In this document: positions 1 to 64,000 of the stretch, piece by piece
Layout of the letters: the number at the start of each line of letters is the position of its first letter
How positions within the stretch are numbered: the first letter of the stretch is position 1
Virus record (IMG/VR): IMGVR_UViG_3300023179_000072
Coordinates: 1-64,000 of that record
Length of the DNA stretch: 64,000 nt
From: a virus
Direction: 5' to 3' (one strand)
The notes under the pieces: generated by a model
What the model saw: only the letters and a program-made list of their open reading frames with translations
What the model was told of the DNA's origin: nothing
Database searches by the model: none
Position numbers and translations under genes: made by a program

Positions 1-108
1 AAGCACTATACTTTCCCCATCCCATGTTATCATATAGGTCTTGCATACTTTCATCAAGAGTCTTTGGAGACATCCAATCAAATAAACTAAAGAAACCTTT
101 TAGAAAAC

Positions 109-294
109 TCATTTTGATCTTACTCCGCTACCAGCAATTAAGCCTGTTAGCCACAAGGTTGCTAAATACGTCCATATATTCATGGGAATATTAGTATGAA
201 ACAAAGTGTTAACTGCCCATATGGTTATAAATGGACAAACTATAACAAGTATAACTATAAAAATTAAGAACCAAACAAACATATCAGTTTTCAT
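109..294 (-). CDS. Small two-helix membrane protein
   Basis: Two hydrophobic segments; overlaps the stop of the upstream gene. Confidence 0.6.
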   Translation of the reverse strand: MKTDMFVWFLIFIVILVIVCPFITIWAVNTLFHTNIPMNIWTYLATLWLTGLIAGSGVRSK

Positions 295-928
295 TATTTT
301 CCTTTCTAATTTGATATAAATTTATGCCCTTTTTAATATTTTTAATAACTTTGATTACTTGTGCTACCAGAGGATCATAACAAGCATTGGATTGCTCTAT
401 GGTCATAATCATATCATCAGTTATCCGGTTGTCAAGATACTCTAAATCATGCTTTAATCCTTTTACAGCCCAAGTTCTCAAATGTAATTCATTTTTGAGT
501 TGAATATTTTCTTGTCTAGCATGATAGTCATTTTCAATCCATGGAAAATTTCTAGTTAGTTTTTGATAAAACTTTAGATTTTCTCTATGTCTTTTGTTGC
601 TGGTTTGAAGTTTCTTAATCTTTTTTTCTAGTCGTTGAATTCTAATTTGTTCCGGTGATGGTATTGAATAATTTTTCTCATCTTTTTTGTCAGGAAAAAC
701 GGGCCATTCTAATGCTAGTTCACTTAAAAGATCATATGGTTTTTTGTGAATTATATCGGAATAAAAGGGGTCTTGATCTGATCCGGTAATTTTATGATAT
801 TTCTGAGGCCAAACTTTCCACAATTCATTCATTATAATTTGACCATACCTTAATCTTTCAGATTCAGGTTTATCTCCTTGGTCTGCATATATTTTATCAA
901 TATTATCAAGAAATTTTTTATATGTCAT
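284..928 (-). CDS. Hypothetical protein; N-terminal 'RYGQ-IMN-L-VWP-KY' paralog domain plus coiled coil
   Basis: N-terminus aligns by eye with 5122..5367 and 12035..12256. Confidence 0.75.
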   Translation of the reverse strand: MTYKKFLDNIDKIYADQGDKPESERLRYGQIIMNELWKVWPQKYHKITGSDQDPFYSDIIHKKPYDLLSELALEWPVFPDKKDEKNYSIPSPEQIRIQRLEKKIKKLQTSNKRHRENLKFYQKLTRNFPWIENDYHARQENIQLKNELHLRTWAVKGLKHDLEYLDNRITDDMIMTIEQSNACYDPLVAQVIKVIKNIKKGINLYQIRKENNEN

Positions 929-1380
929 TTGAATTACTATTAAAAAATGTTTCGTTACCTAAAAAACCTAGTATAAATCCCATAGAAAGCATTGCTGCAA
1001 ATGGATCATTCCAATATAAACAAGAAAGTATAAAAATACTAGCAGCACTATATGCTACAATAAGTTTTTGAATTTGTGATTTCGTCATTTGCCCAAAAAT
1101 CTTTCCTCTAAAAACATAAAATATCCATTATAAAATACTCTGCACATTATATTTAATAGTTCTTCATCATTTTGTGCGTTCTTGATACTGTATAGTAAAT
1201 ATTCTCTTTTTCTAGAAAATTTTGGACTACTCCAATCTATTTCATCTAAAAAAGTTTCAAATTTTTCTCTAATGCTCTTACTCATACTAAAATCCTTAAT
1301 AGGCAGGTGCGGTATGTCTGTTCGTTTCTGCGACGTATCTACAGTTCCCATGCTCCTTTTACTTTCCTTACCTAATAGGA

Positions 1381-1860
1381 TTATTTTCCTACCTTAACTA
1401 TTTCAAACCCCCAACCCAAAAATCTAAAATTAAAACCCTTCCCCCAATCATATGTATAATAATATAACTCCGTTGTTAGATCAAGACTCACGCCATAGCA
1501 ATATAAATCATCAGACGGATGCCAATTAATATCCATCTTAGGACGTTTGTAGAATAAGAAATTAAAAGGATGAAACCATTTTATTTCTAAATTATCAAAC
1601 CATTGAGGTTTCGCCAAATCCGCAAAATATTGATTCTCACACTCCGCACTACAAACCCAAACTCCATTATTCAATTCCCACCCATTATTGTGTTCGACTA
1701 CGGGACAAAAATAACTATCATTCACGCTAGTTTCTCTTTCACAAGCATAAATAGTATCTCCACAAACAACGCACCTTTGAGTAAGAGCATTTGGATCGCA
1801 GCATTTGTTATCAGTGTCCATAGTCTGTGTCTGTATAAATCTCTGGATGTTTATTTTCAA
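1381..1860 (-). CDS. Hypothetical protein with Cys-rich (zinc-finger-like) N-terminus
   Basis: CVVCG and CSAEC motifs. Confidence 0.6.
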   Translation of the reverse strand: MKINIQRFIQTQTMDTDNKCCDPNALTQRCVVCGDTIYACERETSVNDSYFCPVVEHNNGWELNNGVWVCSAECENQYFADLAKPQWFDNLEIKWFHPFNFLFYKRPKMDINWHPSDDLYCYGVSLDLTTELYYYTYDWGKGFNFRFLGWGFEIVKVGK

Positions 1861-2010
1861 GAATCTCTGAATCGTCCTCTATACCACAATGATACAATGC
1901 GTATTGGTAAAATGCAAGACCCTCAAATTTGCTTTCCGGCCATTTCCCATAAGTTTTGTCATAATCTACAACTATAGAGCGTAGTTTATCTAAAAATTCA
2001 TGAGTATACA

Positions 2011-2346
2011 TCATAACACTTCTGTAAGAATTCTCCAACTTTTAAGTTTTAATCCCTCGTTAATAATTTCTATTGGTTTACCCTTCAGTTCGTCAATAGT
2101 TTTAACCTTAGCATCTTTGAGTAATTGATTGATCTTTTTTATCATTGCTACTCTTTGATTTGAGCGATCTTCTTCTGTCCATTTAGTATATTTATCAACC
2201 CAAATATCTTCACTCCATCCACCATCAATAAAGTCCACACATCCTTTTCCATCAAAACTTAATACAAAAGTAACACCAAATTGCATATCTTGGTATCCTC
2301 CATATCCAAAATAAACACTCTCGATTTTACCAAGTTCTTTTGTCAT
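2011..2346 (-). CDS. Conserved-looking phage hypothetical protein
   Basis: 111-aa ORF in an operon-like run. Confidence 0.7.
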   Translation of the reverse strand: MTKELGKIESVYFGYGGYQDMQFGVTFVLSFDGKGCVDFIDGGWSEDIWVDKYTKWTEEDRSNQRVAMIKKINQLLKDAKVKTIDELKGKPIEIINEGLKLKSWRILTEVL

Positions 2347-2349
2347 ATA

Positions 2350-2553
2350 TTATTTATCTGTTTGAGAATTCCACTTAAATTCAACTTTTCCTGTATCATC
2401 CACTATCACCCAATGGGCCGCTTTATTTATAACGGCTTGTTGTTTAACTTGATAATCTGTTAAACGTGTTCCACAAATATAACCCCAACAGAAACCGGAA
2501 AATAAGAGTAAAATTGCTGGTATGAAAAACCGATTATCATTATGATCTATCAT
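2350..2553 (-). CDS. Membrane-anchored small protein (paralog of 2555..2749)
   Basis: TM helix followed by KQQAVINKAAHW..GKVEFKWNS. Confidence 0.7.
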   Translation of the reverse strand: MIDHNDNRFFIPAILLLFSGFCWGYICGTRLTDYQVKQQAVINKAAHWVIVDDTGKVEFKWNSQTDK

Positions 2554-2554
2554 A

Positions 2555-2749
2555 TTATTGTTGTCCTATAGAATTCCACTCAAATTCTACTGTTCCATCT
2601 TCATTAAGAGTCCAATGTGCGGCTTTATGTTCAATCGCTTGTTTTTTAAACTCTTGCGATGTTATATGATTGCCCAATAAGACGCCTAACACCAAAAAAC
2701 ATAAACACATAACAGCACAAATACATCCAGCACCTTCATGTTCATACAT
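2555..2749 (-). CDS. Membrane-anchored small protein (paralog of 2350..2553)
   Basis: TM helix followed by KKQAIEHKAAHW..GTVEFEWNS. Confidence 0.7.
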   Translation of the reverse strand: MYEHEGAGCICAVMCLCFLVLGVLLGNHITSQEFKKQAIEHKAAHWTLNEDGTVEFEWNSIGQQ

Positions 2750-2754
2750 ATCGT

Positions 2755-3777
2755 TTACTCTTTCAGTAAAAAATCATTGTTTATGGCTTTGAAACTAATT
2801 TCTCCACATATACTACGAATAACAATTCCCTCACGATCCTGAGAATCTTTCGCAGAAGGGAAGTGGGTTTTATATTTGCCTTTCGCCATTTCTAGTAGAT
2901 CGGTCTTAGTATAACTGAAACTTGAGCCTTTGTCAACTATTGGCACAAATTTGAGTCCTAGACTCTCTACTATTCTTTGAGAATCATCCAAACATAATTT
3001 ATGATTAGTGTCAATATTTACCACATTAAAAACAAATAAGTCGTGGTCTGATAATCCAAGGGGATTTTTTTGGATTCCCGGCCCAGCACATTCTGCTTGA
3101 AGTGCTATTCTATGTCCTTTATTCCAGTAGTCCCTTAAACCCTGTTCAATATTATATTTCCTGCTCAATACCCAAAATTTATGATGTTCACTTTCCTTAT
3201 AGCTATAATTACGCCCACAAACATGATAAGTTTCATCTTTAGGATCAATTAAAAACGTACTAGAGGTTCCATCTAATTTAAGACTAATATAGTAAGGCTG
3301 TCCAGTTAATCTTTCAATAAATCCATACTCATCATCTAATTGAACCCGCGTTTCATCTGTTTTACTTATGGGCCATATGAATTTCTTAGCATCTCCAGAT
3401 ATAGAAGTTGGGATGGGAGGATCATATTTTTCAATACCTAATAATTCAGTAACATCAGAGCCAATACTCAATCCTGTTAGATTAGGAAAGACACTTGTGG
3501 GCAATGCCAAGCCCTGACTAAGCTGCTTTTTTAATTTACAGCTTTTCAAGCGATACTTTTTCAGACTATCATTCCAACAACTCTTACGAAGAAATTCAAA
3601 CTCTGGAATTTCTGGAAGTAGACTATCAATCTCAAAAAATACACAAGTATCACCGGGTTGAAATTCACCCTTTTTACTTACAACTTCCCAACCTAAAACA
3701 CCAACAGTTTCTATACTGTCTGCATCTGGTATGGGTTTAACGTATTTAACGGTTTGTATGCTTGCTAATTTTCTCAT
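2755..3777 (-). CDS. ATP-dependent RNA ligase, DRB0094/Rnl5-type
   Basis: N-terminal MRKLASIQ..IPDAD..FEIDS OB domain, adenylation motif KLDGTS, GPGIQKN, REGIVIR, SFKAINNDFLL. Confidence 0.92.
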   Translation of the reverse strand: MRKLASIQTVKYVKPIPDADSIETVGVLGWEVVSKKGEFQPGDTCVFFEIDSLLPEIPEFEFLRKSCWNDSLKKYRLKSCKLKKQLSQGLALPTSVFPNLTGLSIGSDVTELLGIEKYDPPIPTSISGDAKKFIWPISKTDETRVQLDDEYGFIERLTGQPYYISLKLDGTSSTFLIDPKDETYHVCGRNYSYKESEHHKFWVLSRKYNIEQGLRDYWNKGHRIALQAECAGPGIQKNPLGLSDHDLFVFNVVNIDTNHKLCLDDSQRIVESLGLKFVPIVDKGSSFSYTKTDLLEMAKGKYKTHFPSAKDSQDREGIVIRSICGEISFKAINNDFLLKE

Positions 3778-3778
3778 T

Positions 3779-4066
3779 TTATGTTATTCCTACGATCCAG
3801 CCGGGACTGTCATCAATCCATATATCAACAACTATATTTTGTCTTTTTATAAAGTCTGCCTTGGGTTCATCATAAGAAAAATATGTTTCTATACCTTCTG
3901 GTAGAGATTTCATAAGTTCTTGACGATGTTCTAGAATATTTCGTCGTGCCGTAATACAAATAATATTATGACCATGATCTCGTGCTAATCTTATTACCTT
4001 GTCCCAAAATGGAGGATCGGCAGTATATGTATCGTCATAATCTATAGCGATTGTGAGTTTATTCAT
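3779..4066 (-). CDS. Small HAD-superfamily hydrolase
   Basis: IDYDDT motif I, ITAR motif II, K, WIDD motif IV. Confidence 0.8.
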   Translation of the reverse strand: MNKLTIAIDYDDTYTADPPFWDKVIRLARDHGHNIICITARRNILEHRQELMKSLPEGIETYFSYDEPKADFIKRQNIVVDIWIDDSPGWIVGIT

Positions 4067-4242
4067 TTAGTTTTTAATTGTTCTAAGTATTTTACTCTTG
4101 TGTCTTTTAAATATGCTTCAGCAATGTCAAATAAATATTCATAATCATCATTACCAGCCTTTTTTATTAAAATAAGGTTTCCAATAGCAGCATCTAGATA
4201 ATCCTGCCAAGAATCTCCTTGTTTAAGTGTAAAATATCCCAT
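4063..4242 (-). CDS. Hypothetical protein
   Basis: Start moved to MGYFTL, immediately after the upstream stop. Confidence 0.55.
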   Translation of the reverse strand: MGYFTLKQGDSWQDYLDAAIGNLILIKKAGNDDYEYLFDIAEAYLKDTRVKYLEQLKTK

Positions 4243-4243
4243 A

Positions 4244-4621
4244 TTATTGTAAACCCTTATCAATAGCGTCCCAATCAATATCACTATTATGATTGTAAAA
4301 TTGATGCTTACAATCTTTGATGCCACCAGATAGTTGTTGAGTAGATGGTGATCGATTATTGCACCATACAACATAAGGCTGTGGATGATTAGGTGGTGGT
4401 GATGTTGGAGACAAAGGAGATTGTGGATTATTAGGCCATGTTATCGAAGGAGGATTATTATCTTTCGGAATATATGGTTGAAAATATCGTAGTTGATCTA
4501 CTTTGGCGTTTAATTCTTTTATTTGTTGTTCAAGATTAAGAATCATTTGCTTGAGAACAGCCAATGACTGGTGTACATTATTTGTTTTCTTTTTACTAGG
4601 CTTTTTACTTTTCTTTTTCAT
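4244..4621 (-). CDS. Lys-rich/coiled-coil/Pro-rich protein (paralog of 4618..4902)
   Basis: MKKK..LE-xIKEL-A...LRY-Q shared with the neighbour. Confidence 0.65.
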   Translation of the reverse strand: MKKKSKKPSKKKTNNVHQSLAVLKQMILNLEQQIKELNAKVDQLRYFQPYIPKDNNPPSITWPNNPQSPLSPTSPPPNHPQPYVVWCNNRSPSTQQLSGGIKDCKHQFYNHNSDIDWDAIDKGLQ

Positions 4622-4902
4622 TGCGCTTTCTCGTAATGAGTTTTTGAGTGTTGTTCTTTAGACATTGTTGTTGTATTTTGCCAAATCATAGGCTGATCTG
4701 TACTAGGCCATGCCGGTTTAAACCAAGGATCAGGACATTTCTTTGAATCTATCTTAACATCTTTAAAACGAGATTGACTGTATCTTAATTGTTCAATTTG
4801 AGCAACTAATTCTTTGATTACTCTTTCAAGATTAACTAGTGACTCTAATATAACATCAATCTTTTGTTTACTCTTAGTTTGTTTCTTTATCTTCTTTTTC
4901 AT
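4618..4902 (-). CDS. Lys-rich/coiled-coil protein (paralog of 4244..4621)
   Basis: Tandem paralog with ATGA overlap. Confidence 0.65.
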   Translation of the reverse strand: MKKKIKKQTKSKQKIDVILESLVNLERVIKELVAQIEQLRYSQSRFKDVKIDSKKCPDPWFKPAWPSTDQPMIWQNTTTMSKEQHSKTHYEKAQ

Positions 4903-5121
4903 AAGTATATGCCTTTATAATAGGTATAAATTGATCTATAGTTTCTCCAACAGAATCTTTAGATCTTCCATATTCAATAAATAACCAACCATTCCATCAT
5001 GACCATACTGATAATTTAGTAGGAGAAAAATCAGCAATTCTAAATAATCTATCTCTATACTCTACTATACAGGAGATAAGAATATCACCATCAGTACGAG
5101 AACGTCTTTCATTTATAATTT

Positions 5122-5367
5122 TTATTGAGACCATTCCTGTTCTAATTTATCGAGTGTTAGTTTTACTAACCCATTAGTATAAAAACAATCAAAGTCAGTA
5201 TTGGTTATTTCTTTATATTTTTCAGGCCAAACTTCCCACAAAACATTCATTATTGTTTGACCATATCTCCATTGATTTACTGCTTTGATTTTACCATTTG
5301 ATCTTGCTGCTTGATGGCTCAAGAATGTATCGTCTACTTTTTTTAGAAATTCATCGAATGTAATCAT
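5122..5367 (-). CDS. 'RYGQ' family small protein
   Basis: WRYGQTIMNVLWEVWPEKY..DCFY. Confidence 0.75.
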   Translation of the reverse strand: MITFDEFLKKVDDTFLSHQAARSNGKIKAVNQWRYGQTIMNVLWEVWPEKYKEITNTDFDCFYTNGLVKLTLDKLEQEWSQ

Positions 5368-5666
5368 CAGACTTCCAGTATTTCGGCAATTCCTTCCAAC
5401 ACGCTTTGTCTAACACCCTTGCTCATATTACTTAATAGAATATGATTCTTAAAAAAATCTTCGCCTTTTGTTTTTACAATAACACCAAAAACATTTCTTG
5501 TCCATCCACTACTTAATGAGCGAACATCTTTAAAATCAACCTCTACATTAAAACCAAGATCTATTTCATCAAGTATAGACTTACGCAATTCAGCAGCAAG
5601 TTTTGTGCTACTTAAATCGCTACCATACATTTCTTTAATTTCATAATAAATTAACGGACCCTTCAT
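5367..5666 (-). CDS. STAS-like domain protein (DUF4325-like)
   Basis: G-x-LS-x..A-xLR, VEVDFKDVRSLSSGW..FG pattern. Confidence 0.7.
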   Translation of the reverse strand: MKGPLIYYEIKEMYGSDLSSTKLAAELRKSILDEIDLGFNVEVDFKDVRSLSSGWTRNVFGVIVKTKGEDFFKNHILLSNMSKGVRQSVLEGIAEILEV

Positions 5667-6070
5667 AGGCTCTCCATGTTTTTTTCTATAAGATTAGCGA
5701 TAGTCTTAAAAGACTTACCAGTATCATTTAAATCAGCAAGACAATATTTATCAATACCATAACGACGATCTTCTATCTCAAATCGTCCAATAGAATCATT
5801 AATTCCAGCCCACTTCATAACAATCGCAGGAAGTTCACCTTCTTTTCTATTGAAAGTAACACAATTAGTAGAGTGTTTGGTACAAACTTTAGTAGACAAA
5901 GTTTTTTTATGATTCTTTTTCATATTATCATTATACAATTCACATAGAACACCCAAGCAACAATGCTTGGCTTGCCCATTATAGTTTACTTGTTTAAGAT
6001 AGAGTTGTCCCTGTTTATATTTTTTGCTCCTAAGAGCCTTGATCCACTTCTTAGCAATATCTTTTTTCAT
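5663..6070 (-). CDS. Phage hypothetical protein (KWxxALRS..CCLGVLC..ND..F..IA family)
   Basis: Recognisable phage family motif. Confidence 0.75.
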   Translation of the reverse strand: MKKDIAKKWIKALRSKKYKQGQLYLKQVNYNGQAKHCCLGVLCELYNDNMKKNHKKTLSTKVCTKHSTNCVTFNRKEGELPAIVMKWAGINDSIGRFEIEDRRYGIDKYCLADLNDTGKSFKTIANLIEKNMESL

Positions 6071-6259
6071 TGTCTATTAGCCTTTCTTGCCGGATCACGC
6101 CTTTTCGGCTTATTATGATGAGTAACCTTAATAGTTTGTTCAAAAGTATACGGATATATATTATTGATTCTCATCGTTGGAATATTAGTTTCAGCATATC
6201 CAAAACCTTCTATCCATTTTGCTGTATCATTTATAATTCAACTACAAAAATTTGTCCAC

Positions 6260-6703
6260 TCACCCATATTGTGTCCATTTCCTTTCAGAAATAATATCCT
6301 TAAACTTTTCTCCAGCAGGAGTTAGTTGCACCATTCCATCAACACAGAAAATACAACCATCCTTATCGCCGGGATTATCATATCTATCACCACCTTCTTC
6401 ATCATAGTGGTCAAAATACAAAGAAAGTCCAGTCTTTTGATTGAAAGCGTTTTTTAGAGAAGTTACAAGTTTGTCATAGGTTTCAAAAACATTCTCTGCT
6501 ATTTGTTCATCAACAACAATTTCATAAATTGCATCAATAACATAGTCCGAATCATCCCAACTTAACCATTTTCCAATATTTCCCCAACCAATATCTTTAA
6601 AATACTTAGCCTTCTCAATAGCCTTGATTTCGTCTGGACAAATTTTCTTCAAATCTTTGTATTCAATAACAAAAGACCCAACCGCAAAACTGCCCATTCC
6701 CAT
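6260..6703 (-). CDS. Hypothetical protein
   Basis: Start at MGMG after GGAGA RBS; sigma70-like promoter near 6720-6760. Confidence 0.75.
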   Translation of the reverse strand: MGMGSFAVGSFVIEYKDLKKICPDEIKAIEKAKYFKDIGWGNIGKWLSWDDSDYVIDAIYEIVVDEQIAENVFETYDKLVTSLKNAFNQKTGLSLYFDHYDEEGGDRYDNPGDKDGCIFCVDGMVQLTPAGEKFKDIISERKWTQYG

Positions 6704-6769
6704 GATTTGTTTTCTCCAAAGGTATAGCACCAGTCTACCACAATATCGTCTTGTGTCAACAGACAATTT

Positions 6770-6805
6770 AAAAGAAAGTGGCGAGAGTGTTTAATTCCCG
6801 CCACC
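6770..6805 (-). terminator. Intrinsic terminator after hsp20
   Basis: GTGGCGGGA..TCTCGCCAC hairpin followed by TTTCTTTT. Confidence 0.75.
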
Positions 6806-6831
6806 GATTCTTTTGTTTTTTATTAAGTGAG

Positions 6832-7320
6832 TTATTCAATAGTCAACTTCTTAACCTTTTGTATTTGTGCAGGAACTTTTTGCAAACCAAACTTTACTCG
6901 CAAAATACCATCTTTCAAAGAAAGAGTCGGATCTTTATCATTAATATCTTCTGGCAATCGTACAACACGCCTAAATTCTTGGCCACTCAATTCTTTGATT
7001 GCGTAATTATCATTTTTAGACATATAATCTTCATGCAAAAATCCACCAACAGTAATCAATCGACCATGTTCATCCTCTGTCAATTCAACAATCAAATCTT
7101 CCTTAGCAACACCCGGAACACTATATTGAAGAATCCAAGAATCTTCAGTTTTAATAGCATCCATCAAAGGATAGCCTCTACCCTTTTTACTCAATCCGCT
7201 AAAAAAATCATGCCCAAAAATATTATTCATAGCATGATCTAATTCTTTGCTAATCTCAGAAAAAAGATCAACTCTACGAGGGGCAAGATAACCATTACGA
7301 GAAGGCAATGTCATATTCAT
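6832..7320 (-). CDS. Small heat-shock protein (Hsp20/alpha-crystallin)
   Basis: YPLMD..VPGVAKEDL..F-RxVxLP..LKDGILRV; GGAGG RBS. Confidence 0.92.
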   Translation of the reverse strand: MNMTLPSRNGYLAPRRVDLFSEISKELDHAMNNIFGHDFFSGLSKKGRGYPLMDAIKTEDSWILQYSVPGVAKEDLIVELTEDEHGRLITVGGFLHEDYMSKNDNYAIKELSGQEFRRVVRLPEDINDKDPTLSLKDGILRVKFGLQKVPAQIQKVKKLTIE

Positions 7321-7434
7321 AATAACCTCCATTACAAACTATAACCATAGTTTATTATGTAAATTAGCCCATATTCATGGCACTAAATAGATCACACGAT
7401 CTACATTTGTATAGTATATATTGGATTTTGGTTG

Positions 7435-7716
7435 TCAAGATCCCTTGTAATATTTTTCACATCGTTTAACAAATTCTGGAAGCATCTTGCGAAGATTGTG
7501 TGGAGTCTTAGTGAAAGTTTCGTAATTTTCACTTTCGCATCTTCCAAGAGCAATCTTCAATCCCATACTCTTATCAAAAGTATCACTCTTGCGACACATA
7601 GAATAACCGATATGAAAATTGCCATTATTTCCCTTCTTAACAGCAACCAACATACCCATAGGCTTTCGCTTCTTATCACGAAGATAACTAACAAGAGTAA
7701 ACGGTGGAATAGTCAT
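7435..7716 (-). CDS. Phage hypothetical protein (C-xxxD-xF-xKxxG-xxIALGR)
   Basis: 93-aa ORF with a recurrent phage motif. Confidence 0.7.
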   Translation of the reverse strand: MTIPPFTLVSYLRDKKRKPMGMLVAVKKGNNGNFHIGYSMCRKSDTFDKSMGLKIALGRCESENYETFTKTPHNLRKMLPEFVKRCEKYYKGS

Positions 7717-7718
7717 AT

Positions 7719-7907
7719 TTAATTCTCCAAATAAGTGTTGATAAAATCGGCCAAACCTTTGAGTTTTTCTTTAGACATTTTTGCTGTGATAATATCCCAT
7801 GAAATAACATTGCTCATGGTAAAATGATATTGATTGTTAACAAATTTTTCTATATCAAAACGATAAACATCACTTTTATAAGAATCTTTTTCTACAAGAT
7901 TAGTCAT
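7719..7907 (-). CDS. 'LKGLADFI' family protein (paralog of 22193..22387)
   Basis: KDSYK-DV-RFD..ISW..LKGLADFIN-YLE. Confidence 0.75.
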   Translation of the reverse strand: MTNLVEKDSYKSDVYRFDIEKFVNNQYHFTMSNVISWDIITAKMSKEKLKGLADFINTYLEN

Positions 7908-8289
7908 TGATATTTTCCTTCATCCATTTTCTACTATCTCTAAGATATTGAATGATATAATTTGCAGCATTATTAATGCTGTTATTAGCAGAATAGTAGG
8001 CATGAAGCATATGTTTAATTGTCATTTTTTCAGCATCATTTAAAGATTCATTAACCAAGTCATTAGATTCACCATATTCATGGTCAATATAATCTGCTAC
8101 TTTAGCGGTAAAATCTTGCAAAGTATAAATATTTGAGTCCACAAGTATTTCCTTCGTGATAGATAGCATCGTACCACTACTATCGGTTGCTGTCAACTGG
8201 AACTTTACAGTTTTTTTGTAAATATGATACCTTTTGTTTTTGGGGGCTGGAATGGGTTGATCAAATTTTGTAATATTACTTACAACCAA
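7900..8289 (-). CDS. Mosaic ORF: ASCH C-terminal relic fused to a paralog of 22973..23233
   Basis: VVSNITKFDQP matches the ASCH gene tail; VADYIDHEYG matches the 22973 protein. Confidence 0.55.
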   Translation of the reverse strand: MVVSNITKFDQPIPAPKNKRYHIYKKTVKFQLTATDSSGTMLSITKEILVDSNIYTLQDFTAKVADYIDHEYGESNDLVNESLNDAEKMTIKHMLHAYYSANNSINNAANYIIQYLRDSRKWMKENIND

Positions 8290-8477
8290 ACCGTACTTAT
8301 TTTTATCTGGATTCCAACTACAAAATTCATCAAATGTCTCCTACTGGGTTGGTGCTAGTATACCATGCTTATCGGCTATCGTCAAGTGTAGTCTTTAAAA
8401 AATCTCAGTCGGGCTTATTATCTTTCTTAAATAAAACAAATTAGTGATGCTCCATCCTACCCAAACTATTGTCATGG

Positions 8478-8768
8478 TTATTCTTCTTTTAAGAAGCCTT
8501 CATTTATTTTAACTCTAATACCATCGGTATGAAATATGCTAAAATCGGTTTGATATAATGGAAGATTAACTCCAATAACTTTTCTACTTTTATGACATCT
8601 TAGCAAACAAATATCCGCCCCTTCCCCCGGTATCCATTCACTATAAGTAGCAGCAGAAGTATCTAATACTAGTTCGATTCTATCGTTTTCTTTGTCTATC
8701 CATATACCAGCACATGCTTTATATTTTTTGCTTTCCTCTACAAAAGCATCCCAATCAAAATTTTCCAT
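8478..8768 (-). CDS. Hypothetical protein
   Basis: Start MENFDW after AAGGA. Confidence 0.65.
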   Translation of the reverse strand: MENFDWDAFVEESKKYKACAGIWIDKENDRIELVLDTSAATYSEWIPGEGADICLLRCHKSRKVIGVNLPLYQTDFSIFHTDGIRVKINEGFLKEE

Positions 8769-9025
8769 AGTCTTTTCCTTTTGTATTGAAAACCCGCCCG
8801 TAATTGAACTTTTGCGGTACTTAAACCAGCAGAGGTTTGGCGGGTGCCTATCTGCGATCAACTAGACAGAGGATGTTCATTCATCTCTAATTTTGGTATA
8901 TAATAATCCTGAGAGTTAAATGTTTGTAGCGGAACATTTATTATCCATCACTGTATTATAGCAAAAACCTGTGGGTTTGTCAACCGCTACTGACATTCTC
9001 ATGGGTTTTTTGTTTTAGGTGGCTT

Positions 9026-9403
9026 ATGGTTATTATTGTGAAAGAATGTAGTAAGTGTAAAGAACATAAAATTTTAGATTGTTTTTATAACGCAAAAAAT
9101 AAATTATTTAATAAAACTCCATACTGTAAAACTTGTAATTATTTAAGCGATATTGAATATAAAAAGAAAAATAAAAATAAAGTATATAAAAGACGTAAAA
9201 AATATAGAGAGAACAATAAAACTAAACTTAGTAAATATTTTAAAAAATATCTAAAAAAGATAAAATTCTTTAAATCTAAATCTCTTCTCCTGTATTATAG
9301 TCAATTACGGGCTTTTTACAAGCCTCTATCATTCTTTCTAAGTTCCACTGCAACCCCTCTAAATCATCAGATATTGGATGGGCCGAACTCTCAGAAATAT
9401 TAA
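9026..9403 (+). pseudogene. Truncated homing-endonuclease gene (zinc-finger/Lys-rich N-terminus, no HNH domain)
   Basis: KECSKC..K...F......CKTC then a basic helix; reading frame runs antisense into 9276..9512. Confidence 0.6.
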
Positions 9404-9512
9404 CAATGTCTCCATTCTCGTCATAATAAACCTCATGAATACCGTAACTAATATCAGTATCTCCAAGAGGAATTTTAGTTACAGTTTTTACTACTCTATA
9501 AGACCAAGACAT
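9276..9512 (-). CDS. Phage hypothetical protein (W-YRV..YGIHEVYYD family)
   Basis: Recognisable motif. Confidence 0.75.
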   Translation of the reverse strand: MSWSYRVVKTVTKIPLGDTDISYGIHEVYYDENGDIVNISESSAHPISDDLEGLQWNLERMIEACKKPVIDYNTGEEI

Positions 9513-9524
9513 AATTTAATCCTT

Positions 9525-10034
9525 TTAGGTTTTTAGACCCATTTTTTTCATCTCAAGTAATGCTTCAGCATTACCTATAGCATCATTTACCGGATTGTGG
9601 TCGTGAACTGTTTTTCTCAAATGTTTCCAAGATGATCTCATATCTAATTTCATACCACAAAATAAGTCACCTATTCTTCTGCCAGAATATCCAAAAGGAT
9701 TTTCTCCAATAAAATAATGAAAATAATAATTTATCCACTGCCAATCGTAACAAGGATTATCACTTATAAAAACGGGTTTGCCGTCACTATTTGTTTTTAG
9801 CCAATAACTAAATTTAACCATTATATCATATGGATCGTCAAAATTCTCGTGTTGTTCTCTAGAGAATCCGCTTATTTTTAATGTGTCTGGCTGATAATTT
9901 TTAGAAATAGGCTTTGTTTGTGCATAAAAAGTTTTGTTAAGATTTTCATCAAAAACTACTGCCCCAAAACAAATCATACTATATTCACAAGGAATAGGCC
10001 CATCGCTTTCAACATCAACAATGATAAGAGACAT
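9525..10034 (-). CDS. DEDDh 3'-5' exonuclease (Rv2179c-like exoribonuclease)
   Basis: VDVESDGP, YDWQWINYYF..NPFG, HNPVNDA. Confidence 0.88.
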   Translation of the reverse strand: MSLIIVDVESDGPIPCEYSMICFGAVVFDENLNKTFYAQTKPISKNYQPDTLKISGFSREQHENFDDPYDIMVKFSYWLKTNSDGKPVFISDNPCYDWQWINYYFHYFIGENPFGYSGRRIGDLFCGMKLDMRSSWKHLRKTVHDHNPVNDAIGNAEALLEMKKMGLKT

Positions 10035-10686
10035 TATTCTATCTCCGTAATACTCAAATATAATTCTGTTGTTAGAATCTCGATAGCAGATATTTCATCT
10101 TGTGAAAAAGTATCATCAAGAAACTGAGCAAATTCACCAACATCACCAATATGAGTTGGAGAACTAATGTCATTAGTATTTTTCCAGAACTTTAATTGTT
10201 GTTCTAGAAATTCTATAACTTTAAGTTGTTTAGTTGTTGGTTTCATTTTTAGAATCTTTGGACTGTTGAGAGAGAAAGACTAAATAGAGATTCGCAAGAT
10301 CATCAAGAGAATAGCCCTTATTATGTGGTATTCCCCAGGTTGTCTTATCTTTCATATTTTTGTGCATAAACGATAACGAGTCTAGAATCATTTCATAAAA
10401 ATATTTCTTCAGATTCTCTTGGTCTACACTTATCGCTCTAAGTGCGGACTGAATCTTATCATGGTTTATGCTCATATTATGACTTTCTTTTGGACAACTT
10501 TTTAGATTCCACAGTAGACTTATTCTTTTCATCTATTTCTGGCAATTCCAACTCATCAAACTGTGCTGATCTAATAGATTCCAGCATCTTATTCAGATTT
10601 TGTAGCCTCGTCACCAACTCCTGACCAACATTAGTTTGTTTATCGGTACTCATGACTCTTGTAGTTTAACAGAAATTTTTCTTTTG

Positions 10687-10872
10687 TCAATCGGGTATGC
10701 CGTTCTCTAGTCTATATAACATAGCCTCTATTTGAAAGGTATTTTGCTCTATAACCATTTGTCGTGGCGTTTTATTATCAAATGCCGGATTAGGAGAGTC
10801 CAGCCAAGAATCAATAAATTCTTCTCTTACTATCTGTTTTAGTCTTTCTTTAAGTTCGTCTGTTGTTTTCAT
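10687..10872 (-). CDS. Stand-alone Xre/MbcA/ParS antitoxin C-terminal domain (DUF2384-like)
   Basis: WLDSPNPAFDNKTP..M......E..L-RLENG. Confidence 0.8.
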   Translation of the reverse strand: MKTTDELKERLKQIVREEFIDSWLDSPNPAFDNKTPRQMVIEQNTFQIEAMLYRLENGIPD

Positions 10873-10873
10873 T

Positions 10874-11131
10874 TTACTTCTTTATCCATCCGTTGTGTAA
10901 GTTCACAACATATTCCGCCGTTTCTCTATCAATACTACCATCTGGAATAATGTATTCAAATTCATCAATTCTTTCAGTATCCCCAACTGTATTTTTATAT
11001 AGTATTTTTTCAGTTGGAAGAATAATTCTACACCAACAACTTTCTCCAGTATTACAAGTTGTTAATTTCCAAGGTATAGTCAAACTATACTTGTGGGCTT
11101 CGTCATAACTATTAAAAATTTGTTCAGACAT
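10874..11131 (-). CDS. Hypothetical protein
   Basis: 85-aa ORF with CNTGESCWCR. Confidence 0.7.
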   Translation of the reverse strand: MSEQIFNSYDEAHKYSLTIPWKLTTCNTGESCWCRIILPTEKILYKNTVGDTERIDEFEYIIPDGSIDRETAEYVVNLHNGWIKK

Positions 11132-11293
11132 TAGTTATTGTTACCTGTATGCTATCGAAGACATGACATACCGCTTCGTATGGGTTTATTCACTACCTTA
11201 AATCTAAAAGCATATTCTCCATCACCATATTCTTTACACAGATATTGGTATAGAATATCTCTAACATCATCTTCTGATAAATCAATCTCTGTT

Positions 11294-11692
11294 TTATTTT
11301 GTATTTTCATAAATTTTAGGCATTATTTCTTGAGTGTACCAAATAACACGATTCTTATCTGCTAGTATATGCTGTTCGAGATTTTTACGTTCATCATAAT
11401 CTAACTGCGAATATCTTTTAACAGCAAAATTTTCCCAAGTTTTAGTATCATAATCTCCAAAAGGAGAATTGGCTTCTGAATCTTTCCTATATTCATCATA
11501 CAAATATTCCAAAACATCTCGTACAACAACAACTTTAGTATTACTATCAAGACTATCCCAGTGTAGACTAATCCAGTCTTGAACTGCTCCCGGAACATAA
11601 GTATAACGCCCAAGAGCGTATCGCAATGCTGACATTACCATAATGCCACCATTAGTATCGCAATCAAATTTATTTATCTTAGTTTTTGACAT
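11294..11692 (-). CDS. Hypothetical protein (ALRYALGR-TY family)
   Basis: Recurrent phage motif. Confidence 0.7.
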   Translation of the reverse strand: MSKTKINKFDCDTNGGIMVMSALRYALGRYTYVPGAVQDWISLHWDSLDSNTKVVVVRDVLEYLYDEYRKDSEANSPFGDYDTKTWENFAVKRYSQLDYDERKNLEQHILADKNRVIWYTQEIMPKIYENTK

Positions 11693-12034
11693 AATTCAAT
11701 CTTACTTGTTTAGGTTGGACAAATTTATTCCTGTACTTTTGTTCCCATATCATACGGATAACCATTTTCAGGGTCATCACTATAAACTCCCTCATAATCA
11801 TTATCCCACCAAGGAATTTTACTATCGGGTAATACACTATCTGAGTCAGTGGTCATATCATTCTCTCCACAGTGCCACTTGGCCCATTAATAATCTCTAA
11901 TATAGCTCTCATACTCATATCAACATCATAACATAGAGTTGCAACTTTTTCGTCATGATAATCAAATTTTATTGCTATCAATTGAATTTCTTCAACAATA
12001 GTTTTTATATCTTCTATTTCTTCTTGTGTTAACA

Positions 12035-12256
12035 TTATTGATTTTTCCATGTGTTTTTTAATATCTCTAATACTTTAGATACATTTTCCTCTTTATAATA
12101 TGGATCAATTTCAGATTTAAAAATTTCATAATATTTTTCTTTCCAAACATTATGTAAAACATTCATTAGACTTTGACCATATGTCCAATTAAAATAACTA
12201 TGGGTTTGATTTACTAACTTAATAAATTCTTCATAGCTCATAATCTGATCTTTCAT
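12035..12256 (-). CDS. 'RYGQ' family small protein
   Basis: WTYGQSLMNVL-NVW-EKY..DPYY. Confidence 0.7.
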   Translation of the reverse strand: MKDQIMSYEEFIKLVNQTHSYFNWTYGQSLMNVLHNVWKEKYYEIFKSEIDPYYKEENVSKVLEILKNTWKNQ

Positions 12257-12453
12257 TTAAGTTTTTTAATGTATCCATTATATCTAATAATAGATCACTA
12301 TCAAATTCTTTTTCTATTGGAGTAAATATCCATTCTTTAGATTGGTTAAGCATAAAATATCCATGTATGCTTTTATATAAAAAATTGCTAACCTTTTCTA
12401 AGTGTGGGCCATTACATTTCCAAGGAGTTATACAGTTTGGGCATTCCATAATA

Positions 12454-13125
12454 TTAAAATGTTTTAAGTTCTATGTTACCATTATATATTTCCAAAAATG
12501 AACAAACTTTTTCTGTCCAACATCCACTATTAGCATACCATACTTTATGATTTTTGTCAACCATTGGATTATGTGTATGTCCTAAACAAACACAATCTAT
12601 ACTTTTGTTTAAAGCATATTTGCGAGAACTATTAATCATATTTTCTGTACATCTTAAATATGTTTTAGATCTTTGTTTAAGAAAAACGGGCAAATATTTT
12701 TTGTCAAATTTTTGTATGATACGATATAAAAAGTCTGCTAATTTTGATGTATTGGGATATTTATAGATAAAATCATCAAATTGATCACCATGTAAACATA
12801 GTATAGTTTTATTACCACTAGAAAATACATATTCATTTTTAAAATCAACACCAATAAGATGAGATACTATTTCAGCATCACCATCATGATTACCTCTTAT
12901 CCATATTATTTCGATGCGTTTACTAATGTCTCTTAGCAAAGATAATATATCCCAATGACTTGTTTTTAGTCTACGAAAATCTAAATTATCAAAGAAATCA
13001 CCATTGATAATTAACCTATCAGTTTTTGTATGTACTAATTGTAAAAAAGTATATAATTTTTTACTCTCACACACACTACTGCCTAAATGAGTATCGCTAA
13101 TGATAATAGCATCATTTTTTATCAT
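12454..13125 (-). CDS. Calcineurin-like metallophosphoesterase, UDP-2,3-diacylglucosamine hydrolase (LpxH)-like
   Basis: SDTHLG, GDFFD, GNHD, HGDQFD, GHTH, NSGCW. Confidence 0.85.
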   Translation of the reverse strand: MIKNDAIIISDTHLGSSVCESKKLYTFLQLVHTKTDRLIINGDFFDNLDFRRLKTSHWDILSLLRDISKRIEIIWIRGNHDGDAEIVSHLIGVDFKNEYVFSSGNKTILCLHGDQFDDFIYKYPNTSKLADFLYRIIQKFDKKYLPVFLKQRSKTYLRCTENMINSSRKYALNKSIDCVCLGHTHNPMVDKNHKVWYANSGCWTEKVCSFLEIYNGNIELKTF

Positions 13126-13509
13126 AAAACTATAGAATAAAAGAAGGATAATCTAATATAATATCTGAATTTTTTACTACATTTTTTTGATCAATTTTTG
13201 TAGGAAAATTAACAGAAGATTGGGTTATTTGTTTATCTAAAAAAGTATCATTTCTAACTGCTGTTATTTCAAATACTTTTGGCATACTAATGTCATTAAT
13301 ATAGATCACAAAGAAAATTTGAGCAAAAGAAAAAAGCAGCATTTCAATCTTATAGAAACCCTGCCGAAACTTTACGGAAGTTGATTTAAGTTTAGATACC
13401 CGCGACTAAACACCTTTCGGCTCAACTATTGGATTGTATCCAATTATCGTCATTTGTCAACGGTCAAATTGCAATAGTTTCAGTTTCCAGTTCATTCAGA
13501 CATCGAAAA

Positions 13510-14115
13510 TCATATTTTATAGGTTTCTAATTCATTAAGGCAAACAAATTTAGTGTCACCATATTGGGTAGTCTTACTAACATGATAATGACCATGAATA
13601 AAAAGCTTTGGTTGATGAATATTATACAATTCCCCTAAAGCCCAATTAGTTATGTTCTCATATATGCGACTATGAGGACCAATATATCTGGAAACCATAA
13701 AATCTGGACAGTCATGTGCTAATACAATATCTGGCTTAATTTTTCTATAAAGTTCCCTAGCTTGCATAAATTGCTCAATAGAAAGCTGCTCATCTTCAAA
13801 ATAATCTATACCTATAGTTCGATATTGTCTATCTATACTATAAGCACCTCTATAGTAGAAAAAATTTACAGAATTAACACTAGTATAACCATAGTCGCCT
13901 AGGTAATGAGGAATATGAATAATTTTATCCATATTATCATGATTGCCACTAACAATTTTAAATTTATCTGGATCAACATTATCAAGCGTACTATAGTCAA
14001 AACCTAGATCACCAATTTGTATTATATATTCATACCTATCTTTTTCACGAATAATTTCATGTAAACGTCTGTACTTGCCGTGAACATCACCCAAAATTGT
14101 AATTGTTTTGCTCAT
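13510..14115 (-). CDS. Metallophosphoesterase
   Basis: GDVHG, GDLG, GNHD, GAYSIDR, HDCP, HGHYH. Confidence 0.88.
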   Translation of the reverse strand: MSKTITILGDVHGKYRRLHEIIREKDRYEYIIQIGDLGFDYSTLDNVDPDKFKIVSGNHDNMDKIIHIPHYLGDYGYTSVNSVNFFYYRGAYSIDRQYRTIGIDYFEDEQLSIEQFMQARELYRKIKPDIVLAHDCPDFMVSRYIGPHSRIYENITNWALGELYNIHQPKLFIHGHYHVSKTTQYGDTKFVCLNELETYKI

Positions 14116-14278
14116 TATTGGTGTATCTTGTATTGCTTAGGAAATATTTAGAAGAACAATTTGTTGATGGAATGAGTTGGGATAATTATGGTTTTTATGG
14201 TTGGCATATAGACCAACTCAAGCCTTGTTCAAGAGACATTCTTAAATCTTGTAACAATCTCAAATTACAGTAATCATT

Positions 14279-16707
14279 TTATAAATCCATATCTATATTG
14301 TGTTCATTAATTAGTTTATAGAATTCATCTTTTATGCGATTTAGGGCATCATCAGCATCTTTAAAGTCATTGCCATATTTATGCCAACAACGCAATTGTT
14401 GACTAAAATCTAACAAAAAAGATCTAATCTTTGGTACATTATGAAAAAGTTCATAATCGTCTTTTTCTTCTGGCATATCAAATTCATATATTATTTTCAT
14501 ATTATATCGTATTTTGTTCCATCAAGAGGATCATTATCATAAGGATATTTAAAACAATCTAATATAGTTTTACGTTTGTCGGAGATAAATTTAACAATTT
14601 CCATAAAGCAACCTTCACAAAAATCAATTCTATATTTCTTACCATCATTTTTTGAACCATAACCCCAAATTGCTTCTAGAGTTGCAGATTCAGTGCCAAA
14701 GTTATCAGTTGTACAACATTTTCCACAAGCATCACAATATATTTGATCTTCAACTTTACGAATAATTTCTTTATATGTTTTCATTTTAGATCTATTAATT
14801 ATCGTATGGTTTAATAATCCAACCCATCTTTAGTAAGTCATTTCTAATTTCTGTTGTAACAAAACTTTCAGAAACAAATCCATCCATATTATCAGATGCT
14901 ATACCAGAACAATAAAAATCCATATAGTCTTCATTCATATCTCTGATTTCAGCAATTAAACCACCAGAATATCTCCAACTACAAGTCCACTCTTGATCAT
15001 TTTTAAAAAATCTATTATTACACATACTAGCATATAAATTTTGAGCATAAGATATGCTGCTTTTGCATTTATGTATAATGTCTAAATTTCTCAACAGATC
15101 ATTTTCTAAATCTTCTTTTTGTATCATAGGTCAACTCTATTTGCCGTATTTACTTTTTAACAAATCAACTATTTGTCCAGCAGTAAAACAAACAGTATTT
15201 CCTCCTAAATAATATTGTGCCGTTAATTCTAACATACTATTTACATGATTAGGGTCGTTATAAATTTTAGACCATTTTGGTTTATATTCATTTTTGATAT
15301 ATTCACCAACACTATCATAGAATCTATTTATCATTTTAAGGGCTTTTTTATTCATACAATATTGTCGTCTATATTAGAGTTATCTAACCCAAATACTTGC
15401 GTAAAAGTATTAAACAAAACTCTTTCGTGAGCCTCTATTAAAATAGATAAACCTTCCAGCGCATTTGCTGTTTCATCTAAAGTTAATTGTTTTTCTAAGA
15501 TATCATTTGCTAAGTTTCTAAGATGCTTAGAAAATATGCTTGTTAGCGATATTTCACTTTCTAAGTCAAATCTATTTTTCATAGTTTATACTCTGGTTGG
15601 TGAACGATAAAATTGACGTATAGTTTCCCATGCGGGTAATTCATAGAATGGATCGCCTTCGTTTAAGCAAATACCATTTTTATCATAAACATCATAAAAT
15701 GAAACATTCCGCTTATCATAATCTTCCCAACAATCATAATTTGCCCAAACTTCAAACATAGAATTTGATGCTGTACTGTTGTTATCAAAATGATAAACTG
15801 CCACAATTTCTGCGTACATATAGCCTCCTTGGATACTACTAGTATATCACAATCATCGGCTTTGTCAAATACAAAGTTTAAAAATTACAAGCAGCCGACC
15901 TATGATTATATATTAATCCCTTTGTTTTTCATATTCCTGAATATCTATCTGAAAATCTTCAGTTTCTCCCAAAACGACAGCAGCACAATAAAGGATATGT
16001 TCTCGCGGATCATTATCGTCTTGGATAAACTCTTGATAACTTACCTGTTCAGTATCGCTATCAAAAATATATCTGGCACATTCCATAGCGGCGTCAACAT
16101 AAGTCAATTCGGTTTGAGTTTTCATATTGTCTCCTAAATTAGATTACCAATGATGTATTGTATTTGCTATAATAAATCCACAAGTGATAAAGTTAATCAA
16201 AATTATACATAGTTTTATCCAAAATGCTGTCCACGCTTCTACTTGTGTTAAAATAGGAACATGTGGGGCATCTTCGTCTGTTTGACCAACTCTATGATCT
16301 ATTGCTCTTGCTAAAATTAGCAAAATTTTTTTGTTTGATAGTTTTTTCACAGTTTAAAAATTTTATTTATTAGTTTGGGATTATTTGAGTATTTTATATT
16401 GATATTGTTTGACCAGAGCAATAAAAATATACCAAAAAATACAAGCCAATTAGTATTAGTAATAATTAAATAACAACCAAAAATACAGAGCAAACAACTT
16501 ATAAGTAATTCCATAAAAATTTTATTCATTAATTTCCTCGTTAACAAAGTCTTGAATAAATTCTGCTAATTGTAGCAATTCACTTTTTTCCATTGATATC
16601 TTGTGAGATTGATTATTTTGATGAATCCACAAATTAAAGTAATCATCTTCATACCTACAAATTTTGAAAGTTTGTGCCCAACTTTCATATGTGCTTAGAT
16701 ACTTCAT
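14279..16707 (-). other. Run of about 10 small hypothetical genes
   Basis: Abutting/overlapping 60-110 aa ORFs (14279, 14497, 14795, 15137, 15352, 15586, 15913, 16144, 16347, 16522). Confidence 0.7.
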
Positions 16708-17574
16708 ATTACTTCCATCGTCTTGCAGGATCTCTTTTTGAGGGTTTAGTATAATAACTAATCGTTTTTGTAGTAACAGAATATGGTAAAAGATCTTTAA
16801 TATCTTGTGAACTAGTTACAGGATTATATTCTGCATAATTTGATATGTTTTTTTTGATAGCTCTATAAATTCTATAAAATAAATTCATGCTTTTTCCTTT
16901 TTAAAAAATATCTTCTTTATCATTATGAATAAAATCATCTTCTAAAATATATTTAGAGTCATTAATATCTATTTCATCATAATCATCTTTTGGATAATCT
17001 ACAAAACTCATTATAATTGAAAGAAATCCCAAAATTACTATAAAACATAGCAAAGAGATAAAAAAAATTTTGATTTCCATAGTTTATATTTTAGTATTTT
17101 GATTTGATCAAATTCTTTAATATAGAAACATATTTTTCTGCATCACTTCTGGTAGAAAATTCTGTAACAATATTTGATTTGTTATTTTTAGAAATAGACA
17201 AAGGTTTACCATTTTTTGTAACAATAAACTTGTCACCATAATTCATGATATCATAAGTATCTTTCATTAAGTTTCTCCTACTGTGTAGTAGTTATTGTAT
17301 ACCATTTCGTAGTTTTTGTCAAGGGCTACGACATTTTTAGATTTTATGGTTGATTATTATCTGTAATTTTTAGTATTAGATGATAATACTTTTGTTATTT
17401 AGTGCTTCTAGCATTGTCTTTTGGCAATAAATCATTATCTTGTTTATAATTAGGATTAGATGGCCTACCATTTCTAGCTAAATATAAAAAGGCTTTAACA
17501 CGCGCTATTCCACCAATCATAAATACGAACACAAATCATATATCCTAAAATACTAAATAAAACTAAACCAGCCA

Positions 17575-20500
17575 TTATATGTCACCTACTTCCATAAAAT
17601 CCATATCAAGATTAAGTTCATCCCAATCATTTTCTGTCACATTACCCACCACAATATATGTATCATCTTTATAATAATCTTTAGATCTATCATATTCTAT
17701 ATAAAAATCCTCAGATTGAGCCGACTTCATTTGATTAAGATCAGTCACAAGTTCTTGAGCTTCTTTATGACCAATAACAGTACTAAAACATTTAATAAGG
17801 ATCATCATTCTTTTTCTCCAATAGTCTTATAAATATAATCGGCCAAACCCTTCAAATCTTCCCTAGATAATGGTGGTTCATCAAAAAATCCGTTTCTAGC
17901 ATGAAAAGCGACATCATAATCTTTAGTTCTTTGATTAATTGGATTTTCTCTTTTCTCAATAAAGAATTTTAGATAATCACAAGTATAAGGATTAGTATAT
18001 TTCATTCTACCTCCCAACTTTCAATTTCCATATCATAATATCCATTACGATAATAAGACGTATCTCCATAAGATTGTCTTTTACATTTAGCCAATTTGTT
18101 ATCGGCTACGAACTTTCTTGCGTCATCGTCATTAGAAAATACTCTTACAATTTCTTTATCTGGATGAGGCAAAAACTCTCCACCAATAGTATCCTGATAA
18201 ACATTTTCTTTTTCGCCAATCACAATATAAACTGTCATACTTTTTCCTTGGCCTGAAATTGAATTATTGGCAACCGACTAGATTGTATCAGTTGATCTAA
18301 ACTTTGTAAAGAGGTTGAGTTTAAAGTTCGTAAATAATCATCAAAATTATTCCAATCTTTTTTATCTATCATTAACCAATACTCTCGCTCAGAATATCCT
18401 AACGAATCTTCATTGTGACATTCTACTCGACCAGCCGCCCAATTATCTCCATTTTGTTCTATCCATTCTTGGTTCATTATAAGTTCTTGAACCAAATAGT
18501 AGTGCCACATAATTATTCTGGTTTCTCCACCAATTTAACAATAGTTCCATCTTTAAACTTTATTTCAATCCAATCTTTCCAAGGACTATCAAAACCAGTA
18601 TAAAATACTCGTTGTATACTAATTATAGGACAGGTTTTCTTGCCTAGTCGCCCCATTAGATAATTAATTAGTTGATTCATTTTTCTCATAAAATATTGTT
18701 CGGTTTTATCTACATCTTATCACTAGAACTAACAGCGTATGCAACTTAATCATGCCTTACTAGTTTGCTGATAGCAGACCGGACGCACCGAAACCGGGAT
18801 AGCGTAAGTATACTATGTATATCGGAATTGTCAAGCATAGCCTTTAAAGAAAAGCCTTGCCCCACATATATTTACCATTAAGAGTTTTTCCAAATCTCTC
18901 AATAGTAAAAATTGTCAACTTAAAATCTTCTTTATAAATACAATCATGACGCTTAGACCAATCAGCAGCATCAGCCCAGTTATTAAATATCAAACATTCT
19001 GGAAATGGGCCAAGATTGCCAAGATTAGCAATCTCAATAGGATCAAAATACAATACTAGTTTATTCATTTATTTTCCCCATTAGGATCAAATCCTATTAA
19101 TTGATAATAAAACTTAAATAAGTTTTCAATACTCTCACCAATTTTATGCCACAATTCACTATCAATATCCAGAGTATCTCTATAGTCTTGCATACAAGAA
19201 ATAGCGATCATAATATCTTCAGCAAGAGTTGGTTTATTTAGATTGCTCATGATTTATAGTATTGCTTTGTTTAGCGATGTTTTATCTATAATAGATATAT
19301 TGCCGTCAATGTCTTGCTCAATGTATAGATTTTTGGACTCATAGATTTTGATTGGATTCTTAGGTGGGCCATTATTTAATTTATCCCACTCTTGTTTAAG
19401 TTTATCAATATGATATTGAACCGCTTTATCAGTCATAATCCATATCCTTTAAGAATATTTGTAACATAATTTTGTGTTTTAATAATATCTATGGCTCTGA
19501 TAGCATCTTCTAGAGAAACAAACTCATTGGGTAAATTAGAATATGTGACTACTGTATTATTTTCTAGAATAATGAATTTATTATCTTGTTTAGTAATAGA
19601 TAGATTCATTTCTTTTGCTCATCAAAATAGGGAGGTAGTGGCATCCAATGACTACAGGGAAACCAATCATCATTAATATCTCCATATTCCATTACAATAG
19701 CCTTGCCGTCTGTCCATTGACCTTCCCACCATCCAAGATTTACTTCTGTAAGAGGATCATCTAAGTAAAAAAGAACACGCTCCCCTTCTTGTGGTAATCT
19801 CTCTATTATAGAAATCCATTTTGTATTTATTTGAAATTTTACCCACTCAAACCATTGATCTGGAGTAAAATTATAGTATCCTTCTGGCCCTTTGCTGGAC
19901 AATAATTCTCCAAGTTTCAAAGCAACATTTTGCCATTCATTAGTCATTTCTTTACCTTTTGTCTCTATTAATAGATATTTGAATAGTACCAACAATCAAT
20001 CCTAGTTTTAGTTCTTTTAATTCTTGATCGAATCTACTCATAATTTTATCAATTTTTTCTTTTAAACTCATTTTTTGTCTTTAAAATTAGTTGAAACTCT
20101 ATCCATACTAACTTGACTAATTATACCATTCTGAAATTCAATTTGCATATAACTCTTAAAAGGACGAATAAGTTCTATAATAGTATCACCATCAACTCCG
20201 TCCTCTTTTAACCAGTTAAGTCTTTCTATAAGTTCATTTAATGTCATTTCTTTTCTCCAATCTTGATTGGTTTTATCCCATCAAATCCCCAACAATCTCG
20301 TATGCTCCAAAATAGATTATCATGCTCTTGTCCGCAACATTCACAAATTTGTTGATAATCATATTCTGTTTTACCAGCCCTATCCAACCCTTTATAATCA
20401 TAGCCATAAGGATCATACCCGTCCAGATCATAAGGATTTTCACCAGCATATTTCTCAAACCAGTTTTGGTCTTTTTGATATGCTACACTAACTGTTGGAC

Positions 20501-22028
20501 TATATTTGCCTTTCATTTATCATACTTTCTTTTTAGTCTTAGATAAGTTTGATATTCAACATCTTGTTGTTTTCTTTTTGATTGTTTGGTCTGATTTCTG
20601 GTTTTCATTAGTTTCTTAACTCTAGCATCAAATTCTTTATCATTTTCCCAACGCTCAATATAAACATCAAATTCACCAGTAAATTTATCTACCCAATTAT
20701 TATCTTCTACCCAAATTTCATAAGCATCTGGAAATGTTTCCTGATAATATAGTTGAAGTTCTAGTATGCGTTTAATTATGTCGCCAAAATTTCCTGTTAA
20801 AGTTGAAAAATCAATAACTCCAACTCGTTCTTTTACTTTTTGTCGTTTAATTTTTATTGTCATTTCTTTCCCCAACTATCTATAAAAATAGGATTGCCGT
20901 GTTTATCAGTTCCTACTATTGGTCTAACATATTGCCATTCTGTGTTTTCTTCTTTATCTTTACAAATTGAACACTTATCATTAGTGGACAATATTCTTTC
21001 TTTAGCATCTGCCCAAACTTTTCCACCATATTCAGCCATCCAATCTTGATACGCTTGATGGGCCGCTTTGCTACTTTTAAATCGTTCAATTAAATTAAAT
21101 TCAAAAGTATCTAGGCGACGAATAATATCAGTACCATAAACCAGTTCGTTACCTTGGGGTTGGCCGTATTTCTCAGAGTATTTCATTTAACAATAATCCT
21201 TACATTTTAAATGAATATTGTGATTATAATCATAATCATGTTTTTTGCTAATTGTTTCAACGATATCAATAGATTTATAGTAGTTTAAATCAAGAAGTTT
21301 AGAAGATATGAGATTTAGAAGTAATTTTGGTCTTAGAGATTCGCAAATGATTTCATAAGCATAATCTTCTTTGTTAATAGTTCCAAATCCATAAACACAA
21401 AAACATTTATTTGATTGAATAGATTCATCAGTAAAAATTTGTAATTGATCCGTAAATACTTGTAAATCTTTTATATATGATAAGTATTTAGAAGGCGATT
21501 CCAAAAATTGAATTTTTTTATTAAAACCATCAATAAATGCGTTAACCGCACTTTCATAATCTTTATAAATAGTCATTTGTTTCTTTCCACTAATTTTTCA
21601 ATACCACCAGAAGCCCCACAAATTATCTCCATCATTACTTTATTACATTCTAATATATCGTTATAAATAGTTTGATAATCTTTCCAAATCTCCAGACTAG
21701 GGCCGCTTGCAGATAGGGACAAAGGCATTTTACCCAATCTTTTTAGACTATCTAACTGTTCATTTAATACAGTTTTAATATCGTCAATATCTTGATTAAT
21801 CATTATTTTTCTCCAAATACTTGTAAATAAAATCGGCTATCTAATCTATGGTCGTTCCATCCTTGAGACAATTATAGCAAAAATGATGGACATAATTAGT
21901 CCTATAAGACTACCACCAAACCATGCTCCTAAAGTCCAGATAATTGCATCTCTACTAATCATTATTTTTTTCAACATTCCTTTCAAAGATTTAGCCAAAT
22001 TTTCCACATCATCAATACCCCCCCACAT
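17575..22028 (-). other. Run of small hypothetical genes
   Basis: Co-oriented ORFs with ATGA-type overlaps. Confidence 0.65.
19606..19947 (-). CDS. DUF551-domain protein
   Basis: WISIIERLP..VL..HWMPLP. Confidence 0.8.
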   Translation of the reverse strand: MTNEWQNVALKLGELLSSKGPEGYYNFTPDQWFEWVKFQINTKWISIIERLPQEGERVLFYLDDPLTEVNLGWWEGQWTDGKAIVMEYGDINDDWFPCSHWMPLPPYFDEQKK

Positions 22029-22192
22029 ATATTTATATCCAAAAAATGACCCATTCTCAATATACCGTTGGTAACTTTCTAATTAGTCTAGAATTAGATC
22101 AATTTCATGCTTATCAAGATTAATATTCATTTTTCTCAATAGTCTTATAAAGAGTGTTAGACAAAATAACTTGTTGAACGAAATATATTATT

Positions 22193-22387
22193 TTAGTTTG
22201 CATTATTTTTCTCCAAATAGTTATTGATAAAATCGGCCAATCCCTTTAGTTCTTCCTTGGTTAATTTCATTTTCATCCATTCCCAAGAGATAGCATTATT
22301 AATAGTCAGATTAAGTAGGCTACCATGTCGTTCAAGATCAAACCTGAAAACATCTGCCTTATAAGAATCTTTGATTATCAAACTCAT
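22193..22387 (-). CDS. 'LKGLADFI' family protein
   Basis: Paralog of 7719..7907. Confidence 0.75.
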   Translation of the reverse strand: MSLIIKDSYKADVFRFDLERHGSLLNLTINNAISWEWMKMKLTKEELKGLADFINNYLEKNNAN

Positions 22388-22390
22388 TAT

Positions 22391-22774
22391 TTATTCTCCG
22401 CACTGGATTCCTGTTGTAAAAACTATACCCTTACGAGACAGAATGGTTTGTGGTTGATCGAATTTGTTAATACGGCTAACCACCCATCCATATTTTGGCT
22501 TATCATCTTTCCAACCATACTCATTAGTAATATGAACACAATGTCTTTGATAATCGAAAGCCCAGTGGCCTTTATTCTGGTATTGAAAACAATGACTAAA
22601 AGTTATGGTTCCAATAATTCTGCTCTTAAACTTAGCCGATTTCCCCGGAGTCTCAATCAATGCCAACTCAACATTCTCATACTTCTTAGGTAGGCTATAT
22701 GATCTTGTTTCTACGGTTTTAGATCCATTCATTAAAAGATGACTCCAAGGAGTCTGTATGTTTATACCAGTCAT
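22391..22774 (-). CDS. ASCH domain protein
   Basis: I-xxPW..L...G-xKTVETR, IIGT, YGW. Confidence 0.85.
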   Translation of the reverse strand: MTGINIQTPWSHLLMNGSKTVETRSYSLPKKYENVELALIETPGKSAKFKSRIIGTITFSHCFQYQNKGHWAFDYQRHCVHITNEYGWKDDKPKYGWVVSRINKFDQPQTILSRKGIVFTTGIQCGE

Positions 22775-22972
22775 TCTTGCACCAGAAAGTTATTGATTAA
22801 GTTAGCCAGTTTCCACCATTAAATAAGTTTGTGTTCTTTTAAAATCTTGTACAAATTTTCCATATCTTTTTCATCCAACCGTAGTTCTTCTGGATAATCA
22901 TTGTTGTAATTGAATATTCTAATCAAATAAGGTTTGTTTTTCAAATTAGGATTGTAATGAATTTCTATAAGA

Positions 22973-23233
22973 TCATAATCCAAATTTAGAGTTCTGATCT
23001 TTGTCATTTTTTGTCCAAGCTTTATTGTCTGATAAATATTGCATTATCTTATTGCCCACATTATTCACACTATCATTTTTAGCATAATAATCATCCAACA
23101 TATTCTTTATAGTATATCTTTCATCTTGAGTTAAATCTCTTAATGAAGATGACCGATTTCCCCCATATTCATCATCAATATAATCTGCAACAGCCAGCAG
23201 AAATTGATTAAATGATAGGTTGTTTGATTTCAT
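22973..23233 (-). CDS. Hypothetical protein (paralog of the C-terminus of 7900..8289)
   Basis: VADYIDDEYG..TIK-ML..YY..N..N..QYL-D..W. Confidence 0.7.
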   Translation of the reverse strand: MKSNNLSFNQFLLAVADYIDDEYGGNRSSSLRDLTQDERYTIKNMLDDYYAKNDSVNNVGNKIMQYLSDNKAWTKNDKDQNSKFGL

Positions 23234-23313
23234 TCTGATTTGTGGGTTTGTTTTGATTTGTGGGTTTTCGGTGTATTCTACCATATGAAGTATCGACTGT
23301 CAAGGAGACAAAC

Positions 23314-23946
23314 ATGAGAAAATGTCTAGATTGTGAAATAGAATTAGGTCAATGTGGAAATGCTAAAAAACGATGTGATTCTTGTCAAAAAGAATATCGT
23401 AAATTATGTTGGAGAATGAGGGAGAAAGATCCAGCTAGAAAAGAACACAATAGACAACGAAATAAAAAATTTAGAGACGCTAATCCAGATAAGATTAAAG
23501 AGTATGCTAAAAAACATAATGATAATTATAGGAAGGGAATCAATAGACAAAATTATTTAGCTAAAAAAAGAGAACTGAATAAAAAATATTACCATGATAA
23601 TATCGAAACTAAATTAGCTCAGGTATTGAGAAATAAACTTTGGAAATCACTAAAAGACCAAAATACAAATAAGCAAAATTCTGCATTAGAATTGGTAGGT
23701 TGTTCTAAAGAAGAATTAATAGAACATATACAGTCACAATTCAAAAAAGGTATGACATGGGAAAACTGGTCTTTAAATGGTTGGCATATTGACCATATTC
23801 GCCCAGTATCTTCTTTTGATCTTTCCGATCCTGCTCAAGTTAAAGAGTGTTTTCATTTCTCTAATTTACAACCATTATGGGCTATAGAAAATCTGAAAAA
23901 ATCAAATTCGTGGGAGGAAGACCCGCAGGATGATATATTCTTTTGA
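23314..23946 (+). CDS. HNH homing endonuclease with N-terminal zinc finger
   Basis: CLDC..CDSC; LVGCS..GMTWEN..WHIDHIRP..CFHFSNLQPLW..NLKK; AAGGAG RBS. Confidence 0.88.
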   Translation: MRKCLDCEIELGQCGNAKKRCDSCQKEYRKLCWRMREKDPARKEHNRQRNKKFRDANPDKIKEYAKKHNDNYRKGINRQNYLAKKRELNKKYYHDNIETKLAQVLRNKLWKSLKDQNTNKQNSALELVGCSKEELIEHIQSQFKKGMTWENWSLNGWHIDHIRPVSSFDLSDPAQVKECFHFSNLQPLWAIENLKKSNSWEEDPQDDIFF

Positions 23947-25155
23947 TTTGTTGCCCATTCATGCCCTATTTACCATAATTAAAGAATTGATTGTGTTGAA
24001 TAGACGGTTGTATTTGCCTTAAACGGTTAAGAATAATGGTCAAATTTTTAGCTTCTGGAACTATTTTTTCATGCAAAGTATCTCCAATAATCCTTTTGAT
24101 CAGAGCAATTTCTTTATCTGTCAACAATACATTTTTATACATTTTTCCCTCAAATACTAACTTATTCTTCCCTTATACCTCACTATACCACACACCATAC
24201 CATTTGTCAACACAAGCCTTATATCGACAGTTTGATAAAATACTCTTTAAACTATTTTCCAACAGCCCCCTCGTACCACGGCATAGCATAATAAGTGAAA
24301 TATAATCAAATTAAGGCTAAAATATAAGCTATTAGCTCAAAAAACCCTTATTTGTCGGATGTATATGATTTGGAAGAGGAAAAAGAAGGGGTATTTTTAA
24401 GGGGAGATAATGATTTTAATAGATAAAAATGCACAGAAATCATAGAAACCAGAGTCAAAACAGCAATAAATACTAGATTCTGGATAAAAGGAATGTAAAA
24501 TTCGTTAATTTTTGATTTTTTCATTTTTGATCTCTAATTGATAGTGCTAAAGATTTTATGATATGATGCAGATAGGAATCTTATGGACTATTAAATTTGA
24601 CCAGTATCCCATATAGTATGTATAGTAGTAGTAGTAATAATAAGGATAGTAATATTATGTTTTGGTTATATATCATAACAATGATTATTTCTTGGGAAAA
24701 ATTTTATCTATAAAATATGTTATTAAGTCTATGACTATAACCACCATTACAATACATAATACAATACTTATAACAATATCAGTATTATTAATAGTATATA
24801 TAAGCTCGCTGACTATTTCCATAAATTCGAACTGGATATATTAGGTATGACAGATCGGTTCTTTCATTAGTAGTATAACTGAGCCAGACTATGATTTCAA
24901 GAGACTATATTTTTATGTTCTAATTTAGGAATAAGACTACTAGTATCATCATAAGGTTTTTTAATATCAATAACTATAATATGATCAGTCAAATCAATAT
25001 TATTATTATCTTTCCTATAATTTGTAATAGCCTCATGAAATTTTTTACAAATATAATTACAGTCCATTGTGGGTTGTAACTTGATACTGGTGATCATAAT
25101 ACTTTGTTACTGACTGTTACCATAAAAGCCGAACAGGATATATTAGGTAGAACAA

Positions 25156-25228
25156 AGCAAGAGATGGGAATCGAACCCACGACATTTTGATTGGAAATCA
25201 AATACTCTACCAACTGAGTTACTCTTGC
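25156..25228 (-). tRNA. trnG: tRNA-Gly (TCC)
   Basis: Cloverleaf; TTTGA-TTTCCAA-TCAAA; GGTTCGATTCC; CCA not encoded. Confidence 0.92.
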
Positions 25229-25309
25229 TTAATTATTATTTTAGATTTGTGCTATTTAATAGTAATCCTAATATAAAAATGAGTAATACAATAATAATTA
25301 TATTTATAA

Positions 25310-25651
25310 TCAGCGCCAACTCCTTACTCTGTACCATTTACCATTACGACCTTGAGCAGCAGCATCTCCTGTTAAAACCATATTAGTTCGGGGAACACAA
25401 GTGTTACAATATCTACTGGACCCATAACCTATTCCTTCAAAATTTCCTATGGTTCCCCATACATGAGATGTTATGTTATTTGATGCCATATAATTTGCTT
25501 CTGCCTGACAACGATCTTGATCACTATTAGTTATAGTACTAGCATAACTTTCTACCCTTAAATTTTGCTGACTACTATAGTTAGGCTTGGATGCTTCAGC
25601 ATTTAATGTTCTAACAAAAATTAAACATAAAACTAGCATAAGGTTTTTCAT
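25310..25651 (-). CDS. Secreted Cys-containing protein (small CAP-like)
   Basis: Signal peptide; FEGIGYG..C..C.P..GDA..G..G-WYRVRSW. Confidence 0.7.
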   Translation of the reverse strand: MKNLMLVLCLIFVRTLNAEASKPNYSSQQNLRVESYASTITNSDQDRCQAEANYMASNNITSHVWGTIGNFEGIGYGSSRYCNTCVPRTNMVLTGDAAAQGRNGKWYRVRSWR

Positions 25652-25683
25652 AATGTCCTCCTTGAATTATTATTGTTATTAAG

Positions 25684-25707
25684 AAAAAACCCCCGAAGAC
25701 TCGGGGG
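25684..25707 (-). terminator. Intrinsic terminator
   Basis: CCCCCGAG-TC-TTCGGGGG hairpin followed by TTTTTT. Confidence 0.75.
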
Positions 25708-25730
25708 AATTTTCCTAAATAAAACTAATT

Positions 25731-25946
25731 TCATCGCACAATATTACGAACTCTGGATACTGTTTTCCTACCAACATTACGAGTAGCCTCAACAGTGCGA
25801 CGAGTTACTGTAACAGGAACACTAACTACTTCTTGTGTAACATTAACAACTCTGCTACGAAGAGTACAAGAATTTGAGGCACATTCTCCTGCTACAACAA
25901 ATGAGCCCGAAAGAATAAAACATACTGCCATTACAAATTTAATCAT
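25731..25946 (-). CDS. Small secreted protein
   Basis: Signal peptide, CxxxxC, Val/Arg-rich tail. Confidence 0.65.
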   Translation of the reverse strand: MIKFVMAVCFILSGSFVVAGECASNSCTLRSRVVNVTQEVVSVPVTVTRRTVEATRNVGRKTVSRVRNIVR

Positions 25947-26375
25947 AATTTTCTCCTGGTAAAGTTCTGTCGCATCCATACGACCGTTTTCTATATAGTA
26001 AAACTATCTGATGTAGTGGTCAACATTGGTCTTTTAAACACCATTTACTATGCTGACTACAACCAAAAAAACCAAATCCGCTAGATTAGCTGGGACTAAC
26101 CTAACGGACTGGTTTTATTACTGATACTATATTGAGTTTAAACTACAAAAAATTCAGTATCAGGTTTTTCTGATGTGGTTATTTTTGATCGTCGTGATAG
26201 TTTTGTAATTCTGCCACGATTATCATTATGACAAGCTTCTAAAAAGCATTTGCCCTCATGATTATCTTGATAACCTTTGAATTTCCATTCATAACTTTTT
26301 ATGATATCTTCTGGTAATGTAGAGTTATCATAAATTTCTCCTTCAACATCAAAATAGACTATTCTACGAAATGTT

Positions 26376-26630
26376 CTAGGCATGATGCTGATACTCCTTG
26401 GTTAAAGTTGCTGGTTTATCAAAGTCTTCCCAGTTATCAACTAAAATATCAGGAGCCTCTTTTCTTATTTCTGATTCTAAAGCATAATTAGATTCTTTGT
26501 CTTTTTCTTTACTAAGATAATCTCGTAGTCTATCCTTTATTTGCATAAAGTCTAATTCACCCAAGATTTGATCTATATACTTTCTTTGAATTTCTTGACG
26601 ATTAATCTGATTAATAACTTTAGTTTTCAT
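26376..26630 (-). CDS. Hypothetical protein (paralog of 28600..28794)
   Basis: IN-xNR-E...Y...IL..LD..LE-EI...P-IL. Confidence 0.7.
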   Translation of the reverse strand: MKTKVINQINRQEIQRKYIDQILGELDFMQIKDRLRDYLSKEKDKESNYALESEIRKEAPDILVDNWEDFDKPATLTKEYQHHA

Positions 26631-26848
26631 AAATCACCTCATAGAAAAAGTTAAAATACCATTTCTATGACTCCAACTATTCCCCTAGTAACTAAGGTAA
26701 TATTTGGCACCGTAGTACTTTTGATTTTACCAAAAATGAGTTATGAGTCAATTTGATATCTTATATCTTTTTTTATTAGGACCAAGCTATTTGGCTGACT
26801 ATAACCAACAAAGCCAAATCTGAAAGATTAGCAGAGACAGTTGTGCTA

Positions 26849-27145
26849 TTACTTAGTAGTATACTGATATTTATGTTTAAAAAATAACAAACAAAATAGT
26901 AATAGATTTAGTAATATAAAATATGAACTTGGTTCGGGAACACTATGAGAATGATAGTTGTGTATAGTATCAGAATCATGTGTTTTTGATTCTAGTAAAA
27001 AAAGATTATAAGAATCATCTTGTTCTTGTTCTTCAAGCAATTTAAAATTTTGGATATTTTTTATAAAGTCAGATTTATCAATATCTAATATTGAAAAATT
27101 ATATGAGTATGATGTTAAGAAATCACTAGATAGAGTTTTTTCCAT
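26849..27145 (-). CDS. PEP-CTERM sorting-domain protein (possibly truncated)
   Basis: VPEPSS, hydrophobic helix and basic tail at the C-terminus. Confidence 0.65.
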   Translation of the reverse strand: MEKTLSSDFLTSYSYNFSILDIDKSDFIKNIQNFKLLEEQEQDDSYNLFLLESKTHDSDTIHNYHSHSVPEPSSYFILLNLLLFCLLFFKHKYQYTTK

Positions 27146-27681
27146 AGTTTATAATGTCTTTATTTGGGAAGTTTTTTGTTATATTTTTGATTATGGTTTA
27201 TGTGAGTCTGTCCCGCGACCCACTCCACTATCATACACCAGATGGCAATCAAAAATGATATGGGACATTTTATTAAAGGCTGTGTGTGGTTGGTCTATGT
27301 TTTTAAATGGCCATATCCTAGCTCTTCATAAATTTAAGTTGTACTCATAAAAAAATTTTTACTTGACAGAAATCAGAGAAAAAGTTACATATTATGCAGG
27401 TGGTAAGGTTAAATATTAAAAGGTCTATAACACAATAGATACTAGTGAATAATAAATCTAAGTAAAGTTACTATTAGCAACACCCCTGCATTCTTTCAGT
27501 CCACTAGCAACTCCAATAACCATAGCCAAACAAAAAATATAACACATTGGCAAAATATCCTTTTACTAGAGTTTTGGTTGACAAGCACAGTTTTTGAGGT
27601 ATGATGAGAAAGGGTTCCTTCCCTCCTGCTACCCATTGTAACACACGGAGCTATTGGCACAATGCGTTGAGAATGAAAGAT

Positions 27682-28074
27682 TTACATCATAACTTCAAGA
27701 TCACGCAAGGTTTGAATGGTGGTCCACAGCCCAGGAACTATTTCTAAACAGGATATTTCTTTTATGCTGGCCCAGATATAACCAGAATGTTCCCAGTTTA
27801 ATTTTACACTATACTCTTTGGTACTAGTAGCATAAAATACTATTTTACTATATTTAGGATAATTAATAGTAACAGACTTTAGTTCTGAATGTGATAAAAC
27901 TATTCCTGTTTCCTCACTTAACTCTCTTACTGCACAATCTAATAGAGTTTCATTATGTTCTAATTTTCCACCAGGCAAACAATACTTATCAGGATTCCAA
28001 GGTGCTGTTGATCCTCTTTTTAGCAACAGAACCTTGTTTTTATGTACCAATGCTACTGTGGAGCTTTTTTGCAT
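27682..28074 (-). CDS. NUDIX hydrolase
   Basis: PGGKLEHNETLLDCAVRELSEETGI Nudix box. Confidence 0.92.
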   Translation of the reverse strand: MQKSSTVALVHKNKVLLLKRGSTAPWNPDKYCLPGGKLEHNETLLDCAVRELSEETGIVLSHSELKSVTINYPKYSKIVFYATSTKEYSVKLNWEHSGYIWASIKEISCLEIVPGLWTTIQTLRDLEVMM

Positions 28075-28599
28075 TTAATTTGATGATGGTTTGATTGTTA
28101 TATTAGGTGGCAAAGAATTATCATAATCAGCAACTAAATTATTACTTATATCTTCATTAACCAAAGTTAAAATTTCATTAACATAATCTAGCTCAAAAGT
28201 TTTGTAAAATTTATCTTGAACATAAACATCATATTTTCTCATAATTTAATACTTCCTGGTTTCCATAACATGCCTATAAAAAATCCAAGAATAAAATTTA
28301 AAAGTCCTACTATAACTATATTTTCATAAAAAGTTCTTATAGATAAATATCCATAGTAAGGATCTAGTGCCATATATTTTGAGTATGAACTATTTGTTAG
28401 AATTTCTAATTCTGTGCTCATCATAGAGACCGCGATCCATGCGAATAAACATCCGCAAAAAATAGACCGAATTAATCTCCATAAATTTTTCATACAGAGT
28501 CCAACTAGTTAAATAACTTATTATACACCCATTAATCACCACTCTCCATATAAATAATAAGAGTAACAAGAAATATAGCAAATAGATACATTGTAAATA

Positions 28600-28794
28600 T
28601 CATGATTGTTCCAAAATATATGGATAAAATTCATTTATTTCATTTTCCAAAACCTCATTAGTCAACAAATCTTTTTCACTCATCAAATGTTCATAAGCAA
28701 AAGTATACAAAGTATCAGAGTCCATACCGTCTAATATGGCACCCACATATTGCTCTGTTAACTCGTCACGATTAAAATCATTAATTTTGATCAT
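28600..28794 (-). CDS. Hypothetical protein (paralog of 26376..26630)
   Basis: By-eye alignment. Confidence 0.7.
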   Translation of the reverse strand: MIKINDFNRDELTEQYVGAILDGMDSDTLYTFAYEHLMSEKDLLTNEVLENEINEFYPYILEQS

Positions 28795-29806
28795 ATTTTT
28801 TTCTAATTGGTACTATTTATGTGAAAACCGGCCAAATCCCTATTAACATTCTTACAACACTCTTTTAATTTTTCAGGATTAATAATATCCCCTAAATGTA
28901 AAAGTGCTTCATATGTTTTATCATCAATAGTATCATACTTCAAAGCATCATGAAACAAATAGAAATATCTGGTTTCTATCTCTTTTAAAAGAGTATTAAC
29001 TTGTTTATTAAGATATACTATACTATTTAAATCGCCCACCATACTAATTAACCCTCTCTTTATACTTATACTTGAATATTTTCTTTAGAACTTTTTATAC
29101 TATCAATTTCCCAACTTTCCATATAAATAGTATTCTCATCAGGATACTGGATCATTAATTCGGTCAGTTTTATATAGCGTCCATTTTAGATTTACAATTT
29201 CTCATAACAATATTTACATTAACATAATAATAAGTTTTATCAGTTTCTTCCTGCATAATCAATGGACTCCCATTTGTTGCTGACTATCACCACGACCGCC
29301 AAATCCGAAGGATAAGGTGCGACAGTAAAGGGTTCCAATATAAGCCAGACTACTAACAATAGTCTTATAAAGTTGGTGTTCATAATACTGAGATTTTGTC
29401 TCAAATATTTTCTACCACTTTTACTATCACTATCCCACACACCAGTATACCATACTTTGCTACTGGTGGCAAGTCTTTTAGTTTCAAGGGTTTATGTTGA
29501 ATCATCTCTTTTACTATTTGATCATATTCTGGCTGACTATCGGCATGTGGGGCAAACCGGCTAGATAAGGTGGTACAGTTTAGGTATTCTCTTTTTTTAC
29601 AAAACCTATTATAATTTTTATCTAAACCCTTTATTTCCATATACTTACAACCCCACCCCCCTATCCATTATATCGGCAGTCTGGCCTTTGTAAATTAGAA
29701 AACTTTCGTAACCCCTTATGGATATTAAACTTACGACAAATTTTACGGGCCCCGGTCGTCACAAGTCCTTTGCTAGCAAGCACTTACGCACTTACCCACA
29801 ATCTAC

Positions 29807-29850
29807 AAAAAAAAGGAAGCCGCCCCCCATTTCTGAGGGACGGCCTCCCC
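29807..29850 (-). terminator. Intrinsic terminator after the DUF932 gene
   Basis: GGGGAGGCCGTCCC..GGGGCGGCTTCC followed by T8. Confidence 0.85.
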
Positions 29851-29877
29851 GAGCCACGCACCACGAAAGGAGAGCGA

Positions 29878-30825
29878 TTAGATAGCGCTCGCAAACTCGA
29901 CGGCTGTATTTAGAGCCTTGAGATTGTCCACGCCATTCTGGCCGAACCAGAGAGAGTCGAGGCGGTTGCTTACCGTGCGACCCTTAGTGTAGTTCAGGTA
30001 TTCGTTGAAACCGTTGTATGCAGCCCACCACGTTCCGCGAACCCCAACCGCACTCTGCTTCGGTCCTTCGACGAGCGTAAGAATCTCGTCCATGATGTTG
30101 CGAGTACGAGTTTTGATATCCTCGTCCGGGGTCTTATCAATCCCGAGCAGCACCTTGACGTACTTACGAACGTCGTTTTGGTTGAAGTCTTTCGACGCGA
30201 GGAACCGATACTGTTCCGCAGTCGCCTCAAACTGTGCATTGATATTGTCCATGATATCTCGCACATTTTCCAAATTCGTCTTGCTGGAACGGGTATGACG
30301 AATCCTAATAAGTGAACTCTCTTTGCTGCTATGAGCAGCGGCGAGGGTGTTCACACACACAACCCGAATCGGCGTATAGCCGACGCGAATCGACGTTGTG
30401 CCGTCGTGACTGTTAGATAGCAGGATGAACTTGCTCACCTCGTCACCCTTGACAATCTCGCAATTGTCGCGGTTGAGTTGAGCCAGTACCCAAACCTTCT
30501 CGCCTTCACTGAGCGAACCGGCAGTGTGCAGTTGGCACTCGCCAGCATCGAGGAACGGCTGGAACCAGTCGAACGCATCCTGATTTTGCAGGGGCGTATA
30601 ACGGGGGCCAACCACTCCCAGAACACGGTTGTCGGTCTTGCGGAAAGTCGCCTTGGCATTGACCTCCGTACCTTCAGCCGTAAAGAGCGGCTTGGTTCCG
30701 ACCTCCCAATCCAGACCAGCAGCGGTAATCGCCTCGCTGATCGACGGATTCTCATCCAATTGCGTACCCTCACCGTGCCAAGGGGTGGCACCGACGAACA
30801 TCATCTTTTCAACCATAGCGGGCAT
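29878..30825 (-). CDS. DUF932-family phage/plasmid protein (TIGR03299-like)
   Basis: PWHG-G, AGLDW-V, LGVVG-RY-PLQN, TAGSL-xG, NSHDG, TPIRVVC-NTL, HT; AAGGAG RBS; GC-rich. Confidence 0.92.
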   Translation of the reverse strand: MPAMVEKMMFVGATPWHGEGTQLDENPSISEAITAAGLDWEVGTKPLFTAEGTEVNAKATFRKTDNRVLGVVGPRYTPLQNQDAFDWFQPFLDAGECQLHTAGSLSEGEKVWVLAQLNRDNCEIVKGDEVSKFILLSNSHDGTTSIRVGYTPIRVVCVNTLAAAHSSKESSLIRIRHTRSSKTNLENVRDIMDNINAQFEATAEQYRFLASKDFNQNDVRKYVKVLLGIDKTPDEDIKTRTRNIMDEILTLVEGPKQSAVGVRGTWWAAYNGFNEYLNYTKGRTVSNRLDSLWFGQNGVDNLKALNTAVEFASAI

Positions 30826-30870
30826 AACTAACTCCTTCGTGTCTAAGAACTTTTGCTTTGATAGTCTAAG

Positions 30871-30896
30871 TATACTACTATTATCGGCTCTGTCAA
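30871..30896 (-). promoter_or_regulatory. Representative sigma70-type early promoter (TTGACA..CCGATAATA..TATACT)
   Basis: The same TTGACA-N-CGATAA-N-TAnAAT pattern recurs left of most 76-bp elements and at ~6750, 13450, 15860, 18830, 23300. Confidence 0.8.
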
Positions 30897-30987
30897 GGGG
30901 CAAACTTGCGAAAAAATTTCGTGACGCAAGTCGTTGGTATACAAGCACTTACGTCGGGCGGGGCCGCCCCGGTTTGCTCTAAGTCTT

Positions 30988-31485
30988 TTATGGTGAAGGA
31001 TTTAGGAGAGGCATACCATATTTCTTTTCAAAAAGTTTTGATGTTTCTGAGGTATACGCACACTCTTCTGGAATATAACAATACAATCCAACACATCTGG
31101 CCTTCGGATTATCCTCATGAATTGCTTGCTTAATCCATTTAAGAGTATCGCCAGAACAAATTAGATCATCCACTACAATATAACGAAAAGGAGAAACTCC
31201 CTCGATATGGAAATTACTATATCTTTTTTCATCAGGCTTACGAACAATCACAATGTTCTTATTCAGAATTTCACAAACTTGAGGGGTAACAACTAACCCG
31301 CTTACGCCACAACACGCAATACTATCAAAAGTATTAATTATCTTTCGTAGATTACATACTGCCTTAATGATTATTTTATTTCTATTCTTGTGATTTAGCA
31401 CCTGACAAGTATGAGAGGCTCCTTGGATAATTTGTCCATCTGCTGTGCGACGAACATCTTCAATACTTTGATTCATTATATTCAT
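30988..31485 (-). CDS. Phosphoribosyltransferase-fold protein
   Basis: IVVDDLICSGDT PRPP-binding motif; IVRK. Confidence 0.85.
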   Translation of the reverse strand: MNIMNQSIEDVRRTADGQIIQGASHTCQVLNHKNRNKIIIKAVCNLRKIINTFDSIACCGVSGLVVTPQVCEILNKNIVIVRKPDEKRYSNFHIEGVSPFRYIVVDDLICSGDTLKWIKQAIHEDNPKARCVGLYCYIPEECAYTSETSKLFEKKYGMPLLNPSP

Positions 31486-31581
31486 AAAAACGGATGGTAC
31501 GATTCGAACGTACTATAAGATAAGAAATAAAGAGAGATAATACTTGTCCCACCAAGTCGCATCCGTTAGAGAGAAGATCAA

Positions 31582-31779
31582 TTACTCATCATCTATTTCA
31601 TTAGTTAGATTATGATAGTAATTATCCCAGTTGGTGTTTTCAGAATCCTCATAATCTTCGCTATCTTCTTCATCCATCCATGGCTCATCGTTATTACTAT
31701 CATGATAGTAATTTTCGTCAATATAATCGGATTCTGCGACTAACTTGTGATAATCATATTCATATTCATTCAGATTCAT
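31582..31779 (-). CDS. Very acidic small protein
   Basis: D/E/N/Y-rich, 65 aa. Confidence 0.65.
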   Translation of the reverse strand: MNLNEYEYDYHKLVAESDYIDENYYHDSNNDEPWMDEEDSEDYEDSENTNWDNYYHNLTNEIDDE

Positions 31780-31828
31780 TTCTTCTCTCCTTAGACCGAT
31801 TATACACCAACTTTGCTAACTTGTCAAG

Positions 31829-31901
31829 TGGACCCTCTGGGGCTCGAACCCAGAACCAACGGATTAAAAGTCCGCTGCGCTGCCAATTGCGCCAAAGGTC
31901 C
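31829..31901 (-). tRNA. trnK: tRNA-Lys (TTT)
   Basis: GCGGA-CTTTTAA-TCCGT; GGTTCGAGCCC. Confidence 0.93.
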
Positions 31902-31938
31902 GTTTAATTAGCATACCACTAAAATTTTTTTTGTCAAG

Positions 31939-32010
31939 CAGCCCTATGGAGGATCGAACTCCAATCTCCGGGATGAAAGCCCGGTATACTAGCCATTATA
32001 CGATAGGGCC
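31939..32010 (-). tRNA. trnE: tRNA-Glu (TTC)
   Basis: CCGGG-CTTTCAT-CCCGG; AGTTCGATCCT. Confidence 0.92.
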
Positions 32011-32039
32011 ACATCGCAACTCAATCGTCAGCCTCCGAA

Positions 32040-32115
32040 TAGGGCGTCAAGGAGTCGAACCTTGCTCATGAACTGCTTATAAGACAGGTGACCACTACCG
32101 GCGGTCGCACGCCCC
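32040..32115 (-). tRNA. trnI: tRNA-Ile (TAT)
   Basis: GGGGCGT/ACGCCCT acceptor; CCTGT-CTTATAA-GCAGT; GGTTCGACTCC. Confidence 0.82.
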
Positions 32116-32251
32116 ATACTTCAATCATACAATACTTATCGGCACTTGTCAACCAGATACTTGAAAAAATCCTAAGTCGTTACGAGATAAGAACTTACGT
32201 CAAATTCGGCCCGCCACATTTGCTCTAAGTCTTTTATTTCCAACAACTTAG

Positions 32252-32331
32252 TGGTTGGTTAGGGACTCGAACCCCCGAAGCCGAAGCACCTGATCTACAG
32301 TCAGGCCCATTTGCCGCTCTGGAAACTCACC
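32252..32331 (-). tRNA. trnY: tRNA-Tyr (GTA) with two acceptor-stem mismatches (possibly degenerate)
   Basis: CCTGA-CTGTAGA-TCAGG; variable arm; acceptor GGTGAGT/ACCAACC. Confidence 0.75.
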
Positions 32332-32340
32332 TATATATAA

Positions 32341-32427
32341 CAGAGGCCGAGAGAATTGAACTCTCACCGGTTTTATCCGGCCCGCTTTAGCAAAGCGGTG
32401 CAGCAAACCAATATCTGCCTGACCTCT
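32341..32427 (-). tRNA. trnS: tRNA-Ser (GCT)
   Basis: CCGCT-TTGCTAA-AGCGG; long variable arm; G73. Confidence 0.92.
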
Positions 32428-32435
32428 AAATATAA

Positions 32436-32517
32436 CTGCTCGGGCTGGACTTAAACCAGCAAGTCTTTCGACGGTTGATTAACAGTCAACTGCGTTTATC
32501 AATTTCGCCACCGAGCA
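32436..32517 (-). tRNA. trnN: tRNA-Asn (GTT) with an atypical long variable arm
   Basis: TGCTCGG/CCGAGCA, GTTGA-CTGTTAA-TCAAC, variable hairpin GTC-GAAA-GAC, T-loop TTTAAGT. Confidence 0.85.
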
Positions 32518-32522
32518 TCAAA

Positions 32523-32594
32523 TTCCGGAGTCTGGGTACGATCCAGAAATAAAAGGGCCAAAACCTTTTGTGATACCAGTTTCACCACTCCGGA
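32523..32594 (-). tRNA. trnQ: tRNA-Gln (TTG)
   Basis: AAAGG-TTTTGGC-CCTTT; T-loop ATCGTAC. Confidence 0.82.
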
Positions 32595-33116
32595 TCATCT
32601 TCTACATTCTCTGCCATTTCCTCTGTTCATGTTCTTATATGTATCTGTTAATGAGTGACAATTTGGACACAGTATCTGTAAATTATCTTCTTTATTATTT
32701 TTATAGTTACCATCCTTATGATGAATTTCTAGTGGACACTTATTCGTATTTGGATTAATTTTATTCCATCCACACTCTTCACACTTTCTACCTCGTTCTA
32801 TCAATAAAAATTTTTTGATATAGCGTCTTACTGTTCCATTATTTTCACATCCATCATCTTTTCCAAGTTTCCATAACTGTATTTTATTATTATATTGAAA
32901 TATGTTCTGGCATTTAATACTGCAATAAATTTGTCCTTGACCTTTAATTAGATTGCTACAATTTTTACAATATTTAATCTTTTTATTGCGTTTTTTAAAT
33001 AACTTGTTATTTACTTTAGCAGCACAACTACGAGAGCAATAATTTTTTGATGTTTTTTTAATCTCTGATATTTGTTTATTAAATTCTTTATTGCAGCAGT
33101 TACATTTAACTTTCAT
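32595..33116 (-). CDS. HNH endonuclease inserted in the tRNA cluster
   Basis: YCSRSC/YCSIKC repeats; CEECG..LEIHHKDGN..NN..NL..LCPNCHS. Confidence 0.9.
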   Translation of the reverse strand: MKVKCNCCNKEFNKQISEIKKTSKNYCSRSCAAKVNNKLFKKRNKKIKYCKNCSNLIKGQGQIYCSIKCQNIFQYNNKIQLWKLGKDDGCENNGTVRRYIKKFLLIERGRKCEECGWNKINPNTNKCPLEIHHKDGNYKNNKEDNLQILCPNCHSLTDTYKNMNRGNGRECRR

Positions 33117-33191
33117 TTTTTGTTTCTCCTTTTGATACGAATATATACACCAAAAGGAGAACTATTTACCGTTTTTTATTTCAATTCCCAA

Positions 33192-33264
33192 AGCCGGTAG
33201 TAGGATTTGCACCCACGACATTCAAATTACAAATTTGACACTCTGCTAACTGAGTTATACCGGC
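33192..33264 (-). tRNA. trnT: tRNA-Thr (TGT)
   Basis: TCAAA-TTTGTAA-TTTGA; T-loop TGCAAAT. Confidence 0.88.
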
Positions 33265-33267
33265 AAT

Positions 33268-33456
33268 CTACATATCATACTCTTGACGCCAAGCCTTGTC
33301 AATGTCGCGTCGTGTTCGCTGACGCTTGGGCCTGTTGTCCATAGTGGTATCCCGATGCTCCTTGTGACCCGTAGGAACTTGCCACTGTGGCCTGACCTTG
33401 AGTTTGATATGGTTGCGGCGTGGTCGCATATCGTCGTTGTTGTGGAGCGTAATCAT
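33268..33456 (-). CDS. Small basic protein (paralog of 44984..45154)
   Basis: RP-W...GH..H....DNRPKR-RTR. Confidence 0.7.
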   Translation of the reverse strand: MITLHNNDDMRPRRNHIKLKVRPQWQVPTGHKEHRDTTMDNRPKRQRTRRDIDKAWRQEYDM

Positions 33457-33618
33457 GATTTCATCTTACCTAAAAATTTTGCGTTGTCAAGTGCTTTTTT
33501 GGCGTATAATATCCCGTATACTTGTATTTTACACTATAGGGGACAGAATGTCAAGATGAAGAAATTTCAAAATGTGAATGCTTATGTAGGACGTGTCATC
33601 ATATAGACAGACATTATT

Positions 33619-44280: not shown

Positions 44281-44470
44281 GTCATCACTCTCTCTTTCTC
44301 TCATCATTCTACTATCTATTATCGTCAAATGCAAGAGGGAAACTTTAATCTTTCAGTATTGCAAGGATTGTTGTAAAGTATTGGTAAATAAAGACTTATG
44401 GCAAAATAGGCCCCGCCCCGTCAGCCCTAAGTGTTTTAACACAAAGGGTTTATGACGAGTACAGATTTAT

Positions 44471-44701
44471 TCAATCAAAATCCACAAAAATAATCTGATG
44501 ATATCCACGAGGCTTAATAGTCAAACCACTATCATAATCTGTGGTATCAGACTTAACACCCGTCATACCAACCAAAGCCTTAGCCCGCCTAGTAATCTTA
44601 TGCTGAGTAGCGTCGTTCTTCACTGCAAAATCATAACGCTTTACCCAACCATAATTAGGCTCACCACCAAAAGTATCAGTAATCGTTACGGTCGCTTTCA
44701 T
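44471..44701 (-). CDS. Phage protein (TDTFGGE-NY-WV-R family)
   Basis: Recurrent motif; AGGAG RBS. Confidence 0.75.
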   Translation of the reverse strand: MKATVTITDTFGGEPNYGWVKRYDFAVKNDATQHKITRRAKALVGMTGVKSDTTDYDSGLTIKPRGYHQIIFVDFD

Positions 44702-44983
44702 TTTCGAACTCCTTGTTATCAAAAACCAAATCACTCACAAGATAAGACGCCAGAACACCAAACACAAAACCTAAACCAAAAATAGTATAACCATCCATGG
44801 CCCTTTTCCTTTTAATTTACCAGATAGGTAATCAAACACCCTCCAATAAAACTTGCCAACAACACCATTTTTTCCATAAAACTCATTCTTGCACCATTCT
44901 ATATTAGAGTTATCGACATGTCAAGACCACCAACTTTAGGCTGACTATGGCCACCTTCGCCAAATCCGAAGGATTAGGAGAGA

Positions 44984-45154
44984 CTACCAACCATCATTCA
45001 TCGCTTTACGATTCTTAGCCCCACGAGTTCGGAGGCGCTTGGGACGATTATCGTGCTGACCGCTACCCCCAAGGTGGGGATTATGTCCCTTACCAATTTC
45101 CCATACTGGACGAATATTCAGCACCAGTACCATAGGCTTTTTTCGTTTGCTCAT
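44984..45154 (-). CDS. 56-aa basic protein (not in the ORF track), paralog of 33268..33456
   Basis: MSKRKKPMVLVLNIRPVWEIGKGHNPHLGGSGQHDNRPKRLRTRGAKNRKAMNDGW. Confidence 0.7.
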   Translation of the reverse strand: MSKRKKPMVLVLNIRPVWEIGKGHNPHLGGSGQHDNRPKRLRTRGAKNRKAMNDGW

Positions 45155-45297
45155 GTTCTCTACTATACCATATTATCGACAATCGTCAAGCACAATGTTT
45201 AGGAAATCTTTTTGATGTAAAGTGTGAGCCCACAAGGACTTGTGTCAAAAACGGCCCGCCCCCCGCGACGTAAGTCTTTACATCACAAGGGTTTATA

Positions 45298-45507
45298 TCA
45301 CCAATCTGATTGGTCAAAGTCCAGATCAGCATCTTCTAGATGCTCGTCTTGCTCATCGTAATAATCGTCATCATCTTCCGTAGAATAGTTATCGGAGTGG
45401 TAATCGTCGTATCGCTCTGCAATCTCATCATACATATGTTCAGTGTCGGCAGTCCAGCCGCCGATGTGCGATTCCATGAACGAGTCGAGGAAAGAATCTT
45501 CAAACAT
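45298..45507 (-). CDS. Very acidic small protein
   Basis: D/E-rich, 69 aa; GGAG RBS. Confidence 0.7.
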   Translation of the reverse strand: MFEDSFLDSFMESHIGGWTADTEHMYDEIAERYDDYHSDNYSTEDDDDYYDEQDEHLEDADLDFDQSDW

Positions 45508-45686
45508 GAGCCTATCTCCAAGTGGTGGTGTTACTGAACTTCGCTTAGTCTACATCTATTATCGTCGCTTGTCAAGCGCATTCTTGAAAAATTTTTTACT
45601 ATTCGTAAACCATTGATATATAAGCACTTACAACTAGCGCGGTCCGGCCCCGTTGCTACAAGTGCTGTAGCAGCAAGGGTTTACGT

Positions 45687-46376
45687 TTAGTAATCGCCGC
45701 AAGTATCCAAGCGTACAGGCTCGCTTCTAAATGAACATACGTTCAGTCCGCTAGCAGCAGTTACAGCGTCAAGTTGTATGCCTAGAAACTCTTGTCGTTC
45801 CATAGCATTAGTATCATTATGATTTGGCAATTCCAAAACAAACTCATGCCAGAGCGGCATTTCATAGCCGTGTTCATCTTCCACTACAATATCGTAAAAA
45901 CGATAGTTATTCATTAGTAATCTTCTCCATAAAAGGAACCATCATCATTATCATAGTATCCGTAATCTTCGTTCGTTCCATAACCTGCGGACGCAAGACC
46001 GGATTCATGATCTCCGTCCATGCTATCATTGTAATCGTCATTCCAGAAATTATCTTCTGGCGGAGCAGGCGGAATATCATTATCGTCCTCATAAAAATCA
46101 TTGTAATCGTCGTAGTTCATATCATCCTCATAAGCGTTATCGGGATCGAACAGAGGATCGGGGTGACTCATAGACTATTCTCCTTTTTCAAGAAACATAC
46201 CACACTTCGCCGCTATCATCAACCATCTCTTCCGGCTCAAACTCATCCACGATGCCGATCACATCGGCCCAGTCCCAAAAATCCACATTGATACTGTAAT
46301 CGTCAATCGGTTCCACCGTACCCTCATCACGCATTTCGGACAGAATCCGGTTCACATCCTCAAAATCGTTCAGCAT
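45687..46376 (-). other. Three acidic small genes (45687..45914, 45914..46171, 46188..46376)
   Basis: 45914 contains DSMDGDHESGLASAGYGTNEDYG. Confidence 0.7.
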
Positions 46377-46564
46377 GGTAGCGTTCTCCGTTGTGATGCT
46401 CTGAGTCTACACTATTTATCGACCATTGCAAGAGGCAAACTTAGAAAATAATCTTGTGCCAAACAAAAAAAATATTATTTGTTGTAAGTTGTTGTAGGAT
46501 AAGCACTTACGCTTAGCGGGGCCTGCCTTACTGATCATAAGTTCTTATGCAGCAAGGGCTTATG

Positions 46565-46861
46565 TCAACATACACTTTCAGCCTTTACCGACAGTTCCTG
46601 TGCCATAGCCTTACCCATCTTGAACTTGACGGTCTTGCGAGCCTCAATCATAACGGTTTCGCCAGTACGAGGATTACGAGCCTTACGAGCCTTAGATTCA
46701 ACCACGTTGAAAACACCAAAATTACGCAGTTCGATTCGTCCTTCACTGACAAGAGTAGCCATCAGTTCATCCAAAGTGTGCTGGACTATGGCCTTAGCCT
46801 GCAAACCAGTAATGCCACACTTCTCAGCAATCCGTTCGGCCATATCACGCTTAGTATTCAT
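46565..46861 (-). CDS. IHF/HU-family DNA-bending protein
   Basis: TK..GRIELRNFGVF..ARKARNPRTGE-V-I..V-FK-GK; resembles planctomycete IHF subunits. Confidence 0.93.
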   Translation of the reverse strand: MNTKRDMAERIAEKCGITGLQAKAIVQHTLDELMATLVSEGRIELRNFGVFNVVESKARKARNPRTGETVMIEARKTVKFKMGKAMAQELSVKAESVC

Positions 46862-47065
46862 TCTGCTCTCTCTTTCTTGTCTGATCATTCTATACTTATT
46901 ATCGACCAAAGTCAAGCCCCAGTATAAAAAAACTTTGCTTATAATCTCGTAAGATTTCTTATGGCAAATACCGTGCCAAAGCCGTAAGTCGTTAGCCAGC
47001 AAGCACTTGCGGCAAATCTGGCCCGCCGGCCTTGTCCTAAGTGTTTTAGGCTCAAGGCTTTATGT

Positions 47066-47377
47066 TCAAGGACCAATAACCATTCCACTATAGAACGGGA
47101 ACACCTGTTCACCTTTACTCACAAACCACTTAAAGTTTTTCTGAAATACAGTATACGGACTATACTGATTGATTCGATCCTTCGTGGTACTGGTTTGCCA
47201 GCCCCCATTGCTGAGGGTATACGTTCCATCCTCATGGATTCTCACCACGCAAGTACGATGCAGCGTGATGCCCACGCTACCATCACTCAAAATCTCCGCA
47301 TAAGTATTATTACCAACCTTACGACGGTTAGCATTACGCTTACCACGAACCATAGAAACTGCTTGTGAGTGAGTCAT
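47066..47377 (-). CDS. Phage protein (GGW-T-TTK-R-N family)
   Basis: Recurrent motif. Confidence 0.75.
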   Translation of the reverse strand: MTHSQAVSMVRGKRNANRRKVGNNTYAEILSDGSVGITLHRTCVVRIHEDGTYTLSNGGWQTSTTKDRINQYSPYTVFQKNFKWFVSKGEQVFPFYSGMVIGP

Positions 47378-47397
47378 ATTTACCCTTTATGTAATTT

Positions 47398-49552
47398 TCA
47401 AGAAACGCCCATGTATGAAGAGTTCTTCACACAATAATCATAAAACATCTCGTTCAACACTTCGCTATAGTTTTCGTAAGTCAAACGCTTCTTAGAACAA
47501 GTAGACTGACACTCTGCAAAAAACTTTCCAGAACTAACTTCATACACAATGGTGCAAGCGTAAGACTCGCTACCCCAAATCCTAGCCTTGCAGTCGATAA
47601 ACTTCTTGAACATCTTTCTCTCTCTTTCTTCCTTCTCTATCTCTTATATCGACATTATACCGCAGCATTCTTTAGTTGCAAGATAAAACTTTCCTTGCAA
47701 TGCTGTAAGGTTTAGCTCAGCAAAAAGCGTGCCAAAATAGTTGGTGTCATAAGTTGTTGTGTGGCAAGTACTTACGTCAAATCCGGCCCGCCATATTTGC
47801 TGTAAGTGCTTATACAGCAAGGGCTTATGCATTATGCTGAAACTTTGTTAAGCATGATCATCAACCTTCCCAATGGAAAGGTGAAACTTCAGCATTATTT
47901 GCCATAATAGCCTGATACTGATCCTTCAAGGCTTCAACCCTTTCACGAGAACCGGGCTTTCCAACCTTGAGAATCATGGTATCCTCACCACCAATCAGAC
48001 GAGGATCAGCCTTTTCATCCCTAACCTTGCCAATACGACGTAAAGCCTTGCGATTGAATTTCAGCACCTTTTCACTGCTGATCGGACCATACACATGGTT
48101 TGCCAAAGACGGCTGATGACGAATAGCAATTCCAACAAACGTCATACGAGCCTGAATCTTAGCCTTTTCGATGATAGGGAACTTGGTTTTCATTTTTCTT
48201 TCTCTCTTTCTTGTATTTGGATTATAGCAGGATTTTTTTGGATTGCAAGACAAAAGTTTCCTTGCAATGTCGTAAGATTCAGCAGAGCAAATGCTGTGCC
48301 AAATATTGAGCAAATCATGTTGAACATAAAGTGTTGCGGCATAAAGACTTACATCAAATCCGGCCCGCCCGCTTTGCCGCAAGTCTTTTAGCGACAAGGG
48401 GTTACGTTCAATCCCCACTCAGGAAGGGGTATCGCTCTTGAAGCACCCTATCCGTCTCATCCCACACAGCGTCCTGCTCGACACGGACGCAGTAGTCGTT
48501 CAGCTTCTGGTAGAACGTAGCCGCATCCCGAAGCAAAACATTTTCGGGAAAATTGTTGATTCGTACGAAAAATCCACCACCCCCCGTTGAGGTGATATCA
48601 AAACGCACGTCATCATGCATCATATCATAGATAGCGTCGATGATTTCCTGAGCCGTAACGATTCGACCAAGCATTTCTTTTTCCTTTTCTCTCTTTCTCT
48701 TTCCAGAATTGTATGCAATTTTTCCGCCGCGTCAATCCCTCAAACGAGGGATCGGTTTTCGCTAGCGATTTTCGCATAGAGAGAATCGTACACAGTACGA
48801 TGAACACAGTCCAAATCAACACTCTTCAAGGTATAGTAGCCGACAATATTGTCAAAAATATGGTACTTGTCACCTTCCTTGACAATCGTAAAACCCACCC
48901 GATAGGCGTAATAGTTGATCTTTGCACGAATAGTGCTATACTTCGGCATCTTGCGAATCTTTCTCATGTTCTTCTCTCTCTTTCTCTTTCTTCTCTACTT
49001 CTTATATCGACATTATACAGGGTCTATCTTGAGTTTTCAAGAGAAATCCTGAAATTTTTCTGTCAAGAAATTTTGACAAAACTTTTTGGATTTTTCATAT
49101 GCTTTGGCATACCATATGCTAGAGCAAAAAGTGTGCCATACTAGCAATTCGCCCTAAGTCTTTACGCTGTAAGTACTTACATCAAATCCGGCCCGCCATA
49201 TTTGCTGTAAGTGCTTATACGACAACGGTTTATGGCTTCACAAAATTTCGTATAAGATTTCTGTTAAGCATTGAGCACCTGTACAGTAGTGTATGTTACA
49301 AAAACGCTAAACACTAACAACCCTATAATTTCAGGCATTCCTACCTTCTTTCCAACCAGCAAACACCAAAGTAAACTCCTTACCGGGATATTTGGCAGCA
49401 ATATAAGCACGAGCAGTCTCTTCACGATTGTCGGAAGCAGACACACCCTGAACACCAACACCATCAATCATAACATTCCAAATCCTACGCTTAGGAAACT
49501 TCACCCTAGGCAGGCTTCGGATAAACTGATTCACACTAGTAACCTTTTGCAT
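47398..49552 (-). other. Small cassette genes (47398..47613, 47861..48193, 48408..48674, 48740..48967, 49331..49552)
   Basis: Each is preceded by a (GA)n purine leader and a promoter. Confidence 0.7.
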
Positions 49553-49825
49553 TTTCTCTCTCTCTCTCTCTTTCTCTACAAACCAATCTACCAAACTTTT
49601 TCCGCCGCGTCAATCCCCCTAATGAGGGATAAATTTTCATCACGGCATTGTTACGCCAACAATCAAACCGAAAATAGCCACAACGCAAAAAATGCAAACC
49701 ATAAACGAAACCCTTTCTTTCTTCTCTATCTCTTATATCGACATTATACCACGGTATTCTTTAGTTGCAAGAAAAAAATTTCCTTGCAATGCTGTAAGGT
49801 TTAGCTCAGCAAATATTGTGCCAAA
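47632..49825. repeat. ~105-bp near-identical direct repeat of a promoter block (47632-47736 and 49721-49825)
   Basis: CTTCTCTATCTCTTATATCGACATTATACC..TTGCAAG..CTTGCAATGCTGTAAGGTTTAGCTCAGCAAA..GTGCCAAA. Confidence 0.9.
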
Positions 49826-50024
49826 TATTTAATTCAATAGACTCGCCATAAATCCTTTACCAGATTAGACTTACATCAAATGTGGGCGTCCATATTGATC
49901 ATAAGTCTTTATACCTCAATAACATAGGGGTGGTTTTTCTGTTTTTTTTACCCTTTTCCCAACCCAGACTAAAAGCGGAGGGTGGTTGATACGCAATCGA
50001 AACCAATAAAATATAATGTATTAC

Positions 50025-51185
50025 CTAAACTATCCCTGTAGACCCTTGTTTCTTACTCTTTCTTTGTCTTTTTAGCTGTCTATAAGACAAGCTGAATCTT
50101 CTGTTTCTATTAGAATCCAGTATATCAGGATACTTTTCTTTTAATTTAAGTTCCTTTTCCCATCTGTACGCAGCATATGATACTTTTTTACCGCACCATA
50201 TTTGGTTACCACTCCAGCGGTCAGCAAAATATTGCGTTAACTTGTATAAATCTGCTTTAAACTCTATCCACTTTTCCTCAAATTCTTTTGGAAAATCCCC
50301 GCGTTTATCAAGACTGTTTTGTCTATGGCTTCCTTTTTCTAGATGATCAGGATTAAAGCACCGACCGTTACCACATTTATGTCGTATTAATTCGGGATAC
50401 TCTCCAGTTTTTTCCCAATACGCAACCCTATGCTTTAATAGTGTCTTGGTTTGACCAGAGTCTTTGGATTCGCCAATAGTTACCTGCATTCTAGCATAAC
50501 CACTAACATGAACATCATTACTTTCTTTACATCCCGTCTCATTATTTATAGTATAAAATTTTGTATAAGAATTATACGTAATAGCTTTTTGTAGCCATGG
50601 TCTCAAATATTCTTCGTTATTGGAGGCCCACGTATTCAATAAGCAATTTTTATTGTATTTATTTAGATAATGTGTTTCTTTCCTCAATAGCTCAGCCTCA
50701 CTACACTGCTCAATAATAGCATACTTGATAGTACAGTCTTTATTATTAAAATAAGACAATAACAATTTTGAATTATGCTTATTATGTTTTAAGTCTCTGC
50801 AATGTTCTGTTAGTCTTTTTTTAATGTTTATACTACTACCTATATATAGTTTGATATCATTAATTTTAAAAGCAGCACACGAATCATTTTTGTCATATTT
50901 CCAAACAAAATAAATAGCATAGACACCAGAAACACTATTTTTCATTCGTTTGATATTATTAATAGTTTTCCATTGTTTGATCACAGAATGATCTACATTA
51001 GTTTTTATATCTCTTAGCTTAAACATATTACTCAAATATGCTTTGCTCACATTATATTTTTTTATTAAACTATTAGTAGTAGCACCAGCTGCATATTCTG
51101 CTATTAATTTTCTTTCTTGGTTGCCATTTAATATGGTTTTAATTTTGCGTTTAGTTTTGTCCTTACTGCCTTTTGGTCTTGGCAT
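50025..51185 (-). CDS. Homing endonuclease with GIY-YIG and His-Cys-box/HNH-type domains
   Basis: GVYAI..YIGSS..R..H..E; HRVAY..RHKCGNGRCFNPDHL..N..D; N-terminal PRPKGS AT-hook-like. Confidence 0.8.
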   Translation of the reverse strand: MPRPKGSKDKTKRKIKTILNGNQERKLIAEYAAGATTNSLIKKYNVSKAYLSNMFKLRDIKTNVDHSVIKQWKTINNIKRMKNSVSGVYAIYFVWKYDKNDSCAAFKINDIKLYIGSSINIKKRLTEHCRDLKHNKHNSKLLLSYFNNKDCTIKYAIIEQCSEAELLRKETHYLNKYNKNCLLNTWASNNEEYLRPWLQKAITYNSYTKFYTINNETGCKESNDVHVSGYARMQVTIGESKDSGQTKTLLKHRVAYWEKTGEYPELIRHKCGNGRCFNPDHLEKGSHRQNSLDKRGDFPKEFEEKWIEFKADLYKLTQYFADRWSGNQIWCGKKVSYAAYRWEKELKLKEKYPDILDSNRNRRFSLSYRQLKRQRKSKKQGSTGIV

Positions 51186-51186
51186 T

Positions 51187-52785
51187 TTATTTCCTAATAG
51201 TGAACTGATGGGTTATTGTTGTTTGTTTCGATACAGGATCAAATACCTGAATCTTAACGTTATTATAACCCCTATGAAACCAGTTCCTATTAAATAAAAT
51301 ATTAAAGCCATGATTAGTACCCCACACAGTCTGCATTAATGCTGGCCTATACTGATTAGCCCACTGACCAGCAACTAATCTATTATTAACTAGTATTCTT
51401 ACAATCACAGGAGAACTACCACTTATTTCACTATAAGCCCATCCCGTCACTCTTCTTAAACTTATAAAACCTACATGAACCACAGGAGGAGGAACGGTAA
51501 CCTTTGTCGAAGCTATTTCACTCCAAGATCCGCTCTGAACGTCCTGAGCCTTGATACTTATAACATGTTCCCCTACCACCAGACCACCCAGATTAAAAAT
51601 GAAAGATCCATCCGAGTTTGTTATCTTGGTAGTTACTAAAGTATTATCTATCCACAACTGAACGTTTACTGATACCGAACTATCAGGATCTTTTGCCCAA
51701 CCACCTATAACTCTTAAGGTCTGGTAATTAATTGCCCCAATAGGAGCTTGATTATGAGTATATGGAATCCCCAACAAACTATCTACAGCCGCCTCTAAAT
51801 TTAATTTGCCCCCAGTAGCTACCTTACCAAATAATTCTGGAATTTTATCCACGTTTGAGAATAACACAGTCTTAGTTTCTGCAACACTTATTCCTGGCTT
51901 AACAGCATTTAATAACGCCACAGCCCCAGCAACAAATGGAGAGGCCATGCTAGTTCCACTCATATATCCATAATTGTTATCTGGTAAAGTAGATAAAATC
52001 ATTGTGCCAGGAGCAGCTAAGTCCACAGTTTCATTTCCATAATTAGAATATCCAGATAAATTAATATTATCATCCCCTAATGATGCTACACTAATAATAT
52101 TATCTAAATTATAACAACTAGGATAATTTAAGCTAATATCATTATTGCTAGAACTATTTCCTGCTGCCACCGTAAGCATAATATTACTATCATTTAATTT
52201 AGATATTTCATTATACATTACTGAACTATAATTAGTACCCATATTCCAGCTAGCATTAGCCACAACTATATTTATATGATAAGTATTTTTCATCATTAAA
52301 ATATAATCCATAGCTTTTAAGGCCCCACTTGTATATCCCACCCCCTTATCATCCATAAATTTTAAGCTCATTATACTAACATTCCAATTTATTCCACAAA
52401 TTCCCAACCCATTATTCCCTTCTGCACCAATTATGCCCGCAACATGAGTTCCATGACCATAATTATCTTGAATATTATTAGTATTATCAACAAAATTCCA
52501 CCCATGAATATCATCAACATATCCATTATGATCATTATCTATTCCATCTCCTGGTATTTCTCCAGGATTAGTCCACAAATTATTTTTTAGATCATTATGG
52601 TTTACATCAACTCCACTATCAATAATAGCCACCACCACATTTTTTGATCCTGTATAGTTTGTCCATGCATTATAAGCTGAAGTACTATTTAAGCCCCATT
52701 GATCATTAATTCTATTATCATTAGGAGCTATTGATAATAGTTGTTTGGATTCTAATTTCTCTATGCCCAGAACTTTTGTGTTCAC
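51187..52785 (-). CDS. S8 subtilisin-like serine protease with planctomycete-type extracellular leader
   Basis: IIDSG, HGTHVAG, AAGN, SGTSMASP; N-terminal EKLESKQLLS (LEPRRLLA-type); probable GTG start. Confidence 0.93.
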   Translation of the reverse strand: MNTKVLGIEKLESKQLLSIAPNDNRINDQWGLNSTSAYNAWTNYTGSKNVVVAIIDSGVDVNHNDLKNNLWTNPGEIPGDGIDNDHNGYVDDIHGWNFVDNTNNIQDNYGHGTHVAGIIGAEGNNGLGICGINWNVSIMSLKFMDDKGVGYTSGALKAMDYILMMKNTYHINIVVANASWNMGTNYSSVMYNEISKLNDSNIMLTVAAGNSSSNNDISLNYPSCYNLDNIISVASLGDDNINLSGYSNYGNETVDLAAPGTMILSTLPDNNYGYMSGTSMASPFVAGAVALLNAVKPGISVAETKTVLFSNVDKIPELFGKVATGGKLNLEAAVDSLLGIPYTHNQAPIGAINYQTLRVIGGWAKDPDSSVSVNVQLWIDNTLVTTKITNSDGSFIFNLGGLVVGEHVISIKAQDVQSGSWSEIASTKVTVPPPVVHVGFISLRRVTGWAYSEISGSSPVIVRILVNNRLVAGQWANQYRPALMQTVWGTNHGFNILFNRNWFHRGYNNVKIQVFDPVSKQTTITHQFTIRK

Positions 52786-52870
52786 TTTTGCTCTTCCTTG
52801 AAACAAATTCAAAACTCTATATCAGCACAAGTTAGCATAAAAAGCTCAAAAATCAATAAGAATTTTTTAT

Positions 52871-53818
52871 TTATCTTATATAAATTTCTACTCTTGCAGA
52901 CCTATTGATACCTGTACTATTATTACAACAATTAATTATATCACCAGCTGAATAATTACCAAAATTAGAATCCAGACCAATACCATTGCTAACATCATTG
53001 GTTCCTGCCCAATAACCCCAACTATTACTAAGGGTGGATGGAGAAGAATAATTTCCTTCTCCATTGTCATTCCAACCAAAACCCCATCGTACTCTTGCGG
53101 TACCATAGTTCCAAAAGGGTCTTGGATAACTTTTAAAATTGAATCCATAAAAATTGATATCTTTCTGTGTTGCAAAAATATTATTCCCCCAGTTTGGAGA
53201 ATTTGTTGCTAGTCCTTTAAAATATCCTCCATAGTTTCCTCCTGTATTAACACCACCAGTATTAAAGGTGCCAGCAGTATTAAAAAAATCGATTAAACAT
53301 ATTCTATTTCCATCAAAGAAATTATTCTCCAGCCATGTCCAACAATTAAAAGGATTAGGAGTTATTGCTCCACCCCCATTATTTACTAAAATATCCGGCC
53401 AAATAGCCATAATATCTTTAGCTTGAAAAGTATTCATAATATGAAATTTAGCATCACTATTATTTCTATTAGCATCACTATGATTTAAAGTATTAGCTTG
53501 TGTCCAATAACTAGAAATATAATTAAATTTAGTACTACCCAACGAAGCTTTCATAGCCAACATCCATGCTCCTCCATCAAAAGATGAATCCATTAAACAG
53601 TATGTTAAATTATTATTAATTAAATAAACTCCGTTAGGAGCTGTTGGTAACATATTTTTAATTTCTAAAGCATTATTAAAACTGATTGACCCATTAGTTG
53701 TTGGTGTTATATTATTTGATTCTATAGAATATGGACCATTTCCACAATTATTAGCTGAGTATACTCTAAATTTATAATTAGTATTATTACTAAGATTATT
53801 AATTTTTAACATTTTCAT
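52871..53818 (-). CDS. Partial FN3 plus fibrinogen-C-like domain protein
   Basis: YKFRV-xN..G-GPYS; NGVY-I..YC-M...GG-W-L. Confidence 0.75.
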   Translation of the reverse strand: MKMLKINNLSNNTNYKFRVYSANNCGNGPYSIESNNITPTTNGSISFNNALEIKNMLPTAPNGVYLINNNLTYCLMDSSFDGGAWMLAMKASLGSTKFNYISSYWTQANTLNHSDANRNNSDAKFHIMNTFQAKDIMAIWPDILVNNGGGAITPNPFNCWTWLENNFFDGNRICLIDFFNTAGTFNTGGVNTGGNYGGYFKGLATNSPNWGNNIFATQKDINFYGFNFKSYPRPFWNYGTARVRWGFGWNDNGEGNYSSPSTLSNSWGYWAGTNDVSNGIGLDSNFGNYSAGDIINCCNNSTGINRSARVEIYIR

Positions 53819-53836
53819 TTTTATTTTTCCTTTTTT

Positions 53837-56800
53837 TTATTTTGGATTTATAAAAGGAGCATCAGATGGTGTAAAATTATCATTATATCTTGCAACACCC
53901 TTGGTTATACGGAATTCATCAAAATAACCCAGAATATAACCAGCATTTCCGTTATCCCCACCTATTGCTAATGGCAAATTATCATTAATATTAGCTGATG
54001 AAGATCCTCCACCACAATAAATTCCATTAATATACATTCTTATTGTGCCATTATCTCTAACAACTGCGACATGATTCCACTGATTAGGAACAACAGAAAT
54101 ATTGCCAGGTAAAAAGCTTGATGTTTCATCAATCCACATTAAGACGTTATTTACACCATTATTATAATTAGTATCTAACAAGAAATACCAACCTCCAGGA
54201 TTAGGTGCTGTTGCGGTAGATGCTATTGATCCCCATGTGTAGTACCCCGATATGCTTCCTGTCCAATATAACCAACATTCTATTGTAAAGTTTTGAGTTC
54301 CAAATTGTATAGAAGAACTATTATTTACTATAGCTTTTTTACCCCATGAAGAGCAATCTAACGAATTATTGAATTTGCCTATTTGGTTTGTTATAGCAGC
54401 ACCATTTATAGCATTTACAACATTACTATTAATGGAACTATCAATCAGATTGGTATCTCCATTACCGCTATCCATGTGTAACAGTAGCGAAACATTATTT
54501 ATATAAGGATCAGGATCACTGAATGGAACATTTGAAGGATTACAATAGTCGGGGAACGGCGCGGTGGGCGGAACGAAATTGGAGGTGTAACGGGCCATTG
54601 ACGAGATGCGCAAATCGTCGATGAAACCCGAAAAATTAAACCCGTAGTTCGGGGCACTCCCAATCGAAATGCCGCTATTCGTGACGGGGAACGTCTGAGT
54701 GCTCGTGCCGATTAACGTGCCGTCCTGATACATCGAATTGGTGCCGACATAACGAACGCACGCTATGTGCGTCCATGCGTCAACGCCAACGGAACCGCCC
54801 GCAATCGCCCCTGTGAGTGCGTTGTTCCAGTAGAGCGTTCCGTTTGGCGTCACGTACACGTTCATGCCTCCGACACCACCACGGATGTTGCCGGCCTCAA
54901 AAAAAGTTTGTACGCTACCACCACCGGCGGCGCGTCGCATCCACAGTTCAATCGTAAAATCGCCCGACCAATCAAATCCCGGCAGCGACGCAGACAGGTA
55001 ATCGCCGATGCCGTCGAACGCCGCGGACTGAGATCCGAACTTGCATTGCGCCGACGATTGCGTTGCGTTGCCATTCGCCGTGACGGTTTTGGGAGTGCCG
55101 CTGGAATCGGTAAACGACGATCCGTTGCCTTCCATGTGTAACAGTAGCGAAACATTATTTATATAAGGATCACAATCACTGAATGGAACATTTGGTGGAG
55201 TGAAATTATTAGTATAAACTGCTTTGCTAACTATTCTAAGTTCATCTATATAACCATTTAACACATACTGGGATGCAGGATGTTTTCCTATTATTAGAGG
55301 AGCATTTTCTGTTACAGAATAATATGAGCCACTAGCCTGACTTTGTAGGTTTCCATCTACAAATAAAGATGTTAAATTACCATCGTAAACCACTGCTATA
55401 TGATGCCAAGTTTGGGAAGATGGTTGGTTTATAGCTATATTTCCCCATGATGGACTACCTGGATAAGCCATAGCATTTAACCACTGCCAGTATAAAGTAT
55501 TATTTTCTACAAACAAATTGTATTGTAGTCCATTTACATAATTCCACTCACCTTGTGAAGCTCCTTTTGAGATTAAAACCTTATCTGTATTATCTATAAA
55601 ATTAACAAACATTTCTATAGTAAAGGGTTGATTATTTAATCCGAGATCAAACTTAGTATCATCTGGTATCGAAATATAAGAATCATTCGTACCATTTACA
55701 TATAAACTAGATCCTCCAAACTTGCTTTGATTCGTACTAATTTTTGCATTATTATATGGTGTTATAGATGAATTATAACAACTACTATCAATAAAGTTAG
55801 TGCTTCCATCATTACCATCAAAATGTAGAAGTAAAACACAATCTTGACATTGATTTGAGGTCGGGGTTGGGGTTGGGGTTGGTGTAGCGGTTGGAGTTGG
55901 TGTAGCGGTTGGAGTTATATAAGCATCACAATCACTACTGAATGGAGCAGTCGGAATTGCAATATTACTGTCTGATATTAAATTAAGTGCAGAGCCTGAG
56001 CCTATAGTAAGGCGTAATTCATCAATATAACCAACAAAAGATGGAAAATAATTTTCTCCACCATACCCAATATAGGTAGGCTCAGTATAAAAAGTTATAA
56101 TACTATTATTAAAACCACTACCAGCAAAATTTCCATTTATATACCAACGCCATATATTAGATGCGCGAGAAAATGCAATATAATTCCATTGATTAACCAC
56201 AACCTGACTATTAGCGGATAAATATAAATCGTTAGCATTAGGAAGATTATTTATATGAATTTTAGGAACTAGAGAATCAATATGAACCACAAACTTTGCA
56301 TGATCACCTGATCCGCCGCTAGTTGCATAAATTCCATAACGCCCAGAAGATTGTGTTGGATAAATCCAGCATTCGAAAGCTAAATCACTATCATTAATAT
56401 TAAAATCAGAATCATATTCACTATAGATCCATCCATTGTTGGTAATCATAGAATTACCAAATTTGGCGAACCATTTAAATTGTACTGGATTACCCGGTTC
56501 AGACAATATTAATGTTTTTGGAATATTACTAGAGTCTATAAATACATTACTTCCATCCTCACCATCAAAATGTAGAAGTAGAACACATTTACATTGATTT
56601 GGGGTCGGGGTCGGGGTAATGTATTCGTTCCAAATCGATCCACCATCAATACTATATTCTACTATATATTTTAGTGGTGATTTACCACTATTAATATCTG
56701 ATATTTCATCCCAAATTAGATACGCTTCGCTATCACCCGCTATTGTTAGGATATTTGTAGGAGCTTCTGTTGGTGTTGTACAATTATTAGAATCAGGAAT

Positions 56801-58000
56801 GACACTATTACTATTAACACTATATTTAGTATCATTAATATTATATATAGCTCCAATTCTAAAAATATAAGAAGTTCCATTATTTAAATTTTTAAGTAGA
56901 ATATAATTTAAAGTTGGATCTATATAATTTAAATAGTTATTCCAACTAATACCATTATTAATACTATATTGTATATTATATCCTAATACTTTTAATATAT
57001 GATTATTAGGAAAGCTCCAACTTAAAAGAGCACTAGTATCTCCACTTTCCGCCTCCACATTGAATGGTATATCCAACTTTACTTCACAGGACTCATAAGA
57101 TCCTATACCAGCACTATTTATTGCAGCTACTCTAACTAAATATGTTTTATCAATAGTTAAATTATTAAGATTAATATTTGTATTTATAGAATTATTAATA
57201 TAATCAACCCAATCTATTCCATTATTATTAGAATACTGTATACTATAATTAATAATTTCTCCGCCATTATCATCATCTGGTTTAGTCCATAATAATGATA
57301 TACTGTTATTAGAATCAGCATGAGCAGATAAATTAGTAATATTATTTGGAATCGATATTTGTGTTCCTGTTGATGGAAATGGAGCAAGAATACTATTTAT
57401 ATTAAAATTATCGTTATATCTACATGATCCTACTCCTTTTGTAATTCTTAACTCATCTATATAGCCATTAAATGTTTCACTACCATAACTATGCATACCA
57501 GTACCAATATAAACTTCTCTAGAGTACCCCAAATCAGAAGCTGCTGCCCCACCACTAATTGATAAAGATTGGTTACCATTAATATATACGCTAATATTTC
57601 CATTATTTCTCACCAATGCTAAATGATTCCAAGCATTTAGGGTCACACTATTAGCTCCCCAATTCCAAGATGTGCCATTAAAATATAATTGGTCTCCATT
57701 TGTGCCCATTCTCCATAATAATCCACTATCATATCGTCCTATAGAAATAAGAGTTCTCCAATTAATATTATCTAAAGGATAAATCCACATCTCCACTGTA
57801 AAATCTTCTGTTCCAAATCCAAAAGCAGGATCGCTTTCTATAAAAACATACGGAGATCCACCGTTAGGAGCATAGTCACTTCGTCCACTTAGTTTTAAAG
57901 ATCCCGATTCTGTACCAAATCTATCTTTATTCTTACTTATAAAAGCCCCATTATATAAAGTAACATTTTTAGGGGTTATAGATGAATCAATAATATTCAT
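53837..58000 (-). CDS. Large LamG (ConA-like)/FN3 repeat protein, probable tail fibre or virion adhesin
   Basis: Repeated LLLH-DG..DSS..FTIE-W..W-H-A..G-IDE-RI modules, FN3 domains and PT linkers. Confidence 0.85.
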   Translation of the reverse strand: MNIIDSSITPKNVTLYNGAFISKNKDRFGTESGSLKLSGRSDYAPNGGSPYVFIESDPAFGFGTEDFTVEMWIYPLDNINWRTLISIGRYDSGLLWRMGTNGDQLYFNGTSWNWGANSVTLNAWNHLALVRNNGNISVYINGNQSLSISGGAAASDLGYSREVYIGTGMHSYGSETFNGYIDELRITKGVGSCRYNDNFNINSILAPFPSTGTQISIPNNITNLSAHADSNNSISLLWTKPDDDNGGEIINYSIQYSNNNGIDWVDYINNSINTNINLNNLTIDKTYLVRVAAINSAGIGSYESCEVKLDIPFNVEAESGDTSALLSWSFPNNHILKVLGYNIQYSINNGISWNNYLNYIDPTLNYILLKNLNNGTSYIFRIGAIYNINDTKYSVNSNSVIPDSNNCTTPTEAPTNILTIAGDSEAYLIWDEISDINSGKSPLKYIVEYSIDGGSIWNEYITPTPTPNQCKCVLLLHFDGEDGSNVFIDSSNIPKTLILSEPGNPVQFKWFAKFGNSMITNNGWIYSEYDSDFNINDSDLAFECWIYPTQSSGRYGIYATSGGSGDHAKFVVHIDSLVPKIHINNLPNANDLYLSANSQVVVNQWNYIAFSRASNIWRWYINGNFAGSGFNNSIITFYTEPTYIGYGGENYFPSFVGYIDELRLTIGSGSALNLISDSNIAIPTAPFSSDCDAYITPTATPTPTATPTPTPTPTSNQCQDCVLLLHFDGNDGSTNFIDSSCYNSSITPYNNAKISTNQSKFGGSSLYVNGTNDSYISIPDDTKFDLGLNNQPFTIEMFVNFIDNTDKVLISKGASQGEWNYVNGLQYNLFVENNTLYWQWLNAMAYPGSPSWGNIAINQPSSQTWHHIAVVYDGNLTSLFVDGNLQSQASGSYYSVTENAPLIIGKHPASQYVLNGYIDELRIVSKAVYTNNFTPPNVPFSDCDPYINNVSLLLHMEGNGSSFTDSSGTPKTVTANGNATQSSAQCKFGSQSAAFDGIGDYLSASLPGFDWSGDFTIELWMRRAAGGGSVQTFFEAGNIRGGVGGMNVYVTPNGTLYWNNALTGAIAGGSVGVDAWTHIACVRYVGTNSMYQDGTLIGTSTQTFPVTNSGISIGSAPNYGFNFSGFIDDLRISSMARYTSNFVPPTAPFPDYCNPSNVPFSDPDPYINNVSLLLHMDSGNGDTNLIDSSINSNVVNAINGAAITNQIGKFNNSLDCSSWGKKAIVNNSSSIQFGTQNFTIECWLYWTGSISGYYTWGSIASTATAPNPGGWYFLLDTNYNNGVNNVLMWIDETSSFLPGNISVVPNQWNHVAVVRDNGTIRMYINGIYCGGGSSSANINDNLPLAIGGDNGNAGYILGYFDEFRITKGVARYNDNFTPSDAPFINPK
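54471..55194. repeat. 64-bp direct repeats (54471-54534 and 55131-55194) flanking a GC-rich LamG module
   Basis: 62/64 identical, exactly 660 bp apart, in frame. Confidence 0.92.
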
Positions 58001-58010
58001 TATTTTATCC

Positions 58011-60746
58011 TTATGCGTCCATATGAAGAAGAAGTTTTGTTTTATTATATAGATTATCTGTTGCTCTAGGAGCAACATTTACAGCAGAAGATATTTCGCT
58101 GTATGGTCCAATTCCTGCAAAATTAATATGAGCTATTTTAAAAATATAAGTAGTATTATTTTCTAAATTAACTATATTTATAATATCATTTAATAGATAA
58201 GATATAAAATTATTCCAAGAAGATCCATTATCACTAGAGTATAAAACAGAATAACCTTTACTAGGCGAAGAATAAGTTGTACTTATATTTGGATTTATAG
58301 CTATAAATACTTGCTTATCATCTGGTATGATATTAATTATTTGTGGAATATCAGTTATAGTAGATAATTCAACAATATTGCTATATGGTCCAGAACCAAC
58401 ACTATTAGTAGCTTTAATTCTAAATAAATATGAATTATTTGTGCTTAAATTATATAATTGTCTATTATTAATACTATTATTAATATTAGCACTATATTTA
58501 ATATAGTCTATATGCGAATATAATTCATTACTACAATTATTGCTTTTAATATGATTATGAGAAAAATTCTTAAAACTATTACTAAATATATCATTATAAT
58601 AAGTTTGTACTATTCCATTTATATTTATAGCTAAATTTTTTAATATAGGATTTATTGATATCTTAATAGTATTAAAAATTCCTGGATCAGAAAAAATTAA
58701 ACTATCATGCAAAGACCAAACTGTAGATTGTCCTTGTGGTTCTATACCTACCACAACCCTAGATGGATAATTAATACCTAATGCTGAATTCCACTCTGTT
58801 TCTTCTGTTCCATAGCTATTATAGTATATTTTAACAGACCCTAAATCATTATAAAAAACTATACTAGGATTTCTATTAGTATCAAATGTACTAAGAAAAC
58901 TGATTTCAAAATCAAATAAATTTTGATCTTCAATAAAACTATAAGAACTAAAATTATCTTGAGAATTACAGCAAAGTGTTATTCTATAATTGTTAATACT
59001 ACAATTATTACCTGATAATATTTGAAAATTGTTATTAAAATTTACTAATTTATTTCGAGTATTTAGAGTTATAGTTTTTGTATCGCTATAAATATCAGTA
59101 TATTCTATCCAAGAATCTCCATTATCATTACTATATTCTACAATATAATTATTTATACTAATAATATTATTTTTAGATATTGGATTTGGATAATTTGGAT
59201 TATTCCATGATAAATTAATAATATTATTATATTCTATGAGAGAAAGATCCAAGGGTTCTGAAGGAATAGTTGGAGGTGATCCAAAATCAGGATAAGGACG
59301 ATATGATACTGTAAAATTAGGATATATACCATTATATATACGATATCTTGCTACCCCTTTAGTAACTCTAAATTCATCTATATAACCAGTAAACATCTGA
59401 TTTCCAGTAGTATCACTGCCAATATATGCAGATGCTATTGATGAATACTGTCTATCATCATTAATCGTAGCTGATACAGCTCCATTAACATATAAATTTA
59501 AAATACCTGAAGTTTTTACTAGTGCCAAATGTGTCCATGTTGATAGTGGTATAGATGGCCCATTAATAATATTTTCATTATTATTAGCTACTACTATATT
59601 TCCTGAAGATGTGTTAGCATATATAGCTACTCCCTCAACCGTTGAATCTTCATATCTTCTATTATCAAATAATATTTGATTATCATTTTTATTAGATAAC
59701 CAAACCCAAGCTTCTATAGTATAATCTTCTGATCCAAAACCTAATCTTTCACTATTTTCAATAATTATATAATTACTACCATCAAGATACAAACTATTAC
59801 CTCCCATAACGCTAGTATTATTACTAATAATAGGATTATTATATGGTATTATATTATGTTTATATATCGAATAATCAACTAATAATTTATTTATATCATT
59901 GTCATTATATGATGATATCTCAAAACTATCTATATATCTTGCTATTTTTTTGGTTACTCTAATATTATCCATATATCCAATAAAAGAATACTCAAAATTA
60001 ATTAGTTGTCCAATTAGAGGATTAGATCTTTCACAATTTATATCTTGTGAAAATACCATAGTATTATTTTGTATTTGACCGTCAATAAATAATCTACATA
60101 ATCCGTCTTTTCTTGTAACTGCCACATGTGTCCATTTATTAATTTGTATATTAGTATTTGATTGAAGTCTTGTATTTCCATAAACTCCACCAGGAGTAAA
60201 ATCTAAAACAGAACCATATATACCAAATATATAAGAATTATATGAAATTTCATTTCTTGTTTCTATAAATGGAGAATACGAAGAGTCCAATGAAGTAGGA
60301 TATATCCATAACTCTATTGTGAAATCATCAGTTCCAAAACTTACACAATCAGAAGATCCTATCTCTAAATAAGAATAATCTTTTCCATTAAGATATAAAC
60401 TTGTATTACCTTCTTTTTTTTCATCTGATGATAATTTAGCATCTCCTGCTCCTATAACAGCATTATTATATTTTGATATATCTCTAAAATCTATACTATT
60501 ATTTTCTCCTTCCATATCCATTAATAAAGATGTATTATCTACATAAAAATTATCCATATGTATTAACAAAGATGTATCATAATAATAATCGTCAGTATAA
60601 TATGTTGGGGTTACTAATACGTATCTACTGAATAAGCCGTCTTTATTATTGTTTACAGCAGCAACTCTTACTTTATACGTAGAATTATTTTTTAATCCTC
60701 TTATAGCAATATTAGTATTAGTATTATTAGTAGTAATAGTATTCAT
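58011..60746 (-). CDS. LamG/FN3 repeat protein
   Basis: Two LamG modules and several FN3 segments. Confidence 0.85.
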   Translation of the reverse strand: MNTITTNNTNTNIAIRGLKNNSTYKVRVAAVNNNKDGLFSRYVLVTPTYYTDDYYYDTSLLIHMDNFYVDNTSLLMDMEGENNSIDFRDISKYNNAVIGAGDAKLSSDEKKEGNTSLYLNGKDYSYLEIGSSDCVSFGTDDFTIELWIYPTSLDSSYSPFIETRNEISYNSYIFGIYGSVLDFTPGGVYGNTRLQSNTNIQINKWTHVAVTRKDGLCRLFIDGQIQNNTMVFSQDINCERSNPLIGQLINFEYSFIGYMDNIRVTKKIARYIDSFEISSYNDNDINKLLVDYSIYKHNIIPYNNPIISNNTSVMGGNSLYLDGSNYIIIENSERLGFGSEDYTIEAWVWLSNKNDNQILFDNRRYEDSTVEGVAIYANTSSGNIVVANNNENIINGPSIPLSTWTHLALVKTSGILNLYVNGAVSATINDDRQYSSIASAYIGSDTTGNQMFTGYIDEFRVTKGVARYRIYNGIYPNFTVSYRPYPDFGSPPTIPSEPLDLSLIEYNNIINLSWNNPNYPNPISKNNIISINNYIVEYSNDNGDSWIEYTDIYSDTKTITLNTRNKLVNFNNNFQILSGNNCSINNYRITLCCNSQDNFSSYSFIEDQNLFDFEISFLSTFDTNRNPSIVFYNDLGSVKIYYNSYGTEETEWNSALGINYPSRVVVGIEPQGQSTVWSLHDSLIFSDPGIFNTIKISINPILKNLAININGIVQTYYNDIFSNSFKNFSHNHIKSNNCSNELYSHIDYIKYSANINNSINNRQLYNLSTNNSYLFRIKATNSVGSGPYSNIVELSTITDIPQIINIIPDDKQVFIAINPNISTTYSSPSKGYSVLYSSDNGSSWNNFISYLLNDIINIVNLENNTTYIFKIAHINFAGIGPYSEISSAVNVAPRATDNLYNKTKLLLHMDA

Positions 60747-60762
60747 TTGTTTTATATTAATC

Positions 60763-63700
60763 TTAATTAGTAGTAATATTTCCAGTAATTAAACCACACC
60801 CATTAGACGTTATATTTCCAATAAATATATTTGTAAATGTAATATTGTCCATACTCCCAGAAACAGTAAAGTTAGATCCTCGTACTCCATCGCCATATGT
60901 AGAATAAATTTTTGCTGCTGTTGGTAATCCTATTACTCCATCTCCCAGATCAAGAGTATATGAAGATCCGACTCCTGGTATCTCTCCGCTATCAGAGCAA
61001 TTATCATCAGTAAATACTACAACATTTACATCTATATTATCAATAGTTAATATAATTCTTGAACATCTGGGGTGATGAGACTCTGTGATACTAGTACTAG
61101 TATATTGTAAATATCTATATCCTTTAGGAATATTCGAAGGGGTTGGCGTCGAAGTTTTAGTTGGAGTTATGGTTAGAGATACAGAAGGAGACGGAGTTGG
61201 AGTTGGAGTAGATTCAATTTGTTCCTCAAATGCGCAAATTCCAAAAGTACCCGTGCCCCCACCATATTTCCAGTATTGGATCCATAAAGTTTCTCCCGGA
61301 GTTCTATCGCTTAATGATATAAGAGGTTGATATCCAGGACCAGAATCATCGTCGCAAGTTATTAAATTTAAATTATTACAATCGCTTCCAGAATAAACAG
61401 CCATAGCTCCATCTATTATACCTATACCTTGTATAATTACAGATCCGGATTCCGGAACTATTAAATAGAACCATATACTATTATTATCTGAATAGTTGGC
61501 GCACGGAGGTATCCAGCCACTGATATCTAAGTATCCAATATTATTATAAGTTAAAGGAATACAAGATGATCTATTAACAGACAATTGTATTGCATTACAA
61601 GGATAAATATTAATTTTTTCTATCATTTCATATTCTACTATATAATGGTCGATATTATCATGAATAAAATCTAAAGAATTATAAAGCGTTATATTTATAT
61701 CTATAGTATTATTTGATTCTATAGCTATTAAATCAGAAACTATATTTTGCTTTTTTCTAGAATCTCTAAAAACAAATTGGTTTAAAGAACTATTTGATGG
61801 AATAAAATTATAAGTATAAACAGCAACTCCTTTACAAATACGAAGATCATCTATATATCCTCTAAATTCATTGCCTATTCTAACTTGACCGCTAAATCCT
61901 GACGAATATACTGTAGATTCTAATAAAATACCATTTAAATACATAGATATAATATTTGAGTCTCTAACAAGACAAATATGGTTCCATGTATATCCTTGTG
62001 CTGTTATAGTGTGTCCTCCACCTAAGATATAATTATCATTTCCAAAGAAAAATAATCCTCGATAATCGTCGTGTAACCAAAGACTATGATTACCAATAAA
62101 TACAATTCCTGGCTGTCCACCATACAGGTCTTTTGGTCTGGTATCATATATCCAAAATTCTATAGTAAAATCTTCTTTTTCATCAATTACAATATTTTTA
62201 TCTATTAATAAATAATCTTTCTCCTCAAAGTATCCACTACTTAATCCAAATTTATTTTCATCTTCACTAATTTTTACATTACCATAACAGGTTATTGGTA
62301 ATTGGTATTTGCTACTATCTACAAAATTATTGGTATTATTCTGGCCCTCAAAATGTAGTAATAAAGATGCTGGTATACCATTAGGATCAGAATTATCAAA
62401 TGGATTATTTGGTGGTATAAAGTCATTATCATAACGTGATATACCTTTGGTTATACGGAATTCATCAAAATATGCAAGAATATAACCATCATTTCCATTA
62501 TCCGCACCTATTGCTAAAGGTAGACCATCATTTATGTCAGCCGACGAAGATCCTCCTCCGCAATAAATTCCATTAACATACATTTTTATCACACCACTAC
62601 TACGAACTACAGCTATATGAGTCCATTCATTACTAGGTATAGAAATATTACCATTTAATGGTCCTGATGTTTCATCTATCCATACTAATCCATTATTATT
62701 ATTAGTATCCAATATCCAGCGCCATCCGTTAGTATTTGGGGCCGTAGCCGTAGAAGCTATTGAGCCCCAAGTATAGGAACCAGAGATACTGCCTGTCCAA
62801 TATAACCAGCACTCTATTGTAAAATCATTAGTTCTAAATAATATAGAAGAGCTATTATTTACAATAGCTTTTTTACCAGATGACGAACAATCCAAAGATT
62901 GTTCGAATTTACCAAGGTTATTTGTTATCGATGCTCCATTAATACCATTAACAATATTATTGTTTAATGAACTATCATATAGAGTTGTTGTTCCATTAAT
63001 ACCGTTCATATGAAGTAATAAAGAAACATTAGAATTATAGGGGTCATAATTTTCTAATTGAGTTGTTCTGGGAGTAAAATTAGATATATAAATTGCTTTA
63101 TTATTATTTATAATCAATTCATCTATATAGCCTAATAATGTATATTGATAACCAGCTATAGGATGTTTTCCTATTATTAGAGGAGCATTTTCACTAACAG
63201 AATAATATGAGCCATTAGAGGTTGTTTGAATTTCTCCATCTATAAATAATGAAGTTAAGTTTCCATCATAAACAATTGCTAAATGATGCCAAGATTGTAT
63301 ACTTGGCACAGACGCAAATATCTCGCCATAAGAATTATCACTGTTTAACCATCTCCAATAAATATTTTCATTTTCTATTGACAACGTATACTGTATACCA
63401 TTTATTGAGTTCCATTGATTAATCGAAGCTCCTTTTGATACTAAAAATTGATCAATATTATCTTCTAAATTAATAAATAATTCTATTGTAAATGGCTTAT
63501 TATTTAAACCTAAATCTAAATTTATACTATCCTGTATTAAAAGATAAGAATTATCAACACCCGGTATATATAGACTTGAACTACCTAAATATTTCGTATT
63601 ATTATCTAGTATCACACCTCCATATGGTGTGACTGTAAAATTATTTATAGAACTATCAATAAATGTTCCATCAGGATTAATGTTATCAAAGTGCATAAGT

Positions 63701-64000
63701 AAAGATGTGGTATAATTAGTTGAAATTATATCTAATAGAGTAGGAGTATTACTAGGCGTTATTGTAATTGTGGGTGTTCTGGTATTTGTTGGTGTTGTTC
63801 TTGGAGTGTGGGTATTCGTTGGCTCTATAAATGATGTACTTGTGGGAGTTAGTCCGGGAGTAGACGTACTTGTGGGAGTTAGTCCGGGAGTAGACGTACT
63901 TGTGGGAGTTAGTCCGGGAGTAGACGTACTTGTGGGAGTTGCAGTAGATGTTCTTGTTTGAGTTCTTGTATTTGTTGGTGTTCTTGTAGAAGTTTTAGTT
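60763..64000 (-). CDS. LamG repeat protein, 5' end beyond the window
   Basis: Frame stays open from the window edge through a Thr/Pro linker into three LamG modules and a DDDSG-type beta domain. Confidence 0.85.
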   Translation of the reverse strand, partial: TKTSTRTPTNTRTQTRTSTATPTSTSTPGLTPTSTSTPGLTPTSTSTPGLTPTSTSFIEPTNTHTPRTTPTNTRTPTITITPSNTPTLLDIISTNYTTSLLMHFDNINPDGTFIDSSINNFTVTPYGGVILDNNTKYLGSSSLYIPGVDNSYLLIQDSINLDLGLNNKPFTIELFINLEDNIDQFLVSKGASINQWNSINGIQYTLSIENENIYWRWLNSDNSYGEIFASVPSIQSWHHLAIVYDGNLTSLFIDGEIQTTSNGSYYSVSENAPLIIGKHPIAGYQYTLLGYIDELIINNNKAIYISNFTPRTTQLENYDPYNSNVSLLLHMNGINGTTTLYDSSLNNNIVNGINGASITNNLGKFEQSLDCSSSGKKAIVNNSSSILFRTNDFTIECWLYWTGSISGSYTWGSIASTATAPNTNGWRWILDTNNNNGLVWIDETSGPLNGNISIPSNEWTHIAVVRSSGVIKMYVNGIYCGGGSSSADINDGLPLAIGADNGNDGYILAYFDEFRITKGISRYDNDFIPPNNPFDNSDPNGIPASLLLHFEGQNNTNNFVDSSKYQLPITCYGNVKISEDENKFGLSSGYFEEKDYLLIDKNIVIDEKEDFTIEFWIYDTRPKDLYGGQPGIVFIGNHSLWLHDDYRGLFFFGNDNYILGGGHTITAQGYTWNHICLVRDSNIISMYLNGILLESTVYSSGFSGQVRIGNEFRGYIDDLRICKGVAVYTYNFIPSNSSLNQFVFRDSRKKQNIVSDLIAIESNNTIDINITLYNSLDFIHDNIDHYIVEYEMIEKINIYPCNAIQLSVNRSSCIPLTYNNIGYLDISGWIPPCANYSDNNSIWFYLIVPESGSVIIQGIGIIDGAMAVYSGSDCNNLNLITCDDDSGPGYQPLISLSDRTPGETLWIQYWKYGGGTGTFGICAFEEQIESTPTPTPSPSVSLTITPTKTSTPTPSNIPKGYRYLQYTSTSITESHHPRCSRIILTIDNIDVNVVVFTDDNCSDSGEIPGVGSSYTLDLGDGVIGLPTAAKIYSTYGDGVRGSNFTVSGSMDNITFTNIFIGNITSNGCGLITGNITTN
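63836..63940. repeat. 30-bp tandem repeat (3.5 copies) encoding a TSTPGLTPTS linker
   Basis: GTACTTGTGGGAGTTAGTCCGGGAGTAGAC x3 plus a partial copy. Confidence 0.95.

Follow-up and report, generated by a model that had tools for sequence, protein, structure and literature searches.

What is the approximately 80-bp sequence that recurs between the genes of a GC-richer, early-type island of about 20 kb in an uncultured lake phage, and what might it do for the gene cassettes that it separates? The window considered here is a stretch of 64,000 nucleotides from a viral contig of 81,337 bp, for which a first-pass annotation had proposed 21 intergenic copies, 0.4-1.8 kb apart, of an element made of paired IHF boxes. 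A profile built from the copies and run with nhmmer finds 21 full copies (E 1e-7 to 1e-22) at 29709-49929, with neighbouring copies 0.39-1.81 kb apart and none elsewhere in the contig, in agreement with that count and spacing; a half copy consisting of a single box also matches the profile at 29463..29497 (E 0.014). All copies are intergenic and flanked by minus-strand genes. Text searches of the literature aimed at the element found no description of it, in agreement with the first-pass annotation.

A four-site module of fixed geometry

Each box of the element is a 25-bp palindrome (9+7+9) in which two inverted copies of TAAGTCCTT flank a variable 7-bp spacer, and two such palindromes form a 78-bp module of four 9-mers of the TAAGTCCTT consensus, arranged head-to-head. 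The palindrome centres lie 53 bp apart, or five helical turns, around a GGCCGGCC-type centre; this box spacing, already recognised in the first-pass annotation, is shared without change by 182 of the 185 copies in a set of 42 contigs. The spacer between the boxes, however, is not 30 bp (31 bp once) as had been given but 28 bp (29 bp once), because a 25-bp box has to be subtracted from the 53 bp. The box pattern proposed at the same time, YAA-N4-TTR-N5-YAA-N4-TTR, fits 17 of the 42 boxes exactly and fails for the remainder.

The 9-mers are under selection. Among 195 distinct copies from 43 contigs, their TAA is 85-100% conserved in each of the four, and in the inner 9-mers the positions previously written as N4 read G, T, C and C at 84-94%, 95-97%, 51-62% and 70-83%, respectively, with the outer 9-mers looser at these positions (45-78%). 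Thus, contrary to what had been claimed, the N4 positions do not diverge freely, and free variation is a property of the 7-bp spacers and parts of the centre. Over 210 paralog pairs, identity is 0.75 in the 9-mers but 0.32 over the 7-bp spacers within boxes together with parts of the centre, against a random expectation of 0.25. That the spacers are near mutational saturation while the 9-mers are conserved points to selection on particular bases and not to recent duplication; the earlier view that spacing is under selection is likewise supported in outline, the spacer sequence not being selected.

The element is conserved across a lineage. The window's 21 modules contain 84 9-mers, and the same word is found in over 40 viral contigs from lake water, in which the element family is present each time as a single array in a GC-richer island, with 17-21 modules per genome and none in the remaining 210 kb of a complete genome. 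A scan of the window's contig and of a complete relative with a 25-bp box matrix, of the kind that the first-pass annotation had suggested, gave matches that are confined to the array, with boxes found only paired and only inside it (41 of 41 matches in the window's contig, G000, and 34 of 35 in a complete relative, G002).

Promoters and cassettes along the array

All 21 copies lie on the minus strand, the first in transcription order being the degenerate copy 21 (49847..49929; 33 bits on the minus strand, 27 on the plus) and the last the degenerate copy 1 (29709..29788; 35 bits on the minus strand, 24 on the plus, by nhmmer). Copy 2 (30923..31008, 65 bits) is followed by a sigma70 promoter with its -35 at 30896, copy 3 (32170..32252), which adjoins the 3' end of tRNA-Tyr, by a promoter with its -35 at 32152, and copy 6 (36182..36268), which adjoins the stop codon of the gene at 36266..36649, by one with its -35 at 36144. 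The profile matches that constitute copies 5 (35255..35340), 7 (37522..37608), 8 (38606..38690), 9 (40193..40276), 10 (40799..40885), 11 (41644..41727), 12 (43450..43537) and 15 (45603..45688) precede promoters with a -35 at 35228, 37497, 38587, 40163, 40771, 41616, 43425 and 45575, respectively. Copy 4 occupies 33959..34045 (67 bits), copy 13 (44370..44456) is the sole copy with a 29-bp centre, copy 14 lies at 45214..45299, and copy 16 (46481..46568) adjoins the stop codon of an HU/IHF-family gene (46565..46861, minus strand). Sigma54-type -24/-12 motifs follow five copies; TGGCAC-N5-TTGC is present 6 nt beyond copy 17 (46981..47067), 15 nt beyond copy 18 (47746..47830), 25 nt beyond copy 19 (48324..48409), 16 nt beyond copy 20 (49151..49236) and 25 nt beyond copy 21.

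Each cassette carries its own promoter, and all 21 window copies have one approximately 20-100 nt downstream, in keeping with the earlier description of a fixed-geometry element upstream of early-type promoters. A representative early-type sigma70 promoter (40135..40163, minus strand; TTGACA-17-TAGAAT, with CGATAAT within the spacer) lies 31 nt after copy 9. Family-wide, a sigma70 match of at least 9/12 is found within 110 nt downstream of 59-65% of copies, versus 1-4% upstream. Distances from the element to the -35 fall into groups at 20, 30-31, 41, ~53, ~63 and 73 nt, that is, in steps of ~10.5-11 bp, and this periodicity gives a Rayleigh R of 0.67-0.69 when pooled and of 0.50 after de-replication to 50 clusters, a value surpassed in 0 of 5000 random sets. 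The source of the steps could be phased A-tract/UP units between element and promoter, and not the element.

Binding site, RNA structure or mobile unit

The reading of these features that we favour, and hold to be about evenly poised, is that the element acts at the DNA level, as a four-site module for a putative dimer-of-dimers regulator by which the early cassettes would be jointly controlled or insulated, with a secondary role as a PeSL-like joint for cassette gain and loss. A putative sequence-specific protein, encoded by phage or host, would bind as two dimers, both facing the same side of the helix, at a site shortly before the promoter in nearly all cassettes of the 20-kb island, so that 17-21 otherwise independent transcription units would be co-regulated. 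We infer both the binding and its effect, which could resemble the action of a class I activator or consist of coordinated shut-off or insulation. Consistent with such a regulator are the near-invariant box spacing, the conserved 9-mers beside near-saturated spacers, the lack of covariation, the confinement of paired boxes to the array, the promoter downstream of every window copy, the stepped distance to the -35, the fact that the elements are not canonical terminators, and the use of one 9-mer four times in inverted pairs, where a simple hairpin would require one overall dyad only. Counting against it, the two half-sites of a box have their centres separated by 16 bp (1.5 turns), an unusual distance for classical HTH dimers; no DNA-binding domain was recognised in the ~40 cassette ORFs except in the non-conserved HU/IHF protein; the HTH_3 family has no member in five genomes; and the best-conserved cassette protein yields a poor structure model.

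Four other readings are weaker than that of a docked regulator. Extra self-complementarity in box 1, together with stop codons adjoining the element, hints at an RNA-level or gene-end role, and the stop-codon-side box may provide the upstream mRNA with a 3' hairpin even where the module serves a regulator. RNase III-type processing occurs between T7 early genes, and a hairpin in a read-through transcript that ends, processes or stabilises the upstream mRNA, and thereby insulates the cassettes, could in principle be the whole function, although we regard this as unlikely. The consensus is self-complementary, individual copies have folding energies of -22 to -32 kcal/mol (z -1.5 to -3.6), and for box 1, which directly follows the stop codon, native copies are more stable than chimeric ones by 1.5-1.75 kcal/mol (p ~1e-6), with no such gain for box 2. 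In 81 of 185 copies (~40%) a stop codon lies 2-4 nt ahead of the element, and because canonical terminators are few in the region, some other 3'-end signal is needed. However, there is no covariation at paired positions among 195 copies, where each candidate dyad pairs as column composition predicts, A-C mismatches are no rarer than G-T, RNAalifold returns no consensus structure, and a U-tract is absent. A hairpin also leaves unexplained the fourfold 9-mer, the base-exact spacing and the quantised promoter distance. An intrinsic terminator was rejected, the elements as a class falling outside the 17 terminator-like sites (12.9 expected) and having no U-run. The model of the first-pass annotation, in which arrays of paired IHF/HU-family sites upstream of promoters are bound and bent by host IHF or by the phage's own HU/IHF protein, now appears very unlikely. 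Several of its observations hold: every 9/10-mer fits the loose IHF core YAA-N4-TTR, in a position upstream of promoters; exact matches to WATCAANNNNTTR lie within elements at 41648-41660, 43466-43478 and 45606-45618; the gene at 46565..46861 is a genuine member of PF00216 (95.7 bits) inside the array, with a product closer to the IHF-alpha model than to HU models (72 bits, under the cut-off of 111); and IHF is often used by sigma54 promoters, whose motifs follow five copies. Yet the region contains six occurrences of WATCAANNNNTTR, where its contig-wide density predicts 5.7, and only 3 of 84 half-boxes match it. The best-kept bases of the 9-mer fall in N4, which IHF does not read, the ATC of the IHF consensus is not conserved, and the element's sites form symmetric inverted pairs, unlike the asymmetric sites of IHF. 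Nor does the gene travel with the element, as PF00216 has no member in four complete relatives (186-233 kb) with arrays of the 17-copy type, and tblastn finds no match in the other array loci fetched (~40 contigs) or in the whole of G002. On these grounds an array of IHF sites is not supported, although binding by a host IHF is conceivable from the sequence, and the HU/IHF gene is cargo of a single cassette, E, found only in this phage, and not a conserved partner.

Recombination could instead be the primary role, with cassettes shuffled either by homologous exchange, the PeSL mechanism, or at the sites of a site-specific recombinase; this seems decidedly unlikely to us, even though exchange at the element is in part borne out. 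In variant lake contigs, copies 14 and 15 are fused at corresponding positions (45288->45677) and the intervening cassette is gone, other joints bridge copies that are not neighbours and carry element-like letters at the join (41658->30942, 44379->37570), and the arrays of ~30 contigs are syntenic yet vary in which whole cassettes they contain, with E, G and N found only in this phage. The 9+7+9 layout also resembles a tyrosine-recombinase core, and four sites recall a core plus accessory sites. Nevertheless, tyrosine (PF00589) and serine (PF00239) recombinases are absent from the window's contig and four complete relatives, for which reason a resolvase res site or a tyrosine-recombinase resolution site was rejected as a match; the 7-bp spacers differ among copies, which would block tyrosine-recombinase exchange; and cassette order is mostly conserved. 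Exchange between repeats is expected of any dispersed repeat, and leaves selection on exact geometry and promoter phasing unexplained. Scarcely credible is a selfish MITE or Correia-like miniature inverted repeat that spread through intergenic sites. It would account for a strictly intergenic, multi-copy quasi-palindrome of ~80 bp and for one variant contig in which copy 6 is exactly missing or replaced (joint 36176->36260), but target-site duplications are absent at the flanks, the copies are old with saturated linkers and are confined to one island, orientation tracks cassette order, and neither transposase nor recombinase was found. For the docked regulator, gain and loss of whole cassettes among related phages, as at PeSLs, would be a secondary consequence of repeated modules, and is the part of the scheme for which the joints give partial evidence.

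A broader claim, which we advance tentatively and would sooner doubt than assert, is that the array represents a phage regulatory class not described before, whereby a protein tetramer acts on a 78-bp module repeated 17-21 times so that early cassettes are individually promoted and insulated, the modules doubling as exchange joints. If true, a tetramer without a recognisable DNA-binding family would assemble on a base-exact module, and the modules would join exchanged cassettes, including anti-host cargo such as the IHF-like gene, in a widespread lineage of jumbo phages from lakes that are as yet uncultured.

Comparison with known systems

Repetition of a short word over many control sites is not unique to this island. 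The conserved inverted repeats of phiC31, the stoperators of mycobacteriophage L5 and the C1 operators of P1 are single 13-17-bp sites of temperate phages with a known repressor. As in these sets, one word is used at least a dozen times at intergenic or promoter-proximal sites of the early region, an arrangement that would allow one protein to control many units. The present module differs in being a fixed 78-bp arrangement of four sites upstream of, and not over, the promoter, and no regulator was recognised among the cassette ORFs, nor was a repressor or integrase found. In the phi29 p4/p6 switch and in class I activation of the CRP type, dimers bind inverted repeats upstream of the promoter and helical phase is required. 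The quantised distance between element and promoter recalls the -61.5/-71.5/-82.5 rule of CRP-type sites, although the motif is another one and the module is present 17-21 times per genome, not once. Integron attC sites are similar in that an imperfect palindrome adjoins gene ends and relatives differ in which cassettes they carry. However, attC keeps structure and not sequence, the opposite of an element in which sequence is kept and pairing is unselected, its cassettes are promoterless whereas those here are each promoted, and an IntI-type tyrosine recombinase (PF00589) is absent in five genomes, so attC was rejected.

The nearest parallel drawn in the first-pass annotation, a PeSL-like concept with a different motif, agrees with these results. 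PeSLs of T4-type phages consist of a short G/C stem-loop, loosely conserved in sequence, plus a promoter (PMC2839356, PMC4122927). The present element differs from a PeSL in its 80-bp module of four 9-mers, spaced exactly to the base and without pairing covariation, and in that some copies precede other promoter types. Signs of a stem-loop terminator of the PeSL kind point both ways: the elements have no U-tract, are not called as terminators and show no covariation, but box 1 has copy-specific extra complementarity. The phage lineage is also unrelated to T4, its terminase being ~25% identical to Bacillus phage terminases and its capsid protein scarcely recognisable. What is shared with PeSLs is a composite intergenic repeat directly coupled to a sigma70-type early promoter and concentrated among small ORFan cassettes, with relatives differing by whole cassettes whose joints fall at the motif.

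Anatomy of the repeated element

A repeat search of the window returned 17-19 copies of the approximately 80-bp element, and a profile built from these copies identified exactly 21 full copies at 29709-49929 and a half copy at 29463-29497, with none elsewhere in the 81 kb of the contig, in agreement with the 21-copy array of the first-pass annotation. The profile also matched the opposite strand of all 21 copies, with a weaker score in 19 of them, and the element is thus a quasi-palindrome. In gene sense (minus strand), a copy comes after the end of one gene or tRNA and before the promoter of the next.

An alignment of 195 distinct copies from 43 contigs, all read in gene sense, gives the consensus C.TAAa.CCTT, a variable 7-nt spacer, AAggACTTAgGgC.Ag...GgccggCC...tT.G.CGTAAGTcCTT, a second variable 7-nt spacer, and finally cAAcgacTTAcg.caaa. 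A single 9-mer, TAAGTCCTT, is used four times per element (H1 to H4) in the arrangement -> <- (28 bp) -> <-, each box being a 9+7+9 palindrome. In the inner 9-mers, the first five positions are T (95-97%), A (100%), A (100%), G (84-94%) and T (95-97%), and the last four are C (51-62%), C (70-83%), T (93-95%) and T (90-92%). Free variation is seen in the spacers within each box and in parts of the centre. The boxes had earlier been written as YAA-N4-TTR half-boxes with freely diverging N positions, a description to be corrected, as the 'N4' is among the best-conserved positions of the inner 9-mers. The distance of 53 bp between box centres stands as first described, but the inter-box spacer is 28 bp instead of 30. 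This geometry is nearly invariant, as the step from ACTTA to TAAGT is exactly 33 nt in 182 of 185 copies, and the H3-H4 offset is the same in 183 of 185. Among the 210 paralog pairs in the window's genome, identity is 75% in the 9-mers versus 32% in the linkers (random, 25%), which argues that the copies are old and that the 9-mers are held by selection.

Promoter phasing and a putative bound factor

A strong sigma70-type promoter of the form TTGACA-16/17-TAnAAT, with a shared CGATAAT in the spacer, comes after 13 of the copies; after five, an exact TGGCAC-N5-TTGC precedes a sigma70-type promoter (TTGCAA/TATAAT in three of these five); and after three, the promoter is sigma70-like and weaker. 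Family-wide, a sigma70 match of at least 9/12 is found within 110 nt after the element in 59-65% of copies, versus 1-4% in the 80 nt that precede it. Distances between the last element base and the -35 hexamer cluster at 19-21, 28-33, 39-44, 52-57, 61-65 and 73 nt, with a Rayleigh peak at 10.5-11.5 bp (R 0.67-0.69; 99.9th percentile of the null, 0.31). When related copies are collapsed to 50 clusters, R is 0.50, a value reached by 0 of 5000 random sets, and the 35 clusters with gaps of up to 46 nt give R 0.64 (p = 0.0002). The promoter-side box is in this way placed near -68, -78.5, -89 and so on. Such quantised positions would be the behaviour of a factor that needs one helix face relative to RNA polymerase, although the phasing may belong instead to A-tract/UP-like filler units of about 10 bp.

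Four identical half-sites, two palindromes spaced by exactly five turns, a palindromic centre that is conserved, the lack of a pairing constraint in the element, confinement upstream of promoters and phased distances to them together fit a putative sequence-specific protein that would bind one DNA face as two dimers upstream of each cassette promoter. To the proposal that the element is such a DNA-protein module, we give about an even chance. One factor would then switch 17-21 strong, independent units together, and binding could activate them, shut them off at a set time, or insulate them from read-through.

The identity of the binder was sought in several ways. Pfam and NCBIfam recognised no DNA-binding domain in approximately 40 cassette ORFs except HU/IHF, and HTH_3 genes are absent from the five genomes (the window's contig and four complete array-bearing relatives). 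The most conserved cassette protein (~110 aa, 47864-48193) gave, as a candidate binder, no Atlas lead and a poor AlphaFold model (pLDDT 63, pTM 0.27). A search with the box matrix for an isolated box outside the array, as a possible mark of an autoregulated regulator gene, found none; matches to the matrix fall inside the array in 41 of 41 cases in the window's contig, and in 34 of 35 cases within the array stretch of the complete relative G002 (230,691 bp), where all 17 copies occupy a single 19-kb stretch (161.2-180.7 kb).

Two other dispersed motifs occur in the window. The five exact TGGCAC-N5-TTGC sequences, of the sigma54 -24/-12 type, lie at 46900-49830 (-), some 50-80 nt before a sigma70-type -35, and are part of a repeated module of about 113 nt (repeat families D7/D10). 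They follow the element in the window with gaps of 6, 15, 16, 25 and 25 nt; no bEBP genes (PF00158) are encoded in the five genomes. The second motif (families D9/D11; 29279-29323, 29532-29576, 37319-37392, 43176-43249 and 44919-44992) contains, in gene sense, an AATCC-TTCG-GGATT hairpin and has at its end GGTCTTGACA, the -35 of another promoter set; at those promoters it takes the place of the 80-bp element.

Alternative roles for the element

The first-pass annotation had proposed that the boxes are paired IHF sites, a proposal that does not survive closer comparison. The consensus WATCAANNNNTTR has 23 matches in the contig, of which six are in the region versus 5.7 expected from density, only 3 of 84 half-boxes match it, and in the 195-copy alignment the ATC of the IHF consensus is unconserved, whereas bases within the N4 are conserved. 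Matches to YAA-N4-TTR alone should not be taken as evidence for IHF. The HU/IHF-family gene at 46565-46861, noted earlier as one of the cassettes, is genuine (PF00216, 95.7 bits), and its product is nearer to the IHF-alpha model than to HU, yet below the IHF-alpha cut-off. It is without counterpart in the array-bearing relatives, being the cargo of one cassette (cassette E) and found in no other array: tblastn gave no match in other array loci or anywhere in G002, and PF00216 is missing from all four complete relatives (186-233 kb, CheckV 100%). Host IHF may conceivably act here, but nothing specific supports such a role. The sequence evidence thus argues that this is not an IHF array, and the IHF/HU reading as a whole is very improbable. 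A primary function at the RNA level is less remote, and still unlikely. In its favour, the native box 1 (the stop-codon side) is 1.5-1.75 kcal/mol more stable than chimeras (p about 1e-6), and in 81 of 185 copies the stop codon ends 2-4 nt before the first TAA, so that box 1 may have a minor RNA-level role, for instance as a 3' hairpin; phage genomes are compact, and the close packing of their features would likewise account for the abutting stop codons. For the promoter-side box, native copies are less stable than chimeras. Against an RNA function, RNAalifold gives no consensus fold, an all-against-all column scan of the 195-copy alignment finds no run of pairs in excess, and for the whole-element dyad, both box dyads and hairpins centred on H2 and H3, the pairable fraction equals the column-composition expectation at every position. 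Swapping arms between copies costs the long hairpin no stability, canonical terminators are not enriched in the region, and the elements are not called as terminators. A long hairpin or cruciform between the two boxes was rejected for want of covariation, with native copies folding no better than chimeras, as were fixed-register local hairpins at H2, H3 and the box centres, where pairing is not in excess; Rfam has no match at the elements at gathering threshold. The element would not, on this showing, be a structure kept through base pairing.

A pattern scan of IMG/VR recovered multi-copy arrays of the same element on more than 35 viral contigs besides this one, with lengths of up to 233 kb. 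In about 30 contigs the arrays, oriented by cassette synteny since strand inference from ORF coverage is too noisy in the GC-rich arrays, are homologous, with the cassette order A to T largely kept and whole cassettes gained or lost; cassettes E (HU/IHF), G and N occur among them in this phage only. Contigs from the source lakes carry joints at elements. At 45288->45677 (three runs), copies 14 and 15 are fused at matching positions and the intervening cassette is gone, and the joints 41658->30942, 44379->37570 and 45213->35289 connect copies that are not neighbours, and two of these joints show element-like letters where the sequences meet. The same pattern of cassette joints at regulatory repeats has been described for the promoter-early stem-loops (PeSLs) of T4-type phages (PMC2839356, PMC4122927). 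Nevertheless, neither the window's contig nor the four complete relatives encode a tyrosine or serine recombinase, the 7-bp spacers differ from copy to copy, and there are no target-site duplications. The exchange of cassettes is thus most plausibly a side effect of dispersed homology, and not the selected function; a primarily recombinational element is quite improbable, and a MITE barely credible.

The island, its phage and known regulatory repeats

The window covers the initial 64 kb of an IMG/VR viral contig of 81,337 bp (an estimated ~58% complete), and its DNA is present in lake and freshwater metagenomes of two studies. The contig encodes large virion and baseplate proteins, an RNA ligase, a terminase that shares only about 25% identity with Bacillus phage terminases, and a sigma-like factor. 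This weak sigma-70/ECF-like gene (contig 65186-65860, +; L126 1186-1860; PHROG 1740, TIGR02937 below cut-off) adjoins the terminase and capsid module. DNA searches of the INPHARED collection, for near as well as distant similarity, found no isolate resembling the window. A scan of GTDB genomes for a host or prophage returned one contig of 141 kb and otherwise short ones only. They all belong to lake MAGs whose taxonomy is inconsistent, and these contigs are probably mis-binned phage pieces.

Between 29 and 50 kb every gene is on the minus strand, and GC is 0.41-0.45 versus about 0.30 in the flanks; the G002 array stretch is likewise richer (0.39-0.44 versus about 0.31-0.33 elsewhere). Taken together, the islands at 29700-50000 and at 160-181 kb of G002 have a GC of 0.39-0.45 on a backbone of about 0.30-0.33, possibly through early-gene codon adaptation or foreign origin. 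The 29-50 kb stretch of the window contains nine tRNA genes (Lys, Glu, Ile, Tyr, Ser, Asn, Gln, Thr and Arg; 31828-33264 and 35399-35471, -), with a tRNA-Gly outside the array at 25155-25229; element copy 3, with its own promoter, lies within the tRNA cluster. HNH endonuclease genes flank the array's upstream end (50025-51185, -) and lie beside the tRNA cluster (32595-33116, -). Cassette P contains a Pistol ribozyme match (35665-35727, -; RF02679, 53.9 bits versus a gathering score of 34.5), with an 82-aa ORF on one side and tRNA-Arg on the other. Two paralogous, very basic proteins of 56-62 aa with a DNRPKRxRTR motif (33268-33456 and 44984-45154, -) are conserved in 16 array loci, match no family, and may bind nucleic acid. 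The cassette between copies 10 and 11 (40890-41583, -) has a consensus promoter without a credible ORF and may be a long non-coding RNA. The plus strand has CT-rich repeats (46866-46892, 47617-47677, 48183-48226, 48957-49035 and 49547-49590), which are, in gene sense, polypurine AAGAAAGAGAGAG leaders directly before the start codons of the upstream cassettes.

Literature text searches returned no description of the element or of the 9-mer, the latter giving unrelated primers only, in line with the first-pass annotation, which knew of no such description. Its word, geometry and phasing make it a sharply specified cis-element that marks the early/accessory-gene island of an abundant, uncultured freshwater phage lineage of 190-230 kb, and a means to annotate such islands and to search for the cognate regulator. 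If the binding model is true, the island would be a natural case of many strong promoters placed under one factor by an upstream unit that is modular and portable, with relevance to the timing of phage gene expression and to synthetic promoter design. Like PeSLs and multi-copy operator sets, the element is a dispersed phage regulatory repeat, and it extends beyond the T4-type phages the idea that regulatory repeats double as joints for cassette exchange; what is new is the use of four sites in a base-exact geometry, in 17-21 modules, in an uncultured lake jumbo-phage lineage.

Follow-up and report, generated by a model that had tools for sequence, protein, structure and literature searches.

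In an uncultured freshwater giant phage, a ~90-bp sequence element recurs between small genes. We consider it somewhat probable (about 0.55) that this element is the upstream half of a ~170-bp composite intergenic regulatory cassette, acting as a protein-binding platform on double-stranded DNA that is coupled to a promoter. The element resembles a regulatory protein-binding module marking cassette borders because it lies flush with stop codons and whole helical turns from the promoter. Read along the minus strand, each unit of the array leads from a stop codon through the ~90-bp element, an A/T-rich tract and a sigma70-type promoter to the next small gene or genes.

A block of elements at gene ends

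The window analysed here comprises 64,000 nucleotides of an 81-kb record. In a profile search of the whole record, a ~90-nt quasi-palindrome matches 21 times in full (E-values 1e-7 to 2e-23) and once as a half copy; every match is on the minus strand at 29464-49929 (Table 1), and the rest of the record has none. A 15-nt box pattern occurs 12 times where 0.04 occurrences are expected. The array is a GC-richer island (~42-43% versus ~32% outside). Each element is a rigid assembly of four 9-bp boxes around a GC-rich core, ~90 bp in all, with the consensus TAAGTnCTTG-n6-AAGnACTTAGGGCAAA to the left of the core and TTTGACGTAAGTnCTT-n6-CAAnnACTTA to its right. The inverted-repeat arms described in the sequence-only reading (TTACGTCAAAT and ATTTGCTGTAA) are present around this core, as is TTATGTCAAAT at 43476-43486. 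The element recurs in related metagenomic phages, with 551 matches in 84 loci. Hundreds of divergent contigs keep it at orthologous positions. Five complete relatives (223-244 kb) carry ~17-20 copies each, confined to one ~20-kb block.

Table 1 Features of the element array in window coordinates; element copies are from the profile search, and promoter distances are measured from the preceding element on the minus strand.
Feature	Position	Strand	Remarks
Whole array	29464..49929	-	~20 kb; small genes and tRNAs split by 21 elements
Half copy	29464..29502	-	left part only; profile E 0.009
Element	29707..29789	-	array's last, 3' of DUF932 gene; weak, ambiguous orientation
Promoter	30869..30896	-	sigma70-like, TTGACA-16-TATACT; 30 nt past element
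Element	30919..31012	-	PRTase-like ORF terminates within
Promoter	32124..32152	-	sigma70-like; 20 nt past element
Element	32168..32254	-	tRNA-Tyr 3' end adjoins its TAA
Element	33955..34048	-	
Promoter	35200..35228	-	sigma70-like; 30 nt past element
Element	35251..35345	-	
Promoter	36116..36144	-	sigma70-like; 41 nt past element
Element	36178..36271	-	upstream stop -5
Promoter	37469..37497	-	sigma70-like; 28 nt past element
Element	37517..37613	-	upstream stop -5
Promoter	38559..38587	-	sigma70-like; 21 nt past element
Element	38603..38694	-	
Promoter	40135..40163	-	sigma70-like; 31 nt past element
Element	40188..40280	-	upstream stop -6, in frame with element's TAA
Promoter	40743..40771	-	sigma70-like; 31 nt past element
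Element	40795..40888	-	
Promoter	41589..41616	-	sigma70-like; 31 nt past element
Element	41639..41729	-	
Promoter	43398..43425	-	sigma70-like; 28 nt past element
Element	43447..43540	-	has TTATGTCAAAT, 10/11 bases of XerD arm
Element	44368..44459	-	
Promoter	45162..45189	-	sigma70-like; 28 nt past element
Element	45210..45302	-	upstream stop -5; strong local left hairpin
Promoter	45547..45575	-	sigma70-like; 30 nt past element
Element	45599..45691	-	upstream stop -6
Element	46477..46572	-	after HU-like gene; stop -5
Element	46979..47070	-	upstream stop -6; then TGGCAC-N5-TTGC, then sigma70-like promoter
Element	47744..47831	-	best score; then TGGCAC-N5-TTGC, then promoter
Element	48320..48412	-	upstream stop -6; then TGGCAC-N5-TTGC, then promoter
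Element	49148..49239	-	
Element	49843..49929	-	array's first, 3' of GIY-YIG/HNH endonuclease gene; weak

The sequence-only reading had reported that stop codons and a tRNA end lie within a few bases of the element, and this is borne out. All eight stop/box pairs agree with the lists of open reading frames and repeats (ORF end/repeat-family copy end: 36266/36262, 37606/37602, 40276/40271, 45298/45294, 45687/45682, 46565/46561, 47066/47061 and 48408/48403). In 8 copies of the window the stop starts 5-6 nt ahead of the conserved TAA of the element. The PRTase ORF (30988-31485; Pfam PF00156 match below cut-off) ends within repeat copy 30964-31003, and tRNA-Tyr (32251-32331) ends directly before the conserved TAA at 32250-32248. 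Among 296 non-redundant copies in relatives, the upstream stop lies at -5 in 68, at -6 in 31 and at -12 in 26, and coincides with the element's own TAA in 18; in 38 it is a conserved TAG within the element. Counted per upstream cassette family, it is at -5/-6 in 20/58, at the element's TAA in 5/58 and inside the element in 14/58. The abutment exceeds chance and arises because genes are packed flush to the element's 5' edge and because at least two reading frames of the element contain a conserved stop triplet (TAA at columns 14-16, TAG at columns 37-39).

Sequence conservation and helical phasing

The copies conserve sequence and share no common hairpin. Across 374 distinct copies, columns at ACTTA, TAAGT, TAA and TTA reach 2 bits, and a G.G mismatch is kept in 261/374. 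The same 374 copies show no covariation, base-pair frequencies on every tested dyad equalling the independent-column expectation, and the RNAalifold consensus structure contains 0 pairs. In distant lineages both inner boxes change together in every copy (for example, AAGGGTTTGCG / CGCAAACCCTT), and paralogous copies within one genome are not homogenised (0.638 versus 0.635 identity).

Each cassette has its own near-consensus sigma70-type promoter. Of 364 copies measured, 122 have 30-31 nt between element and -35 box, 43 have 19-21 nt and 44 have 39-42 nt; by cassette family (78 families), 18 fall at 19-21, 34 at 28-31 and 11 at 39-41. The periodicity of these spacings peaks at 10.5-10.7 bp (R = 0.82, reached by 0/5000 random sets), and surviving spacing indels are almost only ~10-bp steps. 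The distances to the -35 box of 20, 30-31 or 41 bp amount to whole helical turns, a new result. This 10.5-bp phasing points to a protein-binding module on double-stranded DNA that is coupled to the promoter; common descent of one ~170-bp unit could be a partial source of the fixed spacing. The element would most likely be a multi-site platform for one sequence-specific protein, phage- or host-encoded, and this putative protein may act on the ~20 promoters of the block together, by switching, boosting or insulating them. The conserved small proteins of the array give no informative Pfam or PHROG match and yield no candidate for it.

Such an arrangement has a parallel in the stoperators of Cluster A mycobacteriophages (PMC9283540, PMC6550527), which likewise form many copies of one protein-recognition sequence (putative here) in short intergenic regions, with an orientation fixed relative to transcription, often at gene ends, and under genome-wide control by one protein (again putative here). 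Each stoperator, by contrast, is an asymmetric site of 13 bp; the copies occur genome-wide, and the immunity repressor that binds them has been identified. The element is a 90-bp double dyad limited to a 20-kb block.

Alternative roles of the element

The chief alternative, which we regard as possible but clearly less probable, is an RNA-level signal, in which the transcribed element forms the 3' end of each upstream unit and serves there for factor-dependent termination or attenuation, for RNase processing or, as a hairpin, for stabilising the message. The PeSL stem-loop, REP sequences and T7 RNase III sites offer parallels. Every copy comes after a gene or tRNA of the same direction and adjoins the stop codon, and in two relatives (L104 and L122) the array opens with a transcription unit that is not preceded by an element. 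Some strong promoters, within the array and beyond it, likewise lack one. The element may therefore be required only where co-directional units meet, as would also be expected of an insulator or terminator. Single copies fold with z-scores of -1.1 to -4.3, but they do so in differing ways. In the left half, the variable segment forms a modest matched hairpin with its own arm (native -10.45 versus swapped -8.63 kcal/mol, p = 8e-10), slightly stronger on the transcript (coding) strand (-1.70 versus -1.24 kcal/mol), which leaves an RNA role at gene 3' ends some probability. Against this, the right half has no matched pairing, and the lack of a consensus structure or covariation described above also weighs against an RNA signal. 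No canonical intrinsic terminator is found at the element, which has no U-tract; terminator-like sites are not enriched (17 versus 12.9 expected), and almost none are at elements. No Rfam family matches the element at E <= 0.1. An RNA signal also leaves the phasing to the -35 box unexplained. PeSL stem-loops have nevertheless been shown to terminate transcription (PMC2839356).

The element is unlikely to be an enhancer or architectural array for sigma54 promoters, with IHF/HU sites bound by the phage's HU-like protein. Five exact TGGCAC-N5-TTGC motifs do lie between element and promoter at 46.9-49.8 kb, an HU-family gene is present in the array (46565-46870; PF00216, E 2e-27) and the boxes contain CAA-N4-TTA. 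However, the sigma54-like motif accompanies only 5/21 elements, the full IHF consensus WATCAANNNNTTR is matched by only 3/84 boxes, a PF00216 protein occurs in 0/5 complete relatives carrying the element array, and the search for an enhancer-binding ATPase gave only two weak AAA+ matches and no clear candidate.

Even less probable is a non-autonomous mobile repeat (MITE or REP/BIME-like) that has spread through the block with no function of its own. Like REP/BIME sequences, which are themselves known protein-binding sites (PMC3333891, PMC2817692), the element is extragenic, follows gene 3' ends and pairs two imperfect palindromes that point in opposite directions on either side of a linker. 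Unlike them, it has unrelated box sequences, is confined to one block at orthologous positions rather than dispersed, and is fixed in orientation and phased to a downstream promoter. The complete relatives encode no RAYT/Y1 transposase, and no target-site duplications are seen in the copy alignments.

Cassette borders and known systems

The sequence-only reading also proposed that the elements border exchangeable modules in the manner of integron cassettes. The modular part of this proposal is upheld by comparison of breakpoints and cassette order in relatives. Taking a breakpoint as the end of a BLAST-aligned segment (HSP) at >=90% identity, HSP ends are 3.9-fold enriched in the element's 5' half, and 63/449 points at which homology begins fall in element columns 0-40; precise junctions are seen, for example, in L004/L006/L007, L049/L054 and L045/L046. 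The order of cassette families is largely conserved, and whole cassettes are inserted, deleted or replaced between elements. The left half of the element tracks the upstream cassette (0.736 versus a baseline of 0.622) and the right half partly tracks the downstream cassette, which places the junctions within the element. The adjacent DNA without elements is no less mosaic than the array, with 2.88 versus 2.17 HSP ends per aligned kb; the element therefore marks junctions but need not cause them.

The part invoking attC sites and a tyrosine recombinase did not hold. An integron- or Xer-like site, at which such an enzyme excises and inserts cassettes on a folded hairpin, is highly improbable, and this reading is already largely refuted. 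Like attC sites, the element begins at the stop codon of the cassette or a few bases from it and is an imperfect inverted repeat bounding cassettes; relatives also differ by whole cassettes. Its arms resemble the XerD half-site at 9-10/11 positions, and one metagenome contig joins equivalent points of two non-adjacent elements, 41658 to 30942 (a single contig at a 90% likeness threshold). attC sites conserve folded structure rather than sequence and depend on the IntI integrase and a common Pc promoter serving promoterless cassettes. We tested the element for structure conservation, an integrase and a shared promoter and found none of these: it keeps sequence and not structure, the opposite of attC, and every cassette has its own promoter. 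The sequence-only reading had stated that the window encodes no recombinase. No PF00589 match exceeds the family cut-off in the 81-kb record or the five complete relatives (one sub-threshold match of 24.2 bits occurs in one of these), and the complete relatives have no resolvase (serine recombinase) or Y1 transposase. The Xer-like arms stand 12-14 bp apart and face outward from the core, which their AAAT adjoins; dif has the reverse arrangement, its arms facing towards a 6-8 bp spacer. The largely conserved cassette order likewise argues against a site-specific system.

For the regulatory cassette that we favour, exchange would instead follow from ordinary homologous recombination. The ~170-bp unit recurs about every kb and would be a substrate for recombination between copies; this recurrence would account for whole-cassette gain, loss and replacement with junctions at the observed positions inside the element. 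The same route has been proposed for the PeSLs (promoter-early stem-loops) of T4-like phages, in which a stem-loop stands upstream of an AT-rich tract and a sigma70 promoter and which have no dedicated recombinase (Arbiol et al. 2010, PMC2839356; Comeau et al. 2014, PMC4122927). The PeSL cassette is the closest known analogue, the element being a variant in an unrelated phage lineage. Both place a palindromic GC-cored sequence and an AT-rich tract upstream of a near-consensus sigma70 promoter, repeat between small accessory genes of one region, contain the indel and replacement breakpoints between related phages and operate without a dedicated recombinase. The upstream part differs: in PeSLs it is a short G(n)-loop-C(n) hairpin, and here it is 90 bp long and carries four conserved boxes. 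The element is also helically phased to its promoter and, in this comparison on sequence, is not a canonical terminator. The lineages also differ: there are no T4-like phages among the terminase matches, and the best isolate matches are Bacillus siphoviruses at ~25% identity.

Phasing of a four-box element to sigma70-like promoters

From 29.4 to 50 kb every gene is encoded on the minus strand, and a repeat of about 90 nt, the element, stands between the genes. A profile made from this repeat family identifies 21 full copies and one half copy; the whole set falls within this interval, and the same search finds none elsewhere in the 81,337-bp record. On the coding strand the consensus runs from TAAnnCCTTG - n6 - AAGnACTTAGGGCAAA through a GC-rich core to TTTGACGTAAGTnCTT - n6 - CAAnnACTTA. 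Its four 9-bp boxes form two palindromes of about 25 bp, in inverted orientation, that flank the core. There are almost no indels between copies and the internal spacing is rigid; no exact 14-base core is common to most of them. In base composition the block (29700–49930) forms a conserved island, with 42.5% GC in its genes and 32% elsewhere in the record. The same contrast is seen in loci L002–L081, where mean GC over 41 relatives is 43% for the array part and 34% beyond the DUF932 gene.

The source record is a linear virus rated 58% complete, of which the window covers the first 64 kb. Relatives were found through the terminase and the DUF932 protein, encoded where the array ends, each of which retrieved 80 IMG/VR loci, and public runs holding this DNA are lake, freshwater and pond metagenomes. 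The element profile matches 551 sites in 84 of the relatives' loci, and almost all of these sites are oriented like the genes. Among the relatives are five complete genomes of 223–244 kb, two of which have terminal repeats; each of the five carries about 17–20 elements, confined to a single block of about 20 kb. The record is therefore a fragment of a phage of about 230 kb, and the array a conserved feature of its family.

The block contains 90 near-consensus sigma70-type promoters where 46.5 are expected, a twofold excess, and a sigma70-like promoter follows almost every element. The distance from the last conserved element base to the -35 hexamer is quantised, with classes at 19–21 nt (43 of 364 copies; 18 of 78 cassette families), 28–31 nt (122 copies, at 30–31 nt; 34 families) and 39–41 nt (44 copies, at 39–42 nt; 11 families). 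The periodicity of these distances peaks at 10.5–10.7 bp (R = 0.82), and none of 5000 random sets comes close. This helical phasing of element to promoter is our main new result. It is the classical signature of an upstream-bound protein working with RNA polymerase on double-stranded DNA, and helical-face phasing is meaningless for an RNA or a recombination site.

In distant lineages both inner boxes are altered in concert in every copy, reading AAGGGTTTGCG and CGCAAACCCTT in one relative (L055) and AAGACTTTACG in another (L079). Over more than 150 related contigs the lineage-specific box variants are of ACTTA, CTTTA/GTTTA and GGTTTG types. The rigid internal spacing and these concerted changes fit helical phasing. 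Homogenisation of copies within a genome is rejected, as paralogous copies are 0.638 identical within and 0.635 between genomes; a co-evolving trans-acting factor would explain the concerted change better.

The best explanation is that the element would serve as a 90-bp phased protein-binding platform on double-stranded DNA, within a composite regulatory cassette like the promoter-early stem-loop (PeSL) cassettes of T4-like phages. A more tentative extension, to which we give a probability of roughly one in three, is a block-wide operator system in which one regulator would bind about 20 identical four-box 90-bp operators and so switch or insulate a whole 20-kb early-gene block of distinct composition in one step. 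Each operator would sit at integral helical turns from a host-type promoter, and regulator and boxes would co-evolve by lineage, the inner boxes changing together in all copies of distant relatives. If true, giant freshwater phages would have a regulatory architecture of a new type, and its operators and promoters would be ready-made orthogonal parts. The element is a testable instance of face-of-the-helix promoter control in a phage, and it marks out the transcription units in a 20-kb block of unknown genes.

Among 28 array proteins, Pfam and PHROG searches return a single DNA-binding candidate, an HU-like protein (table). HU-family homologues occur in four related loci (L087–L090), and none of the five complete relatives, all with full element arrays, has a PF00216 protein; the HU-family gene is therefore an accessory cassette. 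The boxes are not IHF sites, the consensus WATCAANNNNTTR being matched by only 3 of 84. Exact copies of TGGCAC-N5-TTGC, which resembles a sigma54 -24/-12 promoter, lie between element and sigma70-like promoter after only 5 of the 21 elements, and no sigma54 activator or enhancer-binding ATPase is evident in the five complete relatives, which give only two weak AAA+ matches.

Eleven further near-consensus promoters occur on the minus strand at 1–29000, all without an element, and there are none in the structural region (50–81 kb). A second dispersed motif (families D8/D11) accompanies promoters that have no 90-nt element. Its coding strand contains the hairpin AATCC-TTCG-GGATT, which lies about 45 nt upstream of a TTGACA promoter.

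Terminators, insulators and RNA structure

A live rival to a phased binding platform is that the element is an insulator or a factor-dependent terminator. In two relatives the first array unit has no element upstream, so the element may be required only between units that run in the same direction. The element does not resemble an intrinsic terminator: sites combining a GC-rich stem with a U-tract are not enriched (17, with 12.9 expected), and no more than three of them overlap an element. No Rfam covariance model matches any element at E ≤ 0.1.

Nor is the element a conserved hairpin of the attC kind. In 374 distinct copies the information content is concentrated in the fixed boxes, mutual information between columns does not exceed 0.26 bits and shows no antidiagonal pattern, and base-pair frequencies equal the product of the column frequencies for the global dyad, both local dyads and shifted registers. 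A G.G mismatch is kept in 261 of these copies, RNAalifold returns 0 consensus pairs, and the folds of individual copies differ from one another. A fixed-register local hairpin (dyads summing to 64–66 or 144–146) is rejected. One signal of pairing is left: exchanging the variable hexamer between copies costs 1.8 kcal/mol in the left half (p = 8e-10), an effect slightly larger on the transcript strand, and has no effect in the right half.

Gene borders, mosaicism and recombination

The sequence-only reading had seen integron-like cassette borders in stop codons and a tRNA end that abut the element, and every coordinate on which it relied is correct. Eight ORFs end 3–4 nt before box B, one of the element's boxes, placing the start of the stop 5 or 6 nt before the conserved TAA; the stop of the PRTase-like ORF falls inside an element, and the end of tRNA-Tyr directly abuts the TAA. 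Among 296 non-redundant copies taken from relatives, the upstream stop starts at -5 relative to the TAA in 68, at -6 in 31 and at -12 in 26, is the element's own TAA in 18 and is a conserved TAG inside the element in 38. The -5 and -6 positions thus account for 99 of 296 copies, or 20 of 58 families when each upstream cassette family is counted once. At least two reading frames of the element contain a conserved stop triplet (TAA at columns 14–16, TAG at columns 37–39), and genes are packed flush to it. Such flush borders between gene and repeat need not mean integron-type recombination.

The proposal that promoter, gene and element are exchanged as modules holds in part. With cassettes grouped into families and loci encoded as strings of family numbers, cassette order is conserved between relatives (... 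3 4 1 x 2 0), with insertions, deletions and replacements of whole cassettes. Ends of BLAST-aligned segments between relatives (HSPs, at least 90% identity) show a 3.9-fold enrichment in the element's 5' half. Of 449 points at which homology begins, 63 fall in columns 0–40, and points at which it stops are concentrated at the edge of the element and immediately past the promoter. Homology begins 18–21 nt into the element in two pairs of relatives (L004/L007 and L004/L006), and in L006 and a further relative (L054) extra genes are inserted exactly at an element's 5' edge. Against a baseline identity of 0.62–0.64, left halves of elements with only the upstream cassette in common are 0.736 identical, and right halves of those with only the downstream cassette in common 0.685, a weaker effect. 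The left half tracks the upstream and the right half the downstream cassette, and the junctions therefore lie inside the element. A control qualifies this picture: element-free DNA beyond DUF932 has 2.88 HSP ends per aligned kb and the array 2.17, so the array is not hyper-mosaic relative to its flank. Elements are thus module borders in a descriptive sense, junction sites without a demonstrated rise in junction frequency.

An integron or Xer mechanism is rejected. Like an integron attC site, the element begins at or next to a cassette stop codon. Unlike an integron, the array is not accompanied by an integrase, the element has no compensatory pairs where attC conserves a hairpin of variable sequence, and its units are not promoterless cassettes under one common promoter, a sigma70-like promoter following nearly every element. 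The likeness of the arms to a XerD half-site is real (9–10 of 11 positions), but they are wrongly spaced and oriented for a Xer site. A dif site has two 11-bp arms facing a 6–8 bp centre, with TTAT towards the 6-bp spacer. The element's arms are 12–14 bp apart and have AAAT on the core side, which is opposite to the dif arrangement. PF00589 is absent from the whole record and exceeds the cut-off in none of the five complete relatives (one sub-threshold match, 24.2 bits); neither a serine recombinase nor a Y1/RAYT transposase (PF01797) was found. Contigs of four lake metagenome runs that match the array at 90% likeness give many joints, mostly with short sides. One of these, from 41658 to 30942, links equivalent positions of two non-adjacent elements, and no other joint of this kind was seen. 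The contigs probably come from related phages, and the joint is anecdotal as evidence.

Known systems and other features of the record

The closest known system, alike in architecture and genomic role, is PeSL. In a PeSL cassette a stem-loop, which is an effective transcription terminator, lies upstream of an AT-rich tract and a sigma70 promoter; the unit recurs between orphan genes, with breakpoints within the motif and no recombinase involved (PMC2839356, PMC4122927). The element shares a sigma70-like promoter with an AT-rich tract directly after a palindrome, an intergenic position in a region of variable small ORFs, and insertion, deletion and replacement breakpoints of close relatives within the motif, although its element-free flank is equally mosaic. 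In contrast to PeSL, its upstream part is much larger, with four boxes, does not resemble an intrinsic terminator and is helically phased to the promoter. PeSL belongs to T4-like myoviruses, and the phage studied here is of an unrelated lineage: its best terminase matches are distant (about 25% identity), to Bacillus and other phages, none T4-like, and we found no close isolated phage, a megablast search of isolated phages with 8 kb of array sequence giving no match. The element extends the PeSL idea, of repeated regulatory cassettes doubling as gene-exchange landing pads, beyond T4-like phages. Conserved in hundreds of metagenomic contigs, the element is a recognisable regulatory signature of an uncultured family of freshwater phages of about 230 kb. 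Stoperators (PMC9283540) and REP/BIME (PMC3333891) are looser analogues; REP/BIME come with a Y1 (RAYT) transposase and genome-wide dispersal, whereas the element is confined to one 20-kb block.

Features of the array and its surroundings
Feature	Position	Strand	Remark
Eleven near-consensus (at least 11/12) sigma70-like promoters	1–29000	-	
tRNA-Gly	25155		tenth tRNA gene
D8/D11 motif	29274–29324, 29527–29577, 37319–37392, 43176–43249, 44919–44992		
Nine tRNA genes	31828–35471	-	Lys, Glu, Ile-TAT, Tyr, Ser, Asn, Gln, Thr, Arg; in array cassettes
HNH endonuclease ORF	32595–33116		among array tRNA genes
tRNA-Arg	35399–35471	-	
Pistol self-cleaving ribozyme match (Rfam RF02679)	35665–35727	-	53.9 bits; gathering score 34.5
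Small ORF	35736–35984		
Cassette with strong promoter	40890–41583	-	no convincing ORF
Conserved segments of that cassette	about 40968–41125 and 41257–41406		78–85% identical in many relatives
HU/IHF-family gene	46565–46870	-	PF00216, E 2e-27; own cassette in array
TGGCAC-N5-TTGC, five exact copies	46900–49800	-	upstream end of array
GIY-YIG+HNH endonuclease	50025–51185		flanks array
Very large genes	52871–64000	-	315, 1413, 911 and 977 or more aa
GC-rich end of record	80000–81337 (16000–17337 of this record's locus L001)		last 1.3 kb; 58–69% GC, about 31% elsewhere

Alternative genetic codes were rejected as the reason why long ORFs are scarce over the first 50 kb. The GC-rich end of the record may be an assembly chimera or a foreign end. 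Within the array, the Pistol match sits 9 nt after the stop of the small ORF and upstream of tRNA-Arg, all in one cassette. The cassette without a convincing ORF has no Rfam match at E ≤ 0.1. The very large genes carry FN3 and LamG (concanavalin-like) repeats and baseplate-wedge-like PHROG matches, and their products are probably tail fibre or adhesin proteins.

Follow-up and report, generated by a model that had tools for sequence, protein, structure and literature searches.

Layout of the early-gene array in the window

The window analyzed here comprises 64,000 nucleotides from an uncultured lake phage (positions 1 to 64,000 of IMG/VR virus record IMGVR_UViG_3300023179_000072), and this DNA occurs only in DNA runs from lake, freshwater, and pond samples, with no RNA runs among these. 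The motif TGGCAC-N5-TTGC has five exact matches on the minus strand between 46964 and 49823 (shuffled expectation 0.02; five or more in 0 of 100 shuffles), and across the whole 81-kb contig it is confined to those five copies. All five boxes are intergenic, lying between minus-strand ORFs on the coding strand and pointing with the genes; the shuffle test and the ORF positions confirm what a sequence-only reading of this DNA had reported. GG and GC doublets are exactly 10 nt apart in all five. The plus-strand near-match that the same reading placed opposite one of them is also real, and pairs with box 2. The features are listed below in the direction in which the genes are read.

49845..49929, minus strand: 86-bp quasi-palindromic element upstream of box 1 (weakest copy)
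49809..49823, minus strand: sigma-54-type box 1 (TGGCACAATATTTGC), exact match, first feature of the early array
49782..49799, minus strand: palindrome CCTTAC-N6-GCAAGG, between box 1 and the promoter
49743..49770, minus strand: sigma-70-type promoter TTGCAA-16-TATAAT, 38 nt past box 1
49151..49237, minus strand: 86-bp quasi-palindromic element upstream of box 2
49124..49138, minus strand: sigma-54-type box 2 (TGGCACACTTTTTGC), exact match
49105..49119, plus strand: facing near-match (TGGCATACCATATGC), TGGCAT-N5-ATGC, faces box 2 across a 4-nt spacer
49012..49040, minus strand: sigma-70-type promoter TTGAAA-17-TATAAT, 83 nt past box 2
48321..48410, minus strand: 86-bp quasi-palindromic element upstream of box 3
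48287..48301, minus strand: sigma-54-type box 3 (TGGCACAGCATTTGC), exact match
48260-48277: CCTTAC palindrome, equivalent copy
48221..48248, minus strand: sigma-70-type promoter TTGCAA-16-TATAAT, 38 nt past box 3
47746..47831, minus strand: 86-bp quasi-palindromic element upstream of box 4
47720..47734, minus strand: sigma-54-type box 4 (TGGCACGCTTTTTGC), exact match
47693-47710: CCTTAC palindrome, equivalent copy
47654..47681, minus strand: sigma-70-type promoter TTGCAA-16-TATAAT, 38 nt past box 4
46980..47068, minus strand: 86-bp quasi-palindromic element upstream of box 5
46964..46978, minus strand: sigma-54-type box 5 (TGGCACGGTATTTGC), exact match, upstream of the HU/IHF-like gene
46937-46954: CCTTAC palindrome, degenerate copy
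46887..46915, minus strand: sigma-70-type promoter TTGACT-17-TAGAAT, 48 nt past box 5
46565..46861, minus strand: gene for an HU/IHF-family DNA-binding protein (98 aa; PF00216, 2e-27)
46482..46569, minus strand: 86-bp quasi-palindromic element upstream of the variant box
46447..46461, minus strand: variant box (TGGCACAAGATTATT), -24 half kept, AT-rich block in place of the -12 half

Each box has an 86-bp quasi-palindromic element on its upstream side and a sigma-70-type promoter on its downstream side; the sequence-only reading had placed it between a 76-bp element and the downstream gene. This element is present in 21 copies across 29.7–49.9 kb, with a near-consensus promoter after each, and folds into a long imperfect hairpin on either strand. 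No T-run follows the hairpin and the terminator scan does not call any copy, so it is no evident terminator; an Rfam search of 44–51 kb also returned no credible RNA family. The full cassette runs from the 86-bp quasi-palindrome through the box, when present, to the palindrome CCTTAC-N6-GYAAGG, a strong sigma-70-type promoter, and a purine-rich leader. The CTTAC described earlier as conserved near the expected start site is indeed present behind four boxes, and is the left arm of that palindrome. Within this mobile early regulatory cassette the box is an optional insert of ~25–35 bp, and the duplicated cassettes, boxes included, are 70–92% identical between copies. Element-to-box gaps, measured from nhmmer-defined element edges, are 2, 11, 22, 12, and 22 nt.

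Conservation, orientation, and optional presence in relatives

The box is among the most enriched two-part motifs of 160 related loci. Non-redundant sequence from relatives, 721 kb in all, contains 325 copies of GGCA-N6-TTGC where 17 are expected, which puts it near the top of an unbiased scan for such motifs. Spacing is strict, i.e. 286 copies have the N5 gap and no other gap from 1 to 11 has more than 8. The relatives' logo, built from an 8-base seed, reads TTT-GG-CA-Y(C 0.60 / T 0.35)-R(A 0.52 / G 0.44)-NN-A-T-TTGC-T. The comparison set consists of 29 intergenic, ChIP-mapped Salmonella sigma-54 sites, tallied by hand (PMC3844500, Table 3), in which position -21 is C 0.59 / T 0.38, position -20 is G 0.66 / A 0.34, and position -11 is A 0.48 / T 0.45; at -11, the relatives' boxes have T 0.70 / A 0.17. 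Position -20 is purine only in phage boxes and Salmonella sites alike, and free and fixed positions coincide between the two sets. The longer form of the sigma-54 consensus, TGGCAC-G/A-N4-TTGC-W (Y in position -21, R in -20, T in -15/-14), fits the phage boxes as well. As such, the proposed sigma-54 match holds position by position against mapped sites, degenerate positions included, and in sequence the box cannot be told apart from a sigma-54 (RpoN) -24/-12 promoter element. The GG-N10-GC pattern, whose conservation had been suggested as a check, is kept as a motif class in many relatives. Over hundreds of diverged copies, 10–12 core positions and the spacing are fixed, whereas the sequence of the N5 gap and of the flanks is free to change. 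The same box is found beside three unrelated kinds of upstream module, and in unrelated phages too.

Orientation varies across relatives, where 100–110 boxes are forward and 214–240 reverse, i.e. roughly two in three run counter to the genes. Boxes often come in pairs, whether facing, back-to-back, or tandem, and facing pairs have 4–6 nt between their -12 halves. What is conserved is the position, 20–90 bp upstream of strong sigma-70-type early promoters (for ~70% of forward and of reverse boxes, one follows at no more than 150 nt in the direction of the genes), and the confinement to the first 3–4 kb of the early-gene array. For example, the complete relative G004 shares the box layout of the window phage and has 7 of 7 boxes in its first 3.6 kb, after which the array continues for more than 25 kb without one. 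The tandem arrangement with sigma-70-like promoters where the early array begins, as first proposed, is found both here and in a complete relative. An explanation in which reverse boxes fire into terminators was rejected as a rule, given that a strict hairpin plus T-run follows only 30 of 239, many of them twin palindromes.

Forward modules hold the box at a fixed 9–10 nt from the CTTAC palindrome. The sequence-only reading had also placed the boxes in helical phase with the upstream element. The ~10-bp steps are reproduced in the window (its gaps of 7, 16, 26, 17, and 26 bp are shifted by 4–5 nt), but in relatives the 10.5–11.5-bp phasing of forward boxes is moderate (r about 0.5) and is not significant once each distance is counted once, and reverse boxes show none. 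In at least one relative, a forward box stands ~35 nt before the start codon with the usual leader and no obvious sigma-70 promoter between.

The box is absent from 90 of 134 homologous promoter modules (67%), and among complete relatives one has no box at all and two have one each. Cassettes are swapped between positions among relatives; an orthologous 110-aa gene, for example, has four different upstream cassettes (loci L007/L012, L024, L002, and L004/L016), and the box is missing ahead of orthologous genes in close relatives.

A related class, TTTGGCAY-R-N-AATTATATTT, is found in relatives 71 times on the coding strand and once on the other. The sequence at 46447–46461, described earlier as a decayed sixth copy, is present as reported, but belongs to this conserved variant class and is not a product of decay. 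Twin palindromes in the same phage group (CTGCCATTTTGGCAG) also contain TTTGGCA, and together with the forward-only variant box they could indicate a different protein that reads TGGCA half-sites. The facing pair of boxes occurs in more than 120 viral contigs of 30–68% GC with unrelated flanks, which argues for a binder common to many hosts, and in 0 of 802 sampled bacterial genomes (two phyla).

Candidate binders of the box

Neither the enhancer-binding ATPase (PF00158) nor sigma-54 (PF04552) is encoded in the contig or in five complete relatives, so the suggested search for a phage bEBP or RpoN-like gene came back empty. No activator site is recognized near the window boxes; an activator could in principle be supplied by the host. 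Box 5 precedes a gene for an HU/IHF-fold protein, as had been noted, but the gene's naming as IHF falls below equivalog cut-offs (best score IHF-alpha, 72 bits; curated cut-off 111). The IHF consensus WATCAANNNNTTR has zero exact matches anywhere in 46400–49950, and the IHF-assisted sigma-54 architecture, with an IHF site between activator site and core promoter, is not seen.

The host was sought along several lines. The HU/IHF-like protein is uninformative, since its best bacterial matches are 37–44% identical (Fibrobacter, Bartonella) and its atlas neighbors mix Planctomycetota and Pseudomonadota. Cultured relatives give no host either: the sole blastn match of the region to GenBank phages is 86 nt in a cyanophage ORF, and terminase identity to Bacillus, Clostridium, and Microcystis phages does not exceed 25%. 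Neither WhiB nor psbA is present in five complete relatives, which removes two positive host clues and proves nothing. Several dominant lake lineages are without rpoN, namely Actinomycetota and most Cyanobacteria (PMC12316311); this counts against docking by sigma-54, as the host may be one that lacks the gene.

Since relatives carry most boxes reversed or facing, the boxes look like a docking site and not like an early-gene promoter. Alone among bacterial sigma factors, sigma-54 can wait on DNA without firing, and its polymerase is known to form a stable, silent closed complex on such sites. We tentatively read the boxes as optional places for host sigma-54 polymerase to dock, within an early cassette resembling the promoter-early stem-loops (PeSL) of T4-type phages, a reading to which we give somewhat less than an even chance. 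The host sigma-54 RNA polymerase would dock as a stable, silent closed complex, and selection would keep occupancy 20–90 bp upstream of the first early sigma-70 promoters rather than a direction of transcription. The sequences themselves show what the motif is, how it is spaced, placed, and oriented, and that it is optional; sigma-54 as the binder and the effect of its binding are what we infer here. Occupancy might mark or insulate the first early promoters, block read-through or antisense polymerases, or soak up sigma-54 holoenzyme. Should a host activator fire the window boxes, an extra conditional transcript would start ~60–110 nt upstream of the sigma-70 start and read through it. In E. 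coli (PMC4591121) and Salmonella (PMC3844500), sigma-54 is documented to bind silently and without regard to orientation. Dispensability of the box, as in the boxless complete relative and the 90 of 134 modules, sits less well with docking, as do the other TTTGGCA-containing motifs of this phage group and the facing pairs, a typical operator form for dimeric regulators.

That form also fits an alternative we regard as somewhat unlikely, in which the box is the operator of another phage or host protein reading TTTGGCA half-sites, regulates early sigma-70 promoters from upstream whichever way it points, and resembles sigma-54 sites by coincidence. Boxes found in both orientations, but at a set distance ahead of sigma-70 promoters, would suit such an operator, as would the facing palindromic, back-to-back, and tandem arrangements typical of multimeric regulators, the recurrence of TTTGGCA in the twin palindromes and the forward-only variant, and the lack of phage sigma-54 machinery; the box halves also allow a reading as two imperfect direct copies of TTKGCW spaced by one helical turn. 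However, coincidence would have to copy every fixed and degenerate sigma-54 position and the exact spacing, and the spread of the facing pair over contigs of such different GC content and flanks fits a cross-phylum host factor better.

Working, enhancer-dependent sigma-54 promoters, transcribing early genes in tandem with sigma-70 and coupling their expression to a host bEBP and signal, are in our view unlikely. The five full window boxes are intergenic, point with the genes, and match sigma-54 promoters fully; the fixed palindrome distance with moderate phasing, the relative with a forward box and no obvious sigma-70 promoter, and the HU/IHF-like gene within the array also favor this. Against it stand the unconserved orientation, facing pairs too close for both to be productive, the absence of PF00158 and PF04552, of a recognized activator site, and of an exact IHF consensus in the interval, a strong sigma-70 promoter behind every box that would suffice alone, and orthologous genes of close relatives that manage without the box. 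Because of the reversed boxes, pairs, and boxless modules, and of a phage with neither activator nor sigma-54, a role as promoter for the first transcripts is not conserved. Of the earlier proposal that the boxes drive early transcription or sequester RpoN holoenzyme, the second part, sequestering or docking, still fits the data; a tie of infection to the host signaling state is purely conjectural, and the proposal as a whole is partly supported. That the boxes are functionless passengers of a mobile promoter cassette is very improbable: they do belong to duplicated cassettes, are swapped with these between positions, and are optional, but core and spacing stay fixed while N5 and flanks drift, beside three unrelated module kinds and in unrelated phages.

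Known systems and significance

Bacterial sigma-54 promoters and silent sites (glnAp2, pspA, hypA; PMC3844500, PMC4591121) have the same -24/-12 sequence, GG-N10-GC spacing, and degenerate positions. Many are likewise bound yet transcriptionally silent, some are aimed away from genes, and their overlap with sigma-70 promoters is known to repress. By contrast, the boxes described here are phage-borne, clustered (5 in 3 kb), and located where an early-gene array begins, ahead of strong sigma-70 promoters. Most copies in relatives are reversed or form facing pairs, the facing pair having no counterpart in the 802 bacterial genomes sampled, and no activator gene or site is recognized for the boxes. 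In tandem sigma-54/sigma-70 bacterial promoters (glnA p1/p2; glmY, glmZ, rpoH, and yeaG in PMC3844500), both element types lie upstream of one gene, as they do here. However, the bacterial sigma-54 promoter is orientation-fixed and depends on a known activator, whereas the phage boxes are free in orientation across relatives and the phage sigma-70 promoter is always the downstream, near-consensus one.

The cassettes also resemble PeSL cassettes (Arbiol et al. 2010, PMC2839356), which likewise combine a small, repeated, dyad-symmetric element with a strong sigma-70-like early promoter. Both are located between small early genes (non-essential in the PeSL description), and in both, orthologous genes of different relatives have different cassettes, a pattern that modular shuffling would produce. 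Unlike in PeSLs, the symmetric element of the window is an 86-bp quasi-palindrome without a T-run, and the sigma-54-type box is not part of PeSL descriptions. Nor is this phage T4-like, its terminase being ~25% identical to those of Bacillus siphoviruses.

A full-text literature search turned up no description of sigma-54 sites clustered in a phage genome. Phage early programs are thought to use sigma-70 or phage polymerases. It is possible, if doubtful, that many unrelated phage lineages begin their early regions with sites at which host sigma-54 polymerase docks, frequently in facing pairs unable to both fire. A silent closed complex would there act as landing pad, roadblock, insulator, or sponge without an activator or transcription from the site, a use of sigma-54 peculiar to phages. 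As a DNA element the box is short and easy to test, and it could help to assign hosts, in that either an rpoN-less host would be excluded or the sigma-54 reading disproved. If sigma-54 docking sites are kept at the start of the early genes in a large group of lake phages, and apparently in many others, then either infection is tied to a host signaling route not described for phages, or the silent polymerase complex is itself put to use.

Sigma-54-type boxes in the early-gene array

The window covers the opening 64 kb of an 81,337-bp IMG/VR viral contig with a CheckV-estimated completeness of 58%, in which the minus strand carries every gene from 64.7 kb down to position 1. The early array at 30–50 kb consists of small genes with a repeated cassette between them, and its G+C content is 39–45% in 2-kb bins (except 42–44 kb, 36%), compared with 24–34% outside the array (except 54–56 kb, 41%); the shift is abrupt at both edges of 30000–50000. 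The cassette comprises an 86-bp quasi-palindromic element (21 copies at 29.7–49.9 kb, as profile matches on both strands), often the palindrome CCTTAC-N6-GYAAGG, a near-consensus sigma-70-type promoter, and a purine-rich leader. It is similar overall to the PeSL cassettes found in T4-type phages, for which no sigma-54-type box is described (PMC2839356).

The five exact TGGCAC-N5-TTGC sites claimed by the sequence-only reading are all present on the minus strand (shuffled expectation 0.02, with five reached in no shuffle), and the remainder of the contig contains no further exact box. These boxes fill the first five cassettes of the array, between the 86-bp element and the promoter. Distances below run from the C of the GC doublet to the -35 hexamer.

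49809-49823 (-), box 1; 38 nt
49124-49138 (-), box 2; 83 nt
49105-49119 (+), near-match that makes a facing pair with box 2
49060-49079 (-), palindrome TGTCAA-N7-TTGACA, between box 2 and its promoter
48287-48301 (-), box 3; 38 nt
47720-47734 (-), box 4; 38 nt
46964-46978 (-), box 5; 48 nt
46447-46461 (-), variant box

The facing near-match reported earlier is real, and the reported gaps between element and box hold up apart from a constant shift of 4–5 nt (2, 11, 22, 12, and 22 from profile-defined edges). The "CTTAC" seen after the boxes is the left arm of CCTTAC-N6-GYAAGG, while the "IHF gene" behind box 5 does have an HU/IHF fold, its nearest score, to IHF-alpha, falling below the curated cut-off.

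Other features accompany the array. Instead of a compact Shine-Dalgarno site, early-gene leaders at 46860-49560 carry long purine-only (GA)n and AAGAAAG runs of 15–25 nt ahead of the start codons. A GYCGATAA block is conserved with the sigma-70-type promoters at 46887-46915, 47654-47681, and 49743-49770 and those at 43400-46430, located in the spacer directly after the -35 hexamer or directly after the -10 hexamer; it is similar to GCCGATAA, the -10 sequence of flagellar sigma-28 promoters. A second small cassette, in which a TTGACG-type promoter is joined to the hairpin ATCCCTC...GAGGGAT, occurs at 48719-48760 and 49597-49638; the genes that it serves lie at 48408-48674 and 49331-49552. Ten tRNA genes lie at 25155-35471 (-), eight of them clustered at 31.8–33.3 kb and one a tRNA-Ile with anticodon TAT. 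Between tail-fibre-like genes and the array, a 386-aa ORF (50025-51185, -) combines GIY-YIG and HNH domains, both homing endonuclease types. The product (224 aa) of the first gene in the plus-strand structural block (contig 65186-65860, +; L001:1186-1860 in our locus numbering) matches sigma-70 region 2 weakly (PF04542, 6e-5; phrog_1740) and is a possible late sigma factor of the phage.

Match to the -24/-12 element

We collected 160 related loci via two small early proteins, rather than via the motif, and scanned all 4-mer/gap/4-mer combinations without bias in 721 kb of their non-redundant sequence. GGCA-N6-TTGC (325 observed, 17 expected) is among the most enriched two-part motifs, the rest of the top ranks being taken by the 86-bp element's arms and by two further families of palindromes. 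A logo seeded on its eight bases alone reads TTT-GG-CA-Y-R-NN-A-T-TTGC-T. Compared with a hand tally of 29 intergenic ChIP-mapped Salmonella sites (Table 3 of PMC3844500), position -21 is C 0.60/T 0.35 in the phages and C 0.59/T 0.38 in Salmonella; in both, position -20 holds only purines and position -11 A or T. The GG-N10-GC arrangement is conserved in relatives, where the motif is enriched and its spacing rigid, with N5 in 286 copies and at most 8 copies at any other gap. Degenerate copies in relatives use TGGTAT and TTCGC, variants known from real promoters. Judged by bases and spacing, the box has all the defining features of a -24/-12 element.

The site at 46447-46461 had been regarded as a decayed sixth copy. 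It is instead a member of a conserved class of its own, TTTGGCAY-R-N-AATTATATTT, in which the -24 half is retained and an AT-rich block stands where the -12 half would be. The TTGGCA of this class begins ~40 nt ahead of the -35 hexamer in early promoters, and across the relatives (loci L002-L161) 71 copies lie on the coding strand and 1 on the other, a strict orientation that contrasts with the full box. Such sites may derive from a sigma-54 site or may serve another binder.

In related loci (e.g. L088, L104, and L133), twin 15-bp palindromes CTGCCATTTTGGCAG with a GC-rich spacer between them substitute for the 86-bp element ahead of many early promoters, as do paired CCCC-N6-9-GGGG hairpins with a T-run on the antisense strand; both motifs rank among the most enriched of the two-part type.

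Orientation and position in relatives

In relatives, boxes that point against the genes are about twice as common as boxes that point with them: 81 exact boxes are forward and 254 reverse across all loci (100–110 and 214–240 with duplicates removed). In 22 facing pairs the -12 halves are 4–6 nt from each other; another 22 pairs stand back to back, and tandems occur as well. For ~70% of forward and ~70% of reverse boxes, a strong sigma-70-type promoter follows in the coding direction at no more than 150 nt, and preferred gaps separate box and promoter in both orientations. A TGTCAA-N7-TTGACA block (GTTTTGTCAAAATCTCTTGACA) comes after many reverse boxes.

The box is optional across promoter modules and relatives. 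Among 134 modules picked by CCTTAC-N6-GYAAGG alone, with boxes sought within 100 nt upstream, 90 are without a box, the box is forward in 18 and reverse in 14, and both orientations occur in 12; the orthologous 110-aa gene is without a box in four relatives. Five complete related genomes hold 0, 1, 1, 7, and 6 boxes. In G004, the one with seven, every box falls within the initial 3.6 kb of the early array, followed by >25 kb more of sigma-70 promoters without a box. The window has the same layout, with boxes only at the head of the array, and the conserved feature of the box is its position.

Binding factor and host

The facing-pair pattern TGGCAY-N5-TTGC-N(4-6)-GCAA-N5-RTGCCA has 18 fully specified bases and two two-fold degenerate positions, so that roughly one chance match is estimated per 10^11 bases. 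At least 120 viral contigs carry the pair, and among the matches listed these span 30% to 68% G+C with unrelated flanks and N positions. No match appears in 802 bacterial genomes drawn evenly from two phyla (~2.4 Gb, estimated), a small sample that makes this a hint, not proof, of phage specificity. Sigma-54 has the same DNA specificity in all phyla, and that phages so varied in composition share a site is easier to account for with a host factor of constant specificity than with one phage regulator. The binder is probably the sigma-54 holoenzyme.

The phage DNA is found only in lake, freshwater, and pond metagenomes, all of them DNA runs; the collections searched hold no cultured relative, and the complete relatives examined lack WhiB and psbA. 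Actinobacteria and cyanobacteria almost always lack rpoN (PMC12316311), and with such a host the sigma-54 reading would fall. A full-text literature search turned up no article on clusters of sigma-54 sites in phage genomes.

A separate regulator reading TGGCA half-sites, the main rival, is favored by the palindromic box pairs and by further motifs with TTTGGCA in these phages; set against the shared site, we consider it possible but doubtful. Passenger sequence is very improbable, because core and spacing stay constant while inner and flanking positions drift. The sequence-only reading proposed sigma-54 promoters for the first transcripts, and the box does match the sigma-54 element in sequence. 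True activator-dependent promoters are nonetheless unlikely, given that relatives' boxes point mostly against the genes, occur in facing, back-to-back, and tandem arrangements, and are missing from most palindrome-picked modules. Moreover, a search for an RpoN-like or bEBP gene in the contig and five complete relatives yielded no sigma-54 DNA-binding domain and no activator ATPase, and the IHF-like boxes noted earlier have no exact IHF consensus match in the interval of the sigma-54-type boxes.

Elsewhere, sigma-54 is silently bound at many sites, some of them directed away from genes, and sites overlapping other promoters can repress those promoters (PMC4591121; PMC3844500). We tentatively favor the box as an orientation-indifferent docking site for sigma-54 holoenzyme, at which a silent closed complex would be parked upstream of the first early promoters.
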